From positions 315,991-379,990 of the forward strand of contig NC_089312.1 in assembly GCF_036669915.1 (NCBI RefSeq): a stretch of DNA of 64,000 nucleotides, written 5' to 3'. The notes below the pieces were generated by a model that ran no database searches, was not told the DNA's origin, and was given only the letters and a program-made list of their open reading frames with translations. Every line of letters starts with the position of its first letter. The first letter of the stretch is position 1. Positions 1-64,000 of this stretch are shown one piece after another. The position numbers and the translations under genes are program-made. The DNA is from Pocillopora verrucosa. Its lineage: Eukaryota.

Positions 1-3000
1 ATGACTACCACAGTGGCAACACACATGGTCAATGACATCACAGCTAAATGTCTCACTGCCAACCATTGTTCCGCCGCTGACCGCATGCATACTGCCGTCA
101 TGTGCTGATTTTGCAATCTGGATAATCAGAAAGTTTTACGAGTTAGCAATACGGCACACGGTACGATCGCAAACCTCTTGGAGATCTGTGAAAATGCGTC
201 GAGATATCCAGAAGAAAATGGGACGGTCCACGCCCGACAAGAGGCCTAATTTCGAGGAAACGAGGCGCGGAGAGAACAGGAGTGCGAGACAATGGGACTT
301 CACTGTACGGATTTGTTTAAAAGAAACATGCTGGGTGGGGGTCTTATGATTTTGGTTTTGTTACGATAAAATTTATCTGATCCTCCCCTAAGGTTCTGTA
401 GTATTTTAATGACGGCAGTCAATTTTTTCTTCTCCCCTGTTCACACTCTGTTAGTGACGACCGATTCTACCCTCCGTCCCCCCCTGAAAGCCATGTGATC
501 TCCCCGCAAATCCTCCGACCTCCCTTCCCCTCCCTAGGCAATAATCCATTACTGTTCCCTGACTGAAACGTTTGTCCGACTGAAGTAAAATGAATTCCGA
601 AATGATAGACAGGATATCCTCAATTACATGGAGGTAGGTCGTGACATCAATAACAAAACTTACCTGAAAAACTCTTTCATGAAGTAGCTTTCCTTTTGAG
701 AGGCTCGAATGGTGACCGCACCCATCATAGTATCCGAAAAATATATCATCAGGGGCGTTAAGGTGTTGTTTTCATTATCTCTGGCCTGTCGCTCCAACCA
801 GAGATATTTTTTCCCAACCACAAATGAGATAAGAGATGCGGGTATGAAAGCAAACACCGTCCACGGAGCTACTAGCGTGATCATAACAGCCACTGCAGCA
901 TGTTCTACCACCGACTGTGCCAACTGCAGAATGTCGGAGGGGAGCTTCTCGTCCAAACATTCTACATCTTTAGAAAATACTCTTAGGAAAGCATCCTTCT
1001 CTTCGTTTTCAAAATGTTGGACTGATGTCTTAAGCAGTGTAGAAATAGCTCTGTCGTGGATGCGCATGGACGATCGAAGGCCACACAAGAGCAGAAACAG
1101 AGCTCTAAGAAGAAGCAGTATGACATAGGCTCCCACAACTATTGCAGACAAACTGAAGTGGTGGTAGTGGTAATCACGAGATAGATCTGCAATTCGTGCA
1201 AACCATATTCCAAGACCTGCGAGGACGACTGAAAGAGGAAAACAACGTTATCGAATACAGCTTTCAGCATATAAATATTGTGGATTATTTATCATTTTAA
1301 GGTAGGGTTCGAAGCAGATATTTCTGAATAGACATTCCTTACCTCCTGGAGTTAATGTTAACAGGAAACCTACAACTGACAGTGATGGAAGCCATCCTGT
1401 TTGCCTCGCATATCTCAGATAGATAGAAAATCCTTCAGCATCTCGATCAGTGATATTTTTGACGCTTGGTTCCCTCAAACTCGCGGAAAGGATTCCACCA
1501 GACAAGGATTGTTGGACCACTCCACTGTTTTCTCTCTCATGGATAGTGTCTGTCCTCAGCCACGTGAGATTTTCACCAGACTCCCGAATGTTATCGAGTG
1601 ATCCCTCTCTGATAATAAGGCCATCAACCATCAGCAACACACGTGGACACCTCTCGAGGAAACTTGCTCTACCCGTCACCACGACACGCAGACGAGACGA
1701 GAGAAAACTTAGGATGCAATCATCGAAGACCTGATTGGCTACTGAGATGCTTACGTGACTAAGAGGATTATCCATTAGGACGATGGACGCTGATGAGTAA
1801 GATGCGCGTGCTACGTTTATGAGTTCCTGCTGACTAAGTGCTAGTTTGTAACCACCATGGCCAATTTTAGTCATATCACCATCCGGTAAACACTGCATGG
1901 CTTCATTCAGTTTACAAGCTCTTAAAACAGCTGAATAGCTTTCTTTGATGTAAGGTTCCCCGAAAACAATGTTTTCCCGAACAGTTCCTGAAAATATCCA
2001 TGGCTTTTGGCCAACGTAGGCGAGGTCACCATGTTGGACTATACGCCCCCTTGAAAGTGGAACTTCTTTCAGTATAGCCTCACAGAACAGTGAAGTAACG
2101 GCCCCTTCCTTAGGGGGCCCTGTGAGTGCGACAAGTTGTGCACCTTCGCAGTTAAAAGTGACGAAGTTTAGATCAATATCCACCAACTCACATTCGCGTT
2201 CGCAGCAAACTCCAATCAAAGAAAGACTCGGAGGTTTGTCGGAGGGAGGGACCTCACTCGTACGACTTGCTACGTTTTCGTAAAACGATGACAACGGAAA
2301 GTCTATTAGGAGAAAACTCTCTATTCTATCGAGCAGGCCAAGTGTTCTTACAAGGACATCTGTTCCTCTGGCAAAAGATTCACCGCATGAAGACTCGAGT
2401 ATGTACATTACTAATATGATCAAGAATACGTTCTCGTGGGTGAGTTCTTTTCCACTCATCATTAATGTTACTATGGAAACTAAAGAGGCTATGATGGGAA
2501 CGGCTTGTTGAACGGATACAAATGCACCAAGAGCCAGCGTTTTATTCCTGATGAAAGGCAGCTCTTTCCTGGAAAGAAAAACACGTATATTAAGAATAAA
2601 ATTAAGAAAACAAGTAAGTAAGGAGGATCTGTTCGGTTGCTTAATTAGCTTTTGCCTGTGGACTCAACATGTCACTGAGACATTAACAGTTTGCCTTACC
2701 GATTGACTGACCAGAGGCTGGTTGACAGATAACTCAGTTTAAAAGTTACCGGATTGGTTGACTTAATGACCGACTCATTTACTGACTGACTGACTGATCA
2801 ATTGACTGAATGACTGACTGACTTACTGCCTGACTGATAGACTTACTGACTGACGAAGATACTGACTGACGAAGATACTGACTGACTGACATGCTGACTG
2901 ACTGACTGACCATCCGACTAATTGTAAATGGAAAGTATCCGTGACACAAACCTGCGACTATTCCCGAGCAGTTTCTCAAACACTTCTTCCCACACGTTCA

Positions 3001-4092
3001 TTTTTATAACTCTTATACCACAAATAACCTCGCTCAACAGGGCGATCCGCTGGTCACTGAAAAACGCAGTGCCGAGGTGCATTTTTTTGTACACTTTCCC
3101 CACCCCACAGCGTAAAAATGTACAGAACATGATGTAGGAAACTCCCAACAGAACCTCCCAGCCAACCATCACAAGCAATAACAAGACATAATCAGTAGCT
3201 CGACAGGCGCGGTGAAGAGGAATGGTACCGAATAGACACATGAACCAATAGAATCCAAATCTTTGGATATCAAGTTAACCACGTGACTACTCGTATAATG
3301 AACAAGAGAAGTTTTCTTGAGGCGCATAACCTGAAAAGCAAAGTTGTAGTTAGTTTAGAATCTTTCAGGTCTTGATTTGATCTATTATCAAAATGGATAC
3401 AAAATGATCAGTTAAAAAGTATACCGATCTTTCTACCGATTCACCGAGTGAACACATCCGGAGAGTAAGAGGAAGAAAGAAAAGTTTATAAATCAGAAGC
3501 ATTCGCGTGTTTGTATAAGGATTACCTTATCAAATACCAAACCATCCAGACCAGATTTTACCGACCCACTTGTCATTTCAGCAGAGTAAGAGTAATGACT
3601 CCGCACCAGACCCTCAACCGAGACAGACAGCCATAGCCAGTGAGTGCGGCCCAATACCACGGTACAGGCGAAACGAACAATGGGTCTGAGGTGAACACAA
3701 ACGAGAACATGGTTGGTTGTAGAATACGTGCACAAAGAATGGAGATCTGAAGCAAGAACAGTTGAGTGAAACCCTCAATTTTCAGAAAAGAGAGGACGAC
3801 TTTCCACAAACGAGGCGCTTTGTCCCGCGCTTGTGCTGATCGCGCGTGTTTCATCCATATGTCACGCAGGTCTCTCCAGTTCCAGAAAGTCGAGCGTTGC
3901 CCGGGAACGAGCCTATCAACTGATTCCTGGGCACTATTCAATCTTCCCAGTACCCAGCTGAACGTCACACGTGACCAAAATGATAGTTCTTCTGGGGCAT
4001 CTTTCTTGTTTCCCTGTGGTACCTCCATAGGGACCTTGTTATAAGAGTACTGAGGTGTGGCATTGAACATAGCGCCTTTTTTAACATCGGAA
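1..4092 (-). CDS. ABCC (MRP)-type ABC transporter gene, short ABCC4/MRP4-like architecture (no TMD0); gene-level span, partial (3' part continues beyond window start)
   Basis: Minus-strand ORF segments align in order with TMD1 (3525-4070, 2952-3260), NBD1 (1343-2568) and start of TMD2 (664-1228) of ABCC4/MRP1. Examples: LSFWSRVTFSW~FLSRITFWW; EVICGIRVIKMNVWE~[36 protein letters not shown]~[33 protein letters not shown]~SKDIGHLDDLLP. GT-AG introns are phase-consistent from the 2952 exon onward. Confidence 0.88.
664..1228 (-). CDS. ABCC TMD2 exon (TM7-TM9 region); acceptor CTCTTTCAG at 1229-1237, donor TTCAG|GTAAGT at 663
   Basis: VLAGLGIWFARIA...[52 protein letters not shown]...TIRASQKESYFMKEF aligns with ABCC4 TMD2. 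In-frame junction with the NBD1 exon (G + TC = Val). Confidence 0.8.
1343..2568 (-). CDS. ABCC exon encoding TM6 + complete NBD1 + linker + TM7 start (1226 nt, single exon). NBD1 motifs are degenerate.
   Basis: Acceptor TTTTCTTTCCAG at 2569-2580 (minus), donor GGAG|GTAAGG at 1342. Walker A reads GPPKEGAVTSL (canonical GPVGAGKSSL). Signature reads LSQQELINVARA (canonical LSGGQKARVNLARA). Walker B reads IVLMDNPLSHVS (canonical IYLLDDPLSAVD). H-loop reads VVVTGRASF (canonical ILVTHQLQY). Q-loop AYVGQ is retained. Confidence 0.85.
2745..2925. repeat. (TGAC)n-based imperfect microsatellite in ABCC intron
   Basis: tgactgactgactg... runs with TGAT/TTAC variants. The ORF translating it (SVSQSVSQ...) is a repeat artefact. 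Confidence 0.9.
2952..3260 (-). CDS. ABCC TMD1 exon (TM3-TM5 region); donor CGCAG|GTTTGT at 2952; 5' boundary uncertain (phase conflict with upstream exon)
   Basis: LRCGVGKVYKKMHLGTAFFSDQRIALLSEVICGIRVIKMNVWEEVFEKLLGNSR aligns to ABCC4 [54 protein letters not shown]. Confidence 0.7.
3525..4070 (-). CDS. ABCC first coding exon (TMD1 N-terminal part). ATG at 4068-4070 (MFNATPQY...), acceptor CCAG at 4093-4096 implies an upstream 5'UTR exon. Frame discontinuity near 3590-3610.
   Basis: Two overlapping ORFs (3573-4163 and 3493-3735) each match consecutive parts of ABCC4 TM1-TM2/ICL1 (GCLSRLRV~GMRLRV, then TSGSVKSGLDGLVFDK~TTGQIVNLLSNDVNKFDQ) but in different frames. Donor GATAAG|GTAATC at 3525. 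Confidence 0.6.
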
Positions 4093-4557
4093 TCTGGAAA
4101 AAAAATCCCATTAAGAGCTCGTTGGTATAACCAAAACAATGATTTGATTTTTAGTACTTTCAATTAGGCGAAGAGCTTATAATTCACAAAAGAAAATCCT
4201 TCGATCAATCAACATATGAGACAAGACTGACGAAGCGGCATGAATTTTCAATACAATAAAGGAGTAAACTTCTAAAGAAACTGTGTTGCTGCGTCGGTGG
4301 GAGAGTATAAAAAGGTTATTTGGTATTATCAAACGAGCTAATAACGTAAGGTGGCCACCTCAAAGGGTTTCAAAGCAGACATTTCTGTGTTAGCCCTTCG
4401 TCAGAGCGAATCATTCGCCAATTTACGTTACCAACTAAGTTGGTAACAGCACATTACCTTGCTTCAGACTCCATTGTCATAACAATGCATGGTGCTATGG
4501 TCTGCTGATCAAAAACAACAATGCTTTTTTTTCCAAGATCAATCTTCGAAGATCTAC

Positions 4558-4563
4558 CCTATA

Positions 4564-4595
<32 letters not shown>

Positions 4596-4600
4596 CACAA
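4558..4600. repeat. (TA)n/(TATG) microsatellite
   Basis: ctatatatatgtatatatatatatatatatatatac. Confidence 0.9.
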
Positions 4601-5165
4601 ATTTAGAAGAGAAATCCATTTTCTCACTTTTAATTAATAGAAGACCGATAATAAATGACTATCCGACAGCCGCGAGGAAAAATTCCTGATGTTTGACTTA
4701 ACTTATGGCTTGTCGTTAGACAAATGGACCATGACAAAAACTGTAGATTCTTCGTTTATGTAAATTCTTCTGTAAAGGAGCAACATGATTAGTCCCACTC
4801 TATCTTTTCCAGTATAGCAAAGAAAGAGAGGTTTCAAGGTTGCAAAGAGAATGCAGAAACATTTGCTATTAAAACGGTAAAAATCTAATGATTGTATTCT
4901 AAGCGTTTTAAGTTAAACGTCGCTGAAAGTGGTATGTGTGTCGATGACCTTGCAGTCGGGAGAAAAATTTTGCCATCTTAAAATGTTGATGCTAGATATT
5001 GATGGCGGTTTGAAGCTTACCCAGTGCACTAAATCGCTGGAAGTTTTGAACGAAATTTTTGTTTCATGCGATTTTTAGAGTGAAATTTTTGCCTTTTAGT
5101 TCTAAGCTTTTCATTGTTGGGGATAAAATGAAGACGCATTTATAAGTCATAGGGAACTAAATTAC

Positions 5166-5425
5166 CTCAGAGATGAATTCCAATGGGGTCAAGTCTAGTC
5201 CATCGTGGTACTCAAAAAGGTATTTCTGATCAGTGTATTTGTTAGGATGACAACTGCGATAGCGTCCAGTACTCAAAACTAAGAGGTTCTCTAAAAAATC
5301 TTCACACGCTTCAGTCCTGCACGAAACATGACAAAGAGAATAACTTGGAAATCCCTCGGGTAACCTTCTAAGCTTTTCGCTCAATTGGCATGGTCCATCT
5401 GGCTTCTGTGAGCTCTTCAGTTGGC
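5166..5425 (-). CDS. Isolated coding-like exon of unknown identity (possibly a 5' exon upstream of ABCC or a separate gene)
   Basis: Open frame LSGQLKSSQKPDGPCQLSEKLRRLPEGFPSYSLCHVSCRTEACEDFLENLLVLSTGRYRSCHPNKYTDQKYLFEYHDGLDLTPLEFISE, ending at a strong donor TCTGAG|GTAATT. No family recognised. Confidence 0.3.
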
Positions 5426-7094
5426 CACTCAGTTAAAAAGGACTGATTAAAAGAGACGGATTGCAAATACGCTTAAATAGTTTGGCAGACAAAGATGCTT
5501 TCTAAAAGTTTTGTTTAATCATCGCAAAGTCTGTGGGGTTTTGCAGAATTTGCTGAAGGTTAATTACAATTCAAGCTGTCAGCTCAATATAATAGCTGTA
5601 GAATAGGACGCTGCATTTCCCTTTTAGTCAATGCGTCAATTGTGTTGGGTTTGTACTACCTGTAAGAATGCTCTCCGCCTGGGAAATGGTAAGTAAGAAG
5701 TTGATAAACTCTTCTACGGTAAGCTTTACCTTCCCCCTGCGATCAGCTACAAATTCCTGCGCCCACTCTCCGATTCACCTCATTTTTTAATATTATCCCC
5801 AACCCCACCTTCCGTTACGTCACCTGCGCTAGTTAAGCCATTTTAAAGAGCGCGTTACTCAATTTTTGTTTAAAAATCCCCACCAAAGTTTGTTCTTTCC
5901 TCTCTCTCTCACCGCGTGCACCTCGGAGCTCATTTTTAAGGTCTCACAAGACGCGCAAATCTTTCTCGGGGAAGGCGGGGGAAAGGCTGGATCAACCTGC
6001 CATTACCTGTTTTTTTGGCACATGCGAAAGACCGATCCGATTTGAACAATAAATTACTTCTACATAAAATATAACCCTCAATTTTTAAGGAATGAAGGTG
6101 GTTTTAAATTTCTGCCGGGAATGATACAGTTAAATGTTTAACACCTTGGAAAAAACATGTATATGAAAAATTCCAATAATTAAACAATACATAGAAGTTA
6201 AAAAAAAAACTATCCCTTTGCGAAGAATTTAAAAAGGACCTCAACGATGGTTGCATGTTTTAGACTGCATTTAATACAGCGATGAAATCTACAGTTATAA
6301 AATAAACCCCTCAAACAACACTGAATTACATGTATTTCAATCAGATATTCCTAAAACCTGCAAGGAATAAAAAAATTAACTAATCTCACATTAAACTGTA
6401 ATAATTTTCAACCATACAGATCATATTCCATACTTGTATCAATTTCATAATTTTATCAGACAAATGGAACTAAAACAATTTGTAAAATTATGCAAAAAAA
6501 GTAATTATGATTTGGTAGGAAGTTCATTTCCTGCATATTACTGCATCCAATTTCCCAATTCACATCATAAATTAATCAAGACCGCTCTTTGATATTGCCT
6601 AGGAAATCACTGTGTAATAACTAATAAATAATTAAAAATTCCTATAATTCCATGCATTTAAACAATTATTGATAACATCAAGCTTTGAGTTTCCATTAAG
6701 ATTTTCTTCATAAAAATGCATGGATTTACCATAATTAACATGCTATAACAGAAAGCCCCCTTAGTGCCATATTGTTACAGTTAAAATGTAATGTAATACA
6801 AAATGTTTGCACAAAACATTTTAAGGATTCCAGAAGGATCACTATGAGTATTACCTGGTAAAGCAATTATGAAAAAAGTAACAAAAATTATTTTCCATTT
6901 TGGATCCAAATGGCATTTTCAAATTTGTGGATCATTTTTGGAACAACTAAGTGTGTCCTTTTTGTTGGTAAATACGACTTTTTTTTTCATTCTTACAATT
7001 ACATCAACCACTGATATTAGTGTTAGTATTAAAATGATAATATGAATGAGTGATATCTAAAATGTATGTATTAACTAACAGGCTATTGAAGTTC

Positions 7095-9297
7095 TTAGCA
7101 CTGATCAGCTTTCTGGGACAAAACCAAACACTTCAACTCTGGCACAAAGGAAATCTTGGGTCTCAGGAGTTGTTCATTGCCAAATGTCTCAGTTGGACCA
7201 CTGTGTCCCCGACAAAGCTCATTATCTAACCATATGGCATTATCACCCCTGAAAAATAACAGTGCTTGGTTTAAGGTTATAAAAAGAAACAACAAACAAA
7301 CCAACAAGAAAATTCAGTCTGGTATATCAGACAAGCACCACATAATTTTTCTACATCTGCTTTAAACTCTTTGCCCATACCACTTTAGCTGACTTACCCG
7401 TCCCTAGTCCTAAAACAATTGTCATTACTCACCCTCCCCCAATCATGAGAAACATTTGTCATCTCCAGCCAATAAACAAATCCTTGGTACCTGGGCCCTC
7501 CTTCTGTAGTCCTGTCCATAAATATCTAACAGAGCCTGGGACTCTCCCAGGCCTAAAGACAAAACTTTCCCCAGTAACCAAAATATGATAAGAGTTTCTG
7601 GGGCCCCTGTGGTTCTCTCACTCACATCTGGATGTGACCAACAACCTCCAATGATCTGTGGCTGATAATAAAACACAAATTAATAATAAGCCCAATTGAC
7701 ATCAAGAGAATGTTTGATCTGCTACAGAAACCACATAAATGCCTTCAGAAAGGATTCCATTTCACAGGTAGAAATAAATCTGTAATTGGCTCCGGATGAT
7801 TTAGGCCATTAAAATGAAGGCATCACAGGAGGCATTATAGCCCAAAGAACAATAAAGTGATCCAGATTTATGCACTTTTCATCACAGTTGATGATTTAAC
7901 ACAAAACTTGACATCTCACCTCACCAACAGATGATTTGACTAGAAGAACTGTCTCGTCATCACCTTCACACTTGTTGTATAAAGTTCTTATACTGAAATA
8001 AAATAAAACTCTAATTCACAAATTCAATACCTAAAGAGAGGAGGAATCTTTTGAAATATATCACCTAAAAATTGACAGAAAATAATCTTCATTAAACTCT
8101 GTATAAGTTAATCTGTGCCTATGACTCCTATATACAACAAAAGAGTTCAGCTTTATGGTATTACACAATACCTGCATCCATCAGTGTCTGTGGTGAACAA
8201 GCAAATAGGTCTCTTAATGCGTAACCTGTCTGGTAGCCATGATGACAGTAACTCCCACTGTAAACAAACAGATTAAAGGAATAAGAAATCTTTACCCAGA
8301 GAGCCCTGAGGGTTTTCAGGAGGTCCTAAAGAGGAAAAATTAGATATTAGTCACTTTTAACATATAAAGGGTTAATTAGCAGCAATATTAACCTCTTGTA
8401 ATGATAGCAAGTTGGAACCTTTAACTGCAAACACAGTCAGGGTCTGAACTGGTGCCCAGGTCTGCTGAGGAACATCCAACAATCTGTTCTCCAATAAAGT
8501 TATATTTTTACTTTTCAGTCTTTCCAGCTGTTTCCTTGAGAGACCTCGAATTCTGAAAGCTGCCTGTAAAAAGACAAAAAAGACAATAAGAAATAAAATT
8601 GGGTGAGTAAAAACAAACATTCAAGCTTAGAGAGATAACAGTATCATTTTGGACAGCTCAAGAGAAGGTTGTCCTGAGCTGTCCACTTCTCCATACAAAA
8701 TCACTAACCTGAAGAAGCTTGTATCCCCTCAAAGGCATAAGTGATGCAAACTGTTTAAACAGATCCTCTAGGTTTCCATTTTCTGATACTTCTGCTTTAA
8801 AATGAAAAAGATCTGATCCATTGCAAAGCCATAACTCTAACAACACCCAGCACTTTTTGTGCAATGATTAACTACAAAAGGGCAATGAATATCTCATTAA
8901 AAAATCCTCATACCTTTATTAATTTGCATCAATATAATCAATAACTCAAAGTACCTTCTTGTTCAATAAACTTTGCAAACTGACTGAATACAATCAAACC
9001 AACACGCACAAAAACTTTGGGTCCTTGGACAACAAAACTATCAACAATGTAGACCTAAAAAAAGACAAAAAAAATTACACTGAACTAAGTGCTCATAAAA
9101 AGACAAATTATTTTATTTAAACTTATTGATGTCATGCAGAAACTTTGACAAAAACAAAACCCTGCACCTACCAGTGTCCAAAAATCAATGTAATGGAACA
9201 TCCAGATAAGCCAATCAGGAATAAGAATAGTGTTTTTACGCAACTGTTCTCCCTTTGCTGTTTCAATAAATTCCTTGATCTGTTTGTAAGATGGCAT
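7095..9297 (-). CDS. Multi-exon gene of unknown identity (gene-level span; exons approx 9170-9297, 8658-8864, 8372-8620, 8170-8268, 7925-7990, 7443-7676, 7095-7307)
   Basis: Minus-strand ORF blocks flanked by good acceptors/donors (e.g. ACACAG|ATGCC at 9298, CTG|GTAGGT near 9170, GGTGAG|GTGAGA near 7925). Peptides include WELLSSWLPDRLRIKRPICLFTTDTDGC, IIGGCWSHPDVSERTTGAPETLIIFWLLGKV and RGDNAIWLDNELCRGHSGPTETFGNEQLL. It could be the continuation of the TBC gene or a separate gene; the family is not recognised. Confidence 0.4.
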
Positions 9298-10051
9298 CTG
9301 TGTTCATAGAATCAACAACAAAAAAAAAAAACAGGAACAATCACAAATTGTTATGTAGTAGTTTAAACTAGAATTATTTCAAACTGATTTGATTTTTTTT
9401 CCTTTGTTTAAGGATTATTGTAATGTATATGAAGCAAAGGAAAAGACTAGGACAGCATTTCTCCCTATAATATTAATACTATATCAAGCAGACAAGTAAT
9501 GAGAATAATGAAAAATATCAATTAAGGGATTATTAGTTGATTCAATACCAAATTCTCCCACCCTAAATCATAAGAATTGTATGGCAGACAGTAAGGAGTA
9601 TCACTAATGAGATCTTGGGAGAGAAAGGGTTAAAAACAATTCAATCTAAACTTCATTTTAAACTATTCATTTTCAACCCTAGGCAATACACAAACAGTAC
9701 CATTAACCCTTCAACCCCTAAGAGTGACTAGCATCTAATTTCTCCCAACAATATCACCACTAAATCACACATTAATGTCATGAGAATAATGGAAATGATC
9801 ACCAACTAAAGAAACTCTTGATTGCTAGAGAAATTCTCCTTGTCAGCATATTAGTAAATGTGCAGAGAACAGTGTGGAGAATATGCATACTGGTGTTAGG
9901 GTGTGAAGGGCTAAAACCATATAAAAATCTAAAGAAAATAATTTGTACCAATCTCAACACAAAATTTTTCACATAGTTTTCAAATATTTAAAAAATCATC
10001 CAATGGCCTGGTGCAAAAGTTTTAGCAATACCCATTGACAAATCAACTTAC

Positions 10052-10365
10052 AAAATAAGACTTCAAAGAATCTTGAAATGTCTTTGCCATCACAGCAAAG
10101 GCCCTCTGACTTTGGTCCAACATAGAGCGGTGAGAATTCACTAAAGCAGACATACAAGTATAACAAAGATTTTCCTCCATGAAATGAAGGAAAAGAGATG
10201 TTAATGGTGGAACCAAAGGAGCAAATTGGATATCAGGGTGCATGTGAGACAAGATATAAAGGACTTTTAGACAGGTCTTCTCTCCATCTGGTGATAATAG
10301 GTATGAAGGAACATTTCTGTTGCCACTAAAAATTGTTGAAGGTATACTGGAGGGTACTTGAATAC
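10052..10365 (-). CDS. TBC1D20: TBC1D20-like RabGAP, C-terminal TBC-domain exon (acceptor TTTTGCAG at 10366-10373, donor TTT|GTAAGT at 10051)
   Basis: ...STIFSGNRNVPSYLLSPDGEKTCLKVLYILSHMHPDIQFAPLVPPLTSLFLHFMEENLCYTCMSALVNSHRSMLDQSQ aligns with TBC1D20 GTIFALSW...HVLSDFRHVVRLYDFFLACHPLMPIYFAAVIVLYREQEVLDCDCDMASVHHLLSQ. Phase matches exon 1 (G + GT = Gly). Confidence 0.55.
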
Positions 10366-10384
10366 CTGCAAAACAGTGGTTACA

Positions 10385-10680
10385 TCATCAATCAATCAGT
10401 CAGTCTCAAGACAATGATCTTAAAGTCACATACAGAGACTTTGCTCCTTATAAAATAATGCTGAAAATGTCATCCTTTTACATTTGGTATGGTTGAGATA
10501 AAGTTTGCAAAGGTAGGTTAACCATACCCTATCCCTATGTCAGTCGGTCAGTCAATCAGCCAGACAGTCAGTCTGTCAGCCAGCCAGACAGTAAGTTAGG
10601 CAGCCAAACAGTCAGGCAGGCAGCCAGACAGACAGTCAGGCAACCTGACAGTCAGCCAGTCAGTCAATGAAACAACCAAA
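10385..10680. repeat. (CAGTCAGC/GACTGAC)-type minisatellite in TBC gene intron
   Basis: cagtcggtcagtcaatcagccagacagtcagtctgtcagccagccagacagtaag..., related to the TGAC repeat at 2745-2925. Confidence 0.85.
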
Positions 10681-10980
10681 ATTTTTGTGTCAGTCAGTAT
10701 ACAAAAGTTCAAACAAAGAAAGTCTTTGTAAGTGAATTTGACAAACATCACAAGTCTCAAGGTTGAAGATATAAAGAAAAAGACCTTGAAATCTACAGAA
10801 AGATCAGTCTTATCTACATGTAGGATGCCTGCTTGCATGCAAGAGGTCAAAATTATGTTTCTCCACTGTGACTCTGAACATGTCTCTGGTTACTGCTGCT
10901 TTTTTTTTTTGTTGATCCTGCCCACAATCATTAATTTTCACTGTAACACAGTAATGTTGAGACAATGACTGATAGCTCAC

Positions 10981-11365
10981 CTATGTCATCAATCATTTCT
11001 TCATAATAGTGAGGAGAGTTAAAAATGATGTCAGCTCCACCGCTAGAATCCTTCCACAGTTCAGATCTGAGTTTGGGAAGGACACCTTGTCTAACTAGTT
11101 TCTTCAACTGCATGGTTTCCTCGTGCTCTGGATGCTGTATCCACATTTGTAAGGCTTCTTTAAATTCATCCTCAGAATATCTTGCTTTTGGTAAGTAGAG
11201 TTTGGAGACAGAAGTTCTCGAATCTTGTCTAGATGTTTTTCTCGATCTTGATAATTTTCTGGATCCTTTGGACGTTTTGGAGTCCTCTCTGTGCAGTTTT
11301 ATATCTGAAGAAGAACTCTCTACCCAGTGCGAGAAGAACGTACCGCTTATCTCGATTAATTCCAT
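10981..11365 (-). CDS. TBC1D20: TBC1D20-like RabGAP, first coding exon (ATG 11363-11365; donor GACATAG|GTGAGC at 10980)
   Basis: ...ETMQLKKLVRQGVLPKLRSELWKDSSG... matches the TBC-domain start (TBC1D20 LRRMAISEGGLLTDEIRRKVWPKLL). The exon ends MIDDIG|, resembling the IxxDxxR arginine-finger context with the Arg expected in the next exon. Confidence 0.6.
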
Positions 11366-11903
11366 TATTTACACGCAGCTATACGGCTGATGTCTACTGA
11401 TTAACAAGTGCTCACAAGGAGTAACTGAAGCATTTAGAACCATCAGTTGTACACGCGTCTTTCACGATACACACAACACGCTTCTGCAGTCCAAATCATG
11501 AGATCGCTTTTTGATAAATCAAGATATATTTAGAACCCTGTCTTCGAAATCAATGCCGTCAATCGCTTCTCACTAATTCCGTGTAATTTCTTATTTCATC
11601 ATACTTCTCGGAACGACTGTGCACGATAGAGGTAATCAAAGGTCACGATGATTAAATATCTAGTTTCTTCACAGATGACGTGACATGTAACATTAGAAAC
11701 GGGAAAAAATGAGGAAAACCTTTAACTTAAAGACCATCGGACAAAGTCTGTTATGTTCTCCATGTTGACACGGGTATTTTTAGTTTGGATTAACCAAATA
11801 TGGAACCTTCGGTCCCAGTCTTAGTTAACGTGGTACTTCTTTCACTGTCGCTACCATTCTTGATTAGCTGAAACCTTCACTTGAGGTTGAAATCGAAGTA
11901 ATT
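11366..11903. promoter_or_regulatory. Putative bidirectional promoter / 5'UTR region between divergent TBC1D20-like (minus) and TRIM-NHL (plus) start codons
   Basis: 538 bp between the two ATGs on opposite strands. Contains the CRE/ATF-like TGACGTGA at 11676-11683. No ORF is present. Confidence 0.35.
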
Positions 11904-14126
11904 ATGGATGTTCCAACGTTGATGCATAACCTAAAGGAGGAAGTAACTTGTTCTGTATGTATGCAGTTATATACAGATCCCAAACAGCTGCCTTGTCTAC
12001 ATACATTTTGCCTACAATGTCTTAACAATGTTGCTCGAACAAGCAAACGAAATGGCATGATAAGATGTCCTCTTTGCCAACGTGAAGTAGCTGTGCCTGA
12101 TTGTGGTACAATGGAGTCTTTACCAGACTGTTTTTATCAAAAAAATCTTCTGGATATTTTGGCCATCAAGAAGTGCGGCAATGCTAAAGTGACTTGCGGT
12201 AACTGTGGTGAGAAAAACGAGAAAGTGTCTTATTGCTTCCATTGTGGGGAGTTTTGGTGCAGTGTTTGTCTAAGTGGGCATAATATCATTCGTGCGAACA
12301 AGGATCATCGTGTTCTCTCATTAAAGGATTTCGAAGACAAAGACTTCGAAGATGTTCTTAAACGACCGGCTTTCTGCTTGAAGGAACTCCACGAGCGACA
12401 AGTGCTGAAATTTTTCTGTAAAATGTGCAACGTCCCCGTTTGTCAAACTTGTGTCATAGTCGACCATGTCGGTCATAATGTTGAACATTTGGAGTTAACG
12501 GCGAAAGCTGCCAAGGAAAACATCATGATTCAATTAGACTTGGCTAAAAGTGCTGGTAAAACTCACACATACCTCAAAGAAGAGATGAACGAAATAGAAA
12601 ATTGCACTAAAGCCACCGTTGAAAAAATAAGAAATACAACCCAGTCAATTATTGGAAAACTTCAACAGTTTGAGCAAAAACTCACTTCAGAAGTTGAAGA
12701 TAAGGGCAAGGCAGCACTTGAAAAACTTTCAGTAAGAAGTACAGCATATCAGGCACAGTTGACCAAATATGAAGAAACCATATCACAGATTGAACACTTG
12801 GTTAACAGAGGTACTGCAGCAGAAGTCGTGCAGTTGCAATCCCATGTCAGTAAGTCCCTTCATGAATTGAAGATTGAACCCCCATGTAGAAATGAAGGTG
12901 AGGAAAGGTTAATTTTGGACTTCATTCCAAACCACTCTTTTCTTGAAAAGATTGATGATCTTGGAAGTACAGCACTGGGTACTCTGTCATGTAGTGCAAC
13001 TGTGGCAAGTAAGTGTACTGTAACTGCAAAACGTACAGCTATGGTTGGTGAAGAGACAAAGATTGAGATTGTCTCAAGGAATTCACGTGGGGATCAGTGT
13101 TACAGCTCAAATGACAGCATTTCCTCAAAATTTTCCCTTGTGGAAACAAACTGTTCACATGACTTTGTGTGGGAAACAGACTGTTCACGTGACTTTGTGT
13201 GGAAAACAGTGGATGAGAAGAATGGAAAGTATATAATTTCCTTTTACAGTAATTTGTTGGGAAAGGTCAGGGCTCAGTTCACAATAAATGGAGAACCTAT
13301 AAAGCAGACTTTACTTCTTAACATAAAGGGGAGAACTTATGCATCTGTGGATGTGATTCATTCAGACTTTTATAACCCATGGGGAGTTGCTGTTAATACC
13401 TCAGATGACATTTACGTTACTGACTTGAACAATAAAAAAGTGAAGATTTTGAGAGATCATGAGCCTTTTTCAAGAACCTTTGCATGTGATGTGTTTTATT
13501 CTCCTTCTGGAATCTGCACTGATTCTTCAGGAAGGATCTATGTCACAGACAGAGGTTTAAACAGAATACTTCTGTTCAATTCCAAACATGAATTATGCAA
13601 AAAGATTGGAGATGAGGGAGGACTGAAAGAACCACGTGGGATATCACTAGATCCTGAGGGAAACATTATTATCTGCAATTCAGGAAAAAGTTGTGTCCAA
13701 CTGCTTTCCTCTGAAGGGGACCTTCTCCTAACCTATGATGGTAGAGCTTGTGGACTTCAATTACCATTTGACTGCACTTTCCATGAAAACAATGTATATG
13801 TGTCTGATTTCAAAGGCCATAGTATCAAAGTTTTTAATGACGTTGGAGAGTTTTTATTTCAATTTGGTGAAGAGGGATCTGGGAATGGCCAGTTTAAATC
13901 ACCAACAGGACTAGCAGTGGACAAAGCAGGAAATCTCTTAGTTTGTGATGACTACAACCACAGAGTGCAAGTTTTTACCAAAGATGGAAGGTTCCTATCA
14001 AAGTTTGGATGTTATGGAAATGAAATGGGACAGCTGAATAAGCCAACGGGCTTGGCAGTCTGTCGGAATGGTGACATTGTTGTTGCAGAATTTGGAAATA
14101 ATCGTCTCCAATATTTTAGAAACTAG
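11904..14126 (+). CDS. TRIM-NHL family E3 ubiquitin ligase (RING, B-box1, B-box2, coiled coil, filamin-type Ig, 6 NHL repeats); complete single-exon 740-aa ORF
   Basis: ATG at 11904, TAG at 14124-14126, no internal stops. RING: CSVCMQLYTDPKQLPCLHTFCLQCL...CPLCQ. B-boxes: CGNCGEKNEKVSYCFHCGEFWCSVCLSGH and CLKELHERQVLKFFCKMCNVPVCQTCVIVDHVGH. NHL repeats include YNPWGVAVNTSDDIYVTDLNNKKVKIL, LKEPRGISLDPEGNIIICNSG, FKSPTGLAVDKAGNLLVCDDYNHRVQVF and LNKPTGLAVCRNGDIVVAEFGNNRLQYF. Confidence 0.95.
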   Translation: MDVPTLMHNLKEEVTCSVCMQLYTDPKQLPCLHTFCLQCLNNVARTSKRNGMIRCPLCQREVAVPDCGTMESLPDCFYQKNLLDILAIKKCGNAKVTCGNCGEKNEKVSYCFHCGEFWCSVCLSGHNIIRANKDHRVLSLKDFEDKDFEDVLKRPAFCLKELHERQVLKFFCKMCNVPVCQTCVIVDHVGHNVEHLELTAKAAKENIMIQLDLAKSAGKTHTYLKEEMNEIENCTKATVEKIRNTTQSIIGKLQQFEQKLTSEVEDKGKAALEKLSVRSTAYQAQLTKYEETISQIEHLVNRGTAAEVVQLQSHVSKSLHELKIEPPCRNEGEERLILDFIPNHSFLEKIDDLGSTALGTLSCSATVASKCTVTAKRTAMVGEETKIEIVSRNSRGDQCYSSNDSISSKFSLVETNCSHDFVWETDCSRDFVWKTVDEKNGKYIISFYSNLLGKVRAQFTINGEPIKQTLLLNIKGRTYASVDVIHSDFYNPWGVAVNTSDDIYVTDLNNKKVKILRDHEPFSRTFACDVFYSPSGICTDSSGRIYVTDRGLNRILLFNSKHELCKKIGDEGGLKEPRGISLDPEGNIIICNSGKSCVQLLSSEGDLLLTYDGRACGLQLPFDCTFHENNVYVSDFKGHSIKVFNDVGEFLFQFGEEGSGNGQFKSPTGLAVDKAGNLLVCDDYNHRVQVFTKDGRFLSKFGCYGNEMGQLNKPTGLAVCRNGDIVVAEFGNNRLQYFRN
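13141..13200 (+). repeat. In-frame 30-bp tandem duplication inside TRIM-NHL filamin domain
   Basis: aaactgttcacatgactttgtgtgggaaac / agactgttcacgtgactttgtgtggaaaac encodes ETNCSHDFVW/ETDCSRDFVW. Confidence 0.7.
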
Positions 14127-15373
14127 CTGGTTCTCTGGATGGAAATATTCCTAGCAAGGTCTTCATGCTAAATTTCTTAAAAGATTCAATAATTGTGACT
14201 TCAATGTTTAATGAGCTAATTCTAATAATCACAAGTCATGCTGGTAACTTGCCATTGTCCCAAATAGAAAATTCTAATCACTCAACAGATATATTACAAT
14301 TGCAACTATACTCGGTGAATTTTTTTTCAGTGGAGTTTTGCTCAGAAGCAAATGGAATGGTGTTTCTGTATTTTGAAAAAAATCTGGATAAAACCAGAGT
14401 TAAAAGCTTATTCCAGTCACATTTAGTAAATTTACATCTACCACTTTTTCTTTTGATCTTGTTTCGAGGTTTGTCTCTTATGATTGTCTGAATGAAATCT
14501 ATAAACTATGCTGTAAAATCACCCCATGAAGAATTCTTTGGGCTAGTTTGCCTCAGATAGTATTATACTAAAGCCAAAGGAAACACCAGAATTAATCTGC
14601 ATACTTTTAGCATTTCACACTTTTGAGTTTTAAAAATATTCCGAATTTGCTTCTGTTTCCCAGATAAAGCATTACAAAGTAGCTGTGGAGTTACTTATAT
14701 TTACATTCCATACCCACTAAGTTTGAAAGGGACTTCTAGGTCTAACAAAGTGTGTTTAATGCAGCCATTGAAATGTTTACTGTGTCAGCTTCTCTTTATT
14801 TGCAACTTTCCTTTTTCGCATTCTATTATATTCAAAGTTCTTTCATTCAGGTTTAACTATTATGTACAGTTGTTTACTGAGGAGTATGGCTTCTCTCCAG
14901 AAATGCAGTTGGAATTAGCTCTTAACTATTAGTTAATTGAATTTTAACTTACTGAGCAATGTATTTACAAACTATCTTTTTCAAGTGATATGAACAGACT
15001 CCAAAATTTGTAACACTAGATTTGTTCTGCTATCTTGGTTGTAGCTTTCCAATCTTAGCAGCCAACGCTGTCTCTCTTTCCTTAAGCCGTACCTCAACTT
15101 CAGCCTTATGTAACAAAGGAAAAAAAAACTGATTAATAATACTTTCATGGGACAAGGACTTATTTCTCCTTTAAGAGGATTTAAAAACACCTTTGAGTTG
15201 TGTTGTGTTTCTGAGAGGGAAACTTGAGGGAAGTATCTTGCCTTTAAACATATTAACAAGTGACTCTGGCTGAGATTGAAGAAACTACTCCGTAAATAAA
15301 AATTAATCCTTCACTCAATGTATTGTTCAAGTCTGACTGTGGTTGTTCAACAAGGCTCAGCTATAATAACCAC

Positions 15374-18300
15374 CTGAAAATTTCCCAACACTTCATCAGC
15401 TACTTTCTTCACAATATTCTTGACCTGGGCGGGTTCTATGGATGATAAAATGTTCTCTGCAGTTTGATCCTTGGAGTGGGCAACATTATCTGAATGAGCT
15501 ACAAACAATTCAAAAGAAAACTAATTAAACATGACATGGAAGTATTACAACAGGACTGTAACTAAAGAAAAATTAAAGAAATAAAAATTGTGATAAAAAT
15601 AAGTATTTTTTCCTTAAGAAAGGCTACATTAGCTCAAACAGTATTCTTTAAGGACTTTAAGAGTATACAAGAGTGATGAGGTGTAATGTGCAGTTTCCAA
15701 GAACAAGAAATTACATGTACCTTCTTCTCCTGATTGTTCCTTTTCTCCCTACAAACACAGGTAAGATTAGGTAGCTAACATCAAAATAGCTTTTGAAATC
15801 AAGTCTAATGAGCCCAATCTGTTGAAATTTGTCAATTTTTGTGACCTCATAGATATGCATGGTTATCATAATGATGAAATGTAAAAATCGACTCACAAAG
15901 AATGTCTTTTCAGTGCTATATCATTTTGAAATTGAGTAACACAGTCATTTCCATAGTAGAAAAGTTGATGAAAAGAACTGCAAGTGTGAGGTACAAGGGT
16001 GCCAACAAAGGGGAGACAAACAAAACCCCAATATGCTTATTTTCCTCTCTCATTAGACCTTGAACTCTACTCTATGTTCCTGCTTAATGTCCAATTTGTT
16101 TCACAAAGTGAACAGTCTAAAAAAAACAGAGGGCAATGAGCAAATTCATTTGAAGTCACCCTTCATTAAATGCAAAATTAAACTGATCAAAAGCTGGTCT
16201 AATTTGCCCAGTTTATATATTTATATCAATTCTGCTAATGCTAGGGCAATGCTTACTTCTGTCTGTTCTTCTGGTTGGGGTGACTGTGGTGGTGTCATCA
16301 CATGTTCCCTCCACATTTCCTCAGTCATGCCTTCATCTAATGGAGGTGGAAATGGAATGCTAGCCAGTGGAGGAACTTCAACTTCCAACTGTGCAAAAAA
16401 TAAGGGATTGCCACTTAATTTGTTTTCCTTAATTCTGGAGAAGTGATTGAAAATGTACATGCACTGTACTTTAACAAAACAATTTTAAACCTAAGAATGG
16501 GGCTGTCCTGGTGTACCGGTACACGGGGAAATTCCTATTGTTTTCATATCCATACATGGAGTTGTGACACAGTTCATTAATGTTTCGTTCCTTTGTGTAC
16601 CGGTACACAAGGACACAACCCTAAGAATAATGCAGTAATACTAAAGTACAAACCTCAGATATGACGACTTCCTCTTGTGGCTCCTGAGTAAAAAGAAACT
16701 GGTACAACTTGTAATGCTGGAACAAACTGCAAAAGATCAACAATTATGGTTTTATCCAATCACATTGAGAGCTGAAAGTCAATAGGAGTTCCTGTGTGAT
16801 TGCTTTATTATAAAAACCCCTCCATTATATTGGATACCATTGTCTTGAATGGATATAACATCTTGAAAGAGGATAAACTTATATACTTTTACCTTTCATA
16901 AATAATTGACAAAGAAAGCTCTATCCTTGTTAGATTTAGATTCCCAAAACTTTAATGTTTCCGTTCTTTAAATTGAATTTTACAGCTTACAAGTCACCAT
17001 GACCAAGTCTTCTAGAGTGCCATCCTTGGTTATTTGTCATCGCAATCTTCATTATTATCATTAACATATAATCTATAATGATCCTTTGTTTTGCCTAAAA
17101 TTGTTCCCACTCACATTAACAGAAGCACATTATCTCCACAAAATTAAATGTAATGCAAAATTTACCTGTCAGTAAAGTAATCAGTTATGAGCTTTGCCTG
17201 ATTTACATCAAAACATTCCAGGCCCCCATTTAGTGGACAGTTTTCAACTCCAATCCCTGCCAGAAGTGACTTGAAATTTTGTATACTGTCAACCAATGAA
17301 AATTGTTTTTCTGAGAAGAAAGAAAAAATTGTTAAGTCCTACAATTAAGTAGTTGTTTCAACAGTAACTAGTGAACAACTAGCTGAATTGCTGCCAGGGG
17401 CATCCACTACTATCAATGATATGTGATTATTACCTTTAATATTGTCTAGCATTTCCTTCAAAAGAGTGAAAAATGCAGATATTTGCTGAAGGGTGAAATT
17501 CTGTTCTTTTGCAAACCTACATAATATCATTGTCAAGGTAAAACTAAGCAAGGAGTGGTCTTATCAATTAAAACCTCAGTCTGTTGCACATTGATACTAC
17601 AAATTATCAAATTATTTTTAATTACAATACAGGGAAGAATCATCTTACGGTCTGTCATCTGTCTGTCATCATAAATTGAATAAACTCTTTTATCACAAAC
17701 GATCACCTCTCATCTAATCTCTCTGCAATGATGTGGACAAAACCAGAAAAAAAAAAACAACACACCACAATCATTTGATAGGTTGGTTCATTTAATCCTT
17801 CAATTCCCAAGAACTGTTTACTAATTCTCCCCTCCAGCTACTTCAAATTTCCTTGTAAATTACTCACAAGAATATGGTGTTAGATATAGATAACAATTTC
17901 TACCTGATAAGTTTGAGTATTCTTATCGCCTGTTTATTGTCTTTGATTCCGATTTTAGTAAAAAGTGATTTTTCTTTTTACAAAGGATACCAAAACCCTG
18001 CAACATAGTAATCCAGTACACAGGCCTCTGGTAGAGAGATGTGATAATTTTCAATGGACAGCACTTCTGCAAGTTTCCTGAGGTCATAACAGAATAACAT
18101 ATGTCAATCAGTACATACAGAAGTTAAACGAATTGTTACTATCTTAAATGGTGGGGTGCAAAGTCTATTGACAGTGGACAAATTCGTTTGATTGCACAAA
18201 ATGTTTACAAATTTGTTTGTGCCATGTTCAGAACTTATTTTCATTTTTGTCAAAACTGAAGTTTGTTCTCTTGTTAATGTGCTAATGAACAAGCAATCCA

Positions 18301-19137
18301 GGTCTATCCGTCAGGCATGAAAATTTTACAGAAAATTGACTTCCTAATCTACATTTACCCAACTGTAGTGTGAATAAATTTAAGTTTGGTTCATTAGAAA
18401 TCGACTTACACTTCCAATTCAAGGACAGTAAGTTCCTTCAGAGACTGAGTCTGTTCTTCTGAAAGGACCTTCCATGCTAGTGACTCTTTCTCCTCTTCCT
18501 CCTTCAATAAGAAGAACACGAAACTTAACTCAAGTCATACTAATGAACACCAGCACTAGCACAAAGAGATCAATTCAGGTCTCGCGTTACTTTTCAAACA
18601 ATTAATTGACATCTATTCAGAAATAATGCACAATCACATAGAAATAGTGCACGATTACTTTGAATTTAAATTCATTAAATGACGCTTCAGACCTGGATTC
18701 TTACTGCAACATTCAAAACATGAACAAAATGCTGCTTCCATAAAACGTTAAGTTGAAAATCGTTCTTTGCACTACTTCTAAGTCACGATAACGACCTTTT
18801 TAGAACAATGTCGCCTTAAAACTCTTCCCGTAACTTTGCCATAAAGACCAAATAGAAATCCTGAGCTCATACGAAGTCGCAGTACAGAGAGAAATACAAT
18901 AAGATGATCACAACAAAGTAAAAAGTACTGTAAACATCAGCTGAAGTCGAAAAGTTTTGCAAAACAAAACAACGCATTGTCTATCCAGATCTACATATAA
19001 AGACATGAAACTAACAAAAACACTAACAGATTGGCCTTTGTTTCGATTTGTTGCCGAGTCCCGTTTCGCTGCAGATTTCTTCCGTTCTCTCTCCGAAGAT
19101 TTTATTCGAATGGCCGATCGAGACTTCTTCTCCGCCA
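15374..19137 (-). CDS. Multi-exon gene of unknown identity (gene-level; exons approx 19010-19137 with ATG, 18395-18500, 18005-18085, 17400-17551, 17170-17330, 16625-16700, 16257-16388, 15374-15498)
   Basis: Exon 1 MAEKKSRSAIRIKSSERERKKSAAKRDSATNRNKGQS sits next to a GC-rich 5' region (19180-19230). Later exons: KEEEEKESLAWKVLSEEQTQSLKELTVLELE; FSEKQFSLVDSIQNFKSLLAGIGVENCPLNGGLECFDVNQAKLITDYFTD (donor GACAG|GTAAAT); LEVEVPPLASIPFPPPLDEGMTEEMWREHVMTPPQSPQPEEQTE (16257-16388; acceptor TTTTTTGCACAG, donor CAGAA|GTAAGC); AHSDNVAHSKDQTAENILSSIEPAQVKNIVKKVADEVLGNFQ (donor CAG|GTGGTT). Family not recognised. Confidence 0.45.
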
Positions 19138-19904
19138 TCTTTGAATACGGCCTTACTCCTGGGTGACACTCGTTGCTATGCAACTGACCTAAAATCTCCG
19201 TGCGCGTGCGGGTCGTAGGACTGGGGGGATGGGGGGAGGAGTAATTGGCATTTCAGTAAACAGGATGCACTACATTTTGCAGGAAATCGATTTAAAAAGC
19301 TGGATTAAAATTCTAATCACTCTATACCGAGCATACAACTTGACTTTTGCGAAATACTTGCTTTCGTATGACAAGAAACGACCAAACCTTTAGAGGTCAA
19401 TATCGTAGTTACTATTGTTATTACCTTAGAAGCGAGTTCGCTTCTTTTGCGTGAAACTTTTGGAGGGGTTTTACCACGCTTTAAGCGATGTGGAACGTCT
19501 AAATTTTCCATACCTTCTGTAAAAATCAAATTTGACTATCATGCATCTTAAAAACTATATACTTGGAACTTCTAGACTTTGCAGCTCTGTAAATTCCGAA
19601 CGGTATTGTAAGGATTGACTTGGCAATACTTTTTGTGTACTATAATTTTGAGCCACTAAATAGGTCAAGATCAAAGGCATAATAACTCTGATACGTCGTC
19701 CAATAAACGACCGTTTTGATGAGACGCTAATTAGCTTTGTTAGCCGGTAATAAGAGACTTCAAAATGCCGACAGTCTTTAGAGACCATTTAGTTGTTTGC
19801 AAGATAACGGACGAAATCTCTTCTAATTATTTTCGACAATTTTGAATAAGATTTAGAAGCTTGTTAAGTTTGTGAAAGTTAATTAAAATTGGTTGCGAAT
19901 TCCT

Positions 19905-19990
19905 AGTTGGATCCTTACCCCCACCCCTCCCCCGTCATAAATTTATTTCACTCAAATCATGTACAAGGTGGGGTGGGGGTAGAGACGTCT
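19905..19990. repeat. Palindromic hairpin element: C-rich arm / AT-rich loop / G-rich arm
   Basis: tacccccacccctcccccgtc-ataaatttatttcactcaaatcatgtac-aaggtggggtgggggtag; arms are reverse complements. Related copy in opposite orientation at 39985-40095. Confidence 0.55.
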
Positions 19991-20471
19991 CGAGAGGCCA
20001 ATGAAAATAATTATTCGTTTCTTGATTTTGTAATTCAATTTCCTTCTATGTTTTGTTATGTAGTTATCTACCCCACTGCCGAACCAAAGTGCTCTAAAAA
20101 CTGAGATAATTCTATTACTGGTCTTTTGATACGCTGTGGTAACTTTCTTTCTTTATTCATCAAAATAGGCAGGGAGAACTTAGAGGCGCGGTATCCTATA
20201 GAAAGTATTACCCTTCCAATCATGAGTAATCTACTATCGACAAGCCACATCGCCCACTATTGCACCCATATGCAAACCAATCTCATTTGATTTAATCGAT
20301 ATTTTAATAATTGCCATGGTAACACCCAAAGACTTTCTAATTCCTGATGGAAGGCGACCGAAAATATAACTCATCGCTTACTAGTAATTTGCACCAGTTC
20401 TGAGTTTAGGATTCAAAGCGTGCAAAGGAAAGTGATCAAGAGAAGCTGATGAACTGAATTAATATGGAAAC

Positions 20472-20628
20472 ATGCTGAGCAAGTTGAAGGAAGGTTTCAA
20501 GGAGAATGTGATGACGGGAGAGCCTATCGTCTGTAAGATTCCGTTGACATTTCAAAGGCTTGTGCTCAACTTCATCCCTAAGTTTAGGGATGTTTTTTTC
20601 CCAAAGAGGGATGTAGCACTGTCATCAA
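20472..20628 (+). CDS. Candidate first coding exon of an unidentified plus-strand gene
   Basis: ATG at 20472; MLSKLKEGFKENVMTGEPIVCKIPLTFQRLVLNFIPKFRDVFFPKRDVALSS, then a strong donor CAA|GTGAGT at 20629. Downstream exons not identified. Confidence 0.3.
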
Positions 20629-22262
20629 GTGAGTTAAGTATCATAATAAACTTATAAAACCGTTGTGATTCCCCCAGCTTCTGTCCACATCTACCTCACA
20701 AAGGAGTAACTACTGTCCTCTCTCACGTCGCCGAGGTCTCTTAGTACATGTACTGTGTTTGGAAAACATACACAAACATGGCAAAGAAGCCAAGCCAACT
20801 ACTCGAACATTGAAATACAATTCAGTAATCTGTGCCATCAAGTGAATGACGTTGAGTGTCATGATGAGCACTTGGCTACCCTTGATCGACTCTACTCGAG
20901 TAATTTACATTTTACCCTCAACAAACCTCTTGACTTACTTTTTTCACCACAATTTCCGGTGTGGGTGCTGGAACTGGCACTAAGCGTTTTTTCAAAATAC
21001 CAGTCGCTTTTTTGGACCTTTTATAGTTTCTATGATATTCCATGTTAATAACAATGTGGATGCTTTCACAATGCGCTACGAGTTGAATATGGTTGTACTT
21101 TTTAGTTTCATTTAAGCGTCTAATTAACCCAAACAAAAGAAATATTGACAGGTTTCAAGAACAGATTACTTTGATAAAGCGTTGCATTGTGTTTTAAACA
21201 AGCAAAGCTGTGATTTGAAAGGTTTTAATGACTGACTAGTTGATCCATCTTCACGTCGTTGTAAATTACCCCAACGCTAATAAAACCTCTTATCGATTGT
21301 AATAAACAACTATCTAACAAGTGTTTTGGAAGCTTCCTTTAATATGTCGGTAGTTCATATCATCTATGTTTCGTTAAATTGAAAAGTTTATACCACAAAA
21401 GATGGGGGGGGGGGGGGGAAAGAGTCTTGCACAGTCTTTTGTCTGAGTTGAGGAGCATACTGGGATGTATTATTAGCATAAGGCTCCTGGTATAAATCAT
21501 TGCTTTTTCAAACCAGGGGAGGGGGACAATATGCATCCTACGACCCCCCTGACTGTTAACCCCCTCAACTGGTGATTAACAAAGCAGCAGCCAATCTAGA
21601 TAAGGAAGCCTAAACCCCCACCCTGCATCCCGTCTCTCCCGCATATATAAACAAGCTTGTAGTAAAAACCGAGATATAGTTCTTCTACCAAGATAACTCC
21701 CAAGGGCGCCCCCTTTAGTCACTAGTCAGGACTCCCTCATACCTGTAGTGTTGTGCATAATTTACGATTCGAGAGTCATTTTTTCCAAACGGTATTAAAT
21801 GTGAAACTTATTTTGGGTTTAGGTTACTAAGACAACGAGAGAATAGAGGATTCTACAAATGTATATACGAAAATACATCTTTCTTTGATATGAAATTAAA
21901 TTGCATGCAATAAGTTCTTTTTTCAGTCATTTAAAAGGGTATTTGTTTTGAATACATTTGATGTGAGGAAATTTCAATTTTTTTTGTATCAACACTGGCA
22001 ACAAACTGTGGTGTTATTGATAAACAGTCCTTTTTTAATTTAGAAATACTTAAGCCGGCGTACCCGACCGCAACATGGGGTATGTCATCTCTGATTACAA
22101 ATCTTTTGCCCTCCACTTCGTTTCAAAAGTTCGCGTCGATAAAACAACAAAAAAAATTGATATAAGGACGTTCGGTGTTTCTGTAAGCGGTTCTGGTCGA
22201 GAGCTGACTGCAGATTGGAAGTCAAACGTATTTGGTAAATGACATAGTATTTTCTATTTACC

Positions 22263-22384
22263 TTTTTCTCTATTTCTTGCTTTTCCCGTTCTCTTATCGC
22301 GCTTCTTTGTAACTTCCTTCGAGCGAGTCTCCGCGCGTTCAAAACATTTCCAATATTCGGCGACTTAGCTCTTGAGTAATCCAT
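22263..22384 (-). CDS. Candidate first coding exon of an unidentified minus-strand gene (basic/coiled-coil N-terminus)
   Basis: ATG at 22382-22384; MDYSRAKSPNIGNVLNARRLARRKLQRSAIREREKQEIEKK, then donor GAGAAAAAG|GTAAATAG. Confidence 0.3.
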
Positions 22385-25300
22385 AACTCGATGGCGCCAG
22401 CAATGGAGTATGTGTATTTATAACAGTTGTATCGAGAAGCTGTTGTTTTACTTTTATACTGAACAAAGTGAAAACATTAGCAACATGTGGTCTTTCTACA
22501 ATAAGATAAATATCAGTGAATAAATTAGATTTGTCCTATCAACGATGCTTTTTTTGTTAAGCAAAGTGGTAACGTATGACTGAAATTGGCATGTTAAATA
22601 GCAGTTAGTCTTGAAAATTTAATGATGTTTACAGACTTCAGATGGTACCCTCAATACCTTATTTTTTTAGAGATTAACATCGTGAATCGATGTAGCACAA
22701 ACAATCGCGATTTAATAGTTTTCCTCTCGAGTTGTGACATATAAGATAAAAACAAGGGATGATTTTGTTTGTGGTGGTGCATCAACGCGTCAAACCAACT
22801 CAAAAGTGAAATTAAACTTAATTGCTTTTCATTTCCATGAGGCTTGGTAAGTCCTTACCAGGAACCTTAGGCTAACTTTATGAAATGAGTCCTAGAAAAC
22901 ACCGTTATGACTGAATTTTAAAGACAGAATATTTTTCTTAGAGTATTCTCGTTAACAAACATTGGAAACCTATTGCTGTGTCTCAAGACAATATCGATCA
23001 GCATTTTTTCTTGGTTTTCGTTAATCAGTTGTTGATGAAAACTGTGCAGCTGTTTTTGAAATAAAAGATTGGCTTTCTTTGTCATTGGATTGACTTCCTC
23101 AGACGAAAAAAATTATATAAAACCGCAAATAGGTTTGAACTCCTGAAAACTTACGAGTGTGGCAAAGTGACACAAAATTCAAGGGAGAGTTTTTAAAGAG
23201 GGAATTGAGTTATAGAGATTCGTTCAAGATTGACATTTTTTATTATCAGTTATTCCCATTCTAAATCAGACCGAAATCAGACCGGGCAATTTTCTGTATT
23301 TGAAAAACACCCAAAAACAGTGTAACCGTCTTGTCTTGAAAACTAAATGACTGTTGTTTACGAAATCTCGATGTTAACGTGGGGACACAATTTATACATA
23401 ACACTTGATTATAGAGATAGTGCGTAAGGAAACAAAATAAGATTGAGTATTACAAAATGCCAAGCTCGGATATAAAAAAGGTCCACAGAAATGAAATCAC
23501 AAGTACTATTGTGGAAGGAAGAGAGATAAAATGTACGCTACGATTTTTGAAGCTGCAGTGGTTTGGGATATGCAATTTTAGGAGTCTCTTGCGCTAAGAA
23601 TTAATTAGTGTGACATTTTGGAAGAACACATTTTAAGTCCTTTTTAACAGCTCATAATGTAACTTACCGGTCTTACTATCAAAATAACTTATTTATCATA
23701 ACTTCAGTTCAAGAAAAACCCGGCCAGAGAAGAGGCAATGTGGGAGAATCCTATTTTGAGCGGAGTCTGCCGAGATCTTCTTTGCCGTTGAAGTACGAGG
23801 CCTTTGTCTTTTGCTTTTCCGGCTTTTAGTGAGAATTGACATTTCTGAAAGGAGACTGATTAGTAGTATCATATTTCGCAGAAAGTAATTTGCAATCCAT
23901 TTTCACTTCTTTCAACAGATATATCAACGCACGACCACAAACGAAGTTGTTGTTTCCCCCAGATGCATTAGACATTTCGAAGCTGAAATACAGTTTTATG
24001 ACACTAACTGCAAACGAGTGCGAGAGGAGTTGTAATAAATTGAGCCAACAGTTTAGCCTACGGCTCCCAGTTACTTGGCATAAAATTTTTAATTACATTG
24101 CTTGCGATAACCACCAAGTTATCTCTAAGGTAGAATTAAATCTTAGGTATATTTTTCGAAAAAAGTGAAGGGATACGTGAATTTTTGTCTCGATATTTAT
24201 CTGTGGATGAAAAAAAAGAAATATTTTTATTTGATGAGTCTCGTGTTTCTATAATAACGTAGATGCTGACCTCAGATCACTGTGCGGTTGTCGCATGTTG
24301 TAGAAGGTACAGTTTGTCGAGGGTTAACCAAACGATAAGTGCCCTGTGTGGTAGTCCTCTCAGCGCTAGGTTCTCTATGCGATAAATAGGTTCAGGTGTT
24401 ACGTGCCCTGTCCTAGAGGTTCACCAAATGCTAGACAACCCATGCAGATGGTTCGCTTCCTTGTCTACAAGCTTCGGCAAATGCTGGGTCTCCTGCTTGG
24501 TAGGCTTATTTATCGTAAGGCACACTGTTCAACAGGTTCAATTCCTGCCGGGTACCCTGTATTGGTATTGTAGGTCTACTTTACCTTACGGCAGAATGTT
24601 CTAGGTGCAAATATTGTGGCTACACACTGTGGGTGGTTTCTTATAAGGGGTTAGGGTTTATTACACAGCACAAAAATCCTACAGAATTAAGAAAAAAAAC
24701 ATACTTTACTTTAATTGACCTCATTTCTAAAGAAGCAAAGGATCATCCTTTGCTTTTAACAAAGTACACATTCTTTTCCCAACTGGTTGCCAACTATCTA
24801 ACTGTTTTCTTCCTCTACGAGAACTGCGACAAAGCTACACATTTAGAAAAACTAGAATACATCAAACAAATAAAAGGCCTTAATAAAGCAGCAGAGCACA
24901 ATAAGAACAGCACAATGTTTGAATAATTTTTTGGAGTCCAAAATGAGCCGCTGTTTTTCGAACTGCTGTGTCACAGAACAACGATAGGAACTCTATTACG
25001 AATTGACAGCAACAAAGTTTACTGCTAGAAGTCTCCGCAGCACGTCAAGTTAGATCTGTCAGTTCCAAGATCATACATTGGTTTGATAAAGCTACCAAAA
25101 GATATGAAAACGCTAATCTACATTAACATAAGTTAATTGTTGTCATGCAGGCTACATTAAGGTACACGCACAAACTTAAATGAAAAACAACAACTAAAAA
25201 CGAATCAAAACAAACAACTTGTTCTTTTAACTTTCCTAAGAAGTAGGAAAAAACTAAAAATACTGACACTACTCTTATTTAAGTATACAGTGCACTTCTA

Positions 25301-27887
25301 AAGCAAATAAAATTAAAATAATCGATAGCAGTTGTGCTTGTTGATGTGTTTGATTATTTCAAACAAGTCGACAGTTTGGAATACCATTGAATCGCCTCCA
25401 CAGATCTGAGAAAATTCTCAGGATTTTAAACATCACTCAAAGCAACAAATTAAATTTTAAAAAAGCCCGTCTGTATTTGGGAGGTAACAGATTTTATCTT
25501 CGTTTAACAAAAATTAGAGTACTTTTCAATTGATCGTCATCACCAGGATCTATGATTGGTCAAGAAAAATTCGCGCGACTCTGTCAACCAATCAAATACA
25601 CAAAATCCTAACCAATCGTGATTCGGTCAGTCGCGTTTTCCCGCGCTTCAAAACGTTAGCTTGCTTTCACCCTGTGTTCTCATTTGCTTCTTGTTTCATT
25701 TTCTTTCTTTCCTTATGACTGGCCTTGGTGAAAACTCTGGCTGCAATTTTGTAACGTTCGAATGAAACACGCTCTAAAATACCTAAATTTTAAGTAATAT
25801 TAGACCTATGATTTCATATAATATATACACTTATATCAGCAACACAGTCCAGCCATAACATGGTCATATAGTTCAGCACACTAAGTTGAATTATGCTGGT
25901 GCAATACAAACCAATATGATAAAAATACGTCTTATTGCCTTAAAAATATATTTGTTATATTGTTCAGTAATCTAACTTCAATAAAATATGTTGACACACT
26001 TTAAAAATTAAGTTTGTATCACATACAGTACTAAGATGCCTTCCACCTCTATAAAAAAAATTATTACCCTTCAAAACTTCTACACATCCAGTAAAGAAAT
26101 AGACGGAACTTCTACGTATGAAATCTCCTTTGATGCTGACTTTATAAGAAATAAGTAAATTTTTCCTATCCACTAAAAGGTCATTAGCTGAATCAATTTA
26201 TCTTAGACCAATTTAAGTTTATAATTGAATAATGTCACCTTTTGAAAAAAAAAACGTGATTAATAGAACAAAAAGCGATACGATAATGTGGCAGTCCTCT
26301 AGTTTTTTTAGTAAAACCAAAAATACCCAGAGGACTGGGAGTATGAGTTTGTCACAATACAGTTACGAGATAACCTTACAAAGGCATTCTTATTATATGA
26401 GATCTTTTTAAGTTAACATGCTGACTATGAAAAGAAACCAGAAAATTACCCACTAAAAAGTCCTCAGACTAAACATCTTCTCCTAATATGATAAAAAACC
26501 GAAACAATCAGTGGTTACAACGATGTTGTTGTTGTTAAAACTGTTACAAACACTCGACCAAAACCCATCATGCAACGGTGCAAGAAGTGCAATAAGTACA
26601 GACATAGGAATTGTCTAGCAATTCACAATTTTTGATAAACTTTACGTAGTAAATAACACATAAGGAAAAAAAAGCAAAGAAATGAATCCCCAAGCTATGT
26701 TCTCTATCATTCATATTTCATTCTTTGTATGACAATATTAAACTTAAGTTTTCAAACTCGTTTCATTTGTCACCTTCTACTAATATTGACAACTTTAAAC
26801 TGTGGCAAATGTGGAAACAGTTAAATCAAAACACGGTGGCTTTATGAAGAGGTTCTTTCTTGACACTGTGGAGTAAACAGTTTCCACATGATGCTAAGTA
26901 AAAAAAGTCATTAATTTGGTAAAAATACTTTTCTCAGATCGCTATTACTTGGAAAATAATCTTGATTAAAATTCAGCAGGTAGCAATGCTATAAAAGCTA
27001 GTTTCATTTAGCTTAATTATTATTGTATCAACCAAAGTATGTAAATAAAACTTTTTGGATGTAAAAATGCTACCACTACTGGTTACGTGTAAACACGATG
27101 GAAAACCCCTAAGTAGGCATTTTATCTCTTACATCAAGTGAAATAAATTATAACTTTTTAAACATCTAATTAGATACTATTATAAGAAACATAAAAAAGT
27201 ATTTAAAATTGGGGGATTCTTCACTGGAATGTTTTCAGGGAAGTTCATGAATTTCTGCTTAATGTAAGCTTGTACTTCACAATTTAACAAAATCCTGAAA
27301 ACACAGTAACATTATGGACAGTGTTCCACTCATGGAAACTACATCAATGTTAAAAACATAATTTTATAAAACATTTAACATAATTTCAAATATGCATGGC
27401 TGGACTGTGTTATTGATATTAAAGTATTGAGAATTGAACTAAATTGTAGGAAAAATGTTTCAACTTATACTTAATTCTAAAATAGACAAACAAAAAAACT
27501 GCTACCTTCACCTTGAAGAAAAAATTATCACCCCGCAAGTCAGACATGGCAAAAAATTAGCCACAGATGACTGTCTTCACACCTTAGTATGAGATACTTA
27601 TCTGGAACAGATTAACCATGCCACCTTGTCAAAAAGTCCTAAAATATGACAGGACAAATGTATTGTGCTAAAGAAAGAGACATGTCGGGAAAGAAGGGTG
27701 TCTCTTTGAAGAACCTCTGAATACAATTCCTGTTTCCAAAGATTGCACATACCCAAATTTTCAATTGTTTCAGAAATACATCTTTTCACTTGCTGATATT
27801 ATTTTGGGTGAGAAGAAGAAGGCAAAGAGAGTAAGAGAGAGAAAGAGTAAAGCTGGAAGGCAAACATGATGAAAGAATATTAATGAT

Positions 27888-28362
27888 CTAGAAGAAATTT
27901 TTAACCACCAGTTTGATTTTCTTGCGGCACACTGGACATTTCTTTTTTTCTTCCTTTAGTCTCTCCGCACATCCAATGCAACACACAAGATGACCAGTTC
28001 TTCCATGAACAATACTAGCATTTCGAGGTTGCGTCAAGCAAATTATGCACAAGTCAGGTGTAAACCCTGATGCAGAGTTTTCATTGTTGAAGTTCTGTAG
28101 CAAAGTTTTGCTGGGATTTTCAGCTTTTGATGTAGTGTGATTTGAAGCATGAGACAGTCTTTCAGTATTCTCCTTTACTGATGAAGATGAACCCTCAATA
28201 TATGATGCAAGATTAGGAAGTGGCGCAACTGTTGATAATGCCACTGTTGAGGATGGATGGTCAATGGTTGGTGTAACGGCAAGTGATGAAGATTTTTGTA
28301 GAGAATGTGAGCATGATTTGTCTGTTGATCCTGTTAAATCTATATTAGGTTCTGAAGTCAAT
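27888..28362 (-). CDS. MDM2: MDM2 terminal exon: Ser-rich linker + C-terminal RING finger; stop at 27888-27890
   Basis: CIICLTQPRNASIVHGRTGHLVCCIGCAERLKEEKKKCPVCRKKIKLVVKNFF vs MDM2 [54 protein letters not shown]. All Zn ligands are conserved. Acceptor TTTTCTATTTATAG at 28363-28376. Confidence 0.9.
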
Positions 28363-29383
28363 CTATAAATAGAAAAGAGAAATGTAAAAATACCTTAGAT
28401 AGTACTGCTTCCATATTGGTTGTGGTTATGTCAAGCTATCATGAACCTGAGTTTCGGACTCAATTCAAACACCTCAAATCAAAACTTACTGTCGAGTTAC
28501 TGAAAATGAACAGATAGATTCCATGTTGCTGTGCCTGTTTGGCAAAAGATCACAGATGACATCACAATGTGGAAAACAAAAAGGGACATACAATGTACAG
28601 CCGAGTGTGTCACTGATGTTCTTGCCACATCATAAAGTCTTCTGTAATCTTTAACTGTACAGACCCTCAACAACATTAAAATTCTACAAAAGCAAAATGT
28701 TGATAATGATGATGTCATCTATGTGTCCATTCTCCAATACCCAGTCAAAATGCATGTAAAACTACAAATTAAACTGAATGTGTACAGACCTTTTCAATGT
28801 AGGCAGCCAGGCATGTCTCTCAATCCAGCAACGAGCACATCGGGGAGAAAATGGATGGTTTTTCAAGTCACAATGTGAGCATGCCCAAAAGTCATCTTCA
28901 TCAAATTCTGAATCAGATTCCCTATCCCCTTCATACTCATCTCCTCCTTCAGCCCCAGGATCCTCTTCTGAACTGGTTATATTTTCTTATAGAGAACAGT
29001 AAAAGCCAATGAGTATTGAGTTCAAATACTGTTACATATCTACCTCAATTCTGTTTTTTCTCTGTTCAAGGTCCTAGGGATGACTTCTCACTATGGTAAA
29101 AGTTACTTGGGCATCTCAAAGGTTTATCCAAAATTTCACGTAATTCAACTTGTGAAAATGCCTTTGCACTAAAATGTACACATTGAACTCTGCAGCTCAA
29201 TATCTCTTGCTCTGTACTAAACAAACCATCCCAGACAACACTTTGAATCAGCCCCTCTAGAAGGATGGGAACAAACATTCCATGGAAATTAAATATAATT
29301 ACAATTTTGGTTCCTATGACTTCACATTTATTTCTGATAAATGTTGGCAAGTTGGTGATTCCAGCAGAAGACTTATGTACCAT
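27888..29383 (-). CDS. MDM2: MDM2-family E3 ubiquitin ligase homolog (gene-level span; three recognisable coding exons)
   Basis: N-terminal SWIB/p53-binding-like exon, acidic + RanBP2 zinc-finger exon, and C-terminal RING exon all on the minus strand in correct order. The ZnF and RING exons splice in frame (AG + A = Arg). Confidence 0.85.
28790..28972 (-). CDS. MDM2: MDM2 exon: acidic region + RanBP2-type C4 zinc finger (acceptor ATAACCAG at 28973-28980, donor GAAAAG|GTCTGT at 28789)
   Basis: SSEEDPGAEGGDEYEGDRESDSEFDEDDFWACSHCDLKNHPFSPRCARCWIERHAWLPTLK vs MDM2 [34 protein letters not shown]. Confidence 0.85.
29066..29383 (-). CDS. MDM2: MDM2 exon: start codon + SWIB/p53-binding-like domain (3' donor position uncertain, candidates CATA|GTGAGA ~29087)
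   Basis: ATG 29381-29383. ...GMFVPILLEGLIQSVVWDGLFSTEQEILSCRVQCVHFSAKAFSQVELREILDKPL aligns with MDM2 [52 protein letters not shown] (FSxxExRxI motif). Confidence 0.65.
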   Translation of the reverse strand: MVHKSSAGITNLPTFIRNKCEVIGTKIVIIFNFHGMFVPILLEGLIQSVVWDGLFSTEQEILSCRVQCVHFSAKAFSQVELREILDKPLRCPSNFYHSEKSSLGP

Positions 29384-29441
29384 AAGTTCCCTCTTATATG
29401 TTCTTTGACCAACTGCTTAAAAATGCAAACAATGTTTGCTA

Positions 29442-31517
29442 TCACAAACCAGTATCACTTTCATCGTCATCTTCCTCTTCTTCCTCAGGTTCTTCTGTGT
29501 CAGAATCAGGAGGCTCATATTCCACAGTCTCAACATCTCCTACAACAAAATAAATATACATCAGCCTATCATAGTTAAGTAAGAAATTGACCAAAAAAAA
29601 AGGGGCTGCACCCCTTCCTAAAAGGTTGCATGTACCTCATCTGTAACCACCCCTTGCTCTTTACAAAAATGACAAATCAGATGAGTAACTTTCAAATATT
29701 ACTGACATAAAAAGATAAGTTTACAAATTATCACTTCTTAGGAGAAATTACAGCTGATCTTTATAGATCCCTCAAAGTAAATTTTAGTCTTCCCTTCTTT
29801 ACAGCTCAAGTGCACAAAAGTAACATTATTTCAGCAAAGCAGTACTTAACCCTTTGACTCTAATGAGAGACCAAGACAGAATTTCTCCTTACAATATCAA
29901 TACAAAATCAAGTATATTACTGATGAGAGTAAATAAAAATATGAATTTGGGGTTTATTGGTTGATTTAATGCCAAAGCCCCTTACTAACATGATAAGAAT
30001 ATGAAGGCAGACAGCATAGAGAATTACTAATATGATCATCGGACTGAAAGGGTTAAATGTTGCAGGTTTTAAGAAGATGCTAACTTGCATACCATTCAGA
30101 AAAAAGAGATCATCTTCAGAGTCAGTCACAATAGCAGTCACAGCAGACTCGTAACCTTTCACAAAGTAAACTGTGCTGGATGATTCAGACACTTCACTCT
30201 CACTTTCTGATGCTCTTGTTGATTTGAACCCAATACACCAAGGAATTCGCTCTGGAGGACTGTAACTACCTTTCACCCCAAGAACATCTGGAAAACAAGA
30301 AAAACACTCCAGGTTAAAGTTCAATATGACAGTCAGATTTATTTTTGCTATGAAACATACAAGTAACACACTTAGTAGAGTTGTCTACAATTGCAGAAAT
30401 CAATTAAGACATGGTTTTATACCACAATTAGTGTGTATTTCACTCTAAATACACCAGCATTAAGAATCATGATTTTATAATGAAACTAACTGGCAACTTG
30501 ACAATTAAGTGGTCTGTTTATGAATGATGTTCTAATGACATCATGCACAGCAAGATATCATGTACTTTGGTCTTGGCCTTCAAAGGTAGAGAAGGGAATT
30601 TTCAAATCAAATACCCAAAAACAGGGAACACTTAAGAAGATAATCGGTTCAACTTTATCAACAAAACTGTTCATAGTTGAAATTGCATCTCAGGGCACAA
30701 CCTTTGGCAGATGACAAATATTTTTTATCAGTTAAATTCCTTCATAAAATAACCAAATATTTTTTAAATTACAAATAATGAGATTGGATCAGTTTATCCA
30801 ATTGAAACTAATTTCCTTTTGAAGCAAGAAAGCTGACCACAAAAATACATCTAAAGAAAGCATCTCCATACCTGTCCATGATCCTCGTTTTCTTTTTCTA
30901 CCTTCCACACTTTTCTTCTTACCAAAGCCTCCTGTATTATTTAAAACAATTAAGGTATAATGGGTCTTTCAGTAACCTGCCAAAACTGAATGTGGGCCAC
31001 AAACTGGCATGACAGCATTTCAACCTTATTGATCTCTTCAAATCTCATAACAGAATTATATCATTACTTGCATTTCACATTCAAATGCTGTAAACATTAC
31101 TCTGAAAGAACAATATATTTATACCTTGTGGTTAACTCTCCTTACAGAGAACATTTAGTCAGATTGCCATAAGAGGATTAAAGATAAACATTCTGCTCAG
31201 TACTACCATAATATTTACTGTAAGAGGGTGCTTAACAATAGATGACAATGTTTTTCATCCTATACTAAATTGCAGGAAGTAGTTGCTTTATTAAGTTAAG
31301 AGAGGACACACTTTTTCACACGCACTGAGTTGGTATGTTCAAGGATGGCTTAATGACATGTTGCAAAAACATGTCTGTGATAATAAAAATGAAAAATGTT
31401 AGATGCTAGTTATAACATGCTCATAGTCATGGTGCTAATTTGGACACTATAAACATTGAACATTGGTTACCTTGCTCATTGTCTGAACTATCACACTGTG
31501 GACCAATCCGTATCTCA
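29442..31517 (-). CDS. Unidentified gene immediately upstream of MDM2: NLS-containing protein with acidic C-terminal tail (exons 31471-31517, 30852-30932, 30093-30287, 29442-29538; all phase-consistent)
   Basis: Spliced reading: ...EIRIGPQCDSSDNEQ|GGFGKKKSVEGRKRKRGSWT|DVLGVKGSYSPPERIPWCIGFKSTRASESESEVSESSSTVYFVKGYESAVTAIVTDSEDDLFFLN|GDVETVEYEPPDSDTEEPEEEEEDDDESDTGL*. Donors/acceptors: GAGCAAG|GTAACC, AATAATACAG|, GGACAG|GTATGG, TTTTCCAG|, GAATG|GTATGC, TTGTTGTAG|. Stop TGA at 29442-29444. More 5' exons likely lie upstream. Confidence 0.5.
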
Positions 31518-34500
31518 CTAGAGAAATCAAATAAATAAACATTCATGAATATAAATTAGTACAGCTTTAACTGACTGATGAATTAAGTAACACTCCTTCA
31601 AATTGGTCCATGAATTTCATTAAAGATCTGTTTTCATGAATGTATGGTGAGGTCATATGACTGTAATCTGACAAACAGAAACAATAGAATTGAGTTACAA
31701 CAAAAAGAAGGTGGGTGAAAGGATTAACCTTTGAGCTCTGAGATGTTTCATAACAGTTGGTTTTAGAGATCCCAACTTTTCCATGCACAAGGTCACACAA
31801 ACAACAAAACATAAATAACTTGTTTAGTTAAATCATACTAAAAGCCTCACATAAATAACATTAAATTAAGAGACAATTATTGGTACAAGGAAGCTTGTCA
31901 CATCATGGATAGATGTCCAAAATCTTAGTGCAATTTTCAGCAAAGTTATCATCTCAGAGAGAGCTTGCCTCTATTTTAAGGTACATTGACATAAATAACC
32001 ATGGCCCCTAAAAATTGTGTTCAGTACAGTTTCCAAACCATGAATCTTTCACCCTTTTCCAAAATCTCTCCATGTACATCCAATTCACAAACCACATATG
32101 TGTAGACTGGATTTCACCTTTTAAATCAATAAGGGTGAAACATAAAGTGCACCTTTTAAGTGCTACCAAGTGTCTTACTCCTTAACAAACAAAGGGGAAT
32201 TTTGGTCTATTTTGACAATCTTGGCATGATCAAATCCCTTATTCTCATAATTAACTAGTATTGGAAAGGAAATAAAGGGAGGAAGGTTTTTCCAGCTGCT
32301 TGGGACTTTTAAAAAACTGCATGAAATAGATGTACAATATAATAGTTTGCACTGCACATTAAAAATTCCAATCAGTTGTTCCAGTTATGTTTTATAATGG
32401 GCTTGCCCATTATGTTCTGTTGAAAGAATGAAATAAACATTTTTACTCCACCCTGATAACCCAGGGAGCATGCCAAGGCCAGCCCAAGAAGAGCCCTTAT
32501 CTTTTTGCTGTAGAAAAAAAAACAGGCATGGGGCATTAAAATAGCGTTATAAAAATAGAGAAAAATTTGCATAAGCTAATTGGTGCAATGCTGTGCTGCT
32601 CCAACACTAATTCACCAGTTTTCATGAAGTCCTACAATAAATTCACAACCTATGCTATTTTGCACACCAGTTTGCTAGAACCTCTACTATTTATCAATTC
32701 ACTGTGCTTAATGAATATAACCTAATTGGGGGATTGCATTTATAGCAGTGAATGCATCAAGGAAAAAATCTGGTAGCCCTAATTCAGATGCAGATAAAAA
32801 AAAATGTGAGTTTGTATAATTTAGCAACATATAACATTTAAACTCATATTATTTGAAAGCAGTGAACCAAATCTAAATGAACGGTTGAGATTGTTTCGCT
32901 GGAGTGACCACGTTTTTCTAATAGCACTAGGGCAGTTGTTCAGACTCGTTCGATTGACAAGCCTCGACTTGTCCTAGGTATCAATACCGTAGTGATGCAG
33001 CCATCAGGATGGAATGCTAATGTCATTTATTGGCGATCGTAGATCACGAACGACATCTTTAAGCCTCTATACCGTGCATTTAACAGTTCGGTAACTTATT
33101 TTGCACCACGCTCTCCTAGGTCAACAACATGTAAATGCAAATAAAATAACACGAGGTCTTGCTTTGTGAAGCGAAAAGCAGTGTGCTGTTGACGAGATAA
33201 AAGTATTGCAGCGTTTATCAGACGATGTAAGCCACTAAGTACCGAAAGATTTTGAGCTCTTAATATCGCTAAAAGAATGTCAAGATCGGCAAGAAGATGA
33301 AAAAAAGAAAAAAAAAAATAAACCCAATCACATCACACAACACACTGATCGAATGTAAGATGAGGGCAAAACAGTGGGTTGGTTCCTGGGTCACTTGGAC
33401 GAAAAATGAGAAGAATAATTCAGAATCTTAACAGCAAGGCTCTTATGATAACAAACAGATGTTCTGAGGTCTGATTGAGAGGGAAAGGAAAGTAAAAACA
33501 GAGATGCCAAGAAATTAGATACGGTCTGGCGTTGAGCGTGGGAAAACGACCTTTAACATTTTGCTATAGCCGCGTCAGTCGTCGGCTAGAGCCATAATCC
33601 GGGCTTTATTTCAATTTGCGTAGTGCGATTGAGGAATAATAATTCTTCACAGATAAGTAGAATGAGTCTTCAACAAATACACATGTTTGAGATACCTCCG
33701 ACGAAAATGAAAGGCCATAACGTGTAACTCGACCTCTTCACATGGGACAACAGATTATGTTCATGTAACTCGCGTATTAATGAATGGACAAAACCTTTCT
33801 TGAACAATCAACTCATCACCTAAGATTCACTGACCTCTAAAATTCGAGTGAAATTCTTACGTTTCTAAATAGCTAAGGGCGCGAAAATTCTCGGCTTACA
33901 TTTCCCAAGTGTATTTTAGCGTGGGTACCATTCTGTGAAGATTTCGGATATGTCCTTTCACGTCCCAAGATATAGCGCGGCGAGAACTGTGGTATTCACA
34001 GCAATGGAAAACAGGGAAACGGCGAAATTACTTAATTAAAATGTATCCCGAGTTAAATGTTTGCCGTGGATTTTGTAATCAATGGGAGATTTCGCCATAA
34101 CTTTTCCATGCGATTACAAAAAAATATTCACGGTTGAATTTTACATTCAAAATATTGCAAAACAAATGTCTGTTTAGCTGACTATCACAATCACATTATT
34201 CAAGCAACCCTTGCGCAAAATTACCGATAAAATCAAGGAAATTACTAAAGAGAGCAAAAAGGTTGGGCTTACAAACAACAGCAAGATGTGAATTGCGGAC
34301 AAGCCGACTTCGCTCTGAAGGAAGTTATAGTAACACTACTTATCGATACACTTGGGGCTCCCGATGACAAAATTTATCAAACAACTAGACTCATAAATAG
34401 TTGAAAGTACAGTCTAACTTACCAAGCCTTCTGCTCGACCAAAGCGCCATCCATAACCTTCTTATCAGTCCCTTCACTCCACGCTCACCGATACACATGA

Positions 34501-35640
34501 ACGTTCATATCCTTGCTTTCGGTCCATGGACTTCGAAGACAAATGCTTCTACACTTAGGAGAATTTCATACTGATCCTCATCCAAATTTTCAGCTGAAAC
34601 ACTGCTAGATTTTCTAAAACAATTCTCTTCTCTTTTTCGTTGAGAAAAACCTCTCTCGAACAAAAGGAATTTAGAAATAAACGACAAAACCAGGTATAAA
34701 TTGGTATCAAAAAGAAATAATGTTGTTCAGTATTCGGTTCGAAACCAGTAGTTCGAACCCTCGATGGACTTGAATTTCTCCCAAATGGCGCCGGAAGCTG
34801 GGCACCTCGCACCGGATACCAAGGCTTGACAATGAGCGAACTTGTCCAAGCATGTCCTGATTATCATTGGCTGTTTAAATTTTAATCTTGGTGCTGATTG
34901 GTCTGTTTTTGACAGCTTTCTTTTAGAGCTATTTCACTTTCGCGCGCTTTTTATCAGCTAGTTATCAATGGCAATTTCGCGCGCATCAGTGCCCTTGTTG
35001 ACCTTATTTTGTCAGTCGGAACGCTTTCGCTCACCAACCGCAAATTGTTTTGCTTGAACAGGTCGAAACATGAATTTTGACCTGAAAGAGAAATTTCTGT
35101 AAAAAGAAAACGAATTTTTTCTTTTTTTTTTAGAAATGAATAGATATGAATCAAGGCTTCTTCAACAGCCTTCAAGAGCGACTTTTTAAAGTAAAAATTA
35201 GAGCAGACAAAGTTTGGTGTACTCAAAAAGTGGCGTGAGCAACAATGAAAATAAACTTTATCATTCCACCTTACTTACGGCGCCCTTCAAGTAAATTATC
35301 CTAAATTGGATGGTTACGTGATTAACATAAATGCAAACATTTTAATGTCGCTTGGCATCAATTCATCCCCTCTGCTTTAGTGGGAATGTTTTGTTTTGCC
35401 AAATATTTTCATTAAAACTAGTCCCTCTTGGTATGTTTGCAATCCGTGGATTTTTTAAAATCTATGCGATGAAAATGTGAAATCTGTTTCCCCTCTTACT
35501 GTTTTCTCCTTAGTACAAAATTTCAATTGGCATTTATTGAAACCTGTGATGCCTCGTTGGGGTGAAATAAGGGGACAAGAGTGCAACCTTTTTTTTTTGG
35601 ACAGACGTTTTCATTGATTGATTGATTGGATTTTTTGAGT

Positions 35641-35668
35641 TTGGGGGTGGGGGGGGGGGGGGGGGGGA
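35641..35668. repeat. Long poly-G tract (5G + ~19G); similar tracts at 21406-21422, 40008-40030, 61160-61178
   Basis: tgggggtgggggggggggggggggggaagg. Homopolymer G runs >=15 are unusual in an AT-rich background. Confidence 0.8.
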
Positions 35669-37139
35669 AGGAGGAGACTGCAAGTTTGAAGTGCGAGAAA
35701 CGAGGTCGAGCATTCCTGTGGGAAACCTTATCAAATACCCCACCGAGGCTTGATGATCGAGGCAGGGAACCTTGCCATTCCTTCTGTGCATCTGTTTGAT
35801 TGACAAGCTTGGAGAGATCTTGTTGTTTTAGCTTCGTCCTTTTAGTTTTCAGACACGTCTTTACACATCGGAGGAAAAACCTCTTTTTGTTTGACACCTT
35901 GGCCTTTCTGTGAGTTTAGGTTTGTGGTTGTCGAAATAAATTTTACAAATTCGTCAGAGAAAAATCAACATATCCCTCGGTTTTTCAATCGGTAGAGCAC
36001 GTAGCGAATAAATTTTCAGCATTTTAAAAACTATTCCGACAATTTTAGAGCCAGTAGAAAGTAGAAAGCAATGCTAAAACAAGAAGAAATATTCATTTAA
36101 CCTATGCCTAGGACAATGAGTTTGAAAAATTGAGAATAATGCTACCTGCGGAGTAAAAATACAAGGCGCTTGGACGACTGACGAAAGCGAGCAAGATCCT
36201 CTTTTAAAAACCAGAATTCAGCGACTCCAATCCAGTTCAGTCGAGTTGCACTTCAGAGAACGGTATAGTCGTTTTTATGCCTACATTGCGGTTTCCGAGC
36301 TAAAGATGAAAACTCTCAGTTATGATTTAACGTCACAGTTGACAGAATTTATTTTCAAACTAATGGAAGCTTGATCTTTCTGAGTTGCTCGGGTCATCGA
36401 AAACATGTCATGGCAGAAGCCGGTAAAACTCAACTGACCGTAAAATTTTGGTCGGAGTACCATATAATAATTACCTTGCTTGTTCGAGCCACACCGGGGA
36501 ATATTGGCGCTAGGTTAATAAGTAGTTATTACTGTCGCGCAAAATGTTGGGCTCGTTTTCTTGAGCGCAGTCGTCGATTTATTGTCCAATATGTGACGAG
36601 CAACTTCATGAACATACAGTGATAAGTGAAAAATGTTGTAAGAATGTGAAACTTGAAAACAATAATTAAGAATATGTATGAGTTTATTGCGGTCAGGTTG
36701 ATAATATGACACTGTTAATGAATTTGTTGATTTCATGAGAATCAACATAAGAGGAAAGTTCGTTTATCATAGAAAGTATCACTTTTATAATATGATTACC
36801 ACTTTATGCAGTAAAGATAACATGCAGATATCAACGAACGATAAAAATATAGGATATTTTGAAGACTGAGAGTGTGCTACCTCAGATTAATGGTGATCGT
36901 AAAGGGATGATGATCAATATTAATTTCATTTTAAACGAATATTCAAGGTGATAAAATTACCCTATAAAAGCATACCAATATCCAAATTAAAAAGAACATT
37001 AACATTTTATAAGCAATCCTGGTGTAAAATTCAAACACTAATCGATGATGATAGCAAAACAATTATACGGAGATGAATTTTTGTGAATATTATTCATCTC
37101 AATTGTCAACCAAAGGACACATCTCCTATGCTGTTCTTT

Positions 37140-37990
37140 TTAGCAGGACATCTGCAGCGCCTCTCTTACAACCATCTCTAAAATGAATTTCATAAATTCC
37201 ACGTTGTTTGACAACCAATTCATTATTGACCTCAGCAAAATACGAGCTGCTTGAACTGACAGTGTTAAGGGTACTGTTATCAAATTTGACGAATTTTTCG
37301 TTGTTGTGACTAGGACTGTGAATATAAAAAAATAGACACCATTTCTGACCCATCGATTTTTAAAAAAATTGTTCGTCTTCGTATCAATGTACCGTTTATT
37401 ACTTCTATCTGTTTGACTAGTCGGGTCAGCTAGATTAGAAATTGCGTTTCCTTTCACATCGAGGCCGTTAGACAAATCGAGGGAGAAGGCTTTTGAATCA
37501 ATATATATTTTGTTCATAACATCTTGTGGTGATGAATTGCTGCTGTCATAGTATGGAATCAACAGTCCTGATTACAAAGTCTGTGGAAGCAAGTTATCCA
37601 TATCCGGCGACTTTTTCGCTAGTTATGTCAGTCATCTGATGATAATGTAACAGCGGCATCATCATCATTTTGACCTCTTCTTAAATCAGTCATCAGCTTA
37701 TTATCAGCATCCCATGCATTATTTTTATCAATTTTTAAACCAGTTGAATCACCCTTAGGCCCTTGAATTTCATAAATTTCTCACCTTTTGGTCCTTGATC
37801 ACCAGTATCACCTATCAGACCCTGAGCACCGGTATCACCTTTTGGTCGTTAAGTACCGGTATCACCTTTTGGACCCTGAACTCCTTGAGGACCAGCGGAT
37901 CCTGGAGGCCCCTCCCTACCCCGTTCTCCATCATTACCTTTCAAATTTTCTTTAATGTAACTATCACCATTAAATGCTCCCATATATACA
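37140..37990 (-). pseudogene. Collagen-like (Gly-X-Y) ORF interrupted by an in-frame stop, followed by a possible C1q/TNF-like region; probable pseudogene or fragment
   Basis: Minus strand 37990-37750: MGAFNGDSYIKENLKGNDGERGREGPPGSAGPQGVQGPKGDTGT*RPKGDTGAQGLIGDTGDQGPKGEKF. A 15-bp direct repeat GGTGATACCGGT(G/A)CT flanks the TAA. Downstream ORF 37126-37562 has weak C1q-like character (VKFDNSTLNTVSSSSSYFAEVNNELVVKQRGIYEIHF). Confidence 0.35.
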
Positions 37991-39448
37991 TATGATTACA
38001 TATTTTTGAAGTAGTGTTTGATCAATTTTTCATTATGATTGGTGCCAGTTTGTGAAAATGGTTTTATGACATCATAATAATCTTTGTGTCTGCTTGATTC
38101 ATTAATGTAATACTGACAATAGTAACTACACAACACACTCATCAAATTTTGATACTGAGTACTGTTATAAAGATAAATCAATCCCCGTTTATCTGACAAC
38201 TGAACAACTTCTGGTGGACAGAATGAATTCCGGGTTCAATTTTGTCATCCAAATTCGTGACGTAATAATAACCGTTTTTGAATTGATTCCGTATTTGATC
38301 CATCCAAAAAACACCATTGAAATTTTTGATTCTGAAGTATTTTATCCACTTAAAGATATCAAAGTTTTATATCGCAGTGTCAACAAATTCGGTTCTTAAA
38401 ATATGAGTAACCCCGTTGTGACAACAGAAAATATTTGTTTGGAGACTCTTTTAGTTGTGTTATTTTTTGTTTCTGTTTGTGTTTCCAATAGTTTGATTAG
38501 TTCCTCTCCTTTATCTTCCTTGGGAGTGTCACGAATTCCTACCTTTTTGGGAGTGTCATGAATTTTTTCTCCCTTGCGAGTGTTAAATTTGTCACTAATT
38601 TTACTCCGATAAGCTGACCTGTTTTGCTTCCAACATTTTCTGCACTTTTTTCGTTGGCTTTTGTTGCTGCTTTTGTGGCCAGATCTTTGACAACTTTCCA
38701 GTCAGTTTGAATGACCAAGATCAAAAAATCCTTCATCATTTTGTATATTTTCAGCAGGCTTCACGGTGTCCACATTGTAATACATATATTGAGTTAGCGT
38801 TTCATGCGATCAATTTAAAAAAATTGATCTCGTTCGGCCAACTCCCACACTACTGACTACTTTTGTACACAGCTGACACCGATTTCACATACTTTTTAAA
38901 AGTATCTTTATTATCATATCTCACAACTGCACAATTAGTTTGGTAATAATTATCTCAATGCTTTTGTAAATACGGGCCGTAATACATTTTATGAATTGAC
39001 CGGATATAGTTTGGTTGAATAGCTTTAAATGTTGTTTAAATTCAAAATCCTCGCCCTCTTTCATCATGCAATAGAACCATCTACTGTCTTGCTATAGTTT
39101 GGTCAATTACAGAAAACCAAAGTAATAATTATTTATCACTTAAAAATATGTGTTATATGGGGAAAACTCGAAAAATCTTGGTGCATACGCTGCGCGATGT
39201 ATTATCAATTATTAGCGTTCCGCAACTGCACACGTTTAAAAAAAGGCGTAGTCATGAGTGGGGACTGAGATATGATGTATAACACCTTGAGAATGCCAGA
39301 GAATACCAACTTAGCAAATATTTATGCTCTGATGTGTCCAAATTGGTGTTTTTTATTTTTGAGGTGTATGAAATATCTGTTTTCAGCCGAAGTTCAATCG
39401 AACCTCCTCTGAATATTTTGGTTTCTTTGGTTGAGCAAGTTACTTGTT

Positions 39449-39690
39449 TTATCTCGAACTCCTCATCGCTTTCAGCTGACGTTTTCTTCTGACGCCATCA
39501 GCTATAACATCTTTGATGGTTTCTTTCGCCAATAGTGTGTTGAATTCCATCAGCTGAGTCAAGCGATCAAATGCTTTGTGAGGGTAATGGAAGTTGAATG
39601 TGCTGTAATGATTATCAGGGTCTTCAAAAATTGCGAATGCTCCGAATTCCTTTTCTGAAGAGGTTTTGCGAGGTACACCTGGGGAGGTCA
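39449..39690 (-). CDS. PLA2G4A: cPLA2 terminal coding exon (5' bound approximate); stop at 39449-39451
   Basis: PGVPRKTSSEKEFGAFAIFEDPDNHYSTFNFHYPHKAFDRLTQLMEFNTLLAKETIKDVIADGVRRKRQ ~ PGVPRETEEEKEIADFDIFDDPESPFSTFNFQYPNQAFKRLHDLMHFNTLNNIDVIKEAMVESIEYRRQN. Confidence 0.85.
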
Positions 39691-42600
39691 AACCGCAAAA
39701 CATCAGCAAATGATATATGGGAGATATATTGGACTGGCAGCCGCAATGCATAGTCCAGATGAGCTAAAATTGTGCAGTTCAGAATGAGTCTCTTCTTCTT
39801 TTGCTTTTCCTTCTTGTTTAGCATTGGCCTTTTGTCTTGGAGACCAGCCATTATTTAGTCATTATTTTTTTGGGATCACATGGTTTTCAAGGGGGAGTGA
39901 AGGGGATATCACCGTATCAGACGTCACTAACAGTGTATAAAGGAAGGGGGACTATAGAAAATTGACTGTCAATGAGGGAGGATCACTAGGATACTACAGA
40001 GCCATGGGGGGACGGGGGGGGGGGGTGGGATCAGGTAAAATTTATTGTGGCACAACTAAAATTCTCTGACCCACACCCCCTTCCCAGACGATAAATAATG
40101 ACCGGTTTCTGACAGGTTGGTGGACGGGGAAAAGTAATGAATAAATAGACATTTTTTTTTAATGTTGGTCAGGGAAGCCAACTAATTTTGGGTGATAAGT
40201 ATTGCTCTGAAAAGTCAACTGAGTAAGTTTGTTAGGGATGCTTTTTGGTGAATTTATTGGGGTAGATCATGTGACCGAACATACCTGGACGGCTATGGTC
40301 TTTGAAAGAGCCGTTCATCAACACAAAGTGTATGACTACGGGGCATTCTGGGTCTTCAGGATCTGAGAACACATAGAACTCCTTCAGACCATGTTTCTGG
40401 TATTGTTCCTGGGCATTAATGGGAGGGAATTTCAATTTGTTCTTTCGTGCCCATTCTTCTGCCAGCAAAAGTTCCTATGGAAGATTAAAAGAGGATTGTT
40501 ATCAATCAGCAATACTGTCAGCTTCTGTTTCACCATTTCTTCTTTATCGAGAACGACTTCTATAAAACTTGAGGTCTACAAACTTGACCGAAATGCGCCC
40601 AAGAAATAGATCAAACTTGACAAAAATGAGGGGGAAACACGGATCATTGTCAGTATCTGAACCACTGCGTACCTTACACTCCCTTAGCCTAACATTGATC
40701 CTGTCTTACCCAACATTGACCCTGTCTTGCCCAAAATTAATTCTGTCTTGTTGACTGTTGTTGGGTTATGCTCAGTTGCTCGATACTAACCTTGATTCGA
40801 AAACACTAAGGAGCCTAGAGAGGAAGTAAGTAGTCTAATATTTATCTTGTTATATATGAGTAAAGCTTAGGTAGATGCAATTAAATCACCTCAAAGGGCA
40901 TCTCTATCTCTTTGTCCCTTGCACTGAAGTCAAATGACAGGAGTACGTCGCATCCCCGCTGGGGTCTTATAACCAATGGATACGGAGAATTGAACACGAG
41001 CCCACTGTCAGCCAGGTATATGCGCTTAGCCTTCAGGGTAGGATGGTCAGCGGTATCAGTGACGTCTTCAGATTCTGCGTGAAAATATGTATTACAGGAC
41101 TATAAAAAAATTGCGATGTAAGGAAGGTTATGCTCACTCTGAGTTTCCTGCGGATGTAATTTTGCACTGGTTCTCCCGGACAACCACTAACAACCGACAA
41201 CTTTTTACGGACTGTTTTTACGTTTGAGAAAAAATAATTCATTGCTTTTAGCTTTTAACTCAGCAAACGACGGTGACTCACCGAAGGGGACTGGAGCGAA
41301 CGCAAGCCCTAGACCACGCAAGTAATTATGCACCCTTCCCGCGCGGCCGGAGCGAGTTTGTAGCACAGGGAACTTGTTCATAAATCTCTGCGCTATTCTG
41401 CCCAACAATCCAGGATCGTTATGATCTTCCTTTGGTTCTTCCATGTCTTTTTCATCAAAGACTGGTACTTCTTTTAGACCATCAACGCCATGTTCCTCAT
41501 CTTCACTGTCGCTTTCCTCGTCATCGTGTCCGTTGTCTGGATACAGAATCTTATCTGGGGGATGGAGGGATATGTTTTGTAAAAATCTCGTATTATTTAA
41601 CGCACTAAGCCTTTAGTGCGGGCAAGATATTTGATTGGCTGCCGAGTCCTCGTTTAACCCATCACAGAGCGCTTGCAGCAAAGCCAAATACATATATCAA
41701 TAATAGTCACATTCCAGAAAATTCACATGACTTAAACTTTAGAGCCTTAAAAGGGTAATTTTTAGCCACAATTATAGCAAAGGAGATACATACGTAAGTC
41801 CTCTCTCATACTGGAGGAGCTGCGGCGAAATTTTCTAATTGCGCTCGGTGCTTGACCCTCACCGAGCATGCGTTGCAGTAAAATGGTGAAGGCACTGCCC
41901 CAGATGCCTACGAAATGCAATGAGAAAGATGGATTGTCAGCTTGGTATATTAAACACGCTTGGTTCCGTTTGCAATTCAATTTAGATCGTCTTTACCTGA
42001 TAACCTTTGTGACAGAACATAAGAATATTCAAGGAGCTTATCGTGGGGGAGGGGAGGGAAGGGAAATTTTCAAGCTTTGCAAATGTTTTTTAAGCTCAAA
42101 TGTTACATGCAAGAATTTTTTTGCTCAGAAAAAATGACTTGCATAACTTCCCCTAAAAAGAATGTTCTTGTACTCTGCCTACATCCCAGATATAATAATT
42201 TTTCAACTCGTCGATCCTTGAAAAAATGGCGACCTGTATGAAACCCTAAATGGAGTATAAGTCCACGAGAGGTCACCAACAAAAGTTTTTAATTAACTTA
42301 TATTGACGTTTTCAGGTTGGAACCTCCTTATATTGGTTATGGCAAGAGGTCGTACGTTTCCGTTAAATTTGATCACCCCAGCTACAGCTTGAGACTATAT
42401 TTATTAATCTACAGTTTATCATCCCCACGAACCCAGACAAAATCATCTTCTTCTTGAAAGTAAAATAAAAACAAACAGGAGAGTTGTTTAAGTGTTACTA
42501 ACCTTGCAGATATTCAAGTGGAGGCTCAGGATACTTTGTGTGAAGGTGCCCACAGAAAAACTTGCTTCCAAAATCCTCCGTTTTCATAAAAGTGCCATAT

Positions 42601-45600
42601 TTAGCCATTCCTATTTCATAAGGGCTAAACTCCATCCATTCTGTTGTAAAAAGAACGTATCATACAAGCTGACGCATTTACAACTTGTCCGACTCTCACT
42701 ACGTCTAGGCTAATGACAGAGTTCTTACGCTGTTTTCATTTCTTTGATCAAGTTTCATAATATTTTGCACTTTTGATATCTTTATCATTTTTCAGTGAAG
42801 TACGCATGCAGTTCTATGTTGCAATATCGATTATCTGACTTGGTCTCTCCAAGATCAGTAGTGATATATTTTACTCACGGCTTTATCATAATTTCCTCAA
42901 CCTAACTGCATCTTTTTTGCAGCCTTACCGCGTTAATTCCACAATTTTTACGCATCCAAAATTTCACACTATCCATGATTCTTGTATTACTATCACACTA
43001 AATTTGTCTATGCCTATTTGGAATTGCTTTACAATATGGTGCGACTTAAACGAAGAATATTTGAAATCTTACCATTGTATGCCTTAGCCGAAACATCATT
43101 CTTCACGTGCACACATGTGTAAAGCGGAAGGGGAACGTTCCCGTGTTTGACTGCGCCACGTTGATCGCTCAGTTTCGGAATATTTTTGAGCTAAAAACGA
43201 AATTCAAGAAACAATTACTTAACAAAAATTACGGCTCTTACATTTGGCAGACTTAAAGAGCGGCTGAAAAGGAAACACTTGTATTCTTAACATATTCAAC
43301 AAACACGCTTTCAACTAAGATATTATTGGCAGACTTAGATTAGACGGCAAACTCTTCGACAACAGGGTGATCACAGACTGAGCGTGATCATACATCGAAT
43401 GCAAGTTGAAATTTAAAAAACGGCGTCACGATGTAGTAGCGTCTGCGGTGAGACCTAAAATGAACTTGTCTATGGTTCTGCGCGGTTTGCGGCATCTTTT
43501 TGTCCTATATCATTATTACAGTTATTAATCTGAAAAGGATTAATAGGATTTCAAGTAATACTTACGTCTCTCAATATGGTTTCACCCACGAGGTAGCCAA
43601 AGAAATCGGTAAAACTGATTGGCTGGCCTTGTATTTTTTTCTGATGGATGATTTTGATGTGCTTGTACAACCACGAAGGTGTCAACATCCAGATCCAGTT
43701 GTATTGCACGTTTTGCCTCAGCTGTTCCATCACTTTCTTTGGATGGACATTTGGAAATTCAGGATGAGAATACAACGTGGAGAGGTACCTAAAGTATGTA
43801 AAAGGTTAACAATGTGTCGTGATGCATTGCGCAAAAAAACAGCGAAAAGAAAATTGATGTTAGCGCGCAGCGAGGAACTCTTGAGGTAAGGCGCACGAAA
43901 AGGAGCAACCGTAACATTTATGTGCCTCACTTCCACACTCCCGCGTGGTGCGCAAAAATCAACCCTTTTTTTTTTGCTGATTCTTTTGCATGCACGACGG
44001 ATTTCGTTACAAACTAAGAGAAAATTACGGGTGAAAGAGGAACAATAAGGCGGAATATTTTGATTGCATCAAAATCTTTTTTTAATCTTTTTACTTACGC
44101 TGAAACGCAATTATTTTCGTTCAAAGAATACCTTTCCCTGTCTTCTTCGAGGTCGTTTTTATCGACAAAAGTTTTCTCCTTGCAGTTTCAAGCTATATCG
44201 TTTTTGCTGGGAAAAACAGATCCAGGTTAAGCCCCCTATGTATAACACGGTAGACTGTCTTCTGTTCAAGAGACTATTGTCTTTTGTATAAACTTACCAA
44301 GTTGATCCTGACAATCCCGCGGCATACATGGCACAGTCCAACACACCCATATCTTCTAGCGCACAAAACACACCACTAAGGCCAACCATGGCTCGAAAAC
44401 CACCTCCGGACCCAACAATACCCACAGTTGGTATCTAGGAGGAAAATAACGACTATGAATAAGTAAGACAAACCAATGCAATTTATCTTTGAGCTTTAAT
44501 TTGACACTGTCTCCAAATACTTTAAATTGGTTACCATCAGAAACCTCATGTTCATCTGTTCCTGGGAACTTCACATTCACCCGTTCAGCAATCGACGAGC
44601 TGGGCCAGAGGTGGGAAGGGTTGGATAGGGGAGGGTAGGTAGGGATTTGTACCCCACGAGATAAAAATATACCTTAAATTTGTTAATGCTTTAGTACCTC
44701 ATACCATAAAGTACCGAAAGTTGTTGAATGTTGTCAATGTACAAACACAAAAAAAGTTATTGAAAAACGAAAATATTGTTTATTTGAATACCCCAAACGC
44801 TTGACCGAGCCTGACTTCTAAAGGTGTTTGTGAGAAGGAAATTACACGGAAAAAAATAGAAAAATAGGCTAACCTCATCCATACTCTTTGGTCCTCTTGG
44901 TCCGAGAAGCTTCCTCATCGCTTGAAACAAGAAAGGCTTCCTGTTCTCTCGAAAATCGATTTCATCCTTACATAGTTTCAAGCTGTATCGCATGTCACGG
45001 GGCTCTGCACTATAATGCAAATTATTCTTTTCAGTTTACTGTTTGCATTTTAGATGGAAGGATGACCTTTAATAAGACAAAATGAAAAATTTACCAGTTT
45101 TTAAGCTCGAGCGTAATGTCCACCTCTGAAGTCTGCATGCAGAAATGAAGAAAGAAGTAGACAACGTTAGAACTGTTTGAAGACATTTCACAATTTTGAC
45201 ACAAATTCTAATCGAGCTTAAAGTCCGAGTAAAAAGTGGATTGGTTAGTAGAAAAAAGAAATTTCTATCTAAATTGTGCTGTATTTTTTTCAATCACTGA
45301 TATGTAAAACACAGAAGTGTACCTACGTCGTAAAACAGATATCAGTACACACTCCTCACCACCAGTTAAACAATAAACATCAATCAGTGTAAACATAATC
45401 TAGACTTTCTGACAAAAATAAACACAGAAATACTTGCAGATGAAAATGACAGTTTACAATACTTTTGGTCTCGTTAATTCGTTACACAATTTCCTAAACT
45501 GTACACAAAATCAGTACCTGTCGAAATACGAAAGTTTTGCGCAAAATTCTATCGATTTCCAGACCACTCAAGGGAAAGGTCTCTGTTTCCCCGACCAAAT

Positions 45601-46508
45601 CATCAATAAATGTATCATCTTCCATCAGTGTAATATCTGAGGAAGAGAAAACCAATACCAAGTTGATGATTAAGAAGACCGTAAAAGAAAAGAGAAATCT
45701 TCCGTTCTTAAAGTTTAAAATCAGTTCCATCTGCAGGAAGTTGCACTCACGTAAAACGTTTTCCAACTCTTTGTCGATGAGAAACTTGAATTCCTTGTTC
45801 CAAACAGGGTTTTTAGAGCTGGATATCGTCTGTGTTTTCTTCCGTCCATTCGGAGCAGTAGGGATAAATAACTTCACATATGGATCTGGCGTGTCGACTA
45901 GAACAAAAACACAGATCGATAAATGATCCATTCACTTACTAGTCAGTCAGTTAAAATCAGTGAGTCAATAAGCCAGTGTGTCAGCTGGTCAATCAGCGAT
46001 CCAGTGAGTAAGTCAGGGAGTCAGTGAGTCAGCCAGTGTGTCTGCAAGTCGGACAGTAAGTGATGAGCCTGTGAGTCAGTGAGTTAGTCAGCGAGTGAGA
46101 TAGTGCGTTAATGAGCCAGTGGGTTAGTTTGGCATTAAGTCGGTCCGTTAGTTTGTCAGACAGTGAGTTGGTGAGTTAGTGAATCAGTAAGTGAGTCAAT
46201 GAGTGTGTGAGTCAGCGAGTCGGTCAGTTAGGAAGTCAATCAGTAAGTAATTGAGTTAGTGAGTCAGCCAGGGAGATAATGAGTCAGTAAGTCAGTGAGT
46301 TAGTAAGTCAGTTAGCTTGTTTGGAAGTCAGTGAGTCAGTAAGTAAGTTATTTAGTTAGAGTGCGGGACTTAATAAGTCGATTCTGTTTGTTCTCAGCTA
46401 AACTACTCGGCCTGATGTTGACTCACAGGTGTCATGCCAGGCGCCAAGTGTGATGTTTCTTCCACACACGACGTTGACGATGAGTTCATAACATTGGCGG
46501 TAGGAGCA
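39449..46508 (-). CDS. PLA2G4A: Cytosolic phospholipase A2 (group IVA-like, PLA2G4 family) gene: N-terminal C2 domain + catalytic lipase domain; gene-level span, at least 13 coding exons; first (Met) exon upstream of 46508 not located
   Basis: Ordered minus-strand exons align along cPLA2-alpha. C2 domain: VNVVCGRNITLGAWHDT|FDTPDPYVKLFIPTAPNGRKKTQTISSSKNPVWNKEFKFLIDKELENVL|ITLMEDDTFIDDLVGETETFPLSGL. Arg200 motif IVGSGGGFRAMVG. Nucleophile GLSGSTW. Catalytic Asp DSGLVFNSPYPLV. C-terminal FSTFNFHYPHKAFDRLTQLMEFNTL. Confidence 0.92.
39985..40095. repeat. Palindromic hairpin element: G-rich arm / AT-rich loop / C-rich arm (same family as 19905-19990, opposite orientation)
   Basis: ggggggacggggggggggggtgggatcagg-taaaatttattgtggcacaactaaaattct-ctgacccacacccccttccc; located in the cPLA2 intron. 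Confidence 0.5.
40250..40470 (-). CDS. PLA2G4A: cPLA2 exon (approximate bounds)
   Basis: LLAEEWARKNKLKFPPINAQEQYQKHGLKEFYVFSDPEDPECPVVIHFVLMNGSFKDHSRPG ~ LLLAEKWAKMNKLPFPKIDPYVFDREGLKECYVFKPKNPDMEKDCPTIIHFVLANINFRKYKAPG. Confidence 0.85.
40681..40760. repeat. ~22-bp tandem repeat x3 in cPLA2 intron
   Basis: ccttagcctaacattgatcctgtcttac / ccaacattgaccctgtcttgc / ccaaaattaattctgtcttg. Confidence 0.7.
40890..41085 (-). CDS. PLA2G4A: cPLA2 exon with catalytic-Asp DSG motif (5' bound approximate)
   Basis: KAKRIYLADSGLVFNSPYPLVIRPQRGCDVLLSFDFSARDKEIEMPFE ~ KSKKIHVVDSGLTFNLPYPLILRPQRGVDLIISFDFSARPSDSSPPFKE; donor TTTGAG|GTGATT at 40889. Confidence 0.88.
41250..41560 (-). CDS. PLA2G4A: cPLA2 exon(s): acidic Ser/Asp-rich linker + RAGRVHN segment (approximate bounds)
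   Basis: DNGHDDEESDSEDEEHGVDGLKEVPVFDEKDMEEPKEDHNDPGLLGRIAQRFMNKFPVLQTRSGRAGRVHNYLRGL ~ ...SDSDDESHEP...SWIHRMIMALVSDSALFNTREGRAGKVHNFMLGL. Confidence 0.75.
41795..41905 (-). CDS. PLA2G4A: cPLA2 exon (approximate bounds)
   Basis: GIWGSAFTILLQRMLGEGQAPS ~ GVWGSAFSILFNRVLGVSGSQS. Confidence 0.75.
42503..42640 (-). CDS. PLA2G4A: cPLA2 exon
   Basis: Acceptor TTTACAACAG at 42641-42650; donor CTGCAAG|GTTAGT at 42502. EWMEFSPYEIGMAKYGTFMKTEDFGSKFFCGHLHTKYPEPPLEYLQ ~ DWVEFSPYEIGMAKYGTFMAPDLFGSKFFMGTVVKKYEENPLHFLMG. Confidence 0.92.
43073..43190 (-). CDS. PLA2G4A: cPLA2 exon
   Basis: Acceptor GTTTTTAG at 43191-43198; donor ACAATG|GTAAGA at 43072. LKNIPKLSDQRGAVKHGNVPLPLYTCVHVKNDVSAKAYN ~ LSSLKEKVNTAQCPLPLFTCLHVKPDVSELMFAD. 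Confidence 0.85.
43585..43786 (-). CDS. PLA2G4A: cPLA2 exon
   Basis: Acceptor CATACTTTAG at 43787-43796; donor AGAGAC|GTAAGT at 43584. WYLSTLYSHPEFPNVHPKKVMEQLRQNVQYNWIWMLTPSWLYKHIKIIHQKKIQGQPISFTDFFGYLVGETILRD ~ WYMSTLYSHPDFPEKGPEEINEELMKNVSHNPLLLLTPQKVKRYVESLWKKKSSGQPVTFTDIFGMLIGETLIHNR. Confidence 0.9.
44298..44434 (-). CDS. PLA2G4A: cPLA2 exon with Arg/oxyanion GGGFR motif and nucleophilic-serine GLSGS motif
   Basis: Acceptor TTTCCTCCTAG at 44435-44445; donor ACTTG|GTAAGT at 44297. IPTVGIVGSGGGFRAMVGLSGVFCALEDMGVLDCAMYAAGLSGSTW ~ VPVVAILGSGGGFRAMVGFSGVMKALYESGILDCATYVAGLSGSTW. Confidence 0.92.
44874..45030 (-). CDS. PLA2G4A: cPLA2 exon (start of catalytic domain; 5' boundary approximate)
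   Basis: AEPRDMRYSLKLCKDEIDFRENRKPFLFQAMRKLLGPRGPKSMDE ~ CPDLRFSMALCDQEKTFRQQRKEHIRESMKKLLGPKNSEGLHSARD; donor GATGAG|GTTAGC at 44873. Confidence 0.75.
45518..45636 (-). CDS. PLA2G4A: cPLA2 C2-domain exon (C-terminal part)
   Basis: Acceptor TCTCTTCCTCAG at 45637-45648; donor CGACAG|GTACTG at 45517. ITLMEDDTFIDDLVGETETFPLSGLEIDRILRKTFVFRQ ~ [38 protein letters not shown]. Confidence 0.85.
45751..45897 (-). CDS. PLA2G4A: cPLA2 C2-domain exon
   Basis: Acceptor TTTTTGTTCTAG at 45898-45909; donor TTTTAC|GTGAGT at 45750. FDTPDPYVKLFIPTAPNGRKKTQTISSSKNPVWNKEFKFLIDKELENVL ~ [49 protein letters not shown]. Confidence 0.9.
45935..46380. repeat. (GTCAGTGA / GTCAGTCA)-type imperfect minisatellite (~450 bp) within cPLA2 C2-domain intron
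   Basis: agtcagtcagttaaaatcagtgagtcaataagccagtgtgtcagctggtcaatcagcgatccagtgagtaagtcagggagtcagtgagtcag... Same motif family as the arrays at 2745-2925, 10385-10680 and 52915-53045. Confidence 0.9.
46427..46508 (-). CDS. PLA2G4A: cPLA2 C2-domain exon (beta1-2)
   Basis: Acceptor TTTTACTAGTTCCAG at 46509-46523; donor ACACCT|GTGAGT at 46426. CSYRQCYELIVNVVCGRNITLGAWHDT ~ [25 protein letters not shown]. Confidence 0.8.
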
Positions 46509-47371
46509 CTGGAACTAGTAAAAGAATTACACTGAGTAAGTATAGGGAAAACCTCTTGACATACAATCAGGGTTCAAACAAGTTTTGCTACCCTTTTACC
46601 TTTGGCCGATTGTGCGAGCCAATTGGCCTATTGGGCGAAAGCCACGCCCAAAAAGGGCAAATTTTGAGCTATAGAACGACTGAATGTCTGAAATTTCCGT
46701 AATGCTGAATACTTTAGTTTTTAAAATCGTTTCTTGGCGAATTTCCGGAAATCAATGCCATGCAGCCATAGACAAAAATACAGGCATCTCCTGACATATG
46801 GTTGGATTTGATAAACCTCTCTTTGTTATAGAGCCACAGCTTTTGCGCAATAAATATGTATTTAGATCCTTTGGCATGTTGAATCCCTCTGATAGAAATC
46901 AGCCAAAAATTTTTCACGCGTTTGTGTAAATGGTAATAGGATCACAGGTTTTGCAATCGCCCCGAGGCCTTTTGACTGTTCTGTGATTATATAATTTATT
47001 GGTGACCAAAAAGTCTGCTCCGTAGAATTTCAAATTGCATCCAACCTCAAATTTTCGGAGCCAAATTGTGCAACTGACTCAGTTGCACAATTTGGATACA
47101 CTTTGAAAATAATATCGTTTTTTCTCGGACACTGCGATGTCAGGAATTATGATTGTAATTGCATTGATTCTGTTATGTCACATTTTTGGCAGAAATGAAT
47201 GGCAAACTTTGTTTTCAGCAAGTCTGTAACGTTATCCAAATCAGTTGAATCGCGTAATGTCCGTAACTTTTTACGTTTACTAATATAGCTATGTTTAAAT
47301 TATCCCTTCAAATTTAAGCGGCCATCACCCTCCAGTCCGTTTACAAATTGTTTGACAACATGATCCGTGTT

Positions 47372-47407
47372 TCAATCTTCCGCCCCGTGTGGGCGGATTG
47401 AAAACAA
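47372..47407. promoter_or_regulatory. Near-perfect GC-cored palindrome, candidate dimeric transcription-factor site in the presumed cPLA2 5' flank
   Basis: tttcaatcttccgccccgtgtgggcggattgaaaa: arms TTTCAATC..CCGCCC / GGGCGG..ATTGAAA around a CGTGTG centre. Confidence 0.25.
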
Positions 47408-49102
47408 CAACTTTCAACTTTTGAAATTGAATTACCTTTCACAAACATATATTACGAGAATTTCCTCATTTGCATCAAGTCGTACGTGCCATGAGTTTAT
47501 CCAATGCGCTATTTCATTACTAAAGCTCAGACTCATTCGCGAATAACCTTATCCATAAAACCTCTTTAATCAATTTCGAAGTAGCACCAAGCCTTTTTTC
47601 TCTGTGCGTTGAGTGAAAGTTCATCAATAGCTTTTTGCCGAATTTTTATCCGCAAGCGTAATGAAAACTATTAATCTAATATACGCTGACTACTGTTTAA
47701 AACTAGTTCACTCCACGAGTTGCCGATCTATACAGGTGTAAATTGAACGAAACGTGTATCGTAATAAGGGTGAAAATGGACTGAACTTCTATGCACCGTT
47801 CATTAAAATCTTACCGGAGTTGTTTCCATTCTGTTCTCTGTTATTCTCTTCACCTTTGCAGAAATATAATAAATAGTCCTAGTACTAATGTTTGTCTCTG
47901 ATTATGAGAAGTGGCTGGAAGGCTGTTTGTTTATATACTATTTGTAGATCCTACTTGCTGAGTCGTACGTGACCTGTGCGGCATTACGTAAAATCAATTT
48001 GCGCGTCAGAGCGTGAACCACAATAACCTTTTGAGACCCTTAAGATTAAGCCTAGCGACGGAAGTCGAAAACCTCTGTATGAGCCTTTTTTTTCAGTTGC
48101 CTATGCAGTTTTGTTTCTAAAATTCAATCCACACTTTGTGTATCACACGCAGAATTGTTTGATGTTACCCACGTACACAGTAGATATGTTTGATATCTAA
48201 TTTAATTATTAAATCATGATTCCACTACAATCTTCACAAATTACCTTTTTGCTCGTGGTTCAAGGATGGATAGACATGAATTTTACGGTAAATCACATTT
48301 ACGCATTTCAACAAATGAAACATTAAACATTTTTGATTGCGACAAGTATCTTAAAGATCCTAATTTTCGTTGGTCAAAGCTGTCTGCTATATTATTATTA
48401 TTTAACAAAAAAAGAAACAATTTGAATCATCGAGTAGAACTTTACTCGTGAGAGCGTTTATTAAATCATACAAGGAAACTTATTCTTTGTTAGTGTTTTA
48501 TGAGCCGATATCTTAGTGTGCAAAGATAATTATATTTTTTGCAGCGGCCCTTCAAGACGATTTCGCTGTGACGAAATGGCTGACGCTCTAAATGTAAGAT
48601 GAAGAAACTCTCTACAATGGCCAATTTACATGTTCAACTCCGTTGATAAAACCGCGTTTTCTCGAATGTAAACGAGAGAAGTACGCAAGACAAAGGTCTC
48701 GTATTTTTCAAAGCTTTTTAATGAGCGAAGGAAGCGCGTGATCCCTGCAGATGACGAACAGGTGCTATCAGTTCGTGACGTTTTGTGACGTAAAATACAC
48801 CGAAAGCCAGTTCAATCGGTAGCGCATGAGACCCCAAACAAAGTAAGTACTGAAACAAACGTGATTGTTACTACTTTTGCAGACCTTATCAGTATAATCG
48901 AAGATAAAGGGAGTGATTTCACTAGATGAGGGTCATAGTATAACACGCGATTTCACTGAGATTACAAGGTCCATGATCTCTACATTCCCAATACGACCTG
49001 ACACTGCTCATCACGTTTTGCTTCCTTTTTAATATCGAAGTCACGTATCTTTTTTACCTGAAGTAAATATTCTCATAGAAACAATAGTCTTCGGATCAAC
49101 GC

Positions 49103-49217
49103 CAGTATCTTAGCAACTGTGCACTTGCCCCTCCCCTAACCCAACATAAGGCCCAATTTGCGATAAGGTGACTTTTGTTGGATTAGGGAAGGGGTAGGTG
49201 CGCAGTTGCTAAGATAC
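49103..49217. repeat. Large inverted repeat (~43-bp arms, ~30-bp loop), MITE/foldback-like hairpin
   Basis: agtatcttagcaactgtgcacttgcccctcccctaacccaaca-taaggcccaatttgcgataaggtgactttt-gttggattagggaaggggtaggtgcgcagttgctaagatact; arms are ~90% reverse-complementary. Confidence 0.6.
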
Positions 49218-50442
49218 TGTGACATGGATCCAAATCTTTTTTAAAATTTGCCGCATGGAAGTGGCAAATGTAAACTCGCCTTGAGAGACTTGAGAGTCGT
49301 CCATAATATTACAATAGAACAAAAGAAATGGATTGGTCTTCTACCACAAAAGATAAGAAGTCAGGATAGAGCTTTGGTCGTTCAGCGATAAAGTTTTCCA
49401 TAAAATATGCATTAAACCAGTGGCTTACTGGCTCGTGACATTTATGACGAAAATACAATTCATGTAACGCAATACTACCATTGCTAAGGAAGAGACTCTG
49501 ATAAGAAGACTTCTCTAAATTCAAACTATCTTAGGCAAGAAAGATTCCTATAACATCTTTTTCCTAACCCCATGAAGATGAATGAGGGCAAGGAGAGTAA
49601 TTTTGATGGGTGACGATTTAAAAGGATTTTTTTTCACAAATTCGCTATCTTTTCATTATTAGTATTCATAAGTAAGATCTATGATTACACAGTACAATAA
49701 CAAGCGAACCCTCGCCGTAAAGATAAAATCTAGCTAAAGCTACTTCGATCGGAAAAACATAAAAATAAGAACAAAACAAATAATGATGAAAAAAAAAAAG
49801 ACACCAAACTGAGACAAAACAAACCGAAAACAAAAACGTAGGTAATCATGCCATAAACCACAACAAATGGATGTTATTAAATTCCCCACGCGATATTTGC
49901 GCCTGCAATATGTCCGGTGGCTTCCGGAAAATCGCAAATTCTTGATTATATGCGATACAGTTGTATTAGGTCAATATCCTGACAACTATAAGATGTACTA
50001 TTCCAAAAGTTCGAGCGCTTCTTTAAACCACAAAAATTTCAAACATTTGCAAACTGCTTAACCACATCCCATTGACCCTCTCCTCAGAGAGTGAAAGAGA
50101 GAAAGAGAGACAGTCGAAATCTACTTTCAACTTCCTTTGAAAGGAAATGTGTAATTTTCGCGGAAGACATACTAGTTTGAATTGTTTCTGTACTCACGTA
50201 CTCACGAGCTCGTCGAGAGGACAAGGGGTAATCACGTAGAACAACTCCATAGAAAAACCTGTCGGCTGACAGTCGGCGCACTGTTGGCCGACTGACGACC
50301 GATGGGCTTTTTCAGGGAGTTGTTGTTCACAATTACCCCACTTTCGGTCTTCTCTGAAAACTGATTAAACAACTGGTCTGATGGAAAAGCAGTTATGAAC
50401 ATCACTTCACGGATTAAATACGAACCAACAAAATTACGAGCT

Positions 50443-50518
50443 CCCAGTTGGTAGAGCACTGCACTGGTATCGCAGAGGTGATGGGTTCAACTCCCGTACA
50501 GGCCTGAAATGTTTTTTT
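50443..50518 (+). pseudogene. tRNA-like Pol III unit (A-box, anticodon arm with GGT, B-box, T-run) lacking a pairing 5' acceptor strand: tRNA pseudogene or tRNA-derived SINE head
   Basis: gaGCTCccagttggtaGAGCactgcactggtatcgcagaggtgatgggTTCAACTcccgtacaggcctgaaatgttttttt. The D-stem GCTC/GAGC, the T-stem/loop ATGGG-TTCAACT-CCCGT and the 3' acceptor strand ACAGGCC are present. The upstream 7 nt (AAATTAC) cannot pair with the 3' strand. A T7 terminator follows. Confidence 0.5.
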
Positions 50519-52914
50519 CATATGATATTCATATATCCACAGTCATTCAGAATAGAATGCTCTAAACAAGTTTTTCTTGAGGTTTAATTGTAGTTACATT
50601 CCACATAAAAGGAAATCTTGGATAAGGGAGTACAAACCCACTAAATAGTTCTTTTCACAAGAGATGATCAGCAAACAAGATAAATTGGCTGCATAATAAC
50701 AATTGATTAAAAACAGGAAGGAAGGGAAAAAAGGAGTTTTTTCCAAAAAAATTGCCAATCACTGGTTTGATATCAGTCCACGTAATCAACAATTCACCTT
50801 AGAGCTGTCAAAAGACATTATACATAAGAATATTTTCTAAGAATCCTTTACAGTTTATTTCTCATTTATCTTATTGATAGATGAAGTGGTTTTTTTTTTC
50901 ATCCTCTTTAAATTTTAACAATTTGTGTGGCAGTTTGAAGTTGCTCCAAACAATTTTGCCTGTTATGATCTCAACACTCAGAATGGAAATTGACATTTGC
51001 TTACTGGCAGTGTTAAATTTTGTTCTTAGCATTATTAGCCTATTTCTGGTGACAACATTCTACTCACAATCCAGTAATGGCAGTTACTGAGATGTTTACA
51101 TTAAATTCAACTGGAGTGCTTGATTTGTTGAGAGGTAGAGCACAGAACTGCCTTGGCACATTCCCACAGCAGAATATGTCTATTGATAATGCAGATGACA
51201 TGCATGTTTTTTTTCCAGTGTTCTTTTCCTGTGTATAACTTGCCATTTAGTCCCACTTGCTTTTCACATGTCCATGGTTATGTGCCGATGTTGAAACTGT
51301 CTGTTTTTCTCCTCCAAAATTCATGTAACCCAGGAACAATACACAGCCAGCAAGTGCAACTGAACCTCCAATCATGATCACTTTGTTCTAGATTTAAGAA
51401 TGAAGAAAATAAAATTATGCAATGCTTTCCTTCTAACAATGCTTCTATAAATAAAATGATAATAATTTCTTGTTTCAAATAATCAATCCTCTATGTAAGG
51501 TACATAAGTACCTGACAGGAATATTCATTTTTTTTATTTTAATGTCTATAATACTTAGGTTTCACAACTTTAAGAATGTTAGTAGTCATACATATTTATT
51601 GAAAAAAAAAGATATATAGACAGGAAGTTAACACAACAAATGCTGATGCAAAATTTCATTGAACATTACAGACATTAGCACTTGACAAAATTTTAGGCAA
51701 ATTGAAGCAATGAGGCCTCTTTCTTACATTTCACTTTGTTTCCTCTGTGTTTACAGGTATCCTATCGCTAAATCAGCCTGAATGTTTGGCAAACCAGTTA
51801 ACCCTTTAACTCCAAAGATCTGATTATTAACCCTTTATACACTAACATCAGTGTGTATATTCTCCATACTGTCATACATACATTTCCTAAGGTGCTGACA
51901 AAGAGAATCTGTTTAATAATCAAGAGCTTGTTAATTTATTTTTTTTATTTTTTCTTCACTCTCATGACCTTAATGAGTGATTTAGGGGTGATATTGTAAG
52001 GAGAAAATAGATGCTAGTCACTCTTAGGGGTTAAAGGGTTAATTCTTCCCTACAGCTGTGACACTTTTCATTGTAAAATAGTGACAGGGCTTTGGTGTTA
52101 GATCAAGATAACAACTTCAACCTTTAAGGAGAAGTTACACAATAACCACATCCGGGAGTTAAGATATGTAGCAATTATTGTAGGTGTTTGTTCACTGGGG
52201 AATTAGGAAGCTGCACGAGGAAGTGTGGAAGAGTGAATAGGGATGGTTTTCATAGAGCTTAACGGATGAGTCATTATCTACTAACTTAATGAAATGTATA
52301 ACATAAATCGAAGTCAGTCCGAGAGTGATCTCTGAAGTTTATTGCTTTACCATTGAATCAAATAAAATGAGAATAAACCTAGGATACTCACAGGTTTGAT
52401 AAATAACTCCGGATTGATCAATCGAAATGCAAGTGTGGATTGTCTTGCAGATTTCTTTTCTGATGAAGACGCCATCTTGTTTACAAATATACTTCTTGTG
52501 AGGAACTGGATACCAACATTAGTGTCCAGTCTCTTTGGATAGAATGGAACGCCTGATTGTTATTGCATAGTGGCAAGTGGAGGGGAACTTTTATTCTAAA
52601 GCTTACCATCGTGGTTTAAATTAAATTCACAGGTTATAGGAATTCTATACAGCTGCACACGAATATGCAAAGCTTTAAAATTTTCCACCAAATAGAATTA
52701 AAAAGGATGCTTTAGAGTAAACTCGAGGCTCAACCAAGTGGCTTCCAGGTACTGTGGTCATGTCCTTTTCATCAAACTCAGTCGAAAAAAAAACAAAACG
52801 TCAACGAAATGCATATTTTAGCTTTGACGATGACGTCGTGGTGGTGACAGGGTGGGGGTGACTGTTGGTGACAGAGGTGGTGACAGTGGACAGGCTCTCT
52901 CACCTTTTTTCTGT

Positions 52915-53045
52915 CCCCCTTACCCCCTTTATCCATTTGACTGACTGACTATTGGTTGACCGACTGACATAAGGACTAACTGACTGCCTGACGAATTAGT
53001 CACAGTTTGCCTGACGATCTGACTAACTAATTGACCGAAGTTGCA
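52915..53045. repeat. TGAC-rich imperfect repeat block
   Basis: ttgactgactgactattggttgaccgactgacataaggactaactgactgcctgacgaattagtcacagtttgcctgacgatctgactaactaattgaccg. Confidence 0.8.
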
Positions 53046-53857
53046 CCGATAGGAATTTTTAACAGCTACAGATAATTCCCATAAATAATCTATAAACGAA
53101 CTGAAGCGTTTGCAATTTCATAGCCTGCACATATGGTTGTTGTCGAATTTCAGTAAAGCTTTTTTTTATCGTCTCAAATAATTTCATTTCTGAGAACAAA
53201 GGAAACAAGTCTTTGAGGAATCAATCAAACTGACCAGACTGACTCACTAAAGAGTTGAATGTTCCTTCCATTTCTATCACTGTAATTCGTGATTGTAATG
53301 TTTAACGAGCGGCTTTTAACATTGCCTCTAACTGAAGATACCTGTCACACTTGTCAGACCTGTCAGCTAATCCTCTCAATCCCGAGGTCCAATAGCCAAT
53401 TCTCATCAATGTCACCATACATTTCTCATAATTTCGTCTCCACGAATTTAGAGCTGAATCAAACGATAACCCCTTATCGATGTTTTCTTTCTTCTCATCT
53501 CCTTCGGCCTTTGAAAGTGTATTGGTATTGTATGACTGAAAATTGTAGCGGAAAAGATGACCACAGCTTACTTCCCCGGTTTCCCTGTAACTCACTTTAT
53601 CTAGGTGACTGTAATTACATGTCATTACTGTTAATACATAGTACAGTGTGATTAAACTCGTTGATTTCCGTCGAGAGCGCGAGATTGTTCTTTGTTCTAT
53701 TTCCAGCCTTGTAAGCATTGCCGATTGTAAAATGCTTGAATACCTTTAGAATAAGTGACTCGCCTTCTTTAGGATACAGACGTTTATCTTCTCTGAGAAT
53801 TGCAAAATTTATCTCGGACATTTAGCCAATATTTATTCACGGAAATGCTTACGTACG

Positions 53858-53912
53858 ACTAACCGTAAAACCGTAAAACCGTAAAACCGTAAAAACGACT
53901 AAAAACCGTACG
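53858..53912. repeat. (CCGTAAAA)n tandem repeat
   Basis: aaccgtaaaaccgtaaaaccgtaaaaccgtaaaaacgactaaaaaccgtacgac. Confidence 0.85.
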
Positions 53913-54131
53913 ACTAACTACGACTTTTGTTTCTTCTTTTAATACTCATCATCTGAAAACGGTAAAATGCATAATTTTCGTGTGTTCTTAATACATTCTT
54001 CTCATTCGTGAAAGGCATTGATTATCTGCTGTTTGTATCCAGTAACCTTTGACAAAATACAAAAATGTCGAGTGACTTTATTAAACATATGAATCAATTC
54101 TTCATTTTACGTCATTTTGAGGTTTGTATTT

Positions 54132-57100
54132 CTACAGTCCATCCAGAAGTTGTCGTGCTTTTGGTCCAGCTTTACTGGCAAAGAAATAAGCTGGTTTTTC
54201 AAGTCCAAGACCATGGAGATATCGAGCATATTCCGTATAGACTGCGTGTACCAGGGCAGCTGATATCAGTATGTTAAGGACATATTCTAAACAGTAAGAT
54301 TTTGTTTTAACATGTCTCACGCCTTAAGCGAGACCTACAGGAGACAGAACGGCTGCCTCAAGTCTTCACAACCTATTATCCAAACCTTTTCCCTCATGCA
54401 TAAACAGCAGAGTTTATATCGATTACCGTGGCATAAATTACCATAAGTATCCGTTCTCCACCTGGTTGCGACGCTAGTTAATCCCGGGTAATCAGCCCTT
54501 ACCCCACCCCCCTGCAATTCCGTTTTGTAGCCTTCCCGAGTACTTTTGCAGAAGAGTTACTCAAAAGGCCAGAACACATTAATCCTGGCGAGCGCTAAAA
54601 CATCGTCGAATTATGCAATCAAACCCTTTTTTTGAGAGCGCTCCGCCGAACAACATATTTCAAGAGGATACTGTTCTTTTCGTCTGATGGCGAAAGAAAG
54701 CCGTATTCTTGGCAGGCTTCGGCAAACATTGCTGCTCGGTCAAAGTAACGCATGCTGAAAATGAACAAAAATGTAATTTTGATGACTATTAAATACTTCA
54801 AAAACTCTGGAGTAAAACTTTCAGTTCTTGTTCATACCTATAGAGCATATCAAGCGCCTTGTAGAACTTTCCCAAGGACAGTAGCACCAAAACAGCTTTG
54901 CTCTGTTAGAGAAAGGGTATTAACAGAAACTTTGATTAAAACAAATAGCAAACTTGCCCTTGCAAAAATTTGTCCATGAACAGTTTATTAGAGACAATTT
55001 CTCAGAGGCACCAGAGACTGTTCTTTGCAATAAGTTCTACAAAGTAAAGCTACTTCTTTAGGGAAAAGATTACGGTTACAATGGAAAAAAGGTCCAAAAA
55101 AAATATTTGTAAAATACAACGGGTAAAACGTGTAAATATCTTTCCTTACACTATTGGCCTAAACATATCGCAAACTGGGGAATATCGTATGATTGCTCTC
55201 ATTTTGATTCGCCATGTACCATTTTTAGGCTGTTTGCATGCGAGAGGAAAATATCTAGTTTGTCAATGATATTTACGGGTGTCGCTAATTTAGTATTTGT
55301 TGTGATTTTCTTTGTTCTATCCTGACCTGTTGACTGGTGTGTGTACTGGAGAGATGTTCAATCCATCTTCTAACCACCTCTGCACAGTCTGGATAGCTCA
55401 GAGTTGCCTGCAATAACAAGCACAATGGGACCTTGATTGAAAAACAAAAAAACCAAACCAAAACAAAAAAAAAAACCCAAAAAATCGAAAACAAAAAAAA
55501 ACTGCAGCGCTAATCGAATATTTGCTGAAATCGCGAAAGTAATCCGGGATTACTTTGTCTTTGCTTCACCTCGCTCTGTGTTTGGTCCAGAAACTGGCGC
55601 CATCCTCTTAACCAATCAAACGTAAAAGGAGGACCAAACGTGGTTTGGTCACCCGCGTTTTCCCGCGCTTTTGTTAGTTTGTCCGTTTTTACTATGAGTT
55701 TTCCTTGGCTAATGTTGATGTTATCCTTTTTTATGATTATCCAATTTTTCGACAGTCAACTGCATGGTGCCCTTATACGAACAACATATATGCGTAAGAG
55801 AGGTATCGATACCTAAATCTTACTAATTTTATAACTCACCTTACAGTAAAGGTTATTACGATATAAATAACAAACATTTTCGCATTTTGGTTGAGAGGAT
55901 GGCGCACGCTTCCCAGATGTAATAACGCAACACCAATGGAATCCCAGGCTGCAATCGATACTGATTAAATATGCCCTATTTTGCGGTTTCCCAAGAAAGG
56001 AAAAGTGGTGACTTAACAGAGAAACACTGGAGGAGAACAGGAAATTGTTCAGAGGGCGAAGATATTACCTTTGCTAGCCACGCAGCCCTATCCCATTCGC
56101 CATATGTCTGAAGATAACGGCAGGCATCCAATCCCTTGTCAATCAAACAGAGGAGCTGAACTCCCTCTGTACATAATAACAAAAAAAAGATTCATTATGA
56201 ACCCGCTCAACATCGGCAGCTACGTTGCACATGCCCGTTAATTGCCACGATAATGCTCACCTGCAAGTTTACCACTAGCGATGAGATTTGTGGCCACAAG
56301 TTTGATGGTGCTCTGTGAAGCACCCGACGAACGAATCGTGGCCACAAGACAGGCCCTATGGAGGAAAAGGATGAGAGGTAATAAAAGGGAATGAAAGCGT
56401 AGGGAGGACGCTCCTATTGAGAAATATTTTAGTCCATCCTTAAGACACTGGAAGAGGCCACAAAAAGCTAATCACTTCAACATCTTGTTTCGTTTTCGTT
56501 TTTTCTTTTTCTATTCAGTGAACCTTTTGATCAAATGCCGTGAAACAAATTCAAAGTGGTCACAAATGCCAATCAGAACTATGGTAACACGATGAACCAA
56601 TCAGAACTCAAAGGAAATGCATGTAAAAGGCCTAAAGCGCGGGAAAACGCTAGACTTAATTGTCGTGATTGGTTTAAGTTTTGCATCTAATTGGCTGAGA
56701 AGGTGGCGCGAGTTTTCTTGACCAATCAGAGCGAAGTACATCAAAACTAATGCAAATTCAGAGAACTTGCGACAAATAAATGCACTATCACCGAACTCAG
56801 TCCCCGAGTCAAATTTTGGTACCAAGTAAATTTATTGAGCAAAAAATTGATGTTCAAGAATACCTTAGAGAGTCCACATAATAGTTATCATTGGCGGAAT
56901 CTGTCTCGAGGAACAACTGCACTGCTCTGTCTGCCTGTAACAAAATCGTGTAAAAAGTAAATAAATAAAAAAAATAATGTAGCGAAGTTAAGGCAATAAT
57001 TGTATCACTAAGCCCTTCTTCCTGGCGAAAATCTCTTGAGGCTGACCACAGCCCAAACGTTCAAGGCTTGCCTATTACAAAGCGAACTACAGGAAATGGA

Positions 57101-60100
57101 CCTTACAGAATATGGTTGTTTTTTTTTTCACGTACAAAGGGGGAGAGCTGAGCTGTAAAAGAAGAACTGAATTTACCATACTTTATCGAAATTGAAACTG
57201 TAACAATCTATAGATCAAGCTTTACTTGCCATTTTCATCAACAAAAACATAGTTTGATGAGTATACAAAATAAATCAAAAGTCAAACTGTGTTCGTACTT
57301 GTCCCAAGAGCACCAGAGTATCGGCACATTTTTTCGTATGTTCATATGTGGATCGTTTGCTGTCATGTAGAGCGAGTCGGTCCAACTGACTCCTCTGAGA
57401 AAAGATCAAAAGATGCAATGGTTAAAAAACTGAATCATTACAAACTCCTGTCCACCGATTGAGGAAAAGCCATACCTAAAGTGAAAAGAAGTACTACATG
57501 ACTTTGCGTACTCCTCTTTCCAAACAGAGTCACCAAAGAAATACTCGGAAGAATTTTAAGGATTTTTTTGTACAACTAGACGACGCCTATGATTGTTTAA
57601 ACTTCCCAAAGAGTCTTCCTGTTTTTTTCCGATACGGAAAATGCAGCGCTTTTCTTTGTTGTTGATTTCTTAAATTTGGCTACTAGAATCCAAACAATAT
57701 CTTTCACGATTTAAAACCACTCTGGTGAAATTTTTACAAAACACAGAAACAAGCCTTTCCTTTTGAACTGGTCGTTCTGGAAGGTGGTTGGTGTGGGCTG
57801 ATTGACTGCAGGCGCCATGAGTGACCGTGGTTTTCCAGTAAGTAGAGGGGAAAGGAGTAGAGTTACAGCCTTGTTGGAGCAGGTGTAAGGAAGCACATTG
57901 TTTATTTACTTACTAAAGAATCGACTCACCTGGAATGCATCAGTATCACTAAGGATGTCGTAACAAGTGTCGAGGGAGACTGGGTAGCAGCAACAGGTTT
58001 CGCTTCCATTCGTACCAGTCTCCTCTTGGCCACACAATTCTAGGTCATCGTCGATTGACAGCAAGTCCAGGCTCCTAGCACTAAAGCTCCGCTTGAGCTT
58101 AGCTGTAGCCTCGGACGGGTTGAAGAGATCAGCTGAGTATGATCGTGCACGATTGTACAAGGGCTGATGGTCACTCTGCAAGGTAAACAAAAATCAACAA
58201 CTGTGAACTCATAAGGACGTTTTTAAGCGCGGCCAGTCCTCTAATGAAGGCAGACATGGTAAGTGCATTATAATTTGGATTTGAGGTGTCTGGGTTTGAG
58301 CGATAGAGGTAGATCGGGAGGCGGGGTGGGGTGGGGGAGATACTGGCGATAAACTATTCTGTCAACCAGGAGGGAGTAGTCAGAAAGTCGAGTCAGGTTA
58401 TGGATCAGCACCTATGTACCACTAAACTCGTAAGACTAACCTCCCTCCTGACTGTTACACAACCTAAGTAGTTTTTTTCTGCTGAGGATAATGTTATTAT
58501 TAGTTAAATTAACACGTACCTGATGCTTTGCACACAACAACCTGGCTTTTTCTCGTCTGAGGAAGTGAAGAGCAACTTCCCAAAAGGCTGTTTCGGATTC
58601 ATCTCCAAATAAACTAAAATGATAAATTATAAGGAGAGACTTAAGTCCAGCCGCAATTCACGCGCAAACGAGATTTGAAACTAACTCTTGGCAGTAAAGC
58701 TAATAACGTACAGAGAATAGCTCTCCTTGTTAATTCACTGATGATTACAGATTTAACAGCCGAAGTAATCCGTATATCAAATGGCGCAAACCCAAGAGTG
58801 TTGAACAGAACATACTAACTTGATTGAAGGATTGAATCTGACCCAAAGCTTTTTTATGAGACTGAACTTACAAAGCAGCAAGGTAGCACTTCTGTGCAGT
58901 CCCTAGAGTCGAATTCTGGAGCAGATTTTCAATGGCCCTGTACGAAAAAAAGAAATTTCCTATTACCAGAGTTTCAGCTTTATCGTCTGTTATATGTTCT
59001 GTATGGGAAAGAATGCAGTCATCGGGTAGCAACAGTTGTGAACTTTTCTCAGGAATCTCATGAGAACAGGCCGTGAAGTGCAATTTCCTCCCAAAGACAA
59101 AAACATTCTTGTACTCACAATGGAATCATTTTTAGTTGATCTTGAATTGCACTGACAGATTCTTCTTTCTTGATTTCCCTAAACCGAGTAAAGAACACAA
59201 AGTAAATGAAAAGATGTTGAGAGACTTTAGCAATAGAACTGACAACAGGAAAAGCTTTACTTTCTACCCAACAATTGAGTGGAATTTGTCACCGTTTGTG
59301 CTTTCCTGATTTGTGCTCCTTTTTGTGTTTATCACCAATAACATTAAAAAACCCTCAAAATTTATATTTTAATAATTTCCTCCTTGTAATGGAAAGTACA
59401 GCTTAGTATCAATTAACAACTAGAAACCGAAGTGGAGGTGGTTAGTGGTGTATATTTACCGAGCCACAAAACTAAAAACAGTGAGATAACATAGCACAAA
59501 AAGATGACTTTAACTCATTTATTTCCTCAACGATTGCCAATTTTCGGGATCAAATCCTGCGCGCATCGCTCGGAGGTGAATAACAAAGGATATTCGGAGT
59601 TTTAGTAGCCAATCAAAACGCGCCTTCAACACTATCCAGTGTTTAAGTATAAGCTTAAAGTAGGATGTAGAATAATAGAGATAGTAAGTTTTGAACTTGG
59701 TAAAGGAACAGAGAAACATGTTTTTTGTCTTGTCACGAGCGTGGGACAAAGAAAAAATTCTGAGTCTCCATGTGGAATCAAACCTCAGACCTTCGGATTT
59801 CCGTGCTCCGATGCTCTACTACTTTACCGAGCTCAAGACTTACCATCTCTTTCATTCTATATACAAAAATGACGCTATCGACATTGCTAATCTTAGTATG
59901 CAGGCCGCGTGTCATATGAACTTCGTAATAGGCCTCGCTCACCGTAGAGTATCTGTGGCTCAGTGGTCTGAAGTTCGATTCCTCATGGGGACTCAATTTT
60001 TTCTTTGTCCTACGCTCGTGAAAAGACGAAAAACATCTTTCTCCAAACTAGGATACGTTCTACAAACACTACCTCTACACATAGCAAAACAAATACATCT

Positions 60101-63100
60101 GAGCCTCACAAGTCTGAGATATCCGTAAATGAGTATTTGTCCCTTCCAAGTGAGTGCTGTAAAATGGACTTCAGAATGAGACTTGATTTTGGCTCCATGA
60201 TGTGAGGACACCATAAAGGACCTTAATAACAACACAGCAAAGCCAATCATTGAACAGATCACAGTTTACACACAAAATATGTTGCAGTGGGAGGGGTCAA
60301 ACACAGGTACATACCATCAAGATCCATCTGAGCCATAGATGAGGTGGAGTTATTTAAATCCATGGTCATCACAAGGATAGCTCCATTAGTGTGGGTGGTT
60401 ATGGGTAGGTCTGATGCCAACCAGTCCAAGTCAGTAAGTGGGGGAGATTCCTTTGGCAGCTTATAGCTACTGAAGATCTCAAACTTAAGATGAAAAAAAA
60501 AATAGTTATTACAGTTTAATTTTGTATTCCAACAAAATGTCACAAATCTTGAATTCACTACAGAATGCAAAAAATGATTCCCAATACTTGCATATTGTTG
60601 ACGTTAACTGCGTAAGGTGATGGAAAGCTATAAAAATGCCATTCTAAGGAACATGTTTCTGAGTAGATCTATATTATTTACAATGTGCTGTCAAAAAAAC
60701 ATAAATTACCTTTTGTAGGTCCCAAATATCAACTCCATCACTAAAGAGCACACCAAGTTTGAAGTTACCCCGCCCAGGAGCAAACTTTATTTTCTTTATG
60801 TGTCCTCTGTGCGTTGCAATAGATCTTGTAATGTAAAAACAGAGATCAAAATGGTTAGGAATTACTACCATTTCACACTAATTAATCCTGTGTTAGCTTG
60901 TTTTTTTTTGTTTTTTTGTTTTTTTTCAGACTTACAGAACTTATGTTTTTACCTGGTTACTCTTGCCTTTAATTCCCAAATACTTAAATTGCCATCCACA
61001 TCACTCAGCACCAAATAGTCACCTTTCCAAGCAACATAAGTTACAATTCCAAGGGTACTCTGTGGAAAGGTGGGAGAAACACAATTTTCAGTGTTTAAAA
61101 CAAAAAATGAACTCAACAATAACAGTCAGAGAGGTTTCACTGAATAAGTTCTAAATATTAAGAGGGAGGGGGGGGGGGGAAATTCGCCATACCTTCTGCC
61201 ACCTGTTCCTTATGTTCCCTCCCCAACAGTAACACAGGAGCATTTTCATGACAAGACAAAATAACTTTATTGCAACCTAAAAGTTTGACCATAAATTATT
61301 GAGTAACATACATCACACTGAACTTTGGAGCCATCTTTGATCACTGTCCCCTCTACAAGGAAATGATACAACACTCTGTCTTGATCCACACACACAAAGT
61401 GCTCTTTTATCCAGGACTGAGAAAAAAAAAACATTGAACAAAAAACATGTTTTTATGAGCAGTAAGTTAATCTGGTGAACCAAAAGACAGAAAAAACACT
61501 TCCTGGTGTGACTGATTGTAATTTGTAACAGTATGCTTTCTAAGACTGCACTGAGATTTGATGGAACACATAATATGTATATAGTCAAGATGTTTTGTGT
61601 GAAAATAAAAACCCAGCAGATAAGTCCAAGATTCTATACTTGAATTAATTAGGAAAGATTATCTATTGCAAAGAAACCAGTGAACAAGGTGTCTTTATTA
61701 GTGCAGAAGGACTTGCCTTTCTCTGCCTGCTGGATTATCTGGGGGGAGGTTGGGAAGAGGTTTGCCAAGAGTCTAGACCCTTAGCAGACCTTTTCTCCGC
61801 TCACATTATTCAGGGCCTGGGGGTGAAGAGAAGTTAGAGCTCTAGTGCTTAATTAAGAGGGGGCCTGCTCGTAGACTAATTGCAAAATGAAGAAGATGAT
61901 TTTTTCCTGTGATTCAAAGGACAAGGGAGGAGTCGTTGAAGGGAGTATTTTCACCTGTGTCTGCGTTTGGTTTGCCCTGCTTGAATTCAAAACATTTGCT
62001 GCAATGCCAGAAGCATTCTGCTCCAACTGCTGACTCAGTTTTTTCTTCAAGTGCTTGGAGTGAAGAGATGGTGACCATTCCTGGAGAGTTAAGGACAATT
62101 AAATTATGATTAACTATTGAAAACAACATCACTCAGTTTTAATGAAATGCATATTTATATATCTACTCTACACTGTAATGATAATGAAAAATAATGACTC
62201 TTTCAAAGCTTTCATTTGAATGGTTGCCTACTATACCACACATACCAAAGCTGTGACTGATGGAAAGTTTGATGGCATCTCTCTGAGTACTGTGAGATTT
62301 TTTAAATCCCATAATTGCAGTGGTCTGTCCTTAATCACAACAAGAAAATATTGCCTGCAAAATTAAAGGCAAATAATCTAATAAAACTTAAAAGTTTGTA
62401 AAATAGGAAAAAGGATTCAATTAGGAGCTGAAGTTGAGACTGGGATCCTTGTGGCAGTTAGTCTGTTTTTAACACTCATACAAAAATTGAAAGTAATTAT
62501 TACCTGAGTTGAGAAACCTTGAGAGCCTCAACAGTTGATTCCTCTGCTGCTTTACCAAGTTCAATAGGTGTTGTTTGACCTGTTATTTTTTTCAACAATA
62601 AACAACAATACTTATAATTGATATGTGGAAATAAAAATCTTGGTCAAGCAAAATACAATTCAGAAGCACATTCCTAGAACACTCAAGTATATCGACATCC
62701 TACCAGTTTTTATGCTGACCAGTTGAAGCTCATTTTTGGATGTGCTCCCTGAGGCCTGGGCCCAGGAGAAAAAGCTCTCCAAACTACTCCATGTAATCCC
62801 TCTGTAATGGAAACAACAAATATCTTTTATTATTTTAATAAAAAATTCCCTATACATTAATCCTTTACACCCTCACATTAGCATGCATATTACTCTCCAC
62901 ATTGTTCTCTATAAATTTCCTAAGGTATTGACAAGAAGAATTTGTTTTATAATAAAGAGTTTCTTAGGGCAATGATCACTTCCTAAATTCGCACAACTTT
63001 TGTGTTTGATTCAGCAGTGATACTGTTAGGAAAAATTAGATAGCATCCAGTCTGGATGGTCAGAGGGTTAGTCAGTAATTCCCATTGAGCTTGTGTAATT

Positions 63101-64000
63101 TCCTAGGAACTACAGCAGTAGACTTGTTCAAAACTAAGACATCACTTAACACTCCTAAAAAAAAAATATCACAACAGTTAGCTTTTTCGGTGTATTTTTC
63201 AAACTGAATTTTTCTCGAAGTAGGTAAATTGTCTTACTTCACTGCTCCAGTGTGAATCGTATATTCTCTTGCAAGTAAGCCAGTACCCAGATTGAAAACT
63301 TGAATACAACCTTGGGTGTTTCCTGTACAAAAAGACAATTAGTAATCTTTTTAGAAATTGTTATATTGAGTATGTTCTATATATTAACCAAACAAAGTTG
63401 TAGCAAAACTCTACAATATGACATGTAATGAAGTCTCTTACCAACTGCTAACAAAGGCTTGTAACTCCCCCAATTCTTAGTAGTCAAGGGCGGACACATG
63501 ACAGCACAAGTTGGAGGAGATGATACTGAGCTGGAAAGGGTTACCATGACAAACTTGTAATGAACAGAATTTTGAATGACATTTCCAGAGGTAAGAGGTG
63601 GAGGAATCACATCAGAAAGTGTCAAATTAGGATTGACATGACACCGCAGGTGTTCAGAGTCTGTGTTGCATGGTAGTGAAGCTTTCAAAGCTTCCTGTGA
63701 CAAGACTGATGCTTCTCCTTGAAGCCTTTTAGCCTTTAATTCCCAAATAATCATTCTTCCATCACTAATCAAAAGGGCAACTTTCCGTTCACTTGATGGA
63801 CAGCACATGAAGCCAAAGAGTCGGCTTGATTTGCTGAGACGCAGTGGATCTGACTGGCATTTGTTCTCATAGATTATATCTACAGATGAATTAACATCAT
63901 TACTCCTTTCATCAGGTTCAGTGAAGTAAGGATTGTTCTCTACTCTTCTACGCACTCGCATGATCACACTGCCATTCTCATGTAAACACATTAGAACATC
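54132..64000 (-). CDS. WDR11: WDR11 (WD repeat-containing protein 11) gene, partial: C-terminal ~two thirds present, 5' exons beyond window end. Gene-level span. Exons located include 54132-54259 (last), 54672-54754, 55327-55407, 56069-56166, 56261-56355, ~56880-56950, ~57300-57400, ~60290-60480, ~60700-60840, 60953-61059, ~63390-63990.
   Basis: High-identity blocks vs human WDR11: GVQLLCLIDKGLDACRYLQTYGEWDRAAWLAK (human ...DKAADACRYLQTYGEWNRAAWLAK); SSGASQSTIKLVATNLIASGKLA; KRSTYEHTKKCADTLVLLGQ|ADRAVQLFLETDSANDNYYVDSL; VAWKGDYLVLSDVDGNLSIWELKARV; THRGHIKKIKFAPGRGNFKLGVLFSDGVDIWD; FCLHENGSVIMRVRR...VALLISDGRMIIWELKA; MCPPLTTKNWGSYKPLLAVG; MRYFDRAAMFAEAC; AVYTEYARYLHGLGLEKPAYFFASKAG. Junctions are phase-consistent. 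Confidence 0.92.
59740..60035. mobile_element. Pair of inverted copies (~59745-59830 and ~59935-60030) of a short SINE-like element with a tRNA-like A/B-box head, inside a WDR11 intron
   Basis: Copy B (plus orientation): tgtggctcagtggtctgaagttcgattcctcatggggactcaattttttctttgtcctacgctcgtgaaaag. Copy A is its reverse complement: cacgagcgtgggacaaagaaaaaattctgagtctccatgtggaatcaaacctcagacc. The A- and B-box-like motifs lie only ~4 nt apart, so it is not a functional tRNA. Confidence 0.55.

Follow-up and report, generated by a model that had tools for sequence, protein, structure and literature searches.

ABC exporters are, to our knowledge, defined by the possession of at least one competent ATP site, and of the two composite sites it is normally site 2 that is catalytic. 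ABCC4/MRP4, the closest relative of the locus described here both by sequence (PDB searches) and by structure (Foldseek), combines one degenerate with one consensus ATP site, and its Walker A motif is intact in both NBDs. The ABCC fold also serves non-transport roles, in CFTR (ABCC7) and SUR1/SUR2 (ABCC8/9), which are precedents for channel and regulatory function; in both of these the two Walker A motifs are preserved, ATP is bound at either site, and hydrolysis takes place at site 2 (PMC7756269). In Pdr5/ABCG-type and heterodimeric exporters (Pdr5, TM287/288, TmrAB, ABCG5/G8) site 1 is fully degenerate, several of its motifs being altered together: Pdr5, for example, has Cys for the Walker A Lys, Tyr for the H-loop His and an altered signature, and is still functional (PMC7756269). 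In each of these systems, however, the second site is canonical and powers transport, whereas the coral protein considered below has no canonical site. Our literature searches turned up no description of the family of this protein, of a doubly degenerate ABC exporter or of a comparable coral ABCC.

The 64-kb stretch of DNA that was analysed (the window, to which all positions refer) carries exons 1-5 of a six-exon gene for a full-length short ABCC protein of ~1254 aa, ABCC4/MRP4-like, with the domain order TMD1-NBD1-TMD2-NBD2 in a single polypeptide and, as in ABCC4, no TMD0 (Table 1). For NBD2, which lies past the window start, the sequence comes from four Tara Pacific scaffolds that belong to the window species or a sibling one; the Tara Pacific targets are reportedly Pocillopora, Porites and Millepora. 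All splice sites of the gene are GT-AG, and on one of these scaffolds (L004) six such exons join into an uninterrupted 1254-aa ORF, in the product of which Pfam recognises two ABC_membrane and two ABC_tran domains. This full-length product matches ABCC4/MRP4 with E 2e-144, aligning end to end from residue ~20-47 depending on the entry, with coupling-helix motifs and Q-loops conserved. Exon 3 is bordered by AG and GT, and its junctions (2952|2568 and 1343|1228) are in frame; one of its frames is stop-free throughout and the remaining two are full of stops. Since the six frames of the window contain just 4 ORFs of 180 aa or more, this open frame is not a chance occurrence. The first-pass annotation had described an open exon of 404 codons; the openness stands, yet the length does not, as 404 is the count for an ATG-to-stop ORF (1248..2462) that runs into the intron, and the exon itself holds 408. 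Its assignment of the exon to an ABCC4-like protein is borne out by the best solved-structure match, ABCC4/MRP4 (E 1e-52, PDB sequence search), and exon 3 scores only 27.9 bits for Pfam ABC_tran (cut-off 25). At the (TGAC)n microsatellite the Tara scaffolds show gaps or Ns. We found no tandem ABCC paralogs within the 64-kb window; a TRIM-NHL gene neighbours the ABCC4-like gene. Apart from one hit at 96%, the best matches of this neighbour come from scleractinians (Oculina 48%, Porites lobata 33%), and the host, a coral that Tara Pacific sampled, is apparently a stony one.

Table 1 Positions of the exons, NBD1 motifs and a repeat of the ABCC4-like gene
Feature	Position	Strand	Description
Exon 1	3526..4070	-	Start codon (MFNATPQ...), N-terminus, first part of TMD1; GT donor verified; tblastn with full protein and L005 exon peptides
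Exon 2	2952..3330	-	TMD1 (TM3-TM4), coupling-helix motif NLISKDLD; Pfam ABC_membrane on intact Tara version
(TGAC)n microsatellite	2759..2919	.	Intron 2, noncoding; Tandem Repeats Finder
Exon 3	1343..2568	-	End of TMD1 (TM5-TM6), entire NBD1, short acidic linker, start of TMD2; 408 open codons
NBD1 Walker A / P-loop	2091..2120	-	GPPKEGAVTS; 2-residue insertion; Thr at the Lys position of GxxGxGK[ST]
NBD1 Q-loop Gln	2007..2009	-	Kept (AYVGQKPW)
NBD1 signature (C-loop) position	1830..1844	-	LALSQ instead of LSGGQ; family LTLSQ or LTLGQ
NBD1 Walker B	1784..1767	-	IVLMDN; Asp kept, next residue Asn rather than Asp/Glu
NBD1 D-loop	1760..1749	-	SHVS; family SHVD; ABCC4 SAVD
NBD1 H-loop position	1671..1673	-	Gly; family Arg; ABCC4 His
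Exon 4	664..1228	-	TMD2 (TM7-TM10), invariant coupling-helix motif FSKD[VMI]ECLDEKLP; Pfam ABC_membrane
Exon 5	1..117	-	TMD2 (TM11), truncated by window start
Exon 6	Past window start; Tara scaffold L004 12997-13910		TM12, NBD2 and stop codon

The motifs of NBD1 were compared across an alignment of 23 sequences (A1) and, for seven full-length genes, in a motif table against human ABCC4. Where the Walker A of human ABCC4 reads GP--VGAGKS the family consensus is GPPxAGAGTS, and at the A-loop the aromatic Trp is lost, the alignment showing Asp or Glu there beside a conserved Cys-Cys pair; the acidic linker that follows NBD1 is ~40 residues shorter than in ABCC4. The degenerate Walker A, D-loop and H-loop reported by the first-pass annotation were all recovered at verified coordinates, as were the Q-loop and Walker B Asp that it held to be kept, while its signature (LSQQELIN) captured the loss of LSGGQ correctly but was placed two residues out of register. 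The same degeneracy of Walker A, signature and H-loop occurs in all of 25 homologous exons (52-71% identity), for which the consensus is TGPPxAGAGTS / LTLSQ / LLDNPLSHVD / TRR. The window species departs from its family in a few further positions (GAGTS to GAVTS, that is G157V; SHVD to SHVS; TRR to TGR; and, in NBD2, ILDE to IFDG), and this extra drift could reflect ongoing relaxation in that lineage.

NBD2, which the first-pass annotation proposed to check beyond the window start, proves to be degenerate too. In the window species it has Walker A GQKNAKTIS, signature FSNSR, Walker B IFDG and an H-loop Tyr. Its Walker A drifts between species (GQKNAKTIS, GQKDARASS, GERDAKESQ, GEKHAKKTS and others), the signature across the seven full-length genes is FS[NDYH]S[RQ], and in 7/7 of them the H-loop position is AYGP, a Tyr with a 3-residue insertion. 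The Q-loop Gln and Walker B Asp are kept in both NBDs, and the Walker B Asp-Glu of NBD2 (ILDE) in 6/7 genomes. Site 1 would be crippled by an NBD1 P-loop with an insertion, Lys to Thr and a lost A-loop aromatic, facing the NBD2 signature FSxSQ; site 2 would be crippled by the NBD2 P-loop (GQKDARASS or its free variants), the NBD1 signature LTLSQ and the H-loop Tyr with its insertion. Because NBD2 is degenerate like NBD1, no consensus ATP site is left: the protein has neither the ABCC consensus site 2 (NBD2 GxxGxGK[ST] and Asp-Glu, NBD1 LSGGQ, H-loop His) nor the degenerate but ATP-binding site 1 of other ABCCs (NBD1 Walker A Lys, A-loop aromatic, Walker B Asp-Asp). Judged by their motifs, both composite ATP sites are crippled across the ortholog clade, each without the Walker A Lys, signature glycines and H-loop His, in contrast to ABCC4.

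We consider it likely that the gene encodes a conserved, full-length, non-hydrolytic paralog derived from ABCC4, with both ATP sites crippled and an ATP-independent role. A non-hydrolytic paralog was also the first-pass proposal, to which the shared motif loss and the degenerate NBD2 lend support. The loss of ATP binding is itself predicted from motifs, and weak ATP binding can persist in ABC proteins whose Walker A Lys is mutated. It is conceivable, although we think it unlikely, that the protein is still nucleotide-dependent, using non-canonical residues to bind and perhaps slowly hydrolyse ATP or a different phosphate ligand, and working as a transporter or channel gated like CFTR or SUR. 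Few stretches of the family are as well conserved as the NBD1 P-loop TGPPxAGAGTSL: 10 of its 12 positions reach 90% conservation or more, where the columns average 62% identity, and columns T149, G150, P152, G155, A156, T158, S159 and L160 are invariant in A1 (TGPPxxGAGTSL, with Thr for Lys); such striking conservation hints at some ligand. The retained Q-loops, Walker B aspartates and NBD2 Asp-Glu point the same way, as does the stable binding of ATP without hydrolysis at the degenerate sites of other ABCCs (PMC7756269). Set against this are the absence from both NBDs of the Walker A Lys and of the Gly-Gly of the signature, the replacement of both H-loop His, the missing A-loop aromatic of NBD1, and an NBD2 P-loop that varies freely across species; in the window species, moreover, the NBD1 P-loop has exchanged Gly for Val and the NBD2 Walker B has lost its Glu.

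The six-exon gene is intact, with ~1250 codons, in seven genomes, and zero stops or frameshifts occur in L004-L010. Over ~1230 codons dN/dS (NG86) is 0.18-0.31, with bootstrap 95% intervals of 0.14-0.49 for the NBD1 exon (3) and 0.12-0.54 for the NBD2 exon (6); with upper bounds of at most 0.54 these values depart from neutral evolution (dN/dS ~1), while values of 0.2-0.3 denote moderate constraint only. Purifying selection has thus preserved an intact gene in at least seven coral-type genomes across deep coral divergence (dS >1). Identity within the family is similar for NBDs (62-73%) and TMDs (64-71%), whereas relative to human ABCC4 the NBDs (32-37%) exceed the TMDs (22-29%); the NBDs of this family now evolve no slower than its TMDs, a pattern suggesting that catalytic constraint has been lost. 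The clade is isolated, with bit scores dropping from 430 to 265, and its next-best relatives have canonical GxxGxGK[ST] and LSGGQ or LSAGQ; the degenerate motifs consequently appear to be a derived state, and, being shared by the 25 homologous exons, they are not decay private to the window copy. The nearest relative outside the clade, an ORF (P0122) of 40% identity, has the same exon shape and shares flanking motifs (...GEDLVWLKSG... and a PGG end at the splice site); Lys has already taken the place of its H-loop His and the D-loop has changed, yet its Walker A is canonical (GRSGSGKT), its signature nearly so (LSAGQ) and its Walker B LLDE, and it may represent an intermediate sister lineage. 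No junction-spanning (transcript-derived) ORF occurred among the database matches, although the database may not sample transcripts. A protein-database search with the 1254-aa product returned distant canonical ABCCs only (e.g. an Oculina patagonica ABCC4-like protein, 29%), and as it missed even the family exon ORFs it is uninformative on expression.

The window copy differs from these intact genes in two disabling lesions, seen both as tblastn frame switches and in alignment with Tara sequence: a 1-nt T deletion at ~3633 in exon 1 (ctattgg to cta-tgg), which shifts the frame, and another at ~3184 in exon 2 (tctttg to tc-ttg). Both are private to the window copy: four independent Tara assemblies, from this species or a sibling, and six other genomes show no such lesion. 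One-nt deletions number 33 per 12 kb in the window and fall mostly within A/T runs; comparing Tara assemblies with one another gives 4-9 one-nt indels per 20 kb. Because four assemblies are without them, and because of this window-wide excess of homopolymer deletions, the two frameshifts are most likely assembly errors, and on the same grounds we do not take them as evidence of decay. The first-pass annotation had argued against a decaying pseudogene, and the degeneracy shared by 25 homologous exons, the seven intact genomes and the dN/dS values agree with it; of the combination that it named as a sign to the contrary, canonical orthologs beside a copy with stops or frameshifts, canonical orthologs were not found, and frameshifts do formally occur in the window copy but not in the four assemblies. 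That the window copy represents a null allele or a unitary pseudogene of recent origin, with both deletions real and its extra erosion a step of relaxed constraint toward loss, strikes us as quite improbable. Besides the frame switches, changes at near-invariant positions of the window species (G157V, D-loop Asp to Ser, NBD2 catalytic Glu to Gly) would fit such a history, as would within-species SNPs that are not strongly constrained (21 nonsynonymous to 15 synonymous). However, the four Tara assemblies (97-99.5% identity) are in frame in both exons, with the 1254-codon ORF uninterrupted, and the deletions lie in T runs of a sequence with a ~10-fold excess of 1-nt indels per kb over the Tara-Tara comparisons; omega on the branch of the window species is ~0.19 (a three-point estimate), not above that of other branches, and within-species SNP density in exons (0.96%) is well below that in introns (2.6%). 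Finally, despite the many single-base errors of the window assembly, a misread or misassembled canonical NBD1 can be dismissed almost entirely, given that four independent assemblies match the NBD1 exon with 99.1-99.5% identity and no gaps (the protein differing at two residues), that the same motif pattern recurs in the 25 homologs of other genomes, and that GK[ST] is absent from every frame of the P-loop DNA.

Structural modelling is compatible with a retained NBD fold. AlphaFold on the shallow alignment A1 gave a pLDDT of 38 and was discarded; with A2 (A1 plus canonical ABCCs) the NBD core exceeds pLDDT 90 and the model of exon 3 superposes on the NBD1 of CFTR and MRP1 at 2.2-2.6 A, although this model is driven by the canonical sequences and speaks for fold compatibility only, saying nothing on P-loop geometry. 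In Foldseek searches with the NBD1-exon model the top match is ABCC4 and the closest isolated domain is CFTR NBD1 (TM ~0.9). The protein appears to fall outside a CFTR-like class, defined by an R domain and ATP-gated NBD dimerisation: it is without the R domain that CFTR has between NBD1 and TMD2, its linker is short, and its ATP-site motifs are lost. A SUR-like class, with TMD0-L0 docking Kir6 and MgADP-binding NBDs, does not accommodate it either, as the N-terminus resembles that of short ABCC4, without TMD0-L0, and the Walker A motifs are degenerate. Residues whose role in the hMRP4 pocket is known (PMC10202912) are replaced in the coral protein (F324Q, R362D, L363S/G/A/D, L367E/G/D, F368S/A, W995I/L, R998F/L/V); the replacements in this organic-anion pocket of ABCC4 are partly small or acidic residues.

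The coral ABCC4-like protein probably does something other than ATP-driven pumping. If its motifs are a reliable guide, no ATP-hydrolysis transport cycle would be possible, and the retained NBD fold, Q-loops, Walker B aspartates and TMD coupling-helix motifs suggest that the NBDs persist in the cytosol as a folded module whose coupling to the membrane domains is preserved. Most plausibly, the protein would act without ATP energy, as a passive carrier or channel-like pathway or as a ligand-sensing or regulatory subunit, and any solute would be unlike the anionic substrates of ABCC4. A bolder version, which we offer tentatively and regard as possible but doubtful, is that stony corals have made an ABCC4-type pump into a nucleotide-independent membrane protein that has a remodelled, acidic cavity and serves as a passive pathway, channel, ligand sensor or regulatory subunit. 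The ABCC fold would then have been exapted independently once more, after CFTR and SUR, and for the first time with both ATP sites given up while selection kept the NBDs as structural modules.

For annotation, genes of this kind are likely to carry the label 'multidrug resistance-associated protein 4-like' and to be included in inventories of coral chemical defence, although they are probably not pumping. If our interpretation is true, the gene would represent a natural pseudo-ATPase, a full-length ABCC without the Walker A Lys, signature glycines and H-loop His in both sites, and would show what the ABC exporter scaffold is capable of without its motor, and which features of the NBDs are structural and which catalytic.

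The NBD1 exon of the ABCC4-like gene is open in one frame over 408 codons, with stops abundant in the other two frames; the whole 64-kb window contains just four ORFs of 180 aa or longer. The exon has AG and GT borders and joins in frame to exons 2 and 4, so that the first-pass annotation was right both to read it as intact and to place its junctions as it did. Its product is a marginal match to Pfam ABC_tran (27.9 bits, against a cut-off of 25 bits); among solved structures it comes closest to ABCC4/MRP4 (E 1e-52). In a residue-by-residue alignment with ABCC4, the Q-loop Gln is retained, and the other changes reported from the raw sequence reappear: the Walker A is degenerate (GPPKEGAVTS versus GP--VGAGKS), the D-loop SAVD has become SHVS, and the H-loop His has become Gly. 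The signature is also lost, yet the earlier reading of LSQQELIN was out of register by two residues, the true change being LSGGQ to LALSQ. Additionally, the Walker B LLDD of ABCC4 is LMDN in the window copy, and the A-loop Trp is replaced by a non-aromatic residue.

A protein search returned an ORF identical to the exon (P0001) and 25 distinct homologous exon ORFs (52-71% identity), and the degenerate motifs are common to the aligned homologues, among their best-conserved columns (TGPPxAGAGTSL, L[TN]L[SG]Q, LLDNPLSHVD, VTRR), with an invariant Thr-Ser in place of Lys-Ser in the P-loop. In a HMMER scan, exhaustive over 1.8 billion cluster representatives, one family representative scored 430 bits, after which scores fell to 265 bits for ordinary ABCCs. 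The first-pass annotation had held that canonical orthologues, together with stops or frameshifts elsewhere in this copy, would mark a pseudogene; instead, homologous exons carry a degenerate Walker A, signature and H-loop. Because these motifs are shared, and the closest outsiders to the clade keep Walker A and signature motifs that are canonical or nearly so, NBD1 degeneracy is a derived trait that has become fixed in a tight clade, rather than private decay. The closest relative outside the clade, P0122 (an unnamed ORF of 539 aa, taken from the representative library, 40% identity), may be an intermediate sister lineage, since its Walker A is canonical and LSAGQ is kept, yet its D-loop is already altered and its H-loop residue is Lys. 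In the family alignment of NBD1-exon products, cysteines specific to the family are also invariant in two places: TM6 (SCG, around exon-product residues 60-62) and the first strand of NBD1 (VCC, around residues 120-122), where VCC occupies ABCC4's A-loop aromatic position.

Four scaffolds from Tara Pacific coral metagenomes (L001-L004) carry P0001; they match the window at 97-99.5% identity and reach past its start. On L004, six GT-AG exons assemble into an uninterrupted 1254-codon ORF, whose product has two ABC_membrane and two ABC_tran domains (Pfam) and matches ABCC4 at E 2e-144. The same gene, with all exons open, is present in six more genomes, on long contigs from ENA holobiont assemblies (L005-L010). 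An extra intron splits exon 4 in the more divergent homologues L006 and L007, and is absent from the other five genomes. No second ABCC gene was found within the window. A TRIM-like gene lies approximately 8 kb upstream on the opposite strand and is one member of a very large family, with 1768 database matches at E<=1e-50; the best named are from Oculina patagonica and Porites lobata, giving the locus a scleractinian context. Two exon-sized ORFs carrying a RING finger and a C2 domain indicate further genes in the window.

Coordinates of the ABCC4-like gene, its homologues and neighbouring features
Feature	Sequence	Position	Strand	Remark
Exon 1	window	4070..3526	-	
Exon 2	window	3330..2952	-	
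Exon 3 (NBD1 exon)	window	2568..1343	-	
Exon 4	window	1228..664	-	
Exon 5	window	117..1	-	cut by window edge
Frameshift, exon 1	window	~3633		single-T deletion
Frameshift, exon 2	window	~3184		single-T deletion
Microsatellite, intron 2	window	2759..2919		(TGAC)n / 20-bp period, ~38 copies; Tara scaffolds gapped
(TA)18 dinucleotide repeat	window	4560..4595		~500 bp upstream of ABCC start codon
TRIM-like E3 ligase gene	window	11904..14126	+	single exon, 740 aa; RING, B-box, filamin, NHL repeats
RING-finger ORF	window	27888..28361	-	C3HC4, E 1e-12
C2-domain ORF	window	45494..45931	-	E 1e-9
Exon 4 (TMD2), split	L006	12504..14510		extra intron
Exon 4 (TMD2), split	L007	11679..12510		extra intron
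NBD2 exon	L005	13109..14170		tandem duplication

The frame of the window copy shifts in exons 1 and 2, and a possible but unlikely explanation is that this copy is a private null allele. Both shifts fall within short T runs and are absent from all four Tara assemblies. Comparison of window 1..14000 with these Illumina-based scaffolds gives 37-49 one-nucleotide indels per 12 kb, 30-33 of them window-side deletions, mostly in A/T runs, and only 4-9 per 20 kb separate the Tara assemblies from one another. Such a pattern is characteristic of long-read errors left without polishing, and the frameshifts are probably artefacts; spurious frameshifts may also affect other genes of this assembly.

Whether NBD2 is canonical, a question raised by the first-pass annotation, was answered by motif comparison with ABCC4: it is likewise degenerate. 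ABCC4's Walker A, GRTGAGKSS, is GQKNAKTIS in the window species, and it drifts freely from relative to relative (GQKDARASS, GERDAKESQ, GEKHAKKTS, GQKDVRASS, GQKDAGGSS, GQKDMKASS). The signature FSVGQ becomes FS[NDYH]S[RQ], the H-loop AH-RL becomes AYGPIGL in all seven full-length genes, and six genomes retain Walker B ILDE, with IFDG in its place in the window species. By these motifs, neither of the two composite ATP sites is canonical. L005 alone has a 52-residue in-frame tandem duplication in NBD2 (AAKLMLMSKESFGD...SSLRKNL twice). It lies after the Walker A position and before the Q-loop, and may be a true insertion or have arisen in assembly.

In every human ABCC one site is degenerate, with Walker B Glu replaced by Asp (Ser in CFTR), but the Walker A motifs are intact and site 2 follows the consensus. 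Pdr5 illustrates that an entire site may degenerate provided that the other remains canonical (PMC7756269). In contrast, neither composite site of the coral gene is canonical, and although it belongs to the ABCC4 clade by ancestry and architecture, it lacks the ATP-site features that define that clade. Moreover, it has neither the R domain of CFTR nor the TMD0 of SUR. Targeted and broader literature searches found no description of an ABC exporter with both sites degenerate, or of a coral ABCC family of the present type.

The dN/dS comparison proposed by the first-pass annotation points to purifying selection, with values of 0.18-0.31 in 21 of 21 pairs (Nei-Gojobori, ~1230 aligned codons), dS being saturated between deep lineages. 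For the closest pairs (dS 0.2-0.3), dN/dS is 0.25-0.38 for the NBD1 exon and 0.16-0.28 for the NBD1 core; bootstrap 95% intervals are <=0.54 for both NBD exons, and omega on the window-species branch (~0.19, three-point decomposition of pairwise distances) is not raised. Within species, SNP density is 0.96% in exons versus 2.6% in introns, the exon SNPs comprising 21 nonsynonymous and 15 synonymous changes. Within the family, the NBDs (62-73% identity) are not better conserved than the TMDs (64-71%); in comparison with human ABCC4, conservation is higher in the NBDs than in the TMDs. This pattern is consistent with a loss of catalytic constraint and persistence of constraint at the level of the fold.

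The gene is conserved and motif-dead in its ATP sites, and we conclude from its sequence that the protein is probably a conserved pseudo-ATPase ABCC. The NBD fold is retained in the AlphaFold model, whose NBD core (pLDDT above 90) superposes on CFTR and MRP1 NBD1 at 2.2-2.6 A, although canonical sequences dominate the underlying alignment and the model gives no independent evidence for P-loop geometry. Both Q-loop Gln, both Walker B Asp, the D-loop region and the coupling-helix motifs NLISKDLD and FSKDxECLDEKLP are retained, and the residue classes for phosphate clamping and catalysis are all lost. The residues forming the hMRP4 ligand pocket have been described (PMC10202912), and the following are replaced: F324Q, R362D, L363S/G/A/D, L367E/G/D, F368S/A, W995I/L and R998F/L/V (mapped using a human ABCC4 sequence that agrees with published identities at 12 residues and with the length of 1325). 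Small and acidic side chains thus stand where ABCC4 has its cationic and aromatic organic-anion site. The NBDs may serve as a coupled cytosolic scaffold in a protein that would need no ATP energy and would most plausibly act on a non-anionic ligand, either as a passive pathway or as a subunit that senses or regulates.

What the first reader, a model, noticed from the sequence alone, without database searches (positions are those of the whole stretch)
27888..29383. Compact MDM2 homolog with all four hallmark modules in an invertebrate-type genome
SWIB/p53-binding-like N-terminus (FSxxExRxI motif), acidic stretch, RanBP2-type C4 zinc finger (FWACSHCDLKNHPFSPRCARCWIERHAWLP) and a C-terminal RING with every Zn ligand and the aromatic C-terminal tail (VVKNFF) are all present. 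They sit in only ~1.5 kb with three coding exons. MDM2 is absent from the classic invertebrate models (fly, nematode), so a complete, compact MDM2 suggests an intact p53-MDM2 axis in this organism.
Basis: partly seen in the sequence, partly recalled or inferred. Interest (0 to 1): 0.6.

Follow-up and report, generated by a model that had tools for sequence, protein, structure and literature searches.

The report
Coral MDM2 gene lacking p53-binding domain

Summary
The RanBP2-type zinc finger, the acidic stretch and the C-terminal MDM2-type RING with its VVKNFF tail are real, on the minus strand at the stated places. The "SWIB" ORF (29066-29383) is not real. It lies in intron 5 and an RNA-derived contig skips it. 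It has no Pfam, PDB, BLASTP or fold similarity to SWIB, and it is not conserved in other corals.

The true gene has 7 coding exons spanning at least 7.1 kb (34501 to 27398). Its 364-aa product is identical to RefSeq XP_058958408.2, "E3 ubiquitin-protein ligase Mdm2 [Pocillopora verrucosa]". No SWIB exon is found in any minus-strand frame from 36400 to about 30800, nor in four homologues from other corals. More distant relatives do carry SWIB.

This matches Aberg et al. 2017: cnidarian MDM lacks the p53-binding domain. The finding is therefore an already known, SWIB-less MDM gene, and an "intact p53-MDM2 axis" is not supported at the protein level.

One extra result was not found in the searchable literature. 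A perfect canonical p53 response element sits about 390 bp upstream of the ATG. It is conserved with at most 1 mismatch in all six other coral loci examined (five distinct sequences). A second p53-like cluster sits in a conserved intron-1 block.

The parts
34423..34501 (-). Exon 1: at least 47 nt of 5'UTR plus the ATG at 34454 (MDGALVEQKA, first base of codon 11)
   Evidence: RNA contig L001 block 1; GT-AG model reproduces L001 length exactly
31471..31517 (-). Exon 2: (C)EIRIGPQCDSSDNEQG. The motif is conserved in all full-length coral homologues aligned
30872..30931 (-). Exon 3: basic, NLS-like stretch KKKSVEGRKRKRG (30920-30882)
   Evidence: the NLS function is inferred from composition only
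30093..30287 (-). Exon 4: conserved Ser/acidic block SESESEVSESSSTVYFVKGYESAVTAIVTDSEDDLFFLN (30210-30094)
29450..29539 (-). Exon 5: acidic exon (G)DVETVEYEPPDSDTEEPEEEEEDDDESDT. Residues 73-172 are 42% Asp+Glu
28986..29449 (-). Intron 5 (464 nt, GT..AG).
28790..28985 (-). Exon 6: acidic run followed by the RanBP2-type C4 zinc finger (residues 174-203, 28890-28801)
   Evidence: PF00641 E=2.7e-5; PDB 2c6a MDM2 zinc finger E=4e-6; four Cys and the Trp invariant in 8 corals
27398..28362 (-). Exon 7: Ser/Thr-rich linker, MDM2-type RING (residues 312-356, 28049-27915), aromatic tail KLVVKNFF (27914-27891), stop codon 27890-27888, and at least 490 nt of 3'UTR
   Evidence: PF13920 E=9.6e-13; MDM2 RING structures E~1e-16
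34838..34857 (-). Perfect canonical p53-family response element, gene-sense GGACATGCTTGGACAAGTTC (two RRRCWWGYYY decamers, no spacer, no mismatch). It lies 384-403 bp upstream of the ATG. An adjacent weaker decamer sits at 34822-34831
   Evidence: conserved with <=1 mismatch at the same promoter position in L003, L004, L005, L006, L007 and L009
34860..34990 (-). Conserved core-promoter block: two GCGCGCGAAA (E2F-like) boxes and two CCAAT boxes immediately upstream of the p53 element
   Evidence: alignments A2 and A3; factor assignments are by consensus only
32942..32974 (-). Intron-1 cluster of three p53-like decamers (GGACAAGTCG AGGCTTGTCA n3 GAACGAGTCT), about 1.48 kb downstream of the ATG. 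It lies inside one of the few non-coding blocks alignable between Pocillopora and Montipora

Best explanation
The interval is the 3' part of the single-copy-looking Mdm2 gene of the stony coral Pocillopora (verrucosa or a near-identical congener).

Gene and product (shown). The gene has 7 coding exons on the minus strand, with the transcript covering at least 34501 to 27398. It encodes a 364-aa MDM-family RING E3 ligase. In order, the protein has:
- a short conserved N-terminus;
- a basic NLS-like stretch;
- a long Ser/Asp/Glu-rich acidic region;
- a RanBP2-type C4 zinc finger;
- a Ser/Thr-rich linker;
- an MDM2-type C2H2C4 RING that ends in an aromatic tail at the very C-terminus.

It has no SWIB/p53-binding domain.

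How it most likely works (inferred from the vertebrate family).
- The RING dimerises through the C-terminal aromatic tail and recruits a charged E2. The E2-contacting Ile, Pro and linchpin Arg are conserved.
- The acidic and zinc-finger module is the docking surface that in vertebrates binds RPL11/RPL5 and the p53 core domain.
- Without the SWIB pocket, the protein cannot clamp a p53 transactivation-domain helix. Any control of the coral p53/p63-like factor must use other contacts, or the ligase has other substrates.
- A perfect p53 response element conserved across stony corals in the promoter, plus a second cluster in intron 1, suggests the gene is still transcribed in response to the p53-family factor.
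For: Gene model:
- RNA contig L001 (Logan SRR5963014) aligns in 7 blocks.
- The GT-AG model reproduces its 1632 nt with 7 mismatches.
- The translation is identical to XP_058958408.2, Mdm2 of Pocillopora verrucosa.

Family:
- PDB phmmer gives full-length human MDM2 at E=3.9e-18, collinear over query residues 93-364 and MDM2 residues 230-490.
- MDM2 RINGs score ~1e-16 and MDM4 RINGs ~1e-14. The next RING families (IAP, MUL1) score ~1e-3.
- Of 10 distant full-length relatives from the 1.8-billion-protein search, 9 carry SWIB plus RING. This is also a positive control for the Pfam SWIB model.

No SWIB:
- Pfam on P0001 and three other coral proteins finds none.
- Pfam on all three minus-strand frames from 36400 to about 30800 finds none.
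- The same 7-exon layout is seen in Montipora and one other coral locus; a further three loci fit it.

Literature:
- Cnidarian MDM (Nematostella, Hydra, Acropora) lacks the p53-binding domain (PMC5543598; PMC10303687).

Conserved residues:
- All Zn ligands, I314, P350 and R353 are invariant in 8 corals. The aromatic tail is kept in 7 of the 8.

p53 element:
-.
- Nematostella nvp63 binds and transactivates from the canonical p53 element (PMC1964547).
Against: - No experiment here shows E3 activity, dimerisation, RPL11 binding or p53-family binding. All of these are transferred from vertebrate MDM2.
- The zinc-finger Pfam score (23.8 bits) is below the gathering cut-off of 27.
- The AlphaFold model of the full protein was uninformative (pLDDT 35.6). 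Folded or disordered assignments therefore rest on sequence only.
- A minor isoform with far-upstream exons (beyond 36400) cannot be formally excluded from one window. None of the named database products for Pocillopora, Stylophora, Orbicella, Oculina or Montipora has the length expected of a SWIB-containing form (337-387 aa). Pfam was run only on the Pocillopora, Oculina and Montipora ones and on one unnamed coral homologue.
- The p53 element is a consensus match plus conservation, not a binding result.
Confidence: 0.9

Rival explanations
1. One reading: a complete four-module MDM2. The SWIB/p53-binding domain would be encoded at 29383 to about 29087 and spliced to the zinc-finger exon, three coding exons in about 1.5 kb.
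For: A donor at 29106 (CCA A|gtaact) would be phase-compatible with the acceptor at 28985 (read from the sequence). The ORF contains FSQVELREI and ILLEGLIQSV, each 5 of 10 identical to human SWIB 10-mers.
Against: - The RNA contig joins 29450 to 28985 and skips the ORF.
- No Pfam SWIB hit, no PDB hit and no BLASTP alignment to human MDM2 residues 1-187.
- Low-confidence four-helix model with no SWIB match.
- The ORF is absent from the orthologous introns of Montipora and one other coral locus (L005).
- 5-of-10 matches occur 51 times by chance within the gene span.
- The RefSeq product is the 364-aa form.
Confidence: 0.01
2. The gene does have a SWIB domain, but it is encoded by alternative or far-upstream exons outside the region scanned, or used only in a minor isoform.
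For: Only 36400 to about 30800 was scanned frame by frame. The literature notes that interaction domains are sometimes found only in minor splice variants (PMC10303687).
Against: - The start codon and exon 1 are conserved in at least six coral loci. A conserved promoter (CCAAT and E2F-like boxes, p53 element) lies directly upstream.
- DNA upstream of 36400 on the same strand carries other coding sequence: a collagen-like exon at 37852-37995 and a C2-domain exon at 45494-45931.
- No named database product from Pocillopora, Stylophora, Orbicella, Oculina or Montipora, isoforms included, has the length expected of a SWIB-containing form. Pfam finds no SWIB in the four coral products tested.
- Aberg et al. 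found the same in three other cnidarians.
Confidence: 0.04
3. It is not an MDM orthologue but an unrelated RING ligase that merely resembles MDM2 in its RING.
For: The SWIB domain is missing and the zinc-finger Pfam score is sub-threshold.
Against: - It is collinear with human MDM2 residues 230-490 across acidic region, zinc finger and RING.
- There is a gap of about 11 or more orders of magnitude between MDM2/MDM4 and other RINGs.
- The RING sits at the extreme C-terminus with an aromatic tail.
- The nearest non-cnidarian relatives are SWIB plus RING proteins.
Confidence: 0.03

Closest known systems
Cnidarian MDM (Nematostella vectensis, Hydra vulgaris, Acropora digitifera) as described by Aberg et al. 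2017 (PMC5543598); RefSeq XP_058958408.2 Mdm2 of Pocillopora verrucosa
   Same: Acidic domain, zinc-binding domain and RING are present, and the p53/p63/p73-binding domain is absent. The window's product is 100% identical to the RefSeq protein.
   Different: Nothing at the protein level. The conserved promoter and intron-1 p53-type elements were not found described in the searchable papers.
Vertebrate MDM2 / MDM4
   Same: - Collinear acidic region, C4 zinc finger and C2H2C4 RING at the extreme C-terminus with an aromatic tail.
- All Zn ligands, and the equivalents of I440, P476, R479, Y489 and F490, are conserved (residue roles from established MDM2 structural work).
- p53 response elements lie in the 5' regulatory region, including intron 1.
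   Different: - No SWIB/p53-binding domain.
- 364 aa rather than about 490 aa.
- The tail ends at FF, one residue shorter than human ...YFP.
- GRTGH instead of GKTGH in the RING.
- Single gene rather than an MDM2/MDM4 pair (not testable from one window).
Trichoplax adhaerens TaMdm2 (Lane 2010; Siau et al. 2016, PMC5039725)
   Same: A non-bilaterian MDM with putative p53 response elements 320-540 bp upstream of the coding region. The coral element is 384-403 bp upstream.
   Different: TaMdm2 retains the SWIB domain; the coral protein does not.
SWIB-less splice isoforms of human MDM2 (e.g. MDM2-ALT1/MDM2-B; from general knowledge, not checked here)
   Same: They retain the RING and lack the p53-binding domain.
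   Different: In humans these are alternative, often tumour-associated, products of a gene that also makes full-length MDM2. In corals the SWIB-less form is the only product seen.

Membership tests
Canonical MDM2/MDM4 (four-module E3 ligase) | N-terminal SWIB/p53-binding domain (Pfam PF02201) | tested here: not met
Positive control: 9 of 10 distant relatives hit PF02201 at 1e-5 to 1e-12.
Canonical MDM2/MDM4 (four-module E3 ligase) | Central acidic domain | tested here: met
   Residues 73-172 are 42% Asp+Glu. The region is collinear with human MDM2 from residue 230 onward.
Canonical MDM2/MDM4 (four-module E3 ligase) | RanBP2-type C4 zinc finger between the acidic domain and the RING | tested here: met
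   PF00641 E=2.7e-5 at 23.8 bits, below the 27-bit cut-off. PDB MDM2 zinc finger 2c6a E=4e-6 and MDM4 2cr8 E=7e-4. C177, C180, C191, C194 and W175 are invariant in 8 corals.
Canonical MDM2/MDM4 (four-module E3 ligase) | C2H2C4 RING at the extreme C-terminus with an aromatic tail | tested here: met
   PF13920 E=9.6e-13. MDM2 RING chains score E~1e-16. C312, C315, H326, H331, C335, C338, C349 and C352 are invariant, and the protein ends ...VVKNFF then stop.
Canonical MDM2/MDM4 (four-module E3 ligase) | Closest relatives are MDM2/MDM4 rather than other RING families | tested here: met
   PDB: MDM2 3.9e-18 and MDM4 ~1e-14, against IAP and MUL1 at ~1e-3. In the representative library, non-cnidarian full-length hits carry SWIB plus RING. 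Sources name cluster members Mdm2 or Mdm4-like.
Canonical MDM2/MDM4 (four-module E3 ligase) | Binds the p53-family TAD and ubiquitinates p53; RING dimer E3 activity | not testable with these tools
   Needs biochemistry. Absence of SWIB predicts no TAD clamp.
Canonical MDM2/MDM4 (four-module E3 ligase) | Gene is a p53 transcriptional target (response elements in the promoter or intron 1) | tested here: inconclusive
   A perfect canonical element at 34838-34857 is conserved with <=1 mismatch in six other coral loci. A second cluster lies in a conserved intron-1 block. Binding and induction were not tested.
Cnidarian SWIB-less MDM (Aberg et al. 2017) | Acidic domain, zinc finger and RING present, p53/p63/p73-binding domain absent, in a cnidarian | tested here: met
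   The organism is Pocillopora, by 100% protein identity. Literature.

The most novel reading that the evidence does not exclude
The transcriptional half of the p53-MDM loop survives in stony corals even though the protein-protein clamp (MDM SWIB pocket plus p53 TAD motif) is gone.

- A perfect p53-family response element in the MDM promoter has been kept across the deepest split within stony corals (Pocillopora to Montipora).
- A second p53-like cluster sits in a conserved intron-1 block.
- The second cluster echoes the vertebrate intron-1 P2 promoter and the putative elements upstream of the Trichoplax Mdm2 coding region.

If these sites are functional, p53-driven MDM transcription is ancestral to animals and separable from SWIB-TAD binding. 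The coral MDM would then act on the p53/p63-like factor through other surfaces (acidic domain to DNA-binding domain), or serve a different p53-induced function.
Probability: 0.45. Interest if true: 0.5.

Novelty: already known. Interest (0 to 1): 0.2.

Why it matters
As filed, the finding would have implied a complete p53-MDM2 clamp in a cnidarian. That would contradict the published picture. It does not hold: the gene is the known, annotated SWIB-less coral Mdm2.

The practical value is a corrected gene model and a clear negative on SWIB.

The modest positive is the deeply conserved p53-type element in the promoter and in intron 1 of a SWIB-less MDM gene. It offers a cheap, direct test of whether p53-family factors still drive MDM in animals where MDM cannot grip the p53 transactivation domain. 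Possible assays are EMSA or reporter assays, and measuring MDM mRNA after UV or heat stress in corals.

Tried and rejected
All negative.
- Hidden SWIB exon: Pfam on the three minus-strand frames from 36400 to about 30800, with stops masked, gave no family at all.
- AlphaFold of the whole protein with an 8-sequence coral alignment gave pLDDT 35.6 and was unusable. It was therefore not sent to fold search.
- P0005 (Oculina) could not be located in the contig index. L002 was too short to include intron 5. L008, a more distant relative of unknown species, did not reach the promoter.
- The conserved intron-1 block at about 33557-33535 was tested as a possible hidden exon with tblastx. The alignments contain stop codons and only about 8 conserved codons, so it was rejected as coding.
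- Rfam and tRNA scans of the window found nothing.
- A search for the SRA run in the paper library found nothing. The species was obtained from cluster members instead.
- Literature searches for a p53 response element in a cnidarian MDM promoter returned nothing relevant.
Full report
**What is in the sequence**

- The last ORF (28361-27888) ends in a RING finger, PF13920 E=9.6e-13. The final residues are ...KLVVKNFF before the stop codon.
- An upstream ORF segment (28986-28765) holds an acidic run followed by FWACSHCDLKNHPFSPRCARCWIERHAWLP. It matches the RanBP2-type zinc ribbon PF00641 at E=2.7e-5, 23.8 bits, slightly below the curated 27-bit cut-off.
- These two observations are correct.
- The third piece, the ORF 29066-29383 offered as a SWIB/p53-binding domain, gave no SWIB hit even at E<=10.

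**The real gene model**

A conceptual splice of the acidic, zinc-finger and RING exons retrieved a 364-aa protein, P0001, at 100% identity. It also retrieved a series of stony-coral proteins that their sources call Mdm2-like.

- P0001 is encoded by a 1632-nt contig assembled from an RNA run (Logan SRR5963014).
- That contig aligns to the window in seven blocks.
- With GT-AG boundaries the exons are 34501-34423, 31517-31471, 30931-30872, 30287-30093, 29539-29450, 28985-28790 and 28362-27398.
- Their concatenation is exactly 1632 nt and differs from the RNA contig at 7 positions.
- The CDS runs from the ATG at 34454 to the stop at 27890-27888, giving 364 aa with one difference from P0001 (T220A).
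- The acidic exon ending at 29450 is joined directly to the zinc-finger exon starting at 28985.
- The gene is not three exons in 1.5 kb. It has seven coding exons, with 6.6 kb of CDS span and at least 7.1 kb of transcript span.

**Identity of the gene and organism**

The 90%-identity cluster of P0001 contains XP_058958408.2, 'E3 ubiquitin-protein ligase Mdm2 [Pocillopora verrucosa]'. It also contains entries from P. damicornis and P. meandrina. The neighbouring clusters are Stylophora pistillata 'Mdm4-like' and Orbicella faveolata 'Mdm2-like'.

The window's spliced translation is identical, residue for residue, to the P. verrucosa RefSeq protein. The gene is therefore already annotated.

**Testing the SWIB claim**

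- PDB holds very many MDM2 and MDM4 N-terminal domains, yet the ORF has no PDB sequence match to MDM2/MDM4 at E<=10.
- A single-sequence AlphaFold model is poor. The best model has pLDDT 63.5 and the other four 34-36. It shows four helices.
- Its best Foldseek hit in the PDB has E=1.2, and no MDM2 or SWIB entry appears among the 50 hits listed.
- The ORF has no tblastn or blastn counterpart in the orthologous loci of two Montipora assemblies or another coral.
- The FSxxExRxI resemblance is post hoc. On the minus strand inside the gene span alone, 51 ten-residue windows share 5 of 10 residues with some 10-mer of the human SWIB domain.

A SWIB exon hidden elsewhere was also sought:

- Pfam on P0001 and three other coral MDM proteins finds RING and zinc finger only.
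- Pfam on all three minus-strand frames from 36400 to about 30800, with stops masked, finds no family at all.
- As a positive control, ten more distant full-length relatives from a search of 1.84 billion representative proteins were scanned. Nine carry PF02201 SWIB (E from 1e-5 to 1e-12) together with the RING.
- The tenth, P0031, shares the coral-specific motifs and is SWIB-less.
- The Pfam model therefore detects SWIB in diverse MDM proteins, so its absence here is meaningful.

**Family assignment**

phmmer of the coral protein against all PDB chains gives the following:

- Full-length human MDM2 is the best hit (8bgu_F, E=3.9e-18). The alignment is collinear, with query residues 93-364 matching MDM2 residues 230-490.
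- MDM2 RING chains follow at ~1e-16 and MDM4 RINGs at ~1e-14.
- The MDM2 zinc finger 2c6a scores 4e-6.
- The next RING families (IAPs, MUL1) appear only at ~1e-3.

In an alignment of eight coral homologues, the four zinc-finger cysteines and the eight RING ligands are invariant. So are the positions equivalent to human I440, P476 and R479. The aromatic C-terminal tail is kept in seven of the eight; one transcript-derived sequence ends differently.

The protein is therefore an MDM-family member by three of the four canonical modules, and it lacks the fourth.

**What is already known**

- Aberg et al. 2017 (PMC5543598) state that MDM is present in Cnidaria (Nematostella, Hydra, Acropora digitifera) but lacks the p53/p63/p73-binding domain. 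They also state that cnidarian p53-family proteins lack the TAD.
- Mihalic et al. 2023 (PMC10303687) repeat this.
- Pankow and Bamberger 2007 (PMC1964547) note that Nematostella nvp63 lacks the MDM2-binding motif. It nevertheless binds and transactivates from the canonical p53 response element.
- The corrected finding is thus an instance of a published pattern.

**Likely mechanism**

Shown here: domain content, conservation and gene structure.

Inferred from vertebrate MDM2 biology:

- The RING forms dimers through the C-terminal aromatic tail and activates an E2~ubiquitin conjugate.
- The acidic and zinc-finger module is a docking surface. In vertebrates it binds RPL11/RPL5 and a second site on the p53 core domain.
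- The basic stretch KKKSVEGRKRKRG probably acts as a nuclear localisation signal.

Because there is no SWIB pocket, the ligase cannot clamp a p53 TAD helix. Regulation of the coral p53/p63-like factor, if any, must use other contacts.

**An additional observation: conserved p53-type elements**

The window was scanned for two RRRCWWGYYY decamers with 0-13 nt spacing and at most 2 mismatches.

- This gave five hits. Shuffled sequence gave 3.2 +/- 2.0 per window.
- Four of the five hits lie in the 5' part of this gene.
- One is perfect, with no spacer: gene-sense GGACATGCTTGGACAAGTTC at 34857-34838. It lies 384-403 bp upstream of the ATG and about 340 bp upstream of the 5' end of the RNA contig.
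- My rough estimate of the chance of a perfect site is about 0.003 per window.

The same element is found at the same promoter position in every other coral locus examined:

| Locus | Sequence | Mismatches |
|---|---|---|
| L003, L004 (Montipora) | GGGCATGCTTGGACAAGTTC | 0 |
| L006 | GGGCATGCTTGGACAAGTTT | 0 |
| L009 | GGGCATGCATGGACAAGTTC | 1 |
| L007 | GGGCAGGTTTGGACAAGTTC | 1 |
| L005 | GGACATGCTCGGGCAGGTTC | 1 |

- The element sits immediately downstream of conserved CCAAT boxes and two GCGCGCGAAA boxes.
- Between Pocillopora and Montipora, only four blocks of the 3.9 kb of promoter plus intron 1 are alignable: the promoter block, exon 1 and two intronic blocks.
- One intronic block (33020-32937) holds a second cluster of three p53-like decamers about 1.48 kb downstream of the ATG. 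It is conserved in five loci.
- Siau et al. 2016 reported putative p53 elements 320-540 bp upstream of the Trichoplax Mdm2 coding region (PMC5039725).
- I found no paper in the searchable library describing such elements for a cnidarian MDM.
- This suggests, but does not prove, that p53-family-driven transcription of MDM persists without the SWIB-TAD clamp.

**Verdict**

The zinc finger, acidic stretch and RING are real. The SWIB domain and the compact three-exon structure are not.
It is an MDM2-family gene, but it is not a complete four-module MDM2 and it is not evidence for an intact protein-level p53-MDM2 axis.
- The gene is annotated in RefSeq and its SWIB-less architecture is published, so novelty is 'already known' and interest is low.
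- The conserved p53-type elements are a modest lead worth a bench test.

Noticed in passing
window 34838-34857 (and 34822-34831): Perfect canonical p53-family response element, about 390 bp upstream of the Mdm2 ATG. It is conserved with at most 1 mismatch in six other coral loci (L003-L007, L009). An adjacent weaker decamer lies next to it.
   Followed up: yes
window 32937-33020 (decamers at 32942-32974): One of only two intron-1 blocks alignable between Pocillopora and Montipora carries three p53-like decamers about 1.48 kb downstream of the ATG. This is reminiscent of the vertebrate MDM2 intron-1 P2 promoter.
   Followed up: partly
window ~33535-33557, within the conserved block 33389-33712: Near-invariant 24-nt core (TGTTAAAGGTCGYTTTCCCACGCT) in intron 1, shared with Montipora, L006 and L007. 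The tblastx alignments contain stops, so it is probably regulatory rather than an exon. There is no Rfam hit.
   Followed up: partly
window ~34860-34990: Conserved core-promoter block with two GCGCGCGAAA (E2F-like) boxes and two CCAAT boxes. TTCCGG/CTTCCG (ETS-like) motifs lie just downstream of the p53 element.
   Followed up: partly
window ~32441-32506: The GenBank Pocillopora damicornis model RMX57735.1 (387 aa) inserts 23 residues (KKIRALLGLALACSLGYQGGVKI) that correspond to this intron-1 stretch. The RNA contig and the RefSeq P. verrucosa product do not use it. It is likely an ab initio prediction artefact.
   Followed up: partly
window 27398-34501 versus L001: Seven single-base differences between the window and the RNA contig. 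One is non-synonymous (Thr220 in the window, Ala in P0001). Another cluster member has I144V. This is ordinary polymorphism within Pocillopora.
   Followed up: yes
window 11904-14126 (+): Intronless 740-aa ORF encoding a TRIM-NHL protein: RING, B-box, filamin repeat and NHL repeats (PF01436 E=1.3e-42).
   Followed up: partly
window 660-4163 (-): Exons of an ABC transporter (PF00005 in ORF 1248-2462). The flanking ORFs look like its transmembrane domains.
   Followed up: no
window 45494-45931 (-) and 37852-37995 (-): A C2-domain exon (PF00168 E=1.4e-9) and a collagen triple-helix exon (PF01391 E=1.3e-5) lie upstream of the Mdm2 gene on the same strand. They indicate separate neighbouring genes.
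   Followed up: no
P0031 (484 aa, from the representative library; no locus): A more distant SWIB-less MDM-like protein shares the coral-specific motifs (DxSDxEQ, RKRKR, IPWCLGF, VKGYDxAxTAVITDSEDDFFF, EYEPP, DEDPGADGGDEYD). The SWIB-less architecture and these motifs therefore extend beyond the coral homologues examined here (species unknown).
   Followed up: partly
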